From Euprymna scolopes (lineage: Eukaryota): DNA of 64,000 bases. Shown here one piece after another: positions 1-64,000 of the stretch. Below the pieces are notes generated by a model, which was not told the origin of the DNA, ran no database searches, and saw only the letters and a program-made list of their open reading frames with translations. A program made the translations under genes and the position numbers. The stretch lies in assembly GCA_053919585.1 (NCBI GenBank), contig CM132788.1; one strand, written 5' to 3'. Within the stretch, counting starts at the first letter, position 1, and each line of letters opens with the position of its first letter.

Positions 1-818
1 TGGAGACTACTCTCCATTAAAAAAAAACAGAAAACGGAGGGGATGTAAGGATGCTTTATCGGCAATTCTCGTTACTCTTGCTTCCTCTTATTTGTCCCTT
101 AGTCCTCATTTCCAATGAGTGATGTTTCTGACAAAGTGTGAAGAAAAAGCTGCTCTCGAGGACGACTGAGATGTCGGAAATTTTCTGTTCCTATGGCCAT
201 GTCACTAGTAAGGGTGCTGGAGGTTTCATTTGGGCTGACGTTATCCAAACCTTGGATTAACGACTAAGGAGGCCGTCCTATCAGCTGGTGCAAAATACTG
301 GGGCTGCTGTATTGGCATTTGGTGAATGGACCCTGGACTATTCTAGTGGGGCCTCTTGATGCCATACTAGTGGGTAATTGTTATGGCCACAAAAAAATGA
401 AAATAAATCCTCTTTTTCTCTTATACTTTCCCTTCTCTGTCCTGCTCTAACCAAGTCTGTCGACCTGTTCCACAAATCCCAATCCTCAACATGAAATACC
501 TACAGAAAAATAACACGTGTAAACCTAGAACCCCATCCTCTAACATAGACTCCTACTCCCATGTCTCCTTCTCCAACATCAGGGGTCTATGTTCTAACCT
601 TCCAAGGGTTGAAACCTAATTACAGAAGACAAAGCCAGACATATTTTTCCTAAGCGAAACTGGCATAAGGCCCTAGAAGAATTCATAATTAAAGGATACT
701 CTAACTTTACATCTACATCTGACCCCTAAGATCGCCATGGACATGAAATATGTGCTTACATTAAAGATGGCTTCTTTGTGGTAGGGATATCTCCAGAGAA
801 GACCCTAATTTACCTTAT

Positions 819-1796
819 ATGTGCTTCCGAGTTGCACTTGCTTCCACTACTGCATTTATATTTGCTCTTTATCATCCTCGCAATAGCGGATATCTGAAAA
901 AATTGACCACATCCTGTCTGCTCACCCACTTCAATGTCCACAATGTCACCCACTCTGACAAGTCGGAAAGTCAGAAAAAATACACTAGCCAGTTCCATAG
1001 TGTTAAAACAGAAGAATGGACCAACCATAAACGGGCAAAATACCTACCGACTGAACTATCCCAAGAATATATTGATAGGGATGGTTCCCTGGACTGGCTC
1101 AAAAGAGGATCCCTCCATTACGACCAAGAGAGTTTGATATTGGCTGCACAAGACCAGGGCCTCATGACAAACGCCTTCAAAAAGATGTGTGGTCTAAGCA
1201 ACAATAATAAATGCAGGTTCTGTAGCACTGAGGTTGAAAGTGTGGGCCACCTGATTTCTGGTTGCAAAGTCCTACTTGGAGACGGTTATTATACAGATCG
1301 CCATAACGGAGTTTGCAAATACCTTCACTGGAAGATATGTAAGAAACTCAACATTCAGTGTAGTAAAAACTCCTGGGAACATATACCCGAACGAACAGTT
1401 GGGAATGACAACTACACTATTCACTATGACTACATAATCCCTACTGCTACATATCTTGAAAACGCAGCTGTTAAACCAGATATAGTAATTTGGGACAGAG
1501 CAAACAAAAAAGCGACCGTAATAGAGGTCAGTGTACCCAATGATACAGGGCTTAACAGAGTTGAGAGGGAAAAGATAACAAAGTATCAAGGACTTATGTA
1601 TGATATGAAACGAAATTGGAAATTAAAAGACGTTTCAATTATACCAGTCATCATAGGAGCAACTGGGCTTATGAAAAAGAACTTTAAAAAGTACATAGCA
1701 AGCATACCCGGTGAACCAAGTGCAAGTGAAATACAAATGATTGCACTGAAAGGGACGGCTAGAATCCTGAAAAGATCTCTTGGTTGGACTCACTAA
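819..1796 (+). CDS. C-terminal part of an RLE-LINE protein (CCHC zinc finger plus PD-(D/E)xK restriction-like endonuclease); first ~48 aa derive from the host LINE APE
   Basis: CRFC-x7-HLISGC zinc knuckle, RHNGV motif, KPDIVIWD...VIEVSVP...EKITKY nuclease motifs. RT domain absent because of 5' truncation. Confidence 0.85.
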   Translation: MCFRVALASTTAFIFALYHPRNSGYLKKLTTSCLLTHFNVHNVTHSDKSESQKKYTSQFHSVKTEEWTNHKRAKYLPTELSQEYIDRDGSLDWLKRGSLHYDQESLILAAQDQGLMTNAFKKMCGLSNNNKCRFCSTEVESVGHLISGCKVLLGDGYYTDRHNGVCKYLHWKICKKLNIQCSKNSWEHIPERTVGNDNYTIHYDYIIPTATYLENAAVKPDIVIWDRANKKATVIEVSVPNDTGLNRVEREKITKYQGLMYDMKRNWKLKDVSIIPVIIGATGLMKKNFKKYIASIPGEPSASEIQMIALKGTARILKRSLGWTH

Positions 1797-1874
1797 AATA
1801 GGGGTAAATGTCAGACATCTGGTTGGATGTCCCATCCCCTAGAAGAAAAAGTTTAAGAAAAATGAAAAAAAAAA
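963..1874 (+). mobile_element. 5'-truncated non-LTR retrotransposon with restriction-like endonuclease (R4/Dong-like clade)
   Basis: Open frame to stop at 1796, short 3' UTR with GACATC-tggttg-GATGTC stem-loop, then A-tail. ACAAG flanks both sides (958-962 and 1875-1879) as a putative TSD. The host LINE reads through once the insert is removed. Confidence 0.85.
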
Positions 1875-3839
1875 ACAAGGCAGATGATAGGGGGAGGTTC
1901 TGTTATGATTTTGCCATTGCCTAACCTCGCCCAGATTGTTCACAAAACCACCTGAGTGCCCGATATTTCCGGTCAGTATGCTAGCTTTCTAAACCTTTTT
2001 CTCACAAGCTATGTTCAAGTTCCATTCTATCTCCTCTGGGATATTCCGACCACTCGTTGTATCAACTGATACAACGAGTGGTCGGAATATCCCAGATAAA
2101 AACGAAATGCAATGTCTTCAGATGTATCTCTCCACCGTACTTTATATCGATACTCTTACCGCTGACTAGGATAGATTCTGTACACTTATATCCGATCTGC
2201 CCCTGCATTCAATGTTTAAAAAGGATGTATAGTATCAGACCTGACCATAGTATCAGACCTGACCGATTCAGACCATCCAAAAAAATCCAACAAAAACAGC
2301 CAGAATGTGCTGCTGTCATCGTGCGCAGAAATCACTTTTTCCATAGCTACAAATGTAATAGACGCACTGAGACTAAAGCTGCAAAAGAGTAATAAAAAAT
2401 GCAAGAGAGCTATATGCTCAGTCCGTTAAATCCAAATGCTTGATTACCACCAATTTTGGCAAATAAGGATCCTGAGCATCTACAATCAAACTCCTATCGT
2501 GCATTCTATCCCAACCATCATCAATGGTCATCTCATAAGGAACACATAAGGCCAAACTATTTGCGTATTTCCTCCTATAACAGACAAACACGCTCTGCAA
2601 CATACAAATATCTGTGCATGAGGTTGCCAAACTAACCAAGAACCTTTATTCCAGTAAAGCAACTGGTCCTGACGGGGGCAAGTTCTGATTGAAGCTTTTT
2701 CAGCAGAAAAGGTTTGCCTCCATACTTACAAAACTCTTTAAGCGTTGCCTTTCCCACCCTGGAAAACCTCATCAGTATTTAAGAATTCAGATGATAAGCC
2801 ATCTCCCTCTCAGTAGAGACCAATAAGTCTCCTGGATGAGTAAGCTGCTGGAATCCATATTAAATAGAGTAGTCAACCACCTCAGCAGAAATAACCTTCT
2901 TAGTATGGTTTCCATTCTGCCAGATCTAGAGCAGAAATCAGAGGTCCTCAATATCAATGCTAGAGTCCCTGCTATACATCAATTATCTTCCAAAACACCT
3001 ACTTAAATCAATCGTTGACATCTATGCTGATGACATGACCATCTAATGGCAACACATAGCCGTAAATGACAAACTTCTCTCAGAATCTCTCTCCTCTGGT
3101 CTTGAGCGTGTGGTACAGTGGGGGAAGAGGTGGCTTTTAATGCATCTAAAATCAGGCTCCTATCTTTACATCACCAACACTCTGATCCCCATCTGGCATC
3201 AATTGAAATGGGTGGCTCTCGACTAGGGGAAGCTTCTGGGCTTGACGCAAATGAAACACGTACATCAAGTCAGTTGCCAAGGTTGCTGGAAAACTGGTAG
3301 GATCCTTCTACCACTCCAGATATCTCACTCCTGATGCAATTCTCTATCTGTATAAAAGCCAAGTACGTCCGAGGATGGAGTACTGCTGCCACATCTCGGC
3401 AGGAGCTGCTAAAAACAGCCTATCAGAGTACAAAATAGGCTTTGTGGCCCTTTTCTCTTCCCTGCAACCTCTCTCTCACAGGAGACACGTTGACAGCATG
3501 GCAGGTGTTCGTCTGAACTCCAATCTTTCACGATAAACACCCGCCTAGGCGCACTGAGACTAAACCACTGTCAAAATTTTCCCCCACTCCTTATCTGTGC
3601 CAAAATCAAAACGTAGATTCCATGAACAAAGCTTCTTTCTTAAAAGTGCACGCCTGTGTTCTGGTTAACCTGGATGTCTTCAAATCCAATGTAAACAAAT
3701 TCCTGTCCTGTAATCAAATCCAATGTAAACAAATTCCTGATGAACCGCCCCCTTAAATAAGACACTTTATAAAATCTCCAACACTAATGTGCTGTACACA
3801 CATTATCCTCGAGTGGCTTCTCTATTCATATGTGGTAAG

Positions 3840-4225
3840 AAAAGTCCCTTCTGGTTTATTAGTTGTAAAATGTCCTGGAAATGTCTGTTTTGGTGGATTT
3901 GTTATAAAATTCTCTGGAATTTGACCTGGAACGGTCCCTTGTGTTTGATTGATTGTGTACTGGACTGGAAAGGTCCCTTTTGTGTGATTGATTGTAAAAT
4001 GTCCTCGAAATGTCCCTTAAAAAATTTAGGTTAAGTAGTTGTAAAATGCCCTGGAAATGTCCCTTCTGGTTTATTGATTGTAAAATGCCATTAAAATGTC
4101 TCTTCTGGTTTAATGATTTTAAAATGCCTTGGAAATGTCTAGTTGATTAGTTGTAAAATGAATCGAAAGGTCTGTTTTTGGTTAATTGATTTAAAACGTC
4201 CTAGAAAGGTAATTTTCTGGTTGAT
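3840..4225 (+). repeat. Degenerate ~40-bp minisatellite (gtcccttctggtt(g/t)attgattgtaaaatg(t/c)cctggaaat)
   Basis: About 9 diverged copies. Shorter remnants of the same motif occur at ~23700-23850 and ~41540-41660. Confidence 0.7.
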
Positions 4226-4419
4226 TCTCCCACACGCCTCACATTTCAGACCAATTTGGCACCTCAGCTTCTTGCACATTCCCTTACTTGCTCATACCTT
4301 CATGATTTTCCAGATTTTCTCATCCATTTCACATTTTTTTCAAGGTGGACCTCAAACAATCCTTGAACCTTATTTTAGGCTTTTGAGCAGAACGCCTTCC
4401 CCTGGCAAGCTCATCATAA

Positions 4420-4766
4420 AGGAGTTGTTTAGGAAGTCGACTGTCTGACATGACCACTCCATCTCAGTCTATATTTGATAATAAGATTCTCCATAGGCAT
4501 ATCTGGTGAAACCGCTCGAGACGTCTCAAACGCTTCCTGTATGTTGTCCAGGCATAGAGAAGAGCAAAGAGAACACATGCGGCATAGACCTTGTAGTTGG
4601 TAGTGAGATTCCACGACAGCTCCACAAACTTTCCAAAAGCATCACTTGCCTTGCTGATTCGTAATGATACCTCGTCATCCAGGGAACCAGTTATACTTAG
4701 TGTGCTACCCAGGTATACAAACTTAATGACAACCACTATCTTGGTTCATATTATGATGGTTCATAT
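4420..4766 (-). mobile_element. RTE-clade LINE, 3' part (host of the copia insertion)
   Basis: FVYLGSTLS...LDDEVSLRISKASDAFGK, LERFHQICLWRIL and RLRWSGHV are RTE RT C-terminal motifs. Confidence 0.8.
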
Positions 4767-5026
4767 TGTTGAAAATGAGTGGAAGTCATTTAATAAAAAT
4801 GTGTGGACACATACCTCATCACTGGAGCCTGCGATATCCAGAAAGGTTTTAAAAATTACTATGAACACATTTTGTTTGACGAAATACTAAGACGCACACA
4901 ATGTGTGTGTATTTTATTTACAACATGGAGAACCGAAGAGTTACAATAAAAGGGGAGAGAATCCCCACAGTAAAAGGGTTTTGGAAAGGGGCAGATAACC
5001 CTATAGCAATTGAATATATATCAACA
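4767..5026 (-). repeat. 3' LTR of copia element
   Basis: TGTTGAAAATG...ATCAACA on +, preceded on the minus strand by PPT TTGAGGAGGAG (5027-5037). Confidence 0.95.
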
Positions 5027-5160
5027 CTCCTCCTCAATTGCTGACAGTCTGCATTATAGTTTATGGAGTCCCAAAAGTTCCCTGAGCCTTACAAACTGTG
5101 CTTCCAAGTCCTTTAGTTAGCAGGTCGGCTACCATCTCTTTACTTGGACAGTATTCATGC

Positions 5161-5946
5161 TTAACAGTTTCCCGCTCGACCAGTTCTCGAACATAGTGGA
5201 ACTTTATGTCCACATGTTTGGCCCTTCCATGATACTGTGGACTCCTTGCCATACATATGGTTGACTGGTATATATATAAGGGTTGGTGTTACTGGAGATC
5301 CAAGCAAGGCACTTTGAAGATTTTGCATCCAAACAGCCTCCTGTGCTGTACTTGCCAATGCCATGTACTCAGCTTCGGCTGTTGATAGAGCAACACAGGT
5401 TTGCCTTTTGCTTCTCCAGCTGACTGCCGCACCACTCAGCTTAAAAACATATCCAGATGTTGATCTGCGATCATCCAAATTACCAGCCCAGTCAGCATCG
5501 GAGTACCCCAGGAGATTGGTGGCTTTCTTCTTGTCATAAAGTAAACCATATCCTTGTGTACTGTTTAAGTACTGGAGGATATGTTTCACAGCCTTCCAGT
5601 ATTCCATTGTAGGTTGAGAGCAGAATCTCGAAACATTTCCAACGGCATGAGCAATATCCGGTCGTGTCCTTGTCGACAGGTACAATAGGCTCCCAACTGC
5701 AGACTGATACAACTCTTTGTTGACCAGTTTACTTGTTTCCATTGCCTTCATCAATTTTGTTCCGGGATCAATTGGAGTAGACACAGGTTTGGAATTCTCC
5801 ATCTGGAACTTTCTCAAGACATCTGCTGTGTATGTAGGCTGTCCAATCCATATTTTTCCTGCTTCGGGATAAATAATCTTCACACCCAAAAAATGGTGTA
5901 GTTTTCCCAAATCTTTTATTTTGAAAATCTTTGATATCGCTTTCAT
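5161..5946 (-). pseudogene. Copia RT C-terminus and RNase H (frameshifted near its end, continues to ~5061)
   Basis: YQSAVGSLLYLSTRTRPDI, GYSDADWAG, RRSTSGYVF, ALSTAEAEY; next frame KHVDIKFH...ADLLTKGL. Confidence 0.93.
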
Positions 5947-7754
5947 GAAATTTCAATAAGACTTGTGGATTTATATGCCACAATGATGTCATCAACATAA
6001 ACAGCTGTTATGAAAATGTCTCCTCCTGAAGATTTTATGTAGATGCAAAGATCACTTTCCAACTGTTTGAAGTCCATCTTCTTCAGCTGACCATGCAGTG
6101 CATCATTCCAACATCTTGGGGACTGCTTCAATTTACAGACAAGATGTTCCTTGCCTTTAACTTTGAAACCCTCTGGCTGCCTCATGTAGATTTCCTCCTT
6201 CAGCTCTCCATTCAGGAAAGCAGTGGCTATGTCCAATTGATGCAGCTTCAGATCATGCTGTGCTGCTAGTGCAATAACTGTTCGCACCGATTCAAATCTC
6301 ACAACTGGGCAAAAAATCTCGTCATAATCGATTCCTTGCTTCTGAAGAAAACCTTGAGCTACAAGTCGAGCTTTATAGTGTTCCATATTACCATCAGCAT
6401 CGTATTTTCGCTTGAACACCCACTTGCTACCAATAGTTTTTCGTCCACTGGTCAATTCCGTCAGATCCCATACTGTATTAGAATGTAAGGAAGAAATTTC
6501 GTTATGCATTGCCTTCAACCATTCATTCTTTTCAGGACCAGAAAGTGCTTCCTTCATGGTCAATTGGTCATTTAAGTTATGAGCCATGTAAACCCATTCG
6601 CCATACGGATCTGGGGTTTTCTTTAGCCTTGATGATCTTCGGGGTCCTGTTAGCTCTTGTGGGTTGTCTTCATCATCGGAGCTATCTTGGTGTCCAATTT
6701 CTACCAGAGATGGATTTACAATTTCTTCTTTCTCCTGTTCAGCTATTGAACCTGATTCATTGAAGATGACATCTCTGCTATGGAACACTCTGGATTTTCT
6801 GGTATCAAAGAGTCGATACCCTTTTATACCAATCCCGTAACCAAGGAATTTGCACTTCTTTACTTTTGAGTCCATTTTGAATCTTTCATCCTTCGGTACA
6901 TGGACAAAAGCATCACATCCAAAAATGCGTAGGTGTTCCACATTAGGCTTACGTCTCTTCAGCACTTCATATGGTGTCATACCTTCTACTGCATTTGTTG
7001 GGCTCCGATTTCTAATATACAAAGCTGTTGATAATGCCTCAGCCCAAAATTTCTTAGGCAGCTTAGAATCCGATGGCATTGATCGAACAATCTCCACCAA
7101 TGTTCGGTTCATCCTCTCTGCAACACCATTTTGTTCTGGCGTTTTTGGAACAGTATACTCGTGCTTAATCCCCTCCTTCTTCAGGTAGTTTTCAAATTCT
7201 TTTGAAGTATACTCTCCTCCATTGTCGATTCGTAAAACCTTTATAATTTTACCAGTGAACTTTTCCACCATAGTTTTCCATTCACTGAATTTTTGGGAGA
7301 CATCTCGTTTGTTTTTGAGCACATATATCCACACAAATCTGGATTTGTCATTAATGAACGTGATAAAATATTCGGCACCACCAAGCGATTTTGCCTCTAT
7401 CCTTCCACAAACATCGCTATGCACAATTTCAAGAAGCTGAGTTGCTCGCTTTCCTTCAGATTTTGGAAACGATGAACGATGATGTTTTCCATCCAAGCAA
7501 GGCTCACAAAACTTAATTTCCTTGTTTATATTATAGTCAAGGCCAGTAACTAGTTGGTCCTTTACTAGTTTTTGCAAGTTCTTTTCTCCAAGGTGGCCAA
7601 AGCGTCTATGACAAATCTCCTCCTTTGTGTTACCATCTAAACAGGAGTTTGCTGCATGGGTTGATTCATTTATATCAGAACAGTTTAAATAATAAAGGTT
7701 CCCAATTTTGGAACCTGTAGCCACCACCTTTTGCTTGTTATCTAAAATTGACAA
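5943..7754 (-). pseudogene. Copia integrase and RT N-terminus
   Basis: HRRFGH...CEPC (HHCC), HSDV, DNGGEY, PEQNGVAER, YKARLVAQG, AFLNG, YVDD. Confidence 0.95.
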
Positions 7755-7760
7755 TTTGAG

Positions 7761-8252
7761 TCACTGAAGATACAGGTTTTTTCCAGATTTAGTGGCTCTG
7801 GACACACTCAAAAGATTGTAGGACAATTTAGGAACATATAAGGTCTCATACAACCTGCATTTCTGGTGTTTCCCGTCCGGTACACCCACTTTTAGCTCTA
7901 TTGTTCCTGTTCCTATTGCCTCAACTGAGAATCCATCACCAAGGGTTATTTCCTCAGCTACATCCAATTTTCGAAAGTTAGAAAATTTTTCAATATCACT
8001 ACATATATGACATGTGGCTCCAGAGTCCACAATCCAGTCACTCCTTTTTCCATTAGACAATAATGCATGATGTGTAAAAAGTCCAATACACTCACCACCA
8101 GAGTCGCTGGAGTTGTCCTGTATTTTCTTAGTAAAGAAAACTTTCTTTCTTGGAGGGTTCGACTTAACATTCTTTGTTTCAAGTAAACGGCAGTCACGTT
8201 TAATATGTCCAAAATCCACAGTGAAAACATTTAGGTCCCCGTTTGTTGACAT
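7761..8252 (-). pseudogene. Copia zinc-knuckle end and aspartic protease
   Basis: GHIKRDC, WIVDSGATCH, YNLLSV. Confidence 0.9.
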
Positions 8253-8871
8253 GATGTTTTGATGTCATGGCTTTCAATTCCGTACTGTTAATTTCCCTCT
8301 CTTTAATTTTGCTTTCTTCATGCAACAAGCATTCAGTCACTAACACCCATTTAGGAAAGTCCTGACTTGCTTCAAGTGCTGTTACCAACATATTATAATC
8401 GTCTGGGAGAGTAGCCAGAAGGTGAACAACTCTATCCTCCTCGTCAATGGAATCGCCAATGACAGCCAATTCGTCAAATAATTCCATCATAGTCTTTATG
8501 TGTTCATTGACAGAGTCGCCGTCTTTTAATCTAAGGGAGTATGATTTTCTTCTCAGCACTAGTTTATTTGCCCATGTTTTCTTTTGAAATTGGTCTGCCA
8601 ATTTCTTCCACACAACTGCAGGGTCGTCAGGGTCTTCAATTAAATACAGTAGTGAGGTTTCTACTGAGAGCACAATAGTCGCTAAAGCCCGGTCTCTTCT
8701 CGATAAATATTTCACGTGGGATGCTGGCTCATTTCGTTTGTCCGGAACAATTTCTGTTTCATTAACTATATTCCATAGTCCATCCTTAATTAATGCCATT
8801 TTGCATTGGACCTTCCAGGTATTATAGTTTGAACCATTTAGTGGAACCAAGTTGCTTAGTTTTGTTTCCAT
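8200..8871 (-). pseudogene. Copia Gag
   Basis: LNGSNYNTWK, typical copia gag capsid region, CFHCG start of zinc knuckle. Frameshifted from pol. Confidence 0.9.
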
Positions 8872-8996
8872 TGTTATTTAACTTAAAAGAAAAAAACAAT
8901 ACAAAACTTCGACGACAAGAAAAAAAAAATCCAAGATGGCAAAAAATTACCACACGTGTTTGCTTCACTATTATTTTCAAGACGTTATCACGTAGA

Positions 8997-9010
8997 CTGG
9001 GCCCATAGCC
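8997..9010 (-). promoter_or_regulatory. Primer-binding site GGCTATGGGCCCAG (internal/half tRNA-iMet type)
   Basis: Immediately 3' of the 5' LTR; one mismatch from the Drosophila copia PBS GGTTATGGGCCCAG. Confidence 0.8.
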
Positions 9011-9012
9011 AG

Positions 9013-9272
9013 TGTTGAAAATGAGTGGAAGTCATTTAATAAAAATGTGTGGACACATACCTCATCACCGGAGCCTGCGACATCCAGAAAGGTTTTAAAA
9101 ATTACTATGAACACATTTTGTTTGACGAAATACTAAGACGCACACAATGTTTGTGTATTTTATTTACAACATGGAGAACCGAAGAGTTACAATAAAAGGG
9201 GAGAGAATCCCCACAGTAAAAGGGTTTTGGAAAGGGGCAGATAACCCTATAGCAATTGAATATATATCAACA
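9013..9272 (-). repeat. 5' LTR of copia element
   Basis: Direct repeat of 4767-5026. Confidence 0.95.
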
Positions 9273-9900
9273 CATATTATGGCATGCCTGGCACGGTATA
9301 TATTAAGACAGTTTTTTCTCAGACCATCAGTCCACAATGCGCTGCAGGCAACCGCAAAGGCATCCACAAGATGCTGTATATCAGCCCCCGTATGAGCCAC
9401 CAGATCACAATCATCTGCATAGAGCACGTCGCGAATCATATTGGTCCCCTCATCTTGGGCTTCACAACAAACTTAACCTTTGCACGGTCGGTCCAGCACC
9501 ACGCATGACATAAACACTGCAGATATCCCTCATCTCATGTTTTCTATTAAATGCCATTGTTTAGAACCCATCTCTGAACAAAACTGCAACAACATCAGAG
9601 CATTGCCCACTTCGTGTTTACCCAGCACATCTCAGATTTCAAAATCTCTTCCCACCCTAGCATTAAAATCTCAGAGAATGACGATCTTGTCAGCAGGGGG
9701 AATGCGTCTAACTAAGCTGCATGATGCAAGGTAGAAAGCAAGCTTTTCATCTTCTGTTCTCCATAGTGCGTGCATAGACACTCAACAAGGTTGTATAATA
9801 GTGGGATAGATAGTCATGATCCGGTCACAGGAGAAGTTCTTCCAGGCTTGAAAGAATATATGCCTTTACAGCAAAAGCCAAACCTGATTCCCTCTTACAT
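9273..9900 (-). mobile_element. RTE-clade LINE, upstream part (APE and RT remnants, internally deleted)
   Basis: IRDVLYADDCDLVAHT (RT YADD) and DFNARVG (APE, ~9650-9670). Contiguous with 4420-4766 when the copia is removed. Confidence 0.75.
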
Positions 9901-9999
9901 CCATCTGCTCTATATAATGGCAAGCAATCTATGAAATGCAAGCAACAGTAAACGTAGTCACTAGTTTTGTCCAGATCCCTCGCCACCCTTACTCAAGGA

Positions 10000-10330
10000 A
10001 CGCCTCCATGCGGCTTCGATGACTCTAAGCTGATCCTGTTTGGCCACGTCTTAAAGCGCAGTACCGGACGACCGCAGTTTCTTGTTCCATTGGCCAGTTT
10101 GCTGTAGAGGATATCCTTAGTGAGACGGTCATCGGGCATTCTGCGTAGGTGTCCAAGCCAACTGGATCATCGGATCTTGAGTGTCTGGAACAAGGAGCAG
10201 CTGCCCGGCACGTCTTAGCACCTCTTTGTTGGTGATTCTATCCCACCATGGAGTCTTTTCCCGTGATGAGCACATGGTCCAAGTCTCTGCTCCTTACAGA
10301 ACATAGCATTCGTAGATGGGGAATTTGGTG
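10000..10330 (-). mobile_element. Second RTE-like LINE 3' fragment
   Basis: Minus strand reads LGHLRRMPDDRLTKDILYSKLANGTRNCGRPVLRFK, a typical RTE C-terminus. Confidence 0.75.
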
Positions 10331-10514
10331 ATGACCTTTGGTAGCAATTCGATTTTTTTCAAGAGATAAAAAATCGAATTGCTAGTGATACGACTGTTTT
10401 TTTTTTTTGTAGCCATGTTTTTCAGATTACTTCAGTTCAATACTGAACTAAACTAAATATTTAATACTGAACTAAACTAAATATGTTTTTCTGGCGAGCG
10501 AGCAATTGACCTAT

Positions 10515-11100
10515 AGTGGACATCTGGGGATGCAGTGTTTGTCAATCACGACAAAAACAACCGGTCATCGCGAGGCAGGATTCGGCAAGCGTGATTCCTC
10601 AGTTCTAGGTAGTGTTCCTTGAGCGTGGCTTGCCGCATGAAATCCTTTCAAACTTTGGCTTTCTGCAGCAGCTTGTTCCAAGCATTTATACATAAATGGG
10701 GAGTTCACTTGTGATTCCATTGTGCTTATGCTCCAGCCGGGAATGGCATAGCGGAGCGATGTCAGCATACAGTGAAATGAATAGCGGCTAGAATGCACTG
10801 TCCCATACAAGAGGCTGTCTACTAGTATAACATCACACCTTCACTACACCTGCAAACAGGATTTATGGATATAAAGTAAAGGAGTAAAGGAGACCTGCGT
10901 CCCCAAGATTGGAGATCACATGTGGGTCAAAAGACCGCAAATCGATGTAACATGGTGTGCCTCGCTACGTCTGTGTCCTCGCCCTTGGAGGAAGAGAAAG
11001 ACTCAGACAGTACGATGTCTTCTGAAAGATTATGATGCAGGACGACGGAAAGGATTTTGAACCATATAATGCACATACTGAAGAAATGGAAGAAGGACCA
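10515..11100 (+). pseudogene. Gypsy integrase remnant (retained only in the first array unit)
   Basis: GHLG (HHCC part); ERGLPHEILS...AFIHKWGVHL*FHCAYAPAGNGIAERCQHTVK...YNITP. Confidence 0.8.
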
Positions 11101-11294
11101 CCCCTCTTGCTTTATGAAGGAGTACCCGACCAAGACGGATACTGCCTGGATTGTGAAACATTACCTATGGAACAGACTTGGTGCCAATAACGGTGACAAT
11201 GAGGAAGATGGCAAGGAGAAAGTGCTGTTCCCGGTTCTTTGAAGAAGTACCCGACAGACGACTGCCCCCCTGCCCTGTTTGTGATCATGAGATC

Positions 11295-11303
11295 AGGGGA
11301 GAG
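11295..11303 (+). promoter_or_regulatory. Putative polypurine tract of the array-forming gypsy, followed by LTR start TGTAGCAG
   Basis: AGGGGAGAG then TGTAGCAGAATC downstream of the integrase remnant. An AATAAA follows ~35 nt later. Confidence 0.55.
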
Positions 11304-14300
11304 TGTAGCAGAATCAGCAATAATTGAAATGAGGGCAATAAAGAGCTTACCTCGGGCTGAGTAGAAGAGAGTTTTTTTGTCTACTTCTTCATCTTCCTCT
11401 ATTGCAGCCAAGAAATCCCTCCCTGAGTTGTGCAGGGCGAAACTGAATATTTCCTATCTTTGTTCCTGATTTTTGGCCAACTACATTTTTCTACATAAAC
11501 TAAAGAGTTTTGCATTATTTCAGTGATTTGTTGGCACAAAGTGAGTGAGATATGTAAATTAAGGCGTTAATAAATATGGGACATCGTCTTAGCTTTTGCA
11601 TAACACTCTTAAGAGAGTGTTATTCAGAAGCTAAATACACGCAGGAGCTCTGCACCTGGGATAGATAATGGTTGGCCTGTGCAGTACCCAGAGGATAAAT
11701 TGGGACCCCCCCCCCAAAAAAAAAGACCTAATTCCCCTGATCACTGTGAACAAAGCCAAAGTGCGCTTGGTGATGGATTCCCAGGAGCTAAATTGTTTGT
11801 GCAGCTAAGCTGCGGCTAATGGAGACAAAAAGGTACTAACGTGTCTACTGGACACCACAACTCCATGAGACACTGTGACCATACCAGACTGGAAATCGAC
11901 AGGAAAAAATTCTCTGGGGTTCAGTTTGAATGTGGCTCCCCTGATAATGAGAGCAATTGCCAGTGAAGTATTATCCCAGGAAGAAGTTGTAAGCCGCGCA
12001 GCATCTGCTTACATTGATGATATTTTAGTCAATGAAGACTTGGTGCCCACGACCAATGTAAGAGAACACCTCACGCAGGTGGGATTGGAGTGCAAGAACG
12101 GTTGAAGGATGGTGTATGGGTGCTGGGATTGGCAGTCAAGATGGAATGCAGTGAACTGCGGTTGAAGCGAGAAAATGCAATTCCAGAGGCTCCCAGTATG
12201 ATGAAAAATTTGTTGTCGACTTGTCAGGAACTTTCCGGTGCGCTGTTGGTTTCGTGTGGCTTGTGGCAAAGGGCTGGGATGATGAAGCAAGGGACACCGT
12301 ACTGCATCCTTAGAATCTTTGCAGAAAGTCTTATGTTTTTCGTATATTTAGTTCATTGATTTGAAAAGAAAACTTAACAAAACTAAATAGATGGTTTTCT
12401 TGCAAGCAAGCAATTGACAAAATGAAAATATACCTGCTTGAAAATTGTACACACAACTGTTTCATAAAAGCTATGGTGTACTGCTGTATATAAGCTGATT
12501 GGAGCTAGCATTAACCCATACATTCAGTGCTATAATAAAGACGGAGCAAGGGGCTACACATAAAGACCATTGGGTCTCGGACATGTTAACTGGAAAGGCG
12601 CGAGTACGCACCAAAACAGCAAGAAAAAATGCTTATTATAGGAAGCGACTAAGCACTCTCATAAAAGAGTACGCACTGACACAGTGGACATGACGCTGGT
12701 TCAAGTGGACATGACATGAGTACCACAAAATGGTTGAGGCAATGAAAAAGAGAAACGGGCTGGACCCGATGATAGGTGGACATCTGGGGGTGCGGTGTTT
12801 GTCAATCACGACAAAAGAAACTGCTAAAACGGTCATCGCGAGGCAGGATCCGGCAAGCGTGATTCATCAGTTCTATGGAACAGACTGGTGGCAATAACGG
12901 TGATGATGAGGAAGATGGCAAGGAGAAAGTGCTGCTCCCAGTTCTTTGAAGAAGTACTGCCCTGCCCTGTTGTGAGCAATAACTGAAATGAGGGGAAATA
13001 AAGAGCTTCCCTCGGGCTGAGTGGAAGAGAGTTCCAAGATGGCATCCATGGGTTTTTATTTATACCCAATGAAATTCTTACAGAATCATGTCTGCTCTTG
13101 GGCGATGATGCAAATAAAAGCAGTGAGGAGTGTCCTGTAGATTGTGTGTGTGTAAGTGTTTCTGGCAGTTGGAGAAGCGAATTTTTGGGAATTCTTTACA
13201 TCAAAGTTATTAGTGTTTATGAATAAATTGGGACCACTTTTTGGGGAACTATGCGGCTGTATTTTTTGTAGCCAGTCTTATGATTTTCGTATATTTAGTT
13301 CATTGATTTAGTCGTTTAGAAAGCTTAACAAAACTAAACAGGTGTTTTTCTTGCAAAATGAAAATATTCGGTTGTACCTGCTGGAAAATTGTACACACAA
13401 CTGTTTCATCAAATCTTCGGTGTACTGCTGTAAGCTGATTGTAAGCTTTATAAGGAGTTTCTCTTGCTGTGTGTGTGATGATGAGGAAGTGAAGGACTGT
13501 CGAAAACACGGAATACGGTGTTACTGGTGCAGTGAGGGTGTACATTTGGCTCAGAACGTCTCGGGAAACGCACAAGGCGCATAAGTGTCCTCCCCTTCCC
13601 CACCAAAATGCGAACAATGCTCCCAGTGACAGGAATCCATGTTTAAAGGGATGCGATGTTTGACGCTTACAGTATGCTCTAGGACGATTTTACATGCAGA
13701 CTGGTGCCAATCTTGGAGAAAAACGAACATTAATGTCCAAATAATTGGTGGAATATCCCATGCGCGCTGCAATGTTATTATCGTTGTCGAGCCTACAGGA
13801 TCAGTGCGGCCTGGCGGCAGAAAACATATTACATTCACACCCATTTCTATTAACCGGATTTCACCACCACCTTTGACCATCAAAACCGAACGTGGACTGC
13901 ATCTTGGAAGTCGTCTGAGGATCACCCTCCTGAAAGGCTACACAATCCAATCGAGTGTTAGCAGTAATCCATGACGAATATACTCAGGAGCTCCGCAACT
14001 GGATAAATAATGGTTGGCTCGTGACGTACCCAGAGAATAAATTGGGACCCCCTCCCCCCCAAAGGCCTAATTCCCCTGATCGCTGTGAACGCAGCCAAAG
14101 TGCGCTTGGTGATGGATTACTAGGAGCTAAATTGTATGTGCAGCTAAGCTGCGGCAAATGGGAACAAAAAGGTCTACTGGACACCATGAGACAATGTGGC
14201 CATATCAGACTGTGGAAATCGACAGTTTAAAATATTCTGGGGTTCAGTTTGAATGTGGCTCCCCTGATGATGAGAGCAATTGTCAGCGAAGTATTATCCC

Positions 14301-17300
14301 AGGAAGAAGTTGTAAGCCGCGCAGCATCTGCTTACAAATTGATGACATTTTTGTCAATGAAGATGTCGTGCCCACAACCACTGTAAGAGAAAACCTAGCG
14401 CAGGTCGGATTGGCATGCAAGAACGGTTGAAGGACGGTGTATGGGTGCTGGGGTGTATGGAATGCAGTGAACTGCGATGGAAGCAAAGAAATGCAATTCC
14501 AGAGGCTCCCAGTCTGATGAACAATGTGTTGTCAACTTGTCGGGCACATTCCGGTGTGCGGTTGGTTTCGTGTGGCTTGTGGAGTAACAAAGGGCTGGGA
14601 TGATGAAGCAAGGTACACCATACTGCATCCTTAGGATCTTTGCAGCAAGGTAATTTGAGCTAGCATTAATCCATACATTCAGCAAAGTGCTACAATAAAG
14701 ACAGAGCAAGGTGCTACACATAAAGACCATTGGGTCTCAGACACGCTAACTGGTAGGGCACGAGTACGCATCAAAGCATCAAGCAAAGATGCTTATTATA
14801 GGAAGCGACTAAGCACTCTCATAAAAGAGTACGCGCTGACACAGTGGACATGACACGAGTACCACAAAATGGTTGAGGCAATGAAAAAGAAAAACTGGCT
14901 GGACCCGGTGATAGGTGGACATCTGGGGGTGCGGTGTTTGTCAATCACGACAAAAGTAACCGCTAAAACTGTCATCGCGAGGCAGGATCCGGCAAGCGTG
15001 ATTCATGGAACAGACTGGTGGCAATAACGGTGATGATGAGGAAGATGGCATAGAGAAAGTGCTGTTCCCAGTTCTTTGTAGAAGTACCTGACAAACACGA
15101 CTGCCTCCCCCCTTTCCTGTTGTAATCATGAGTGTAGCAGAATTAGCAATAATTGAAATGAGGGGAAGAGATTTCCAAGATGGCGTCCATTGGTTTTTAT
15201 TAGCGTTGATCCAATTAAATGCTTACAGGCGATGATGCAAATAAAAGCAGTGAGTAGTGTCCTGTAGATTGTGTGTGTGTAAGTGTTTCTGGCAGTTGGA
15301 GAAGCGAGTTATCTTCTGCCTTTTTTTTTGTCTACTTCTTCATCTTTCTCCCTCCCTGAGTAGTGCAGGGCGAAACTGAATATTTCCTATCTTTGTCCCT
15401 GATTTTTGGCCAACTACATTTTTCTACATAAACTGAAGAGTTTCGCTTTATTTCAGTGATTTGTTGGCACAAAGTGAGTGAGGTATGTAAATTAAGGCGT
15501 TAATAATATGGGACTTCGTTTTAGATTCTGAATAACACTCAGAAGCTAAAACGATGTTCCATAAAGAAATATTATTCAGAAGCTAAACGTAAAGAAATCG
15601 CGATTATTTTATTTCTAAATTATGTTTCAATTCCTGCAAACTGGCTTAAATGTGTCTTGCTATCACTTTAGTGTTACGATTTAAATATTATCATGTGTCG
15701 AGGAAAAAATTGACAAAATGAGCCAAAATCCATGGCTGTTGCAATTGTTGCAAAAGTGTTTCTCTGTTGCGTATGCATAAAATGCAGTTGTAAATTAAGG
15801 CGCAGGAAAGCTTTTAGTGTTTAGGCGCAGGAAAGTTATTAGTGTATACAGCCGCATACTTCCCAAAACAGGGGTCCCAATTTGGGACCCCTGTTTTGGG
15901 AAGTATGCGGCTGTATTTGTTGTAGCCAGTCTAATGATTTTCGTTCAATGATTTGGTCGTTTAGAAAACTTAACAAAACTAAATAAGTGTTTTTCTTGCA
16001 AAATGAAAATATTCGGTTCTACCTACTTTAAAATTGTACAATTGCACAACTGTTTCATCAAATCTTCTGTGTATTGCTGTATGTAAGCTGATTTTAAGCT
16101 GTATAAGGAGTTTCTCTTGCTGTGTGTGTAATGATGAGGAAGTGAAGGACTGTCGAAAACACGGAATACCGTGTTACTGGTGCAGTGAGGGTGTAGATTC
16201 GGCTCAGAACGTCTCGGGAAACGCACAAGGCGCATAAGCGCCCTCCCCTTCCCCACCAAGAGGCGAACTCAATGCTCCCAGTGACAGGAATCCATGTTTG
16301 AAGGGACGCAATGTTTGACGCTTACAGGATGCTCTAGGACGATTTTACATGCAGCCCGGTGCCGATCTTGGAGAAAAACGAACATTAATGTCCAAATAAT
16401 TGGTGGAATATCCTATGCGCGCTGCAGTGTCATTGTCGTTGTCCAGCATACAGGATCAGTGCATATGGCGGCAGAAAGAATATTCAATTCACACCCATTT
16501 CTATTATTTCACCACCACCTTTGACCATCAAAACCGAATGTCGACCGCATCTTGGAAATGGTCTGATAGGCTACACAATCCAATTGAGTGTTAGCAGTAA
16601 TCCGTGAAGAATACACGCAGGAGCTCCGCACCTGGATAGATAATGGTTGGCTCGTGACGTACCCAGAGAATAAATTGAGACCCCCCCCTAAAGGCCTAAT
16701 ACCCCTGATCGCTGTGAATGAAGCCAAAGTGTGCTTGGTGATGGATTACTAGGAGCTAAATTGTTTGTGCAGCTAAGCTGTGCAAATGGGGACAAAATGG
16801 TCTACTGGACACCACAACTCCATGAGACACTCTGGCTATACCAGACTGTGGAAATCGACAGGGAAAAATACTTTGGGGTTCTGTTTGAATGTGGCTCCCC
16901 TGATGATGAGAGCAATTGTAAGCGAAGTATTATCCCAGGAAGAAGTTGTAAGCCGCGCAGCATCTGCTTACAAATTGATGACATTTTTGTCAATGAAGAC
17001 GTGGTGCCCACGACCACTGTAAGAGAACACCGAGCGCAAGTGGGATTGGAGTGCAAGAACGATTGAAGGACGGTGTATGGGTGCTGGGATTGGCAGTCCA
17101 GATGGAATGCAGATAACCGTGGTGGAAGCGAGGAAATGCAATTCCAGAGGCTCCCAGTCTGATGAACAATATGTTGTCGACTTGTCGGCCACTTTCCGGT
17201 GTGCGGTTGGTTTCGTGTGGCTTGTGGAGTAACAAAGGGCTTGGATGATGAAGCAAGGGACACCGTACTGCATCCTTAGAATCTTTGCAGCAAGGTAATT

Positions 17301-20300
17301 GGAGCTAGCATTAACCCATACATTCAGCAAAGTGCTACAATAAAGACAGAGCAAGGTGCTACACATAAAGATCATTCGGTCTCTGAGACACTAACTGGAA
17401 AGGGGCGAGTACGCACCAAAACAGCAACCAAAGATGCTTATTATAGGAAGCGACTAAGCACTCTCATAAAAGAGTATGCGGTGACACAGTGTGCATGATG
17501 CTGGTTCAAGTGGATATGACACGAGTACCACAAAATGGTTGAGGCAATGAAAAAGAAAAACGGGTTTGACCCGGTGATAGGTGGACATCTGGGAGTGCGG
17601 TGTTTGTTAATCACGACAAAAGCTAAAACGGTCATCGCGAGGCAGGATTCGGCAAGCGTGATTCATCAGTTCTATGGAACTGGTGGCAATAACGGTGATA
17701 ATGAGGAAGATGGCATAGAGAAAGTGCTGATCCCGGTTCTTTTAAGAAGTACCCGACAAAGACGACTGCCCCCCCTTCCCTGTTGTGATCATGAGTGTAG
17801 CAGAATTAGCAATAACTGAAATGTGGCGAAATAAAGAGCTTACCTTGGGCTGAGTGGACGAGCGTCCATGGGTTTTTATTCCGTTGACCCAATTAAATTC
17901 TTACAGAATAATGTCTGCTCTCGGGCGATTATGCAAAAATATAATTGCTTATAAAAGCAGTGAGGAGTGTCCTGTAGATTGTGTGTTTCCGGCAGTTGGA
18001 TTGTGCTTGTATATTTTTTTTTTGGTTTTGTCTCTTTCTTCATCTTCCTCTACTAGAGCCAAAAAATCCCTCCCTGAGTAGTGCAGGGCGAAACTGAATA
18101 TTTCCTATCTTTGTTCTTGATTTTTGGCCAACTACATTTTTCTACATAAACTAAAGAGTTTCGCTTTATTTCAGTGATTTGTTGGCATAAATTGAGTGCA
18201 ATAAATGTAAATCGTTTTAGCTTCTGAATAACAACAGAGTGTTGTTCGGAAGCTAAAACGATGTTCCGTAAAGAAATATTATTCAGAAGGTAAGCAATGT
18301 CCCGTAAAGAAATCGCAATTATTTAATTTCTAAACTATGTTTAAAGAAAAAGCCGAATGTAAAATGACTAAAAAAGTTAAACTGCAACTAAAATGACTTA
18401 AATGTGTCTTGCTATTACGATTTAAATATTATCATGTGTCGAGCAAAAAATTGACAAAATAAGCAAGAATCCATGGCTGTTCCAATTACTTTCCTATTGT
18501 GGCAATTGCATTGCAATGTTGCAAAAGTGTTTCTCTGTTGTGTATGCATAATATGCGGTTGTAAATTAAGGCGCAAGAGTTTTGGGAATTCTTTGTATCA
18601 AAGTTATTAGTGTTTATGAATAAATTGTGACCCCTTTTTTGACAAGTATGCGGCTGTATTTTTTGTAGCCAGTCTTATGATTTTCGTATATTTAGTTCAT
18701 TGATTTGATCGTTTAGAAAACTTAACAAAACTAAATAGGTTTTTTTCTTGCAAGCGAGCAATTGACAAAATGAAAATATTCGGTTGTACCTGCTTGAAAA
18801 TTGTATGCACAACTGTTTCATAAAAACTACGGTGTACTGCTGTATGTAAGCTGATTGTAAACTTACTGTGTGTGTGATGATGAGAAAGTGAAGGACTGTT
18901 GAAAACGCGGAACACAGTGTTACTGGTGCAGTGAGTGTGAACATTTAGCTTGGAACGTCTTAGGAAAACGCACAAGGTGCATAAGCGTCCTCCCCTTCCC
19001 CACCAAGATGTGAACTCAACGCTCCCAGTGAAAGGAATCCATGTTTGACGGGATGCTCTAGGACAGGATGCTCTAGGACGGCGCCGATCTTGGAGAAAAA
19101 CGAACATGAATGCCCAAACGATTGGTGGAATATCCCATGCGCGCTGCAGTGTCATTGTCGTTGTCGAGTCTACAGGATCAGTGCGGCCTGGCGGCAGAAA
19201 AAATATTAAATTCACACCCATTTCTATTAACCAGATTTCACCGCCACCTTTAACCATCAAAACCGAGCGTGGACCACATCGTGGACGTGGTCTGAGGATC
19301 ACCCTCCTGAAAGGCTACACAATCCAATCGAGTGGCAGCAGAAATCCGTGAAGAATACATGCAGGAGCTCCGCACCTGGATAGATAATGGTTAGCTCGTG
19401 ATGTACCCATAGAATAAATTGGGCCCCCCCCTCCTAAAGGCATAATTCTCCTGATCGCTGTGAACAAAGCCAAAGTGCGCTTGGTGATGCTCGTTTGTGC
19501 AGCTAAGCTGCGGCAAATGAAAACAAAAAGGTGCTAACGTGTCTACTGGACCCAACCACTACATGAGACACTGTGGCCATACCAGACTGTGGAAAAAAAA
19601 ATCTGGGGTTCGGTTTGAATGTGGCTCCCCTGATAATGAGAGCAATTATCCCAGGAAGTTGTAAGCCGCGCAGCATCTGCTTACATTGATGACATTTTTG
19701 CTCACGACAAATGCCCACGACCAGGTCGGATTGGAGTGCAAGAACGGTTGAAGAACGGTGTATTGGTATGGGCAGTCAAGATGGAATGCAGCGAACTGCT
19801 GTGGAAGCAAGGAAATGCAATTCCAGAGGTTCCAAGCATGATGTTGTCGAATTTTCGGGTACTTTCCGGTGTGCGGTTGGTTTCGTGTTTCTTGTAAATG
19901 AAAAGGCGCGAGTACTCACCAAAGCAACAAACAAAGAGTCTTATTATAGGAAGTGACTAAGCACTCTCAAGGAGTTAATAAAAGAGTACGCGCTGACACA
20001 GTGGACATGACGCTGATTCAAGTGGACATGACACGAGTACCACAAAATGGTTGAGGCAATGAAAAAGAAAAACGGGCTGGACCCAGTGATAGCACGACAT
20101 CTGGGGGTGCGGTGTTTGTCAATCACGACAAAAGTAACCGCTAAAACGGTCATCGCGAGGCAGAATTCGGCAAGCGTGATTCATGGAACAGACTGGTGGC
20201 AATAACGGTGATAGTGAGGAAGATGGCAAGGAGAAAGTGCTTTTCCTGGTTCTTTGAAGAAGTACCCGACAAAGACGACTGCCTCCCCTCTGTCTTGTTT

Positions 20301-23300
20301 TAATCATGAGTGTATCAGAATTAGCAATAACTGAAATGAGGGGAAGAGTGTTCCAAGATGGCGTCCATGGGTTTTTATTGGCGTTGATCCAATTAAATTC
20401 TTACAGAATCATATCTGCTCTCGGCCGATGATGCAAATAAAACCAGTTAGGAGTGTCCTGTAGATTGTGTCTGTGTAAGTGTTTCTGGCAGTTGGGAAAG
20501 CGAGTTATCTCCTGCCTTTTTTTTTTGTCTACTTCTTGACAGCCAAGACATCCATCCCTGAGTAGTGCAGGGCGAAACTGAATATTTCCTATCTTTGTCC
20601 CTGATTTTTTGCCAATTACATTTTTCTACATAAACTAAAGAGTTTCGCTTTATTTCAGTGATTTGTTGACACAAAGTGAGTGAGGTATGTAAATCGTTTT
20701 AGCTTCTGAATAACAAGAGAGTGTTATTCAGAAGCATAAACGATGTTCCATAAAGAAATATTATTCAGAAGCTAAACGATGTCCCGTAAAGAAATCGCTA
20801 TTATTTAATTTCTAAATTATGTTTAAAAAAAGTTAAACTCCCTAATGTAAAATTGCTTAAAAAGTTAAACTGCAACTAAAATGACTTAAATGTGTCTTGC
20901 TATTACGATTTAAATATTATCATGTGTCGAGCAAAAAATTGACAAAATAAGCAAGAATCCACGGCTGTTCCATTGTACTTTTCAATTGCAACGTTGCCCT
21001 AGTTGCAAAAGTGTTTCTCTGTTGCGTATGCATAAAATGCGGTTGTAAATTAAGGCACAAGAGTTTTGGGAATTCTTTGCATCAAAGTTATTAGTGTTTA
21101 TGAATAAATTGTGACCCCTTTTTTGACAAGTATGCGGCTGTATTTTTTGTAGCCAGTCTTATGATTTTCGTATATTTAGTTCATTGATTTGGTCGTTTAG
21201 AAAACTTAACAAAATTAAATAGGTTTTTTTCTTGCAAGCGAGCAATTTACAAAATGAAAATATTCGGTTGTACCTGCTTGAAAATTGTACGCACAACTGT
21301 TTCATAAAATCTATGGTGTACTACTGTATGTAAGCTGATTGTAAGCTTCCTGTGTGTGTGATGATGAGAAAGTGAAGGAGTGTCAAAAACGCGAAACACA
21401 GTGTTACTGGTGCAGTGAGCGTGTACATTGGGCTCGGAACGTCTCGGAAAAATGCACAAGGCCCATAAGCGTCCTCCCCTTTCCCACTAAAATGCGAACA
21501 CAACGCTCCCAGTGACAGGAATCCATGTGCGCTGCAGTGTCGTTGTCGTTGTACAGCATACAGGATCTGGCGGCAGGAAGAATATTAAATTCACACCCAT
21601 TTCTATTATTTCACCGCCACCTTTGACCATCAAAACTGAAAGTCGACTGCATCGTGGCTACACAATCCAATCGAGTGTTAGCAGAAATCCGTGAAGAATA
21701 CATGCAGGAGCTCCGCACCTGGATAGATAATGGTTGGCTCGTGACGTACCCAGAGAATAATTCCCCTGATCGCTGTGAATGAAGCCAAAGTGTGCTTGGT
21801 GATGGATTACTAGGAGCTAAATTGTTTGTGCAGCTAAGCTGTGCAAATGGGGACAAAATGGTCTACTGGACACCACAACTCCATGAGACACTCTGGCTAT
21901 ACCAGACTGTGGAAATCGACAGGGAAAAATACTTTGGGGTTCGGTTTGAATGTGGCTCCCCTAATAATGAGAGCAATTGTAAGCGAAGTATTATCCCAGG
22001 AAGAAGTTGTAAGCCACGCAGCATCTGCTTACAAATTGATGACATTTTTGTCAATGAAGATGTGGTGCCCACGACCACTGTAAGAGAACACCTAGCGCAG
22101 GTGGGATTGGAGTGCAAGAACGGTTGAAGGACGGTGTATGGGTGCTGGGGTGTATGAAATGCAGTGAACTGCAGTGAAAGTGAGGAAATGCAATTCCAGA
22201 GGCTCCCAGTCTGATGAACAATGTGTTGTCGACTTGTCGGGCACTTTCCGGTGTGCGGTTGGTTTCGTGTAGCTTGTGGAGTAAGGGCTGGGATGATGAA
22301 GCAAGGGACACCGTACTGCATCTTTAGAATCTTTGCAGCAAGGTAATTGGAGCTAGCATTAACCCATACATTCAGCAAAGAGCTACAATAAAGACAGAGC
22401 AAGGTGCTACACATAAAGACCATTGGGTCTCTGAGACACTAACTGGAAAGGGGCGAGTACGCACCAAATCAGCAACCAAAGATGCTTATTATAGGAAGCG
22501 ACTAAGCACTCTCATAAAAGAGTACACGCTGACACAGTGTGCATGACGCTGGTTTGAGTGGACATGATATGAGTACCACAAAATTGTTGAGTCAATGAAA
22601 AAGAAAAACGGGCTTGACTGGGGGTGCGGTGTTTGTCAATAACGACAAAAGCGGCAAGCGTGATTCATGGAACAGACTTGAATATGATTCATGGAACAGC
22701 ACTTTCTCCTTCATGGATTCATGGAACAGCACTTTCTCCTTGCCATCTTCCTCATTATCACCGTTATTGAACAGTGATAATGAGGAAGATTGCAAGGTTC
22801 TTTGAAGAAGAACCCGACAAAGACGACTGCCCATCCCCTTCCCTGTTGTGATCATTAGTGTATCAGAATTAGCAATAATTGAAATGAGGGGAAATAAAGA
22901 GCTTACCTTGGGCTGAGTGGAAGAGAGTTCCAAGAGGGCGTCCATTGGTTTTTATTGGCGTTGACCCAATGAAATTCTTACAGAATCATGTCTGTTCTCG
23001 GGCGATTATGCAAATATATAATTGCTTATAAAAGATTGTAGATTGTGTGTGTGTAACTATTTCTGGCAGTTGGATTGTTCTTGTATATGCGAGAAGCGAG
23101 TTATCTACTGCCTTTTTTTTTTTTTGAGTTTCTGTCTCCTTCTTCATCAGCCAAGAAATCCCTCCCTAAGTAGTGCAGGGCGAAACTGACTATTTCCTAT
23201 CTTTGTTCCTGAGACTCTACATTTTTCTACATAAAACATGCTTTGCCAACTACATTTTTCTACATAAAACATGGTTTTCTCGCGAACGATTAGGTTTTCC

Positions 23301-25844
23301 CTGCTTGAAAATTTACTCCCGACTGTTTTACTTCGGTATGTAAGCTGATTGCTGTCTAGGAGTTTCTCTAATGTGTTGTCACCACTTGAATGCAAATGCA
23401 AAGCAAGACAAATATCTTTTTTGTAGACATATTTTCAATGTTCATTCCATTTTTGAACAGAAGTTACCTTTCCGACATATCTGATATTCTGAAAAGAAAT
23501 TGATATTATTAAATTTCGGACGTATTTCAGACGTATTTAAATTAAGGTGTTAATAAATTCTGGGACTTCATTTTTGGGAAGTTTCTAGTGTGATTTTATG
23601 TTCGTTTCTGCCCAGATGAAATCGCAATAAATCCATTTCTAAATTATGTTTCGATTCCTTCAAAAAGTTAAACTTCCTTGCTATTTTCTTATTGTAAAAG
23701 AGCTATGGTTGATTAGTTGTAAAATGTCCTGGCAAAGTCCCTTGTGATGAATTGATCTGGAAATTTAAAATGTTCTGGAGAATTGATTGGAAAATGCCTT
23801 GAAAAGGTCCATTTCTGGTTGATATATTTTAAAATGCCCTGGAAAATATCTTAAATTTCGAATTAGAGCGACGGTCATAGGAATCGAAATAATCGTAGTA
23901 AATAGTAGTGTTTATGAAATTATTTTTCAATTCTTGATAAAAGGTAGAGTAGCTAGTGATTCGGCTGTGTTTTTCGGATTTCAGTGATTTGATTGGTTTG
24001 GAAAACTAAACTAAACTAAAGAGATGTTTATATCGCAAGCGAGCAATTGAAAAAATGAAAAATATCCGGTTTATACCTGCTTGAAAATTGTACTCCAAAC
24101 TGTTTCATAAAAGCTTGTGCTAGTTGCTGTAAACTGATTGCTGTTTGAATAATGCGCTGTCACCGCTTGAATTTAACGGATTAAGATTTATTGCACGGTG
24201 GGCTATTCAATTTGTCAGGCGATCTCTTTTTTTTTTTTTTTCTCATTGGCTCACATACTTAAATAATTTGTTGATATCTAAAAAAAAGCAAAGAACACAA
24301 TTTGTTAATTATTTGTTAATTGGAAGATATTTCTGAGCGTATTAGTTTTTTCCATTTTCCGAGGTTTCTTAAAGAAGAGAAAAAATATAAATATCAAGTC
24401 AAGACGATTGATCTCAAAATTGATATCTTTTTGTAGAAAAGTTTCCATTGAAAAAAATTATTAAATATTTTGACATATTTTGAATTTTGTAAGGTCTCTT
24501 TTGGTTTTGGTATTTTATTATTATTTTATTTATTTATTGGCAATTCTCGTTACTCTTGCTTCCTCTTATTTGTCTCTCAGTCCTCATTTCCAATGAGTAA
24601 TGTTTCTGACAAAGGGTGAAGAAAAAGCTGCTCTCGAGGTGTCCTGATATGTCGAAAATTTTCTGTTCCTGTGGCCATGTAAGTAAGGGTTGCTGGAGGT
24701 TTCATCTGGGCTGACGTTATCCAAACCTTAGATTAGATAGGAGTAAGGAGGCCGTCCAATCAGCTGGTGCAAAATACTGTATTGCATTTGGTGAATGGAC
24801 TCTGGACTATTCTAGTGGGGCCTCTTGATGCCATACTTCTGGGTAATTGTTATGGCCACAAAAAAAAAATGCAAATAAATCCTCTCTTTTTCTCTTATAC
24901 TTTTCCACCCTGGAAAACCTCATCAGAAGAATTTAAGAATTTAAGAATTCAGTGATACGTTATCTCCTTCTCTGTAGAGACCAACAAGTGTCCTGCTCTA
25001 ACCAAGTCTGTCGACCTGTTCCTCAAATCCCAATCCTCAACATGAAATACCTCCAGAAAAATAACAACGTAGACATATCTTCTACTGGGTACTGTGTTTT
25101 CATTAGCGTTGACACAATGAAATTCTTACAGAATCATGTCTGCTCTCGGGCGATTATGCAAATATATAATTCCTTATAAGAAATTATATATTTGAGTGAG
25201 GAGTGTCCTGTAGATTGTGTGTTTCCGGCAGTTGGATTGTGCTTGTATATTTTTTTTTTGTTTTTGTCTCCTTCTTCATCTTCCTCTATTACAGCCAAGA
25301 ACTCCCTCCCTGAGTAGTGCAGGGCGAAACTGAATATTTCCTATCTTTGTTCCTGATTTTGTGCCAACAAATCACTGAAATAAAGCGAAACTCTTTAGTT
25401 TATGTAGAAAAATGTAGTTGGCCAAAAATCAGGAACAAAGATAGGAAATATTCAGTTTCGCCCTACACTACTCAGAGAGGGAGTTTTTGGCACAAAGTGA
25501 GTGAGGTACGTAAATCGTTTTAGCTTCTGAATAACAAGAGAGTGTTATTCGGAAGCTAAAATAATGTTCCATAAAGAAATATTATTAAGAAGCTAAACGA
25601 TGTCCCGTGAAGAAATCACGATTATTTGATTTCTAAATTATGTTTAAAAAAAGTTAAATGGCTTAAAAAATTAAACTGCAACTAAAATGGCTTAAATGTG
25701 TTTTTCTATTACGATTTGAATATTATCATGTGTCGAGCAAAAAATTGACAAAATAAGCAAGAATCCACGGCTGTTCCATTGTACTTTCCAATTGTGGCAA
25801 TTGCATTGAAACGTTGCCCTAGTTGCAAAAGTGTTTCTCTGTTG

Positions 25845-26824
25845 TGTGACATTCGCTGTGGGTATGTATATAATTAATATATACGAATTTGGGAAGGACC
25901 GATCAGCGAATGCGCTAAGCTATGGTTCTCCCTTCTAGAATCCAAAGCGCGCTGAGGTTAGATGGACTAATGTTTCCATTGTGATATTTTATATACATCA
26001 AATAACAAAGAGAAGAAAAAAAAAAACAAACGGCGGATTATATTTTTATTCCAAAATCACGGGTGCATCACGCACGATTCTTCTTTTATTATTAAATGTA
26101 GAAAAGTATGGAGAGGGAGATTCTCTTGGTTGTTTTGTTTTTTTTATATAAAAAAAAAATGAAATGTCACATTACTCATTTATATATATATATATATATA
26201 TGCCAATTCAATATATTGATGCTGAAATAATAATCAATCATTCGCATATTAAATCGGAACTTGATTCCTTTTCTCTCTTTTTTTTTTCTTATATTTAGAA
26301 AAATGAAATGTCACATTACTCATTTATATGCATATGCCAATTCAATATATTGATGCTGAAATAATAATCAATCATTCGCACATTAAATCGGAACTTGATT
26401 CCCTTTTTTTTTTGTGTCATAGTGCATCCGCACTTCATGATATAGAGAAGAGGAAATATCTGCACAACGTTCTTGACCTCTTCCGAGGACCATATTGGTT
26501 GCTTTCTCTCATTTTTTTTTTTACGTAATTAAAGCCCCCGCTATGAAAAATTCTTTTTCATACTTGTCGTATCGCCTTCCGCGTTAAAAGAAAAATGCCT
26601 GTATTTACCTTAGGTTTTCCAGGTTCATATTCCTCTTTCTTTTTTTTTTATCTTGATGGGGTTAAATCGGTAATTCCTCTTTTTTCTAATTCCCACGTGG
26701 TGCGCTGCGTCTATCCCATTTTTTTAATCTTCGCGGTAACTGACTCTTCTTGTTTCTGTTTTTTTTTCTTTTGCCGCCTTGGTTATCTCCCTTGGTCCTC
26801 GCTCCTGCTGATATTCTTTCTCTA

Positions 26825-26871
<47 letters not shown>

Positions 26872-26924
26872 CAACGTGCCGTTTCGACGGGTTTGTTTGC
26901 CTTTTTTCGTACGGGTCCGTCACA
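25845..26924 (-). repeat. 3' LTR (~1080 bp) of Gmr1-like element
   Basis: 6-bp terminal inverted repeats TGTGAC/GTCACA, homologous to 30820-31670, contains an internal tandem duplication (~26145-26410) and a (CT)n tract. Confidence 0.8.
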
Positions 26925-27046
26925 TCATTCTCCATAAAAGAAAAAAAAAATTTATCAGAAAAAATTTTTTTGAAATCCAGTCCCTCCCTGGATTGCGTCT
27001 AATTTATTTGTTCATCTCAGCATCTCTTTTTTTTTTTTTTTCTATT

Positions 27047-28117
27047 TCATATCACATGACAACGCGAAAGCGTGTCTGCTACTTTGTTCTTTGTTCCTTT
27101 GATATGTTTTATTTTCAAAGGATATTCCTGTAAAGTTAAAAACCAATTTTGCAGTCGTCTATTTTTGTTTCGCATTTTGCTCAAAAATGTGATTGGGTCA
27201 TGGTCGACATATAGTTCAATTGGATCCTTCCCAGATGTGAGGTATATTTCAAAGTTATCGATTACAAGAATAACCGCGAATGCTTCCTTCTCGATAACGG
27301 AATAGTTTTTTTGATGTTTATTTAGCTTTTTTGAGAAGTAGCTAATCGGTCTCAAGTTTCCTTTATCGTCTAACTGTGATAATACAGCTCCTACCCCAAT
27401 ATCACTAGCGTCAGTATGCAGAGTGAAAGGTTTATCAAAATTCGGGGCTAATAGTACAGGCTCCTCACTAAGCATTTTCTTTATTTGCTCAAAAGCCTCT
27501 TGGCATTCTGCCGTCCATTTGAATCTGTTTTTCTTCAGGAGATCCGTTAGAGGTGTGGCAATACTTGAAAAGTTCCAACAGAATTTACGGTAATAGCCAG
27601 TCATACCTAGAAATCGTCGGGTTTCTTTTGCGGTTGTAGGTCTGGGATATTCCTTGATATTCAGTATTTTTATTTCACTCGGCCTGATATTTTCGTATCC
27701 GACCTTGTGTTCTAAATGCTTGACTTCAGCCTTTCCGAAATCACTCTTCTCTAGATTGATCGTCAATCTAGCGTCATTCAGCCTCTTGAATACTCGTTTG
27801 ATGATGTCTAGGTGTTTCTCCCAATCATCACTGTATATCACGATGTCATCGATATAGACGCTTACATTCGGAATTCCTGACAGGCATCAATTCATTAATC
27901 GAGTAAAGGTGGCTTGGGAATTCCTCATCCCAAACGGCATTACATTATAGTGATATTTGCCTCCTGGCACTACAAATGCAGATTTCAATTTTGCTTCTGC
28001 TGTTAAAGGAACTGACCAGTACCCTTTAAGTAAGTCGCACTTGGTTATGTATTTAGCGTTGCCGATTTGATCAATGCAGTCGTCCATCTGAGGGATGGGG
28101 TATGAATCTGTTTTCAT
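27047..28117 (-). pseudogene. Gypsy RT and RNase H (disrupted)
   Basis: DSYPIP, CDLLKGYW, MPFGMRN, VYIDD, RRFLGMTGYYRKF, LHTDASDIGVGAVL, YSVIEKE, DH, ADTLSR. Confidence 0.93.
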
Positions 28118-28125
28118 AACCTCAT

Positions 28126-29004
28126 TCAGCCTCCTTCTGTACAGAATTTGACTGATCCATCTGGCTTATCCACTAGAACGCATGGGGACGCCCATTCGTT
28201 CTGACTTGGTTCGATGATGTGGTTCTCTAACATGTACTCAATCTCTTTCTGGATGATTTTCTGCTTCGTCGGATTGACTCGGTAAGGATGTAGTCTTATC
28301 GGTTTCTCGCAAGTTAGTTCCACATTGTGTTCAATGATATTTGTTTGCCTGGGAACATTCGAAAATAATCCAAGTACTTCCTGCATAGCTTCCTTTAACT
28401 CAGTTCTGTCCTTCTCCGCCAGGTGTTTGAGCTTGCTATCGATATTTTCCATAATTATGAAATTATTTAATTTCATTGGGATGTTCTTAATTTCAAAGCG
28501 ATCATCTCCATCTTTTTCCCTTTCTTCTGTAGTAATGACCTGTCCTATGGGACGTTCAGGGTCATTCTTACGTTCTGAATATTTTTTTAACCGGTTCAGG
28601 TGACATCTCTGTACCCTATTCCTCTTTCTGGATATATTCACTTTGTAATTTTGGTTGTCGACTTTCTCCAATATTATATGAGGTCCATTAAATCTTGCTT
28701 CAAATGGTGATTTAACCGAGGGTGCAAGAACCATAACCCTGTCGCCTCTTTTGAATTCTCTCCCCTTAGCCTTCTGATCATATAATTCTTTCATTCTGGT
28801 TTGACTTTTTTGGCATCGCATATCCCTTCTACTTCCCGGTAACTCTTGACCGTCGTATTTCCTTTTTAATATTCCTTCTTCTATAATGTATTGCTGTTTA
28901 TACCGGTCACTTGTGGGCTTGTTTACTTGCTCAAATAGTTTTTTCAAGCTGGCATCCTTTATCTGAGCCTCTTTTAATTCCTCTCGTGATTTCTTTAACA
29001 TCAC
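28126..29004 (-). pseudogene. Integrase remnant (N-terminal linker fused to GPY/F C-terminal module) followed by RT N-terminus
   Basis: LKEAQIKDASL...GILKRK joined directly to SQTRMKELYD...RFNGPHIILE...CHLNRLK, then HPYRV...SQNEWASPCVLVDKPDGS. HHCC and DDE core are missing. Confidence 0.8.
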
Positions 29005-30548
29005 CGACTTGGTAGAATAGCGTTGCCTCTCTGCTTTCCTTATGTGCCATCGTTTCTCGTTCTCTGTTCATTTTTCCTTTTCTGTTCCGCAGATTATATG
29101 CTCCCATACTTCGTCTGGGGTCATATCCGTCTATCTCGTTTATTTCTATGTTTACATCATTCCCCAGTAATAAATCTATGTTTTTCATGGGAAGTTCATC
29201 TATGATTCCCACCTCTATTATCCTCGTAATCTTCCCTGCCTTCAGCTTAATCGTTATCACTGGTATTTTCATATCACATCCTCCTACTCCTCTGATCACC
29301 ACGTGGTTGATAATTCTGTTTCGGGGCGCCATCTTTCTTAGAATCACCGATTGCGCGGCCCCCGTATCCCTTAATAATTTTATCGGTATTTCTCTTCCAT
29401 CTTTCCTTATTATCGTTCCCTTTCTCATGAAAGGTTTATATATATCGTATTTTGGCACTGATGAAACTATTCCTTGTGGCTTAGTTCCCACATTGTTCCT
29501 TAATTCGGTTCCTCGATTCGATCTGCATTGACTTGATATATGTCCTATTTTTCCACATTTATAACACGTGGGTGGGTTCATCCTCTGTAGCGGTGTTGGT
29601 CGGCCATTCCTTGAGTTATCTCCTCGCAGAGTGACTTCTTTCGGTTCATTTGCCCAATTTACTATTTGCAGTTTATTTCTTTCTTTCCAACGGGATATTA
29701 TATATTCGTCAGCCAGTGTTGCTAGCTCACTGCCTGATTTTGCTCCTTTTTCATTTAAGTGTATCCGCATGTCATCAGGTAATCCATTTAATATTTCTTC
29801 GATCAGAATGAGCTGTTTGATTTTTTCTGGGTCTCCGTTCACCCCTTTTGAATCATACCATTTATTCATCGCTCATTCCTTTTCCTTGACAAACTCTCTG
29901 AACGACTGCGTTTCGCTTTTCTTTATCGTTCTGAATTTTTGTCGATAAGCCTCTGGTATTAGTTCGTAACTGCTCAGTATGGCTTGCTTCACTCTCTCAT
30001 AATCTGCCCGTTCTTCGGCCGATAACGCTGTAAAAGCTCTTCGTGCTTTTCCTGTTAACGTGCTCTGTATAAGTGTGGTCCACTTTTCCTGTGGCCATTC
30101 CATGTTGACCGCCATACTTTCAAAATGTGAAAAGTATTCGTCTACGCTTTCCTCTGTAAATTTAGGTACTAACCGTATCTGTTTCGCCAAATCGAACCTG
30201 TCTCGGTTCGTTTCTGTCGTTGCTTCAGCCAACCTGATTTCTCTTATCCAAATTTCCTGTTCCATCCTTGCTTTTTCCAACTCGACTTTTGCTTCAATTT
30301 TATATTTTTCTAACTCTAGCTTTTCCCTTGATAATTCGCTGTGCCATTCATCTAGCGTTTCTGGCGCGAAGATCTGTTTCCTCCACCAGGTGCTCCAGTA
30401 TTATCCCAATAATTTTGTTTTTTCTCATGGCCATTTTTGTTTCTAATTCCAGCCTCTCTCCTACTGCAATTAGCTCGCTTTTCTTCATTTCTTCAAGCTT
30501 TTCGAGAGACGGTTCACTTAGGAATTTCTCCACTCTTCCTGTAGCCAT
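28931..30548 (-). pseudogene. Gmr1-like Gag (SCAN-like capsid, CCHC knuckle) and aspartic protease
   Basis: LVPKF...YFSHFE, YELIPEAYRQKFR, LILIEE...ELATLADEY, CYKCGKIGHISSQC, LLRDTGAAQS, IDLLLGND. Split by stop and frameshift. Confidence 0.85.
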
Positions 30549-32631
30549 TTTTCTTCTTTTTTTTTTTTTTTTATTTGCCCGCCTATTTTTTTTCTTTCTT
30601 TATATTTTAGTTATTTTCTTTTCTTTTCCAAGATTTTTGTTAAACAAAAAAAATGTTTTCTCTGACGCATATATATCACCTGGCTATCGTGCCCCCTTTA
30701 TGTGATTTATTCACACGACTGGTTGTCCAGGACAGTATTCAGGTTCTTCGTTTTTTTGAATATATATGTTATATATATATATTTTTTTTTTTCGGACGAG
30801 TTCCCCATGTGCCGAGTTCGTATATATTAATATACGAACTCGGGAAGGACCGATCAGCGAATGCGCTAAGCTATGGTTCTCCCTTCTAGAATCCAAAGCG
30901 CGCTGAGGTTAGATGGAGTAATGTTTCCATTGTGATATTTTATATACATCAAATAACAAAGAGAAGAAAAAAAAAACAAACGGCGGATTATATTTTTATT
31001 CCAAAATCACGGGTGCATCACGCGCGATTCTTTTATTATTAAATGTAGAAAAGTATGGAGAGGGAGATTCTCTTAGTTGTTTTTTTTTTTTTATAAAAAA
31101 AATGAAATATCACATTACTCATTTATATATATATATGCCAATTCAATATATTGATGCTGAAATAATAATCAATCATTCGCACATTAAATCGGAACTTGAT
31201 TCCCTTTTTTTTTTGTGTCACACAAACATCCGCACTTCATGATATAGAGAAGAGGAAATATCTGCACAACGTTCTCGATCTCTTCCGAGGACCATATTGG
31301 TTGCTTTCTCTCTTTTTTTTTTTACGTAATTAAAGCCCCCGCTATGAAAAATTCTTTTTCATACTTGTCGTATCGTCTTCCGCGTTAAAAGAAAAATGCC
31401 TGTATTTACCTTAGGTTTTCCAGGTTCATATTCCTCTTTCTTTTTTTGTTTTTTTGTTTTTTTTATCTTGATGGGGTTAAATCGGTAATTCCTCTTTTTT
31501 CTAATTCCCACGTGGTGCGCTGCGTCTATCCAATTTTTTTAATCTTAGCGGCAACTGACACTTTTTGTTTCTGTTTTTTTTTTCTTTTGCCGCCTTAGTT
31601 ATCTCCCTTGGTCCTCGCTCCTGCTGATATTCTTTCTCTACATTCTCTCTCTCTCTCTCCCTCTCCCTCTCTACTGTGTTTTCATTAGCGTTGACACAAT
31701 GAAATTCTTACAGAATCATGTCTGCTCTCGGGCGATTATGCAAATATATAATTCCTTATAAGGAATTATATATTTGAGTGAAGAGTGTCCTGTAGATTGT
31801 GTGTTTCCGGCAGTTGGATTGTGCTTGTATATATTTTTTTTGTTTTTGTCTCCTTCTTCATCTTCCTCTATTAGAGCCAAGAACTCCCTCCCTGAGTAGT
31901 GCAGGGCGAAATTTAATATTTCCTATCTTTGTTCCTGATTTTTGACCAACTACATTTTTCTACATAAACTAAAGAGTTTTGCTTTGTTTCAGTGATTTGT
32001 TGGCACAAAGTGAGTGAGGTACGTAAATCGTTTTAGCTTCTGAATAACAAGAGAGTGTGATTCGGAAGCTAAAACAATGTTCCATAAAGAAATATTATTC
32101 AGAAGCTAAACGATGTCCCGTAAAGAAATCGTGATTATTTGATTTCTAAATTATGTTTAAAAAAAGTTAAACTTCCTAATGTAAAATTGCTTAAAAAGTT
32201 AAACTCCAACTAAAATGGCTTTGATTGAATATTGATTTGAATATTATCATGTGTCGAGCAAAAAATTGACAAAATAAGCAAGAATCCACGGCTGTTCTGT
32301 TAAAGATGAAATAACCAAGGTCCAGACATGAATGTGTTATGAGATAAAACTTTATTATAGCAAGCGCTAACACGTGCGACTGGTCTCAAAGGGAAAATCT
32401 AACTGACTAGTCGCATCCGGGGTTTTTCCCCTTGGCGGCCCTCTCCTCATATAAGGGGAGATAATCACTCTTTCCTGGGGCAGGATAAATGGGATGGGAT
32501 GTTAACACTTCCCCGCTTTCCTTTCTTGTGCTGATGAAAGTTTTCAGGAGACATCATCAAAGGGTTATCTGCAGGGAAAGGGAAAGAAAAAGAAGAATTT
32601 AACAAAATTATGTGACACTGTGTTTTAAGGA

Positions 32632-33408
32632 TTAGAGAGATTGTTCCTTGGGTTCAGATGTGAATCCTAGAATTTTAAAAGAGGGGACTCCCTTTTTTGT
32701 TAAGCCATCAGCAATTTGTTTGTCAGTGGGTATCCAGGATATCTCTGCAATTTCTCCTCTGTCAACCATTTCTCTAAGGATGGCCATCTCAATTCTTAGT
32801 CTTTTATCGAGGATTTGTGTGGTAGAATGCACTGCATCATACAAACAGGAATTGTCTGTTTTGCATGTTATCTTGATGTTTGTAGTGTGATCTTCCATTT
32901 GCAGCAAATCCAGTATCAATTTTCTGTAATAATGGCAGGCTTCAGTAAGATCAACCATGGCCAGAGTCTCCGCAGCAAGCGTGCTTTTGACTATTCTTTT
33001 GATGCGTTTAGATTGCCAGGCTATTGGCATGTATTGGTTATTACTACCAACCAGAAAAATAATGTAGCCACCTTGTGATCCACCGTCAGTTAGGTTAGCA
33101 AAGGATGCATCACTGTATGCTATAATTTGAAGCAATTTAGGGTTTCCAAGATTGGGAATATGGATTTGGGATTTCTCCTTTTTTGCCTTTTTGATAGTCC
33201 TATTTATTTGTTTTATACATTCCACATTTTCTTGTTTTAATATGGAACTCAATGCACTGACATCAAAATTGAGGTCAGGTCTAGTTTGAGTGGCTAGCCA
33301 GTTGAGTTGACCGATTAGCTGTCTGGCCTCAGAGATCTCAGTGGATGTCAGCTTGTCTTCCAGCCTTCTTCCATTCTGCAGCGGAATGTGTCTGAGTTTC
33401 TTGTCCAA
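32632..33408 (-). pseudogene. GalEa-like RT C-terminus and RNase H
   Basis: QLNWLATQTRPDL, YSDASF, KSTLAAE, KTDN, QIADGLTK. Confidence 0.92.
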
Positions 33409-35632
33409 TATTGATGTTACTATTGGATTTTTTTATTTCTAATCCAATATATTGGAACTTGGCAACTTCTTCAGATTTCACTTTGAAAAGTTTACGAAGT
33501 TCATTAATGACTTTGTTCTCAAAGGTTTCTGAACCAGCAAAGCAGAAATCATCGACATGAGTGGCAATTATGCCTTGAAGCTTGTTTTTGAAATGCCAAG
33601 TGAAAATAGCCTGGTCATATTTTGATGGTGTGGCCCCTAGCTTTACTAGTTTCTCTCTAAGTGTTAGGTACCAGGATCGAGATGCATCTGTTAGACCATA
33701 AACACATTTGGATAATTTCCAGATGTAACCAGGGGATACATTGGCTTCTTTGGGAGGAAGAAGGTAGACGGGTCGATCTAATTGCTTGCTTTGTAAAAAG
33801 GCAATTTTGATGTCCATGGATTTGCATACCCAACCACTTGCTGATATAACTCCTAAGACTGATCGTAAACTTTCTTTTGAACATGTTGGGGAGTCATTTC
33901 TAACATTGCAGGCATCTTTATCTTGAAAGCCTTTCGCAACAAGTCTGGCCTTAAAGGTTTGTTTTCCATTCAACTCCTTGTTGGTGTAGACCCATCTTGT
34001 GCATATTTTTGGTTGGCCCTGATCTAATACTTGTGTGTAGACTTTGTGTTCAACCCAACTTTGGAGTTCTCTCTTTTTGGCCTTATCATATTGGTCATTA
34101 GAGGAGTCAGTCATTAGATTTACCTCCGTGGCTTCATTAGTGAGGGGTTGGTCATCTTTGTTTGTCTCCCATTCCAAGACCCCATTCTCAAAATCTAGCC
34201 AGAATGGGTCACCTTCCTCCATAGCAACGTTCATTAAATATTTATTTTTGCCAGTGGCTTTACCAGCTCTACTGATCACATTCAATTTTCTCCATTCTTG
34301 GTCTTCATCATTGGTGAATTTGCATATTATAGTTTGGCCTGGTTTAGGCAGTTGTACAGATTTGGTGGCCACTTTGGGTAACGTGTCACATTCATTGGCC
34401 TCATTCTGCTCAGGGTCATCAATTTCACTGCCCTCATCTATTGGCACATAACCACTTGTGGTGGCATTGTTGTGCCTCTGAGGTTTTGTTCGTACACTGG
34501 TGTCTTGGTGTTCAGAGGTGTTGTGGTATGTGTCAGGATATGGAATTAAGCGTGAAGGATGCACTCTAACGTATGTGGCTTCATGTTTGACTAGTACTTG
34601 TTTATGTTCCCAGCCTATGACAGCACCCGGACCAAGCCATCGATCAGATTCATTTCTTTTAAAAAGGACAAGGTCACCATTCTTGTATTGATCAATTACA
34701 CTGGTTCTCACCTGATGACGGAGAACTCGTCTCAATTTTTCAGAGGCTTCACACTCTATGAAACCTTTTCTTGCAGCATGCATGGCATTGAGGTTGTCAG
34801 CAACAATTTGACTAGTACTCACACCTTCTAGTGCAGGAAGTTGATCATTCAGGAGAGAAGGCAGGTTGGGATTTTTTCCAAAAACCAGTTGGTTAGGGCT
34901 ATAGCCGTGTGAATTGTGAAGTGCATTCTTGGCATTGACCGCCCATGAGAGAGCAACATCAAAGTTACACCGAGCATCTTCTAAAGTCTTCTTGACCATT
35001 TCTCCCAGAACACCATTGTGCCTTTCATTCAATCCATTACTCCAGGGGGATTGTGCAGCAGTGGTACGGACTATGATATTCAAGTTTTGAGCCATGTCTC
35101 GGAAGAATTGATTGTCAAATTCCCGGCCATTATCAGTAAGAAAAGCTGCTGGAGCACCAAAATATGCAATCCAGCGTTTGAAGATGGCAGTGAGTATATC
35201 AGAGCTCTCCTTACTTGTAAGCCTAACAGCGACACTATATCTGGTTGCATGGTCCACCAAGTGTAGTACTTTATGTCCATTAATTTCCTTTATGTCCATG
35301 GCTACAGTCTGGTTAAAATGAGTTCCTAAGGGAAATCCTACAACAGGTCGAGGTGCAGGTTTTTTATACCTGAGGCAGGTCTGACAAGCAAGAGGAAGCT
35401 TCCTCAGTATATCCATAAATTCAGCATCTTTTAAACCAGAGCTTTTGACAAGATTACACAATTTTTGTGCACTGGGATGGCTGAATTGTCGATGTAATTT
35501 GGTAGCAATTTTTAATTTCTCGACTTTGCTCTTTTTATTAATTTTGTTTAAAAATAAAATATATCGTAACTTACCCTGGTCTGGTGGAGGTGTAGATATA
35601 GGGATGTGGTAGTGGCCAGAAGTGGTGCACAC
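33338..35632 (-). pseudogene. GalEa-like integrase and RT
   Basis: LHRQFSH...CQTC, MDI, TDNGREF, SPWSNGLNER, FKARLVAKG, AFLQ, HVDD. Confidence 0.93.
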
Positions 35633-36854
35633 TGCACAGCAACCTTATTTTTTTTCCAAACATTTCCGCTGTGTCATCATTAAAGTTTAGGGTTGTCTGG
35701 GCTCTTTTCATGGCCATCTTGCTTAGTAGCAAAGGGATATCAGCGTCAACAACATCACTCATTATTTTAATGTTCATCTTTGCAATGACACATGGCAAAG
35801 TTACTTTTTGTAGAGATTTTATTTTCATACCATCTCCAAATTTAAAGTATTTTGTGCCCTCATCATAAAGAATGTCTGTTTTTGAGTCCTCGGACAAGGT
35901 TTCAAGAAAACAGTCCAACCATTTCTTTCCACATACCGTCGCTGACGCACCAGAGTCCAAAATAGCACAATTTATGGTTTCTCCGAAAAGCGAGTTCTCC
36001 GATTCCCGTCGATTAAGCAACACTATATTAGCGATGTCTTCAGAACTGCCGGAAATATCGTTTTTATGTTCATTTAATAATACCATATTTTCTCTTGAAT
36101 GGTGATTATTTTGGGAATAAGGACACTTTTTGGCATAGTGAAATTTGCATCCACAGACGTAACAAACGGGAGTCTGATTATTCGAAAAATTTCGATTTGG
36201 GTAGCGGTTATAATTGTGTGGCCGGCCTCTGCCATTATTTGTGCTGCTACTACGCGTGAAGTGAGGGGGAGAGGCAGGCTTATACGCATGACGTCGTCTC
36301 GTGTATAGTATTTCACTGTTGTCCTGTGTCTGTGTGTCTGCCTCACTAAAAACGACGTTGTCAGTTTCATTTTTTATGGAAATGTTTTGTGGTCTAGCTG
36401 TGGTTAAGTTTTCACATGAAATTTTTTTTAATTGTTGAGCCATATCTTTTAGAGTGAGGTTGTTTATTGTCGCGCGTATTAATCTCTCGTTTTCGGGGTT
36501 GAGATTGGCAGACTTTAACGCGCGATAGGCTAATACGGGTTCTGGTAAAATTATTTTAAATTCCCTGAGTTTCGCTACGTGCCTGTCGAACTGGATTAAG
36601 TAGTCATTTATGGAAGCGTTAGGTTCACGCTGATAACTTTCAAAGTTCTCGTAGGATATGAAAGCAGACTGGTTTTTATCCTGAAGAAAAAGTGTATCCA
36701 GCTTTTCGACGAGATTGTCCATTCCTTCTTCGGCATTCAGTAATGAAATGTCCATTTCTAGTACAGCACTACAGCAGCGCGAGACTGTCCGGTGAGCGAA
36801 AGAAATACAGCGGGAGCTTGTTTTGAAGGCGGAATGTTCGTTGCTATCTTCCAT
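35571..36854 (-). pseudogene. GalEa-like Gag and protease
   Basis: CYVCGCKFHYAKKC knuckle, ILDSGASATVCG, IPLLLS. Frameshift near the N-terminus and before integrase. Confidence 0.9.
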
Positions 36855-36963
36855 AGTTCAATTTCTCGTTTCCATGAATCGTAAAATTCCGGGTTTAGTC
36901 GTGGTGGTTCAAATATTCTGGAACTCATTATGTTTTTTTTTTGTTTTTTTTTTTATCTTCGTA

Positions 36964-36976
36964 CGCTCTGCTACCA
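36964..36976 (-). promoter_or_regulatory. Primer-binding site TGGTAGCAGAGCG (tRNA-iMet)
   Basis: Two nt after the 5' LTR; complementary to the 3' end of animal initiator tRNA-Met. Confidence 0.9.
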
Positions 36977-39900
36977 GATGTTAAAGATGAAATAACCAAG
37001 GTCCAGATATGAATGTGTTATGAGATAAAACTTTATTATAGAAAGCGCTAACACGTGCGACTGGTCTCAAAGGGAAAATCTAACTGACTAGTCGCATCCG
37101 GAGTTTTTCCCCTTGGCAGCCCTCTCCTCATATAAGGGGAGATAATCACTCTTTCCTGGGGCAGGATAAATGGGATGGAATGTTAACATGTTCAATTGTA
37201 CTTTCCAATTGTGGCAATTGCATTGCAACGTTGCCCTAGTTGCAAAAGTGTTTCTCTGTTGCGTATGCATACAATGCGGTTGTAAATTAAGGCACAAGAG
37301 TTTTTGGGAATTCTTTGCATCAAAGTTATTAGCGTTTATGACTAAATTGTGACCCCTTTTTTGAGAAGTATGCGGCTGTATTTTTTGTAGCCACTTATGA
37401 TTTTCATATATTTAGTTCATTGATTTGGTCGTTTAGAAAACTTAACAAAACTAAATTGGTGTTTTTCTTGAAAGCGAGCAATTGACAAAATGAAAATATT
37501 CGTTTGTACCTGCTTGAAAATTGTATGCACAACTGTTTCATAAAATCTACGGTGTACTGCTGTATGTAAGCTGATTGTAAGCTTGCTGTGTGTGTGATGA
37601 TGAGAAAGTGAAGGACTGTCGAAAACGCGGAACACGGTGTTACTGGTGCAGTGAGTGTGTACATTGGCCTCGGACTGTCTCGGAAAACGCACAAGGTGCA
37701 TAAGCGTCCTCCCCTTCCCCACCAAGATGTGAACTCAAAGTGACAGGAATCCATGTTTGATGGGACGCTCTAGGACGGGACGCTTACAGGATGCTCTAGG
37801 ACGGCGCCGATCTTGGAGAAAAACGAACATGAATGCCCAAACGATTGGTGGAATATCCCATGCACGCTGCAGTGTCGTTGTCGTTGTCGAGCCTACAGGA
37901 TCAGTGCGGCCTGGCGGCAGAAAAAATATTAAATTCACAGCCATTTCTATGAACCGGGTTTCATTGCCACCTTTGACCATCAAGACCGAACGTGGACCGC
38001 ATCATGGAAGTGGTCTCAGGATCACCCTCCTGAGAGGCTACACAATCCAATCGAGTGTCAGAATACCCAGTGACAGCAGAAATCTGTGAAGATTACATGC
38101 AGGAGCTCCGCACCTAGATGGATAATGTTTTGATTCATGCCGTACCCATAGAATAAATTGCCCCCCCCCCCCGCCCCAAAGGCCTAATTCCCCTGATCGC
38201 TGTGAACAAAGTCAACATGCGCTTGGTGATGCTTGTTTGTGCAGCTAAGCTGCGGCAAATGGAGAAAAAAGGTGCTAACGTGTCTATTGGACACAACAAC
38301 TACTGTGGCCATACCAGACTGTGGGAAAAAGACTCTGGGGTTCGGTTTGAATGTGGCTCCCCTGATAATGAGAGCAATTGTAAGCAAAGTATTATCCCAG
38401 AAAGAAGTTGTAAGCCGCGCATACAAATTGATGACATTTTTGTCAATGAAGACGTAGTGCCCATGACTGCACACACTAAAAAAATATTATTCAGAAGCTA
38501 AATGATGCCCCGTAAAGAAATCGCGATTATTTAATTTCTAAATTATGTTTCAATTCCTGCAAAAAATTAAACTTTCTAATGTAAACTGGGTTAAATGTGT
38601 CTTGCTATCACTTTGGTGTTACGATTTAAATATTATCATGTGTCGAGGAAAAAATTGACAAAATGAGCCAAAATCCATGGCTGTTGCAAGTTTCTCTGTT
38701 GCATATGCATAAAATGCGGTTGTAAATTAAGGCGAAGGAAAGTTATTAGTGTTTAGGCGCAGGAAAGTTATTAGTGTATACAGCCGCATACTTCCCAAAA
38801 CAAGTATGGGAAGTATGCAGATGTATCTTTTGTAGCCAGTCTAATGATTTTTGTATATTTAGTTCATTGATTTGGTCGTTTAGAAAACTTAACAAAACTA
38901 AATAAGTGTTTTTCTTGCAAAATGAAAATATTCGGTTCTATCTGCTTGAAAATGTACAATTGCACAACTGTTTCATAAAATCTTCAGTGTACTGCTGTAT
39001 ATAAGCTGATTGTAAGCTGTATAAGGAGTTTCTTTTGCTGTGTGTGTGATGATGAGGAAGTGAAGGACTGTCGAAAACACGGAACACGGTGTTACTGGTG
39101 CAGTGAGGGTGTACATTTGGCTCAGAACGTCTCGGGAAACGCACAAGGCGCATAAGTGTCCTCCCCTTCCCCACCAAAATGCGAACTCAATGCTCCCAGT
39201 GACAGGAATCCATGTTTGAAGGGACGCGATGTTTGACGTTTACAGTATGCTCTAGGACGATTTTACATGCAGACCGGTGCCGATGTTGAAGAAAAACGAA
39301 CATGAATGTCCAAACGATTGGTGGAATATCCCATGCACGCTCTGCAGTGTCGTTGTCGAGCCTACAGGATCAGTGTGGCCTGGCGGCAGAAAGAATATAA
39401 AATTCACACCCATTTCTATTATTTCACCGCCACCTGTGACCATCAAAACCGAACGTCGACCACATCGTGGCTACACAATCCAATCGAGTGTTAGCAGAAA
39501 TCCGTGAAGAATACACGCAGGAGCTCTGCACCTGGATAGATAATGGTTGGCTCATGACGTACCCAGAGAATAAATTGGGACCCCCTTCCCCCAAGGCCTA
39601 ATTCCCCTGATCGCTGTGAACAAAGCCAAAGTGCGCTTGGTGATGGATTACTAGGAGCTAAATTGTTTGTGCAGCTAAGCTGCGGCAAATGGGGACAAAA
39701 AGGTCTACTGGACACCACAACTCCATGAGACACTATGGCCATACCAGACTGTTGAAATCGACAGTGAAAAATATTCTGGGGTTCGGTTTGACTGTGGCTC
39801 CCCTGATAATGAGAGCAATTGTCAGCAAAGTATCATCCCAGGAAGAAGTTGTATGCCGCGCAGCATCTGCTTACAAATTGATGACATTTTTGTAAGAGAA

Positions 39901-41020
39901 TACCTAGCGCAGGTGGGATTGGAGTGCACGAACGGTTGAAGGACGGTGTATGGGTGCTGGGGTGTATGGAATGCAGTGAACTGTGGTGGAAGCAAGGAAA
40001 TGCAATTCCAGAGGCTCCCTTCCTCACCAATGAGTTGTCGACTTGTCGGGCACTTTCCGGTGTGCGGTTGGTTTCGTGTGGCTTGTGGAGTAACAAAGGG
40101 CTGGGATGATGAAGTGAGGGACACCGTACTGCATCCTTAGAATGTTTGCAGGAAGGTAATTGGAGCAGCAAAGTGCTACAATAAAGACAGAGCAAGGTGC
40201 TACACATAAAGACCATTGGGTCTCGGACACGCTAACTGGTAGGGGGCGAGTACGCACCAAAGCAGCAAGCACAGATGCTTATTATAGGAAGCGACTAAGC
40301 ACTCTCATAAAAGAGTACGTGCTGACACAGTGGACATGACGCTGGTTCAAGTGGACATGACACGAGTACCACAAAATGGTTGAAGCTTGACCCGGTGATA
40401 GGTGGACATCTGGGGGTGCGGTGTTTGTCAATCACGACAAAAGCAGCAAGCGTGATTCATGGAACAGACTGGAACAAGATTCATGGAACAGCACTTTCTC
40501 CTTCATGGATTCATGGAACAGCACTTTCTCCTTGCCATCTTCCTCATTATCACCGTTATTGAACGGTGATAATGAGGAAGATGGCAAGGAGAACGTGAAC
40601 AGTGATAATGAGGAAGATGGCAAGGAGAAAGTGCTGTTACCCGGTTCTTTGAAGAAGTACCCGACAAAGACGACTGCCCTCCCCCTTTCCTGTTGTGATC
40701 ATGAGTGTATCAGAATTAGCAATAATTGAAATGAGGGGAAATAAAGAGCTTACCTCGGGCTGAGTGGAAGAGATTTCCAAGAGGGCGTCCATGGGTTTTT
40801 ATTGGCGTTGACCCAATGAAATTCTTACAGAATCATGTCTGTTCTCGGGCGATTATGCAAATATATAATTGCTTATAGAAGATTGTAGATTGTGTGTGTG
40901 TAACTGTTTCTGGCAGTTGGATTGTTCTTGTATATGCGAGAAGCGAGTTACTTTCTGCCTTTTGTTTTTGGAGTTTTTGTCTCCTTCTTCATCAGCCAAG
41001 AAATCCCTCCCTGAGTAGTG

Positions 41021-43988
41021 CAGGTCGAAACTGACTATTTCCTATCTTTGTTCCTAAGACACAACATTTTTCTACATAAAACATGCTTAGCCAACTACAT
41101 TTATCTACATAAAACATGGTTTTCTCGCGAAAGATTAGGTTTTTCCTGCTTGAAAATTTACTCCCAACTGTTTTACTTCAGTATGTAAGCTGATTGCTGT
41201 TTAAAGAGTTTCTCTAATGTGTTGTCACCACTTGAATGCAAATGCAAAGCAAGACGAATATCTTTTTTGTAGGCATATTTTCAATGTTCATTCTGTTTTT
41301 GAACAGAAGTTACCTTTCCGACATATCTGATATTCTGAAAAGAAATTGATATTATTAAATTTCAGACGTATTTCAGAAGTATTAAGGTGTTAATAAATTT
41401 TGGGACTTCGTTTTTGGGAAGTTTCTAGTGTGATTTTATGTTCGTTTCGGCCCAGATGAAATTGCAATAAATCCATTTCTAAATTGTTTCGATTCCTTCA
41501 AAACTTCCTTGCTATTTTCTTAGTGTAAAAGAGCAATGGTTGATTAGTTGTAAAATGCCCGGCAAAGTCCCTTGATCATGAAATTTAAAATGCTCTGGAG
41601 AATTGATTGGTCCATTTCTGGTTGATTTAAAAATATCTTTCTGGTTGATTGGAAAATATCTTAATCTTCGAATTAGAGCGACGGTCATGGGAATCGAAAT
41701 AATCGTAGTAAATAGTAGTGTTTATGAAATTATTTTTCAATTCTTGCTAGCAAAGTGTGATTCGGCTGTGTTTTTCGGATTTCAGTGATTTGATTGGTTT
41801 GGAAAACTAAACTAAACTAAAGAGATGTTTTATATCGTGAGCGAGCAATTGACAAAATGAAAAATATCCAGTTTTACCTGCTTGAAAATTGTACTCCAAA
41901 CTGTTTCATAAAAGCTTGTGCAAATTGATTGCTGTTTAAATAATGCGCTGTCACCGCTTGAATTTAACGGATTAAGATTTATTGCACGGTGGGCTATTCA
42001 ATTTGTCAGGCGATCTCTTTTTTTTTCTCATTGGCTCACATACTTAAATCATTTGTTGAAAAAAAAAAAGCAAAGAACACAATTTGTTAATTGGAAGATA
42101 GTTTTTTCCATTTTCCGAGGTTTCTTAAAGAAGAGAAAAATAAATATCAAGACGATCGATCTCAAAATTGATATCTTTTTTTAAAAAATTTTCCATTGAA
42201 AAAAATTATTAAATATTTTGACATATTTTGAATTGATTGTAAAAATGCCTTGGCATTTTATTATTATTTTATTTATTTATTGGCAATTCTTGTTACTCTT
42301 ATTTGTCTCTCAGTCCTCATTTCCAATGAGTAATGTTTCTGACAAAGGGTGAAGAAAAAGCTGCTCTCGAGGTGTCCTGAGCTGTCGAAAATTTTCTGTT
42401 CCTGTGGCCATGTAAGTAAGGGTTGCTAGAGGTTTCATCTGGGCTGACGTTATCCAAACCTTAGATTAGATTGGAGTAAGGAAGCCGTCCTATCAGCTGG
42501 TGCAAAATACTAGCTGATAAGACGGCTTCCTTACTCCAATCTAATCTAAGGTTTGGATAACGTCAGCCAAGATGAAACCTCTAGCAACCCTTACTTACAT
42601 GGCCACAGGAACAGAAAATTTTCGACATATCAGGACATCTCGAGAACAGCTTTTTCTTCACCCTTTGTCAGAAACATTACTCATTGGAAATGAGGACTGA
42701 GAGACAAATAAGAGGAAGCAAGAGTAACAAGAATTGCCAATAAATAAATAAAATAATAATAAAATGCCAAGGCCTTTTTACAATCAATTCAAAATATGTC
42801 AAAATATTTAATAATTTTTTTCAATGGAAAATTTTTTACAGAAAGATATCAATTTTGAGATCAATCGTCTTGACTTGATATTTATATTTTTTCTCTTCTT
42901 TAAGAAACCTCGGAAAATGGAAAAAAACTAATACGCTCAGAAATATCTTCCAATTAACAAATTGTGTTCTTTGTTTTTTTTTAGATATCAACGAATTATT
43001 TAAGTATGTGAGCCAATGAGAAAAAAAAAAAAAAAAGAGATCGCCTGACAAATTGAATAGCCCACCGTGCAATAAATCCGTTAAATTCAAGCGGTGACAG
43101 CGCATTATTTAAACAGCAATCAATTTGCACAAGCTTTTATGAAACAGTTTGGAGTACAATTTCCAAGCAGGTAAAACTGGATATTTTTTATTTTTTCAAT
43201 TGCTCGCTCGCGATATAAACATCACTTTAGTTTAGTTTAGTTTAGTTTAGTTTTCCAAACCAATCAAATCACTGAAATCCGAAAAACACAGCCGAATCAC
43301 ACTTTGCTAGCAACTGTACTTTTTATCAAGAATTGAAAAATAATTTCATAAACACTACGATTATTTCGATTCCCATGACCGTCACTCTAATTCGAAGATT
43401 AAGATATTTTCCAATCAACCAGAAAGATATTTTTCAATCAACCATAAATGGACCAATCAATTCTCCAGAGCATTTTAAATTTCCAGATTAAGGGACTAAG
43501 ACATTTTACAACTAATCAATCATTTCTCTTTTACAATAAGGAAATAGCAAGAAAGTTTTGAAAGAATCGAAACAATTTAGAAATGGATTTATTGTCGAAA
43601 CGAACATAAAATCATACTAGAAACTTCCCAAAAACGAAGTCCCAAAATTTATTAACACCTTAATACGTCTGAAACACGAAGCAATATCAATTTCTTTTCA
43701 AAATATCAGATATGTCGGAAAGGTAACTTCTGTTCAAAAACAGAATGGACGTTGAAAGATATTCGAAACAGTATATTCGTCTTGCTTTGCATTTACATTC
43801 AAGTGGTGACAGCACATTAGAGAAACTCTTTAAACAGCAATCAGCTTACATACTGAAGTTGGGAGTAAATTTTCAAGCAGGGAAAACCTAACCTTTCGCG
43901 ATAAAAAAATGTAGTTGGCCAAGCATGTTTTATGTAGAAAAATGTAGTGTCTCAGGAACAAAGATAGGAAATATTCAGTTTCGCCCTG
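41021..43988. repeat. ~3-kb imperfect palindrome (arms ~1.48 kb, ~7-nt spacer at 42502-42508)
   Basis: 42509-43988 is the reverse complement of 41021-42501. Forward sequence resumes at ~44010 where it broke off at the centre. Confidence 0.93.
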
Positions 43989-45239
43989 TAGTAGAGGAAT
44001 ATTCATTTTCGGCCGTCCTGGTGCAAAATACTGTATTGCATTTGGTGAATGGACTCTGGACTATTCTATTGATGCCATACTAGTGGGTAATTGTTATGGT
44101 CACAAAAAAAAAAATGAAAATAAATCCTCTCTTTTTCTCTTATACCCTGGAAAACCTCATCAGAAAAATTAAAGAATTTAAGAATTCAGGTGATGCGTTA
44201 TCTCCCTCTCAAGTGTCCTGCTCTAACCAAGTCTGTCGACCTATTACTCAAATCCCAATCTTCAACATTTTTGAAATACCTCCAGAAAAATTTTTTTTTT
44301 TCAACATTTTGAAATACCTCCAGAAAAATAACAACGTAGACGTACGGTACTGGGTTTTTATTGGCGTTGACACAATGAAATTCTTACAGAATCATGTCTG
44401 CTCTTATGAAGTTAAACATGGCTTAAAAATAACTTTTTAAGCCACTGCAACCAAAATGGCTTAAATGTGTCTTGCTATTACGATTTGAATATGAGCAAAA
44501 AATTGACAAAATAAGCAAGAATCCATTGTACTTTCCAATTGTGGCAATTGCATTGCAACGTTGCAAAAGTGTTCAAACCTAAAAGGCAAGAGTTTTTGGG
44601 AATTCTTTGCATCAAATGAATAAATTGTGACCCCTTTTTTGAGAAGTATGCGGCTGTATTTTTTGTATATTTAGTTCATTGATTTGCTTGTTTAGAAAAC
44701 TTAACAAAACTAAATAGGTGTTTTTCTTGCAAGCGAGCAATTGACAAAATGAAAATATTCAGTTGTACCTGCTTGAAAATTGTACGCACAACTGTTTCAT
44801 AAAATCTACGGTATGTAAGCTGATTGTAAGCTTGCTGTGTGTGTGATGATGAGAAAGTGAAGGACTGTCGAAAACGTGGAACACGGTGTACATTCGTACA
44901 CACTCGCTCGGAACGTCTCGGGAAACGCACAAGGCGCATAAGCGTCCTCCCCTTCCCCACCAAGATGCGAACTCAACGCTCCTAGTGACTCCTGTCACGT
45001 TTGATGGGGACGCTCTAGGACGGGGCGCTTAGAAAATGCTCTAGAACGGCGCCGATCTTGGAGAAAAACGAACATGAATGCCCAAACGATTGGTGGAATA
45101 TCCCATGCGCGCTGCAGTGTCGTTGTCGTTGTGTAGCCGGCAGAAAGAATATAAAATTCACACCCATTTCTATTATTTCACCGCCAGCTTTGACCATCAA
45201 AACCTAACGTCGACCGCATTGTGGCTACACAATCCAATC

Positions 45240-45510
45240 GAGTAGGTCATCAAAATTCTCCCTCCAGCTATGAAGAATGTCAGAAGAATGTCGGAGAAGA
45301 CCCCCACCATCCCTCGAGCGCAATGGAGTGATAAGTGATCTGGATATAGGCTTGTATAAGACCTTGGTGTTGCTAGAAGCCGAGGCAAGCTGTATTTACT
45401 CCTCTGCACCTCACCTGTGATTGCCTTAAAATTGTCCCTAAATCGATCTTGCCCACAATTCGTCAAACCACCTCGGAGATAAGCATGCAGCACCATGCAT
45501 GCAGTACAGG
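45240..45510 (-). mobile_element. RTE LINE linker fragment
   Basis: Alternative minus frame reads IQLASASSNTKVLYK...TPLRSRDGGGLL...ILHSWRENFDDLL, resembling the RTE APE-RT linker. Confidence 0.6.
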
Positions 45511-45659
45511 GTCTTTGTGACTAACATGAGAAAATTAACAAATATAGACTTTGGAGTCTTACTCTTGACTGGCAACATTTATCATATACCTCATTCAGCG
45601 TTAAAAATAAAAAAGCATATATACAATTTGTAAAAACTTGTCTGTATGTTTTTGTATGC

Positions 45660-48600
45660 AGTTTTTTTTTTTTTATAAATATTAATTGTAATATTTTGTG
45701 TGTGTGTGTGTAAAAATGTTCAAATTCATTGGAAAATAAAATCTTTGGAATTAAGAGTAAAAATGTTCGTGGGGTGGGGAAAGCTAATCAAAAAAGTTCA
45801 TTTCAAAAATAAATCCTACTGGACTAATCTAGATGACTAGACCCTCCCCTCCCACTGTTTTCCGGGGAACCGAAAACAAGCAGGGCGATTGGGGATTGGG
45901 GATGAAGCCTTAATGGAAATGAGAGAAAACAAAGGAACGGGGATATCAAAAAGCAAAGATGTGGTGCAAAGGGGATGGGCAGACTCTAATACCAAAAAAT
46001 AAAATCAGGAACAGGATCTCATTTGTAAGCGGGATGAGTTCCGAAGGACCCAGCATCGCCCGTGCCATGCTTAAGGGGGGAACACGTATTGAAACTTGGC
46101 TCCTCGACGGATGCACAAACTAGTGTTGTTGAATTTCACTCCAGGCAACCTCCTCCAATCACATCTGATCTTTACTTTAAGCAAATGTTTAAAGTAAACA
46201 ATCAGATCCTGATTCGGAACAGATGTCCCTTCGCGAACCAACTATACACCAGGAAAACCATTCTTTCCTCCCTGGGGAACGGCGGCTCCATGTTGTAAAC
46301 GAAATATCCTATGTCGAGATCGAGCAGCCACTCCGACTTACTTCAATAGGGCCTGGATCCGGCTACAACTAAAAAACGCATGCTTGACTGAATCGAGCCT
46401 GTGTTCATCGCAGCGCGGACCTCGTTTGTTCTTTGTACATGCTGAATTCGTCGAAGAGGGGCAGTGCTTTTCGGATCAGTCGCCAGGTCAGGGAGAATTT
46501 CGAGTTTGTCAGAAAATCCTGTCCCGGTGCCCAACTCCATCGACCAACCTAACCGAGGATCCTTCGCGGTACTCACCACTAACTCCCGATAAAGTCTCTT
46601 TCTAGGCTGTTCGAGGACACTGGCAAAGCTCTAAGTACGGTCCGGCATTCGGCAAAGAACTTGGACTCCCCCTTCGGCCTCCGACCTTCTACCGAATGGG
46701 TTAGGTTTGAAATTGGGAAACGAGTTCTCAACTGCAGGGACCCAAGGAGTATTCTCCTCTAGCGAATGACCCAGGAAAGCCAACCTCTCTGCATTTCTAT
46801 GACAAGAGACTGGGCTGGCTCAGACTCACACAGACCTCTCCGCTTACACAGAAGTGAGTCGAGGCATCTTTGTAAGTGTTCTGCAGGGAGAGGAAGTACA
46901 GACATCGGTAAAGGATGAGCGGAAAGATGTATGTAGCACATGCCTCCGCTCAACACTTCAAGGACAATTTCCTTCAAATCCAAGTCTTGACCGACGATTT
47001 GACCTTGATCTGTACTTCTGACCAATTCTTCTCCAGTTGAAGTCCCGGTCCAAACCGGCCCATCGGTCCAGCTGAAGATTCCTGGAAGCGAGTTTACCCT
47101 GGCCCAGGCCGACAGACTTGCTGCGGTTGAAGACGGCCCCTGTGACTTCTTCATATCGAGCGAGCGCCTTGAACGTCTTGAACACGAACACGGTGACGTC
47201 ATCGGCGAACGCGAAAACCCTGGCTCGTGTGTCTCCAGGTAAAGCAATTCCGCGCAGGACTGGTCTAGTCGCCTTGTCCCTTAACTTGCGAAGGTGGGGT
47301 TCCAACGCCAGGCCGTACAAAAGAGGCGACAGTGGGTAACCCTGACGCACCGACCGGGAGACGGCGAACGGCTCCAACAGCTTACCGTTGATCTGCCTAT
47401 CATACAGGACAAAGATTCACTTGCGGAAGCCCGGATTAAAAAAAAAGTCACCCTAATGGGTTCCGGATCCACTAAGAAGCCTTGCAACCGTCAAAAAAAG
47501 AATTGGGAGCATAAACAGCGACAATCTGTAAAACACTGCAATTAAAGGCAACATCAAAAACGAGCGCCCGCCCGTCCTCGCCTGTGTGAACAACAGTCAT
47601 CGACGCTGGGTGCGACTTAGCTATAAGTATTGCTATATGCTTAGTAAACATCGTAATCATTTACCAGCACCTGACAATCCTCGTCACAAACAAAGTAGGT
47701 CTCCTGGATAGCGGCAATATCTACCTTAAGGGACACCAAGTCTCACAACGCACGAGGCCCCTCACATTAAAAGTGGCCAAGTTCAAAGACATGTTCACTT
47801 ACCTTAAGCAGTGTCACAGGTCTGAAATCCTTGGCAGTCAGGATGTGGTAGGCCTGGCCAAGACTTCCGGTGAGTAAGTCTTCTTCGGGCTGACCATCCT
47901 TGGCTACGCCTCCCACATCCAGAGGAAAGATTAGTTTTAACGCCCTGTATAGTGATGGGTGAACTACCCTCGCATTTCACCAGAGTCTTTAAGGGTGATC
48001 CATGTTTTAGGCCTGGTATCGCTTCTTTGGCTGCCTCCAACATTGACCACAGGGCTTCTGTACGTGAGTCCTTATTGTTCCTTACGAAGGTGGTCAACAT
48101 TGGAGCGTCTGGAAATTGAGCGGAGGCAGTCATGTTGTTGCTACCAATGTACACCAAGTCTCTGAGCTTGTTGTACTGAGTCTTCTGCTTGCCCTTCAAC
48201 TGATGGCAGAAGACTCGTTTCACAGATCCTTCCTCCAAGAAGGAATGGAAGTTTCTTAGTTCGCTCTGTGCAAACCTTGTTGAGAGGAGGAGGAGAAGAA
48301 GGGGGAGGAGGGGCAGGTGTGTTTGGTGCTGGGGAGGGTTCCATTTCTTTTTCTTTCCTATATCTGGAGTTAGTATTTTAGTAAGAGTGGGTTGATTTTG
48401 TGAGGGGGTTGCTCGCTCTGGCTGTGAGGTTTGGGGGATTCAGCCTCGGCATTTACTGGGATGTCTCTTTCAGAGGGTGTGGGGTCGCTCCTTGCCCTCC
48501 TTCTCTTCCTTTTCTTCGACCTTCTTGACTCTGCTGTTACTGTTGCTGCTTTGGAGATCGTGCTTGCTTTTTCTTTTCAGACACCACCTCCTCTTCCTCA

Positions 48601-49200
48601 GACTCTTGTAATTTCCTTTTGGTCGAGGAGAGAGGAGTCTCCGTGTCCATGGGTGTTACCTTGTCTGCTTGGTCTCTGGTCACCATTTGCTTGGGCTGGT
48701 TTTTGGCATTTTTGCCCTTTCTGGTGAGCATTGACCATCCGCCTTCAGTTGTAGAAGCAGTCTGCATTGTGGCAGAAGTTGTAGGTGCAACTGCAACTGG
48801 GGCTTTGGATGGATGTTCCCTGTGGCCTTTGTGGCAGTCTTTGGTCATATGCATATATTGGTCTTCTGGCAGTGCCAGCAGTTTGGTTTCCTGCCATCCA
48901 CTATTATCGACAGAGTCGATTTGCTGGCACCTTATTGAATTTGGATTTCTCCATCTCCATTATCAATTTATAGTCTCCCGTCATAACATTCTGTTGACCG
49001 TGGACTGGGGAGATTGTTTCGACGTCGCCACTGATGATTGCCCCGAGCTGTTTTCAATCACGGGACGTTCAGCACGGAGACGTTAGTCCTCCTTTTGTTG
49101 AGGTACTCAGGCTGTAACCGGATATTCTTCCTTGACAGTGGGCTAGCCGGTATCAGCAAAGGTCGAATGTGAGCAGGGAGAGGACTCGTTTTTGGAGTTC
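45660..49200 (-). mobile_element. Decayed Tx1/L1-clade LINE (ORF1 and APE-RT ORF2 remnants)
   Basis: LATFNVRG and IAAIQET (APE, ~47790-47700), IVAVYAPN, SRSVRQGYPLSPLLYGLALEP, FADDVTVF. Low-complexity ORF1 remnants at 47800-49150. Ends approximate. Confidence 0.8.
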
Positions 49201-51036
49201 TTCTATTTGACCGGGCAAGGATACAATGTTAATCCCATCAGTGAACTCCTTATATTTGCTGTCAAACAAATGTACTAGCCCAGCGTCGCCCAGGCTGGAT
49301 TACATGAAATGATACTGAAATTCAGACTCTGCTTGATTCAAAGGCCAGGACGCTGCATGCATATCTCGGGAGTGGTTTGACAAATGGTGACATACGGTGC
49401 CATATCTCGGGGGTGGTTTGACAAATTATTAATTATTCTCCAATGCGCTCCAATGCAAGTACAAAAGTACTCACCAATATGCTTCGCGACTTGCTCTAAT
49501 GCAGATGATTTTGGTCTGGTGGCTCTTGTGGATGCCTTTGCGCTTGCCTGCAGTGCATTGTGGACTGATAGTCTGAAAAAAAAACTGTCTTAATAGGTTT
49601 TAATCGAAATTAATTCTTTAGTGCGATTTCAGATATCCGCTTCAGAAATAATCAAAGAAATTGCTGTTATTAAATTTGTGATGCTACTATGATGAGAAAG
49701 TGAAGGACTGTTGAAAACGCGGAACACGGTGTTATTGGTGCAGTTAAGGTGTACATTGGGCTTGGAACGTCTCGGGAAACGTGCAATTTAGAAATTAATA
49801 ATCAATAATTTCATAAACACTACTATTTACCGCGATTACTTCGATTCCTACTTAAGAAAAACGGCATATGTCAGAAATCGCACTAAAGTTTCTGGTCAGG
49901 AGCAGATGCTTAAGGGTGATTTCTGACAAAAAAAACATTGATGCAAAAAATTTCCAATACTCTCGCGCCTTAATTTACAACCGCATTCCACGCTTAAACA
50001 GCGATAAACAGCAATTAAACTTTGATTAAAAACTAGCGCAACTACAGTGCATCAATAACGCAACAATTGGAGTGTTATTCAGAAGCTTGTAAAACGAAGT
50101 CCCAAAATTTATTTACGCCTTAATTTACAGACCTCACCCTATGGATCGGTAAAAGCGAAACACATAAGGCTGGCTGCATCCACAAGAAAGCAAGAGCAAA
50201 TTTAATAACAGCAATTTCTTTGCTTTGTTCAATCGGAACAAATCAAAGAAATTGCTGTTTGATTTGAATGTCAGATATCACACTAAAGATTCTGTTCAAA
50301 AACTCTCTCAGAATGAAGGTTGACAAAAAAATATTCATCTTGATTTGCAAGCGCCTTAGAGAAACTGTAAACAGCCATCAGCAACTAGCATGCCGAAACT
50401 GTTAGGAAAAAGTTGGGAATACAATTTTCAAGCGGGGTACAGCCGAATCTTTTTCATTTTGCTCGCTCGCCAGAAAAACATAGCTCCGACTGACAATACA
50501 GGAATCTTTGGTAGCGCCACTCAAGCGCTGATGGTTTACTTGTGTTGCATGCACATTTGTTTTGCCTAGATCTGAAACTACGAAATAAAATGAAATGACA
50601 GCTCAATTTAAACCAACTCCTCCTGGCATCCATGGACTTAGAGCTAACTTAGATGATTTCTCGTGTTCTGGACATGCGTGTCCAAAACTTTTTCCTTTGT
50701 TTACAAAGGGAATTTTAACCTATATTCCCAATAACCTATTTTTCCAATATGTTAAAAACATGTTTATTAAATTATCTTGTATAGTTGCATTCCTCAATTG
50801 AATTTTTCATAACAGACTTGTCAACGCACATTCTTTTCTTGAAACTATTTTATCTCTAATGGTTTGTTTTACATTCCATTTTCTAATTCCCTCTCGTAAT
50901 CTATTTCTAAACCTAATTTACGAGGTTCGAATTTCGTCAAAACCTAAATTTTCTAAACCTAAATTTTCTAAACCTAAATTACGAGGTTTGAATTTTCATT
51001 TTAACTAAATCTCTCTATTTTTATATGTATATGTAA

Positions 51037-51037
<1 letters not shown>

Positions 51038-51100
<63 letters not shown>
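51038..51100. repeat. (TA)n microsatellite
   Basis: Direct reading. Confidence 0.95.
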
Positions 51101-51105
<5 letters not shown>

Positions 51106-51179
51106 CATATTGGTATACATATTTCCGTTGGTACCATTAAAGCTACGGCTTTAATGGTACCAACGGAAAAGTTGGCTTT

Positions 51180-52190
51180 GTGGCTGTGAACTAAAAAAGG
51201 CATTGTTCTGCTTTCCTTGTTTGTTGTTAGGGGGTGATGTAACATGGACAAAAGATAGTTTCAGAACTATTAGCAAAATGAAAGATAGAACTGAAAAGCA
51301 TGAGAAGCACGTTGACAATGTAGTTTCCCTTAGAAACTTAGTGAGGCCTGCAGACTTTCAATCAATCATCATAACATGAATGTAAAGAAGAACCGTGAAA
51401 TTTTATCTAAAATTGTATTTGTGGGAACTTTGAAACTCCCTTATGAGGACATGATGAAAAAGATGATTCAGTAAATCCAAGTGTAGAGTATTTTTTTTTA
51501 AATTTTATTTAATCTGTAAAGTTTAAAAGAAATATATTTGTATATATTTTTTTACTCTGTAAAGTGTACAAAATTTAAAATAGTGTTTTTTAATTAAAAT
51601 GTTTTTGTGTATTACCCCCTTTTTGACAGCTTACAATGGCAAAGTTAAAAATATTTGTATTAAAAAAAAGCAATTTTAATGACAAGCTTATTTTGTTATA
51701 CGTTTTAAATAAAACCGTTGTTAAATAGTAAAACTATAGAGGATTTTTAAATTTTGCATCTTAATTAGATCCAGATTTAAAGAATCACTTAGAAACCAGT
51801 AATGTCTTCAAAGGTGTTTCTAAGACTATTCAGAATGACATACTTGACTATCTTTTACAAATATACCGTGTAAGGCAGAAATTAGCAAAGCTTCCTTTGT
51901 AGCTGTCATGGCTGATGATACAACAGATGTGTCTGAACATACACAAATGATCATTGTTTTACATTTTTTCATCTTGGATGAAAAAATACTTGAACGCATT
52001 TGGGGATTCTTTATTCCAGAAAACCAAACCGCTGATGGGATATCAAAATGTATTCTACAACAATTAGATATAATCCTTCAAGAGAATCGCCAAAAACTGG
52101 TAGCTCAGACATTTGATGATGCAAATGCCATGAAAGGCAAAAAAGCTGGTGCTCAGGCGAAAATAAAAGCAGTTTATAGCGATGTGCATA
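51180..52190 (+). pseudogene. hAT-superfamily transposase remnant (DUF4371/ZMYM1-like)
   Basis: SKTIQND upstream; MADDTTDVS...ERIWGF...ADGI...LVAQTFDDANAMKG...GAQAKIK. Truncated by a LINE fragment at ~52190. Confidence 0.8.
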
Positions 52191-52560
52191 TTCCAGCCAC
52201 CACTGATCCTTCTGAAAGAAGAATCCAGGTTGTCCTTGATGACTATACGTCCAACATGTGGGTGTACCTCAGGGATCGATAAACTTACCTGATAAAATTG
52301 TCTCTAAGACAACGCCACACTATAGATAGCAGGCATGTGGGGAAAATTAATGAGCACATAATGGCTACAAGACTTGGAATGGGGTCAAAACGGTGCCAAG
52401 ACACCAACCACCAAAGATACATTACCTGAAAGTACTTCCTTCAAATTCCTCAGTTTAACGTTCACAGAGAACATGAGTTGGAATAGATACATCGAGATAA
52501 GTAACTTTCTAGCACGGCAGTCTTGGCAATGGCCAAGACTGCCGTGGATTCCTCATCAAA
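52190..52560 (+). mobile_element. CR1/L2-like RT fragment
   Basis: RRIQVVLD...GVPQGS; FKFLSLTFTENMSWNRYI. Confidence 0.6.
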
Positions 52561-53089
52561 CTGTAGACGATCAGGACCAAACTGGATGAGCAGAATAACT
52601 GTTGAACTTTTTTTGGGTGTTCCGGGATCGGAAAGGCTTAAAACGAACTCATATACTGGTATACCTCTCTAAAGTGGTGCTCGTTGTTTTATAATAGTAT
52701 AAACAGACAGAATGGTTAATTGTTGGTATAAACCCTCCAAGAAATTCCAGCAAAAGCTTAATAGCCAGCTGTGGTTCATGCCAGAATGTGCCGCTGCCAA
52801 TATGCGAGTAACCATTTCCACTGCTTTCAGAGAAATAGGTGTACTGTAAAAAAGTAATAAAGAATGCAACGTCAAGTCAAAGTAGCTGAGCAACGGCTTG
52901 GTTCTGATAAATTTTGGTGAATGACAAACTGGGTCCTGATTCGAAGCATGTCCTCTATCCCCAACCATCATCAATGGACCTGAGATAATTTCATCAGCAA
53001 CACTTTTTTCCAAGAACTCGTATGGCCGCCTACATACTGTGTCTGAAACCAAACCGACTATGCGACCAAACCTGTGCGCGATGTTGGCA

Positions 53090-53870
53090 AGATTATCAAA
53101 GATAAGTGTTCAAAAAGCTTCAATGAGAACTAGCTCCCATACTGTTTAAACGTTGTCTTATGCTTTCAATGTTTGAAAACTTCATATGGAGCACCGTATT
53201 TAAAAATTCCAGATTGGTCATCTTGCCTCTAACCCATTTCCTTTGTGTCATGAGTAAGTTGCTGGAATCTGTGATAGAATCACCTCAGCAAAATTATTAT
53301 TAATGACATGCAATGTTCCATACATTACAGGTGATGAAATATCTCACAGGATTAGTGAAGGGCTCTTTTGATAAGGTGTGGCAAGATACTTCACAAGATC
53401 TCCAGCTATGTCCTCTTTTCTCTGGCCACAACTGAATGGCTCCCGTTTTGATGAAGCATCTGAAATGGAACACATCCATCAAATTTATTGTCAAGATAAC
53501 TGGAAAATGATTGGATCATTCTACTGGTATCTCACTACTGATGAAATTCTCTACTCTATAAGGCATGTACTATCTATCTAATTTCGAAACCTAGTAGATG
53601 ATGCCCTTTTCTTTTCCCTGCAGAAAAGACGTTATTTATTTCATGGCAAGTGTTCGTTTGCCAAACTTTAACAAAAACAATCACAAATTTCCCCACTCTC
53701 GCAGATTCCATGAATCTTTCCAAGGACTGTCTGCATTGACCTGCTTCCCGACCGATTGCAAGTCCTTCAAGTCCAGTGTAAACAAGTTTTTATTAAATAA
53801 TTCAAATTGTATTCAATCTACACAATTAACCCTTATCCTTCAGGGCTTTGTAAATAAAAAAAAGAAAAAG
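53090..53870 (+). mobile_element. CR1/L2-like LINE 3' fragment with A-rich tail
   Basis: PISFV...SKLLESVI, YLTTDEILY; collinear with the 2700-3740 LINE; ends in aataaaaaaaagaaaaag. Confidence 0.65.
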
Positions 53871-53962
53871 AAAATTAAGCGATCCGACTCTTTTTTATAT
53901 ACTTTCCCAAAGCTGGTGTGACCAAATTAATTTTGATTTTAAAGTTTTTTATTTCTTATTAA

Positions 53963-53964
<2 letters not shown>

Positions 53965-54023
<59 letters not shown>
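53965..54023. repeat. (TA)n microsatellite
   Basis: Direct reading. Confidence 0.95.
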
Positions 54024-54025
<2 letters not shown>

Positions 54026-54451
54026 AGAATATTATATAAGAATAGCAACAGATATTGAGCAAAAAAAAAAGAAAATGAAACTAAATAGAGTTTTTGTGAC
54101 AATTATTTTATTCTTAGAAATGAGCTTGTATAGAACATAAAAATAAATGATTTAGAAGTTGCAATGCAGATCACATATTTTGACCATTAAATGGAAAAAT
54201 ATTTAAAATTATTCCAAAGCTGTTCCAGGATCGGAAAGGCTTAAAACGAACTTTATGTTTATGTTTCTGATCTGAAAAAAGAAGTTTTAAACAATTATTT
54301 ATTATACAACAGATGTAATTTATATATATATATATATAACAGCAGATAATAACTAAATTAAATTAAATAACTAAATATTAACTGAATTAAATTAAATAAA
54401 TTAAAGTGACTTAATAATACAAAAAGGACATTTTTACTTACATACTATAAA

Positions 54452-54573
54452 GTCTGCATTTCCCAGGAGCATTAAAATCAAGTTGATGTTTCCTGTGAAT
54501 GGTAACATGTATTATTAATTTATTTATCACAGGAAACTTCAACTTGATTTTAATGCTCCTGGGAAATGCAGAC
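54452..54573. other. Hairpin 1 of array unit (47-bp arms, one mismatch, 28-nt AT-rich loop); repeated in every unit
   Basis: gtctgcatttcccaggagcattaaaatcaagttgatgtttcctgtga pairs with tcacaggaaacttcaacttgattttaatgctcctgggaaatgcagac. Confidence 0.9.
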
Positions 54574-54711
54574 CTTAAACACACCTACTTTTGATCATGT
54601 TCGAACTAATTTATAGATATTTATATATTTATACATATAGATAGTAAGGACTTTTTGGATGAACATACATAATATTTCAGAACATACATGAACATACATA
54701 ATATTTTGTGT

Positions 54712-54791
54712 GTGTGTGTTTGACATAATAGACAAGAAACTCGGTGTTGTTATCAACACCGAGTTTCTTATCTATTATGTCAAACACACAC
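54712..54791. other. Hairpin 2 of array unit (38-bp arms, 4-nt loop); repeated in every unit
   Basis: gtgtgtgtttgacataatagacaagaaactcggtgttg-ttat-caacaccgagtttcttatctattatgtcaaacacacac. The single C/A mismatch on + is a G-U pair on the minus-strand RNA. Confidence 0.9.
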
Positions 54792-55358
54792 TGTAACGAA
54801 GCCGGGCGACACCAGATAACCTTGCTTCCTAGGTTGAGGGTGAGTGGGATGGAGCTGGGCGAGAGGTCTCAGTCCCATCTCGTGAGAAACCAACGAATTG
54901 TCATATGCCTTATAGAGTAGAGAATTTCATCAGTAGTGAGATACCAGTAGAATGATCCAATCATTTTCCAGTTATCTTGACAATAAATTTGATGGATGTG
55001 TTCCATTTCAGATGCTTCATCAAAACGGGAGCCATTCAGTTGTGGCCAGAGAAAAGAGGACATAGCTGGAGATCTTGTGAAGTATCTTGCCACACCTTAT
55101 CAAAAGAGCCCTTCACTAATCCTGTGAGATATTTCATCACCTGTAATGTATGGAACATTGCATGTCATTAATAATAATTTTGCTGAGGTGATTCTATCAC
55201 AGATTCCAGCAACTTACTCATGACACAAAGGAAATGGGTTAGAGGCAAGATGACCAATCTGGAATTTTTAAATACGGTGCTCCATATGAACTCTCTAAGG
55301 TGGTGCTCGTTATTTTATAATAGTATCTGACCTGACAGAATGGTTAATTTCCAGAATG

Positions 55359-55625
55359 GAAATTCCAGCAAAATTGTTGGTATAAACCTTCCAAGAAATT
55401 CCAGCAAAATTATTGGCATAAACCTTCCAAGAAATTCCAGCAAAATTGTTGGTATAAACCTTCTAAGAAATTCCAGCAAAATTGTTGGTATAAACCTTCC
55501 AAGAAATTCCAGCAAAATTATTGGTATAAACCTTCCAAGAAATTCCAGCAAAATTGTTGGTATAAACCTTCCAAGAAATTCCAGCAAAATTGTTGATATA
55601 AACCTTTCAAGAAATTCCAGCAAAA
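55359..55625 (+). repeat. 36-bp minisatellite (aattccagcaaaattgttggtataaaccttccaaga, ~7.4 copies) within each array unit
   Basis: Direct reading; 12-aa periodicity in the ORF track. Confidence 0.95.
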
Positions 55626-58600
55626 GAGGTAATCAAGAAATAGAAAAATAAAACACCTTTACAAATAAATAATAGACAATGTTGTTTATCAAATCTGTGT
55701 CATATCAAGTACTTTTAAACGTGTCATATCAAAAATCATGTTATATCCAAAATAAGATCATATAATGTTTTTTATGGAAATTTATTTTGCATTCAATCAG
55801 AAATTATTTTTTTCTACTTAATACTGAACATTCAATTAATAAATTCAAGTTATGCAATTCAAGAAGCTATTATTGTGTATTTAGTTTCATGCAGGAGAAA
55901 AGTGGCAAAATTGATATCCTCATCATAATGAAGTTGATCATGTCAATGTTTCTGATCTGAAAAAAGAAGTTTTAAACAATTATTTATTATACAACAGATG
56001 TAATTTATATATATATATAACAGCAGATAATAACTAAATTAAATTAAATAACTAAATATTAACTGAATTAAATTAAATAAATTAAAGTGACTTAATAATA
56101 CAAAAAGGACATTTTTACTTACATACTATAAAGTCTGCATTTCCCAGGAGCATTAAAATCAAGTTGATGTTTCCTGTGAATGGTAACATGTATTATTAAT
56201 TTATTTATCACAGGAAACTTCAACTTGATTTTAATGCTCCTGGGAAATGCAGACCTTAAACACACCTACTTTTGATCATGTTCGAACTAATTTATAGATA
56301 TTTATATATTTATACATATAGATAGTAAGGACTTTTTGGATGAACATACATAATATTTCAGAACATACATGAACATACATAATATTTTGTGTGTGTGTGT
56401 TTGACATAATAGACAAGAAACTCGGTGTTGTTATCAACACCGAGTTTCTTATCTATTATGTCAAACACACACTGTAACGAAGCCGGGCGACACCAGATAA
56501 CCTTGCTTCCTAGGTTGAGGGTGAGTGGGATGGAGCTGGGCGAGAGGTCTCAGTCCCATCTCGTGAGAAACCAACGAATTGTCATATGCCTTATAGAGTA
56601 GAGAATTTCATCAGTAGTGAGATACCAGTAGAATGATCCAATCATTTTCCAGTTATCTTGACAATAAATTTGATGGATGTGTTCCATTTCAGATGCTTCA
56701 TCAAAACGGGAGCCATTCAGTTGTGGCCAGAGAAAAGAGGACATAGCTGGAGATCTTGTGAAGTATCTTGCCACACCTTATCAAAAGAGCCCTTCACTAA
56801 TCCTGTGAGATATTTCATCACCTGTAATGTATGGAACATTGCATGTCATTAATAATAATTTTGCTGAGGTGATTCTATCACAGATTCCAGCAACTTACTC
56901 ATGACACAAAGGAAATGGGTTAGAGGCAAGATGACCAATCTGGAATTTTTAAATACGGTGCTCCATATGAACTCTCTAAGGTGGTGCTCGTTATTTTATA
57001 ATAGTATCTGACCTGACAGAATGGTTAATTTCCAGAATGGAAATTCCAGCAAAATTGTTGGTATAAACCTTCCAAGAAATTCCAGCAAAATTATTGGCAT
57101 AAACCTTCCAAGAAATTCCAGCAAAATTGTTGGTATAAACCTTCTAAGAAATTCCAGCAAAATTGTTGGTATAAACCTTCCAAGAAATTCCAGCAAAATT
57201 ATTGGTATAAACCTTCCAAGAAATTCCAGCAAAATTGTTGGTATAAACCTTCCAAGAAATTCCAGCAAAATTGTTGGTATAAACCTTTCAAGAAATTCCA
57301 GCAAAAGAGGTAATCAAGAAATAGAAAAATAAAACACCTTTACAAATAAATAATAGACAATGTTGTTTATCAAATCTGTGTCATATCAAGTACTTTTAAA
57401 CGTGTCATATCAAAAATCATGTTATATCCAAAATAAGATCATATAATGTTTTTTATGGAAATTTATTTTGCATTCAATCAGAAATTATTTTTTTCTACTT
57501 AATACTGAACATTCAATTAATAAATTCAAGTTATGCAATTCAAGAAGCTATTATTGTGTATTTAGTTTCATGCAGGAGAAAAGTGGCAAAATTGATATCC
57601 TCATCATAATGAAGTTGATCATGTCAATGTTTCTGATCTGAAAAAAGAAGTTTTAAACAATTATTTATTATACAACAGATGTAATTTATATATATATATA
57701 ACAGCAGATAATAACTAAATTAAATTAAATAACTAAATATTAACTGAATTAAATTAAATAAATTAAAGTGACTTAATAATACAAAAAGGACATTTTTACT
57801 TACATACTATAAAGTCTGCATTTCCCAGGAGCATTAAAATCAAGTTGATGTTTCCTGTGAATGGTAACATGTATTATTAATTTATTTATCACAGGAAACT
57901 TCAACTTGATTTTAATGCTCCTGGGAAATGCAGACCTTAAACACACCTACTTTTGATCATGTTCGAACTAATTTATAGATATTTATATATTTATACATAT
58001 AGATAGTAAGGACTTTTTGGATGAACATACATAATATTTCAGAACATACATGAACATACATAATATTTTGTGTGTGTGTGTTTGACATAATAGACAAGAA
58101 ACTCGGTGTTGTTATCAACACCGAGTTTCTTATCTATTATGTCAAACACACACTGTAACGAAGCCGGGCGACACCAGATAACCTTGCTTCCTAGGTTGAG
58201 GGTGAGTGGGATGGAGCTGGGCGAGAGGTCTCAGTCCCATCTCGTGAGAAACCAACGAATTGTCATATGCCTTATAGAGTAGAGAATTTCATCAGTAGTG
58301 AGATACCAGTAGAATGATCCAATCATTTTCCAGTTATCTTGACAATAAATTTGATGGATGTGTTCCATTTCAGATGCTTCATCAAAACGGGAGCCATTCA
58401 GTTGTGGCCAGAGAAAAGAGGACATAGCTGGAGATCTTGTGAAGTATCTTGCCACACCTTATCAAAAGAGCCCTTCACTAATCCTGTGAGATATTTCATC
58501 ACCTGTAATGTATGGAACATTGCATGTCATTAATAATAATTTTGCTGAGGTGATTCTATCACAGATTCCAGCAACTTACTCATGACACAAAGGAAATGGG

Positions 58601-61600
58601 TTAGAGGCAAGATGACCAATCTGGAATTTTTAAATACGGTGCTCCATATGAACTCTCTAAGGTGGTGCTCGTTATTTTATAATAGTATCTGACCTGACAG
58701 AATGGTTAATTTCCAGAATGGAAATTCCAGCAAAATTGTTGGTATAAACCTTCCAAGAAATTCCAGCAAAATTATTGGCATAAACCTTCCAAGAAATTCC
58801 AGCAAAATTGTTGGTATAAACCTTCTAAGAAATTCCAGCAAAATTGTTGGTATAAACCTTCCAAGAAATTCCAGCAAAATTATTGGTATAAACCTTCCAA
58901 GAAATTCCAGCAAAATTGTTGGTATAAACCTTCCAAGAAATTCCAGCAAAATTGTTGGTATAAACCTTTCAAGAAATTCCAGCAAAAGAGGTAATCAAGA
59001 AATAGAAAAATAAAACACCTTTACAAATAAATAATAGACAATGTTGTTTATCAAATCTGTGTCATATCAAGTACTTTTAAACGTGTCATATCAAAAATCA
59101 TGTTATATCCAAAATAAGATCATATAATGTTTTTTATGGAAATTTATTTTGCATTCAATCAGAAATTATTTTTTTCTACTTAATACTGAACATTCAATTA
59201 ATAAATTCAAGTTATGCAATTCAAGAAGCTATTATTGTGTATTTAGTTTCATGCAGGAGAAAAGTGGCAAAATTGATATCCTCATCATAATGAAGTTGAT
59301 CATGTCAATGTTTCTGATCTGAAAAAAGAAGTTTTAAACAATTATTTATTATACAACAGATGTAATTTATATATATATATATAACAGCAGATAATAACTA
59401 AATTAAATTAAATAACTAAATATTAACTGAATTAAATTAAATAAATTAAAGTGACTTAATAATACAAAAAGGACATTTTTACTTACATACTATAAAGTCT
59501 GCATTTCCCAGGAGCATTAAAATCAAGTTGATGTTTCCTGTGAATGGTAACATGTATTATTAATTTATTTATCACAGGAAACTTCAACTTGATTTTAATG
59601 CTCCTGGGAAATGCAGACCTTAAACACACCTACTTTTGATCATGTTCGAACTAATTTATAGATATTTATATATTTATACATATAGATAGTAAGGACTTTT
59701 TGGATGAACATACATAATATTTCAGAACATACATGAACATACATAATATTTTGTGTGTGTGTGTTTGACATAATAGACAAGAAACTCGGTGTTGTTATCA
59801 ACACCGAGTTTCTTATCTATTATGTCAAACACACACTGTAACGAAGCCGGGCGACACCAGATAACCTTGCTTCCTAGGTTGAGGGTGAGTGGGATGGAGC
59901 TGGGCGAGAGGTCTCAGTCCCATCTCGTGAGAAACCAACGAATTGTCATATGCCTTATAGAGTAGAGAATTTCATCAGTAGTGAGATACCAGTAGAATGA
60001 TCCAATCATTTTCCAGTTATCTTGACAATAAATTTGATGGATGTGTTCCATTTCAGATGCTTCATCAAAACGGGAGCCATTCAGTTGTGGCCAGAGAAAA
60101 GAGGACATAGCTGGAGATCTTGTGAAGTATCTTGCCACACCTTATCAAAAGAGCCCTTCACTAATCCTGTGAGATATTTCATCACCTGTAATGTATGGAA
60201 CATTGCATGTCATTAATAATAATTTTGCTGAGGTGATTCTATCACAGATTCCAGCAACTTACTCATGACACAAAGGAAATGGGTTAGAGGCAAGATGACC
60301 AATCTGGAATTTTTAAATACGGTGCTCCATATGAACTCTCTAAGGTGGTGCTCGTTATTTTATAATAGTATCTGACCTGACAGAATGGTTAATTTCCAGA
60401 ATGGAAATTCCAGCAAAATTGTTGGTATAAACCTTCCAAGAAATTCCAGCAAAATTATTGGCATAAACCTTCCAAGAAATTCCAGCAAAATTGTTGGTAT
60501 AAACCTTCTAAGAAATTCCAGCAAAATTGTTGGTATAAACCTTCCAAGAAATTCCAGCAAAATTATTGGTATAAACCTTCCAAGAAATTCCAGCAAAATT
60601 GTTGGTATAAACCTTCCAAGAAATTCCAGCAAAATTGTTGGTATAAACCTTTCAAGAAATTCCAGCAAAAGAGGTAATCAAGAAATAGAAAAATAAAACA
60701 CCTTTACAAATAAATAATAGACAATGTTGTTTATCAAATCTGTGTCATATCAAGTACTTTTAAACGTGTCATATCAAAAATCATGTTATATCCAAAATAA
60801 GATCATATAATGTTTTTTATGGAAATTTATTTTGCATTCAATCAGAAATTATTTTTTTCTACTTAATACTGAACATTCAATTAATAAATTCAAGTTATGC
60901 AATTCAAGAAGCTATTATTGTGTATTTAGTTTCATGCAGGAGAAAAGTGGCAAAATTGATATCCTCATCATAATGAAGTTGATCATGTCAATGTTTCTGA
61001 TCTGAAAAAAGAAGTTTTAAACAATTATTTATTATACAACAGATGTAATTTATATATATATATATATAACAGCAGATAATAACTAAATTAAATTAAATAA
61101 CTAAATATTAACTGAATTAAATTAAATAAATTAAAGTGACTTAATAATACAAAAAGGACATTTTTACTTACATACTATAAAGTCTGCATTTCCCAGGAGC
61201 ATTAAAATCAAGTTGATGTTTCCTGTGAATGGTAACATGTATTATTAATTTATTTATCACAGGAAACTTCAACTTGATTTTAATGCTCCTGGGAAATGCA
61301 GACCTTAAACACACCTACTTTTGATCATGTTCGAACTAATTTATAGATATTTATATATTTATACATATAGATAGTAAGGACTTTTTGGATGAACATACAT
61401 AATATTTCAGAACATACATGAACATACATAATATTTTGTGTGTGTGTGTTTGACATAATAGACAAGAAACTCGGTGTTGTTATCAACACCGAGTTTCTTA
61501 TCTATTATGTCAAACACACACTGTAACGAAGCCGGGCGACACCAGATAACCTTGCTTCCTAGGTTGAGGGTGAGTGGGATGGAGCTGGGCGAGAGGTCTC

Positions 61601-64000
61601 AGTCCCATCTCGTGAGAAACCAACGAATTGTCATATGCCTTATAGAGTAGAGAATTTCATCAGTAGTGAGATACCAGTAGAATGATCCAATCATTTTCCA
61701 GTTATCTTGACAATAAATTTGATGGATGTGTTCCATTTCAGATGCTTCATCAAAACGGGAGCCATTCAGTTGTGGCCAGAGAAAAGAGGACATAGCTGGA
61801 GATCTTGTGAAGTATCTTGCCACACCTTATCAAAAGAGCCCTTCACTAATCCTGTGAGATATTTCATCACCTGTAATGTATGGAACATTGCATGTCATTA
61901 ATAATAATTTTGCTGAGGTGATTCTATCACAGATTCCAGCAACTTACTCATGACACAAAGGAAATGGGTTAGAGGCAAGATGACCAATCTGGAATTTTTA
62001 AATACTGTGCTCCATATGAACTCTCTAAGGTGGTGCTCGTTATTTTATAATAGTATCTGACCTGACAGAATGGTTAATTTCCAGAATGGAAATTCCAGCA
62101 AAATTGTTGGTATAAACCTTCCAAGAAATTCCAGCAAAATTATTGGCATAAACCTTCCAAGAAATTCCAGCAAAATTGTTGGTATAAACCTTCTAAGAAA
62201 TTCCAGCAAAATTGTTGGTATAAACCTTCCAAGAAATTCCAGCAAAATTATTGGTATAAACCTTCCAAGAAATTCCAGCAAAATTGTTGGTATAAACCTT
62301 CCAAGAAATTCCAGCAAAATTGTTGGTATAAACCTTTCAAGAAATTCCAGCAAAAGAGGTAATCAAGAAATAGAAAAATAAAACACCTTTACAAATAAAT
62401 AATAGACAATGTTGTTTATCAAATCTGTGTCATATCAAGTACTTTTAAACGTGTCATATCAAAAATCATGTTATATCCAAAATAAGATCATATAATGTTT
62501 TTTATGGAAATTTATTTTGCATTCAATCAGAAATTATTTTTTTCTACTTAATACTGAACATTCAATTAATAAATTCAAGTTATGCAATTCAAGAAGCTAT
62601 TATTGTGTATTTAGTTTCATGCAGGAGAAAAGTGGCAAAATTGATATCCTCATCATAATGAAGTTGATCATGTCAATGTTTCTGATCTGAAAAAAGAAGT
62701 TTTAAACAATTATTTATTATACAACAGATGTAATTTATATATATATATAACAGCAGATAATAACTAAATTAAATTAAATAACTAAATATTAACTGAATTA
62801 AATTAAATAAATTAAAGTGACTTAATAATACAAAAAGGACATTTTTACTTACATACTATAAAGTCTGCATTTCCCAGGAGCATTAAAATCAAGTTGATGT
62901 TTCCTGTGAATGGTAACATGTATTATTAATTTATTTATCACAGGAAACTTCAACTTGATTTTAATGCTCCTGGGAAATGCAGACCTTAAACACACCTACT
63001 TTTGATCATGTTCGAACTAATTTATAGATATTTATATATTTATACATATAGATAGTAAGGACTTTTTGGATGAACATACATAATATTTCAGAACATACAT
63101 GAACATACATAATATTTTGTGTGTGTGTGTTTGACATAATAGACAAGAAACTCGGTGTTGTTATCAACACCGAGTTTCTTATCTATTATGTCAAACACAC
63201 ACTGTAACGAAGCCGGGCGACACCAGATAACCTTGCTTCCTAGGTTGAGGGTGAGTGGGATGGAGCTGGGCGAGAGGTCTCAGTCCCATCTCGTGAGAAA
63301 CCAACGAATTGTCATATGCCTTATAGAGTAGAGAATTTCATCAGTAGTGAGATACCAGTAGAATGATCCAATCATTTTCCAGTTATCTTGACAATAAATT
63401 TGATGGATGTGTTCCATTTCAGATGCTTCATCAAAACGGGAGCCATTCAGTTGTGGCCAGAGAAAAGAGGACATAGCTGGAGATCTTGTGAAGTATCTTG
63501 CCACACCTTATCAAAAGAGCCCTTCACTAATCCTGTGAGATATTTCATCACCTGTAATGTATGGAACATTGCATGTCATTAATAATAATTTTGCTGAGGT
63601 GATTCTATCACAGATTCCAGCAACTTACTCATGACACAAAGGAAATGGGTTAGAGGCAAGATGACCAATCTGGAATTTTTAAATACGGTGCTCCATATGA
63701 ACTCTCTAAGGTGGTGCTCGTTATTTTATAATAGTATCTGACCTGACAGAATGGTTAATTTCCAGAATGGAAATTCCAGCAAAATTGTTGGTATAAACCT
63801 TCCAAGAAATTCCAGCAAAATTATTGGCATAAACCTTCCAAGAAATTCCAGCAAAATTGTTGGTATAAACCTTCTAAGAAATTCCAGCAAAATTGTTGGT
63901 ATAAACCTTCCAAGAAATTCCAGCAAAATTATTGGTATAAACCTTCCAAGAAATTCCAGCAAAATTGTTGGTATAAACCTTCCAAGAAATTCCAGCAAAA

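What the first reader, a model, noticed from the sequence alone, without database searches (positions are those of the whole stretch)
54261..64000. Young tandem array of hairpin + hairpin + antisense-LINE cassettes: candidate small-RNA/dsRNA source
Seen: each 1.68-kb unit has two long near-perfect hairpins (122 nt and 80 nt). The second is fully paired with one G-U on the minus strand and is pre-miRNA-sized. Each unit also has a 386-bp CR1/L2-like RT fragment in antisense orientation and a 36-bp minisatellite. Units are almost identical, so amplification or homogenisation is very recent. Established: hairpin-RNA and antisense-TE loci feed siRNA/piRNA pathways. Inference: this may be a newly born, copy-amplified small-RNA cassette acting against a LINE family. 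It could equally be a neutral macrosatellite.
Basis: partly seen in the sequence, partly recalled or inferred. Interest (0 to 1): 0.7.

Follow-up and report, generated by a model that had tools for sequence, protein, structure and literature searches.

The report
Young local 1.68-kb macrosatellite, not RNA gene
A 10.7-kb run of almost identical 1.68-kb DNA units in a transposon-rich part of a squid/cuttlefish-type genome looks like a very recent local duplication that then expanded; no polyA RNA came from its own sequence, and small RNAs could not be tested.

Summary
There are 6 full periods of about 1681 bp plus a 646-bp partial unit, from window 54255 to 996 bp beyond the window end. Units differ by 2 base changes and (TA)n length. 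Each unit holds two very stable palindromes, a 386-bp antisense piece of a decayed LINE reverse transcriptase and a 36-bp x 7.4 minisatellite.

New here:
- The RT piece is a 100% inverted copy of window 53181-53566.
- Each unit also carries the first 113 nt of the 5' LTR of a Ty3/gypsy-type element that begins where the array ends.
- A 98-100% similar paralog 59 kb downstream has the same DNA as a single copy, with no LTR, no inverted piece and shorter hairpins.
- The outer junctions map to one point of that paralog. This fits one templated insertion that made a 646-bp direct repeat, followed by unequal exchange.

Against the small-RNA reading:
- The hairpins occur only here and predate the array.
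- They reach no Rfam threshold.
- Two polyA RNA runs give no reads on unit-specific DNA.
- The LINE piece has no relative above 83% identity outside this locus.

Small-RNA data were not available, so that reading is unsupported rather than refuted. This is an ordinary young macrosatellite with an unusually legible origin.

The parts
51275..54245 (+). Block U: single-copy flank left of the array, shared with the paralog 59 kb downstream. It contains one decayed LINE copy in sense orientation.
   Evidence: window 51275-54245 matches extended 121261-123992 (3007 columns, 85% with gaps); substitution-only identity is mostly 96-100% per 100 aligned columns.
53181..53566 (+). C: source copy of the 386-bp LINE RT piece, sense on +. 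With the first array copy it forms a perfect 386-bp inverted repeat 1338 bp apart.
   Evidence: 100% identical, inverted, to unit positions 581-966; it belongs to a high-copy LINE family whose better copies hit Pfam RVT_1.
54241..54256 (.). J1: left outer junction. The end of U is joined to the last 66 nt of unit part E through about 15 nt of filler.
   Evidence: junction sequences compared with the paralog; 54255-54320 equals unit 1616-1681 at 97%.
54255..64000 (+). Tandem array with a period of about 1681 bp. It has 6 periods plus a 646-nt partial unit and continues to 64996, outside the window. Full units start at 54325, 56006, 57687, 59370, 61055 and 62736.
54448..54577 (.). Hairpin 1 (palindrome, 51-nt arms, 28-nt loop). 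Further copies at 56129-56258, 57810-57939, 59493-59622, 61178-61307 and 62859-62988.
   Evidence: genome-wide there are only the 7 array copies and the paralog; the paralog stem is only 38 bp.
54712..54791 (.). Hairpin 2 (palindrome, 38-nt arms, 4-nt loop). Further copies at 56393-56472, 58074-58153, 59757-59836, 61442-61521 and 63123-63202.
   Evidence: found only in the 7 array copies; the paralog has a shorter, interrupted version; best Rfam hit 39.5 bits against a gathering score of 90.
54792..54904 (+). T: the first 113 nt of the 5' LTR of the Ty3/gypsy-type element that follows the array. Copies at 56473-56585, 58154-58266, 59837-59949, 61522-61634 and 63203-63315.
   Evidence: 38 scored copies genome-wide are 98-100% identical and all stop at this boundary, out of 2921 first-look candidates for the whole 1681-bp unit; elsewhere, and at 64884, the element continues; 100% identical to the LTR start.
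54905..55290 (-). Cinv: inverted 100% copy of 53181-53566 (antisense LINE RT piece). Copies at 56586-56971, 58267-58652, 59950-60335, 61635-62020 and 63316-63701.
   Evidence: blunt junction T|Cinv at 54904/54905.
55291..55358 (+). D: 8 nt of filler (55291-55298) followed by sequence that in the paralog directly follows block U.
   Evidence: Contigs of two public runs cross 55290/55291 without a difference (records 7 and 13).
55359..55625 (+). M: 36-bp minisatellite, 7.4 copies in each unit and about 2 in the paralog. The motif derives from the same LINE family, sense on +.
   Evidence: the paralog alignment has a gap covering about 5 repeats; a single-copy relative lies at 52718-52755 and in family member L040.
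55626..56005 (+). E: AT-rich spacer specific to this locus. Its last 66 nt also stand at the head of the array.
   Evidence: only six array copies, the 66-nt head piece and the paralog in the whole genome.

Best explanation
This is a very young, single-locus macrosatellite in a transposon graveyard of a decapod-cephalopod-type genome. It most likely has no function of its own.

Inferred history, step by step:
1. The ancestral layout, still kept by a paralog 59 kb downstream, was U - D - M - E - A. A carried two older palindromes.
2. In this copy a Ty3/gypsy-type LTR element inserted right after palindrome 2.
3. Later, one break at the U|D border was repaired by copying in two nearby templates. 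The first ran from the tail of E through A and 113 nt into the LTR. The second was a 386-bp piece of the upstream dead LINE, copied in reverse. Junctions have fillers of 8-15 nt or are blunt. This is a replication-type template-switching or templated-insertion event.
4. That event created a 646-bp direct repeat with a 1681-bp period.
5. Unequal exchange or replication slippage between those repeats then expanded it to 6.4 units, so recently that only 2 base changes separate the units.

The two hairpins and the antisense LINE piece are passengers of this history. What is shown: the structure, the junctions, the paralog, the restriction to one locus, and the lack of polyA RNA. What is inferred: the order of events, the repair mechanism and neutrality.
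For: Array phase: it starts with the last 66 nt of E and ends exactly 113 nt into the full LTR, which is n x 1681 + 646.

The paralog has U-D-M-E-A contiguous, an empty LTR site, and no inverted C between A and D. The left outer junction J1 and the inner junction J3 map to the same point of the paralog.

Cinv is 100% identical to 53181-53566 in inverted orientation.

T is the start of an LTR with many near-identical copies: 38 scored copies at 98-100%, out of 2921 first-look candidates for the whole unit. It continues as a full element only after the last unit. That element has RVT_1, RNase H and integrase domains. Its LTRs are 2% diverged in substitutions, whereas array units differ by about 0.02%. 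The expansion is therefore much younger than the insertion.

Unit-specific parts (hairpins, E) occur nowhere else in the 5.9-Gb assembly.

The Cinv|D junction is present without differences in contigs of two public runs from two studies.

There are no polyA RNA reads on unit-specific DNA in two runs. Reads over T and over 55202-55232 run on into other copies.

Known mechanisms that fit: a direct repeat as seed for unequal exchange into arrays (PMC5932611), and replicative template switching giving inverted templated insertions (PMC5120786).
Against: - No small-RNA, total-RNA or germline-labelled data could be examined, so function is not excluded.
- The T|Cinv and U|E-tail junctions were not seen in the contig pieces listed, which had holes at 54034-54410.
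- Contig word depth in run X1 is only 2.4-2.9 times the flank, where about 7 would be expected. The tool warns that this depth is no copy number.
- The order of events rests on a single paralog, with no outgroup species.
Confidence: 0.75

Rival explanations
1. The array is a newly born small-RNA locus. Transcripts through the units would yield piRNAs (from the LTR and LINE pieces) or Dicer products from the two hairpins, or from the 386-bp C/Cinv inverted repeat. Copy amplification would raise the dose.
For: - The hairpins are very stable on both strands.
- There is a perfect 386-bp inverted repeat 1338 bp apart.
- Seven copies of a 113-nt piece match a very young, expressed LTR family at 98-100%.
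- The region is transposon-only, as piRNA clusters are.
- Molluscs express piRNAs widely (cited in PMC8915122).
Against: - No polyA RNA reads on any unit-specific part in two runs.
- The hairpins predate the array and are shorter or broken in the 98-100% similar paralog.
- No Rfam family reaches its threshold.
- Hairpin geometry is unlike pri-miRNAs (PMC10710096).
- The LINE piece has no target above 83% identity outside the locus.
- Every component is accounted for by the rearrangement junctions.
- Lophotrochozoans are reported to lack an siRNA Argonaute (PMC8915122).
Confidence: 0.08
2. The array, or its copy number, is an assembly artefact. The individual would carry only the initial duplication (one or two units) and the assembler over-expanded it.
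For: - Units are nearly identical.
- In run X1 the unit contigs have word depth 45-55 against 18.9 for the flank, a ratio of 2.4-2.9 rather than about 7.
- The T|Cinv junction is not among the listed contig pieces.
Against: - Units are not perfect copies: there are 2 single-base differences and three different (TA)n lengths.
- The Cinv|D junction, which exists only inside the array, is present in two runs of two studies.
- The array ends are in phase with a simple mechanism.
- Depth of Logan contigs is explicitly no copy number.
- A lower ratio could equally reflect copy-number polymorphism between individuals.
Confidence: 0.08
3. Same neutral array, different way of growing. One unit was excised as a circle, or replicated by rolling circle, and reintegrated as a concatemer, rather than growing stepwise by unequal exchange.
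For: All units are essentially identical and carry the same minisatellite copy number, which suits a single burst.
Against: - Reintegration by homology would not by itself explain why J1 and J3 map to one point of the paralog with fillers.
- (TA)n lengths differ between units.
- Nothing in the data distinguishes one burst from several rapid steps.
Confidence: 0.07

Closest known systems
Macrosatellites and young tandem arrays seeded by a local direct repeat and expanded by unequal exchange (model of McGurk and Barbash 2018, PMC5932611)
   Same: Kilobase-sized head-to-tail units, near-identity between units, a single locus and transposon-derived content. A flanking direct repeat sets the array phase.
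   Different: The seed here is not a double transposon insertion. It is a templated insertion that copied 646 bp of neighbouring DNA plus an inverted 386-bp piece. The unit is a mosaic of spacer, LTR start and two LINE fragments.
Complex duplications and insertions by replicative template switching (FoSTeS/MMBIR type; PMC5120786)
   Same: Several nearby templates, one of them inverted, are joined at one site with blunt ends or short fillers.
   Different: That class is known mostly from human patients and tumours. Here it is fixed in a reference assembly of a cephalopod-type genome and was followed by array expansion. The mechanism is inferred from junctions only.
Hairpins made or perfected by template switching between inverted-repeat arms (PMC10710096, PMC13100816)
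   Same: The window's two palindromes are longer and more perfect than those of the paralog. The differences sit at the inner stem and loop, where arm-to-arm copying or central deletion acts.
   Different: With no outgroup the direction cannot be told: extension here or decay in the paralog. No expression or miRNA-like processing is shown.
Drosophila hpRNA loci and tandem piRNA sources such as Su(Ste) (from general knowledge)
   Same: Inverted repeats and tandemly amplified units carrying transposon or gene fragments.
   Different: Those loci are transcribed and yield abundant small RNAs with near-perfect targets. Here no transcription was seen, the LINE piece has no close target, and the lineage is reported to lack the siRNA branch (PMC8915122).

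Membership tests
Macrosatellite / tandem segmental duplication | Head-to-tail units of 1 kb or more with a constant period | tested here: met
   Spacings are 1681, 1681, 1683, 1685 and 1681 bp, giving 6 periods plus a 646-nt partial unit.
Macrosatellite / tandem segmental duplication | Confined to one locus, not dispersed | tested here: met
   Hairpin 1, hairpin 2 and part E occur only in the array and, in part, in the paralog 59 kb away, within a 5.9-Gb assembly.
Macrosatellite / tandem segmental duplication | Copy number varies between individuals | tested here: inconclusive
   The unit/flank contig depth ratio is 2.4-2.9 in X1 and about 1.5-6.7 in X2. The tool states that this depth is no copy number.
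Animal microRNA precursor | Match to a described miRNA family at its curated score | tested here: not met
   Best hits are mir-4803 at 39.5 bits (gathering 90) and mir-284 at 35.7 bits (gathering 60). Many unrelated miRNA models hit the same hairpin, which points to structure-only matches.
Animal microRNA precursor | Imperfect stem of about 35 bp, apical loop of 10 nt or more, single-stranded flanks (PMC10710096) | tested here: not met
   Hairpin 2 has 38-39 contiguous pairs and a 4-nt loop. Hairpin 1 has a 51-bp stem with one internal mismatch.
Animal microRNA precursor | 22-nt reads from both arms with 2-nt 3' overhangs | not testable with these tools
hpRNA / endo-siRNA locus | Inverted repeat transcribed as one RNA | tested here: not met
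   The inverted repeats exist. There are zero polyA RNA reads on unit-specific sequence in X23 and X24, with 12-13% of each run read and tissue unknown.
hpRNA / endo-siRNA locus | siRNA-class Argonaute/Dicer branch present in the lineage | not tested
   Reported absent from annelids and molluscs, including cephalopods (PMC8915122). Not checked in this genome.
piRNA cluster | Fragments antisense to active transposons, giving near-perfect targets | tested here: not met
   The LINE piece has no match above 83% outside the locus. The LTR piece does match a young family at 98-100%, but its presence follows from the duplication limits.
piRNA cluster | 24-32-nt 1U reads with ping-pong or phasing signature | not testable with these tools
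   No small-RNA data were available.
Satellite carried by a mobile element (MITE, Helitron-type) | Unit or its terminal hairpins dispersed in many copies with target-site duplications | tested here: not met
   Searches find only this locus and its paralog.

The most novel reading that the evidence does not exclude
The array is a just-born, copy-amplified small-RNA source, or a double-stranded-RNA source for editing enzymes, expressed only in tissues not sampled here such as germline or embryo. Its seven copies of the start of a very young gypsy-type LTR, its perfect 386-bp inverted repeat and its two long hairpins would supply piRNA or Dicer substrates. It would have been caught at the moment of birth by a template-switching rearrangement.
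Probability: 0.07. Interest if true: 0.55.

Novelty: new member of a known kind. Interest (0 to 1): 0.2.

Why it matters
On its own it matters little. Young tandem duplications in transposon-rich DNA are common, and nothing here points to a function.

Its value is as a clean, datable example of how a macrosatellite can start. Every junction is still readable, and the pre-duplication state is preserved 59 kb away. The LTR gives a relative clock: LTRs are 2% diverged, against about 0.02% between units.

If the array is polymorphic in copy number, it could serve as a marker. It could also be a small test case for array dynamics in very large cephalopod genomes.

Tried and rejected
1. Hairpins as MITEs or another dispersed family. 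Rejected: they occur only in the array and the paralog.

2. Hairpin 2 as a palindrome created at the duplication breakpoint. This was suggested because BLAST similarity to the paralog stops at its centre. Rejected after reading the paralog, which has a shorter, interrupted version at the same place.

3. Perfect conservation of the hairpin-1 arms between the two paralogs as a sign of selection. Rejected: the whole region is 98-100% identical once gaps are set aside.

4. The 113-nt GC-rich block as a small RNA gene or SINE. Rejected: there is no Rfam hit, and elsewhere it continues into a 1079-nt LTR.

5. Pfam on the stop-free pieces of the window's RT fragment gave nothing. The RT identity had to be shown through better-kept family members.

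6. LINE clade (CR1/L2?) through the protein atlas gave only RVT_1. The large protein searches were not spent on this.

7. Copy number from contig depth is not valid according to the tool's own warning.

8. Direction of hairpin change (extension here against decay in the paralog) is undecidable without an outgroup.
Full report
**Observation.** The region holds a true tandem array. Blocks of 300 nt recur six times at 100% identity, with spacings of 1681, 1681, 1683, 1685 and 1681 bp. Whole units are 99.94-100% identical. A multiple alignment of the six full units shows only two single-base differences plus (TA)n length changes at the unit boundary. DNA fetched beyond the window shows that the array goes on for 996 bp. 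It runs from 54255 to extended 64996, which is six periods plus a 646-nt partial unit.

Both hairpins are as described:
- Hairpin 1: 54448-54577, 51-nt arms, 28-nt loop, about -82 to -84 kcal/mol.
- Hairpin 2: 54712-54791, 38-nt arms, 4-nt loop, about -62 to -64 kcal/mol, fully paired on the minus strand.
- Both have z-scores of -14 to -18 against shuffles.

The 36-bp minisatellite has 7.4 copies in every unit.

**Anatomy of a unit.** Numbering runs from 54325 (or 56006).
- A, positions 1-467: AT-rich spacer with the two hairpins.
- T, 468-580.
- Cinv, 581-966.
- D, 967-1034.
- M, 1035-1301: the minisatellite.
- E, 1302-1681.

T is the first 113 nt of an LTR. The genome search returned 38 copies at 98-100% identity (out of 2921 first-look candidates for the whole unit), and all of them stop at the same boundary. 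In other copies, and after the last array unit, the sequence continues as an LTR.

That element spans extended 64884-80455. Its LTRs are 1079 nt long and differ by 22 substitutions, about 2%. It has broken pol reading frames with RVT_1, RNase H and integrase domains in the Ty3/gypsy order. It also carries a nested LINE with an open 1021-aa endonuclease-RT frame.

Cinv is a 100% identical, inverted copy of window 53181-53566. Pfam does not recognise its stop-free pieces. The surrounding DNA belongs to a high-copy interspersed family (6263 first-look candidates). Better-kept members of that family hit RVT_1 and align to the window piece. It is therefore a decayed N-terminal RT fragment of a LINE. 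The clade was not established. D and M derive from another decayed copy of the same family, in sense orientation.

**The paralog and the origin.** A second copy of the neighbourhood lies 59 kb downstream (C6:103661261-103664877). Setting gaps aside, it is 96-100% identical in most 100-column blocks. There the order is U - D - M (about two repeats) - E - A, uninterrupted. It has no LTR (an empty site inside the CA run) and no inverted C between A and D.

In the window the order is:
- U;
- about 15 nt of filler;
- the last 66 nt of E;
- then (A - T - Cinv - 8-nt filler - D - M - E) repeated;
- ending with A and T, where T runs on into the full LTR.

The left outer junction (J1) and the Cinv|D junction (J3) map to the same point of the paralog. 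The T|Cinv junction is blunt.

The simplest reading is one event at the U|D border. It copied in two nearby templates: E-tail through A to 113 nt inside the LTR, and then C in reverse. This is replication-type template switching or templated insertion (PMC5120786). The event produced a 646-bp direct repeat with a period of 1681 bp. Unequal exchange or slippage between such repeats yields exactly the observed phase, n x 1681 + 646. That is the general route from a tandem dimer to an array (PMC5932611).

The LTRs have diverged by 2% while the units differ by about 0.02%. The expansion is therefore far younger than the LTR insertion.

**The hairpins.** Neither hairpin is a dispersed element. Genome-wide, hairpin 1 occurs only in the seven array copies and the paralog, and hairpin 2 only in the seven array copies. 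The paralog has hairpin 1 with a 38-bp stem (an 8-nt gap in the inner left arm). It has hairpin 2 only as an interrupted 11+9-bp version, lacking the tip and 9 nt of the right arm. The palindromes thus predate the array, and their full stems are not maintained in the sister copy.

The differences sit at the inner stem and loop. Two processes act there: arm-to-arm template switching, which extends or perfects palindromes (PMC10710096, PMC13100816), and central deletion, which shortens them. Without an outgroup the direction cannot be told.

All Rfam matches are generic hairpin matches far below the gathering scores, the best being 39.5 bits against 90. A 4-nt loop on a 38-39-bp perfect stem, or a 51-bp stem, does not fit the roughly 35-bp stem and 10-nt-or-longer loop preferred for pri-miRNAs (PMC10710096).

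**Expression and reads.** One search and one read-laying run were allowed. The runs are labelled with a coded organism and with mollusc or invertebrate metagenomes.

Two polyA RNA-seq runs were read as raw reads, about 12-13% of each. They put no read on hairpin 1, D, M or E. Hairpin 2 is touched only by the first bin of the T pile (54734-54814), where the depth is 0.3-2.2. Reads pile only on T and on a roughly 30-nt stretch (55202-55232). About 88% of these reads run on into unlike sequence, so they come from other copies of the LTR and LINE families.

Contigs from two other runs, in two studies, cross the array-specific Cinv|D junction at 55261-55386 with no difference. One of those runs carries Tn5 adapter ends and is probably DNA. 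That junction is therefore real.

The E-region contigs listed carry the paralog's variants. J1 and the T|Cinv junction were not covered by the listed pieces. Unit contigs have 2.4-2.9 times the word depth of the flank in the best run, which is less than the seven copies assembled. The tool warns that this depth is not a copy number. It remains only a hint of polymorphism or over-assembly.

**Targets.** Outside this locus the 386-bp LINE piece matches nothing better than 79-83% over about 105 nt. Antisense RNAs from it would lack near-perfect targets. Only the 113-nt LTR start has many near-identical relatives, and its presence follows from where the duplication ended.

The literature reports that annelids and molluscs, cephalopods included, lack a distinct siRNA Argonaute and endo-siRNAs (PMC8915122). 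This lowers the prior for a hairpin-siRNA role. miRNA and piRNA routes remain possible in principle.

**Context.** All 14 large open frames that gave a Pfam hit, in the window and downstream, gave only transposon domains: copia-type, gypsy-type and LINE. Five frames gave no hit, and no host-gene domain was seen.

The assembly has 5.9 Gb and at least 46 large contigs. Earlier notes of this scan call it squid/cuttlefish-type. I did not verify the species.

**Verdict.** It is a new member of a known kind and of low general interest. Its merit is that its birth by a templated, partly inverted insertion can be read directly.

Noticed in passing
L013:884 to L016:6455 (extended 64884-80455): A 15.6-kb Ty3/gypsy-type LTR element sits directly after the array. 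Its LTRs are 1079 nt long and 2% diverged, its pol is split over several frames, and several ORFs downstream of pol have no Pfam hit. The first 113 nt of its LTR recur at 98-100% identity in the 38 scored copies on many chromosomes (2921 first-look candidates for the whole unit query), so the family looks very recently active, and polyA RNA reads show it is expressed.
   Followed up: partly
L016:891-3956: Nested inside that LTR element is a LINE with an uninterrupted 1021-aa frame carrying endonuclease and RVT_1 domains. It is possibly a still-competent copy.
   Followed up: no
window 53181-53566 and 54905-55290: A perfect 386-bp inverted repeat separated by 1338 bp (the source LINE piece and its first inverted copy). 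If transcribed through, it would form a much longer duplex than either hairpin.
   Followed up: partly
G000:C6:103661261-103664877 (L014/L015, L033): A young paralog of window 51275-54791 lies 59 kb downstream. It is 96-100% identical apart from indels, with stretches of about 1.2 kb with almost no substitution (52327-53585). This suggests a recent segmental duplication or gene conversion.
   Followed up: partly
L016:7895-9793, and the paralog side at extended about 125700-134200: Fields of a degenerate AT-rich repeat of about 27 nt (65-81% matches) flank both paralogs on the right.
   Followed up: no
window 55202-55232: This stretch of about 30 nt inside the LINE piece belongs to an extremely abundant repeat. 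Summed contig word depth exceeds 100,000 in run X1, and many polyA RNA reads match only this stretch.
   Followed up: no
window 5161-8871 (-), 27047-29869 (-), 32632-36854 (-), 46759-47377 (-): The rest of the window is a transposon graveyard: copia-type gag/integrase/RVT_2, gypsy-type RNase H and zinc knuckle, a second RVT_2/integrase element, and a LINE RT. No host gene was seen.
   Followed up: partly
window 54814: The array's LTR piece has A where nearly all other copies in the read data have G (15710 of 15728 depth in X1). This is a private marker of this insertion, shared by all array units.
   Followed up: no
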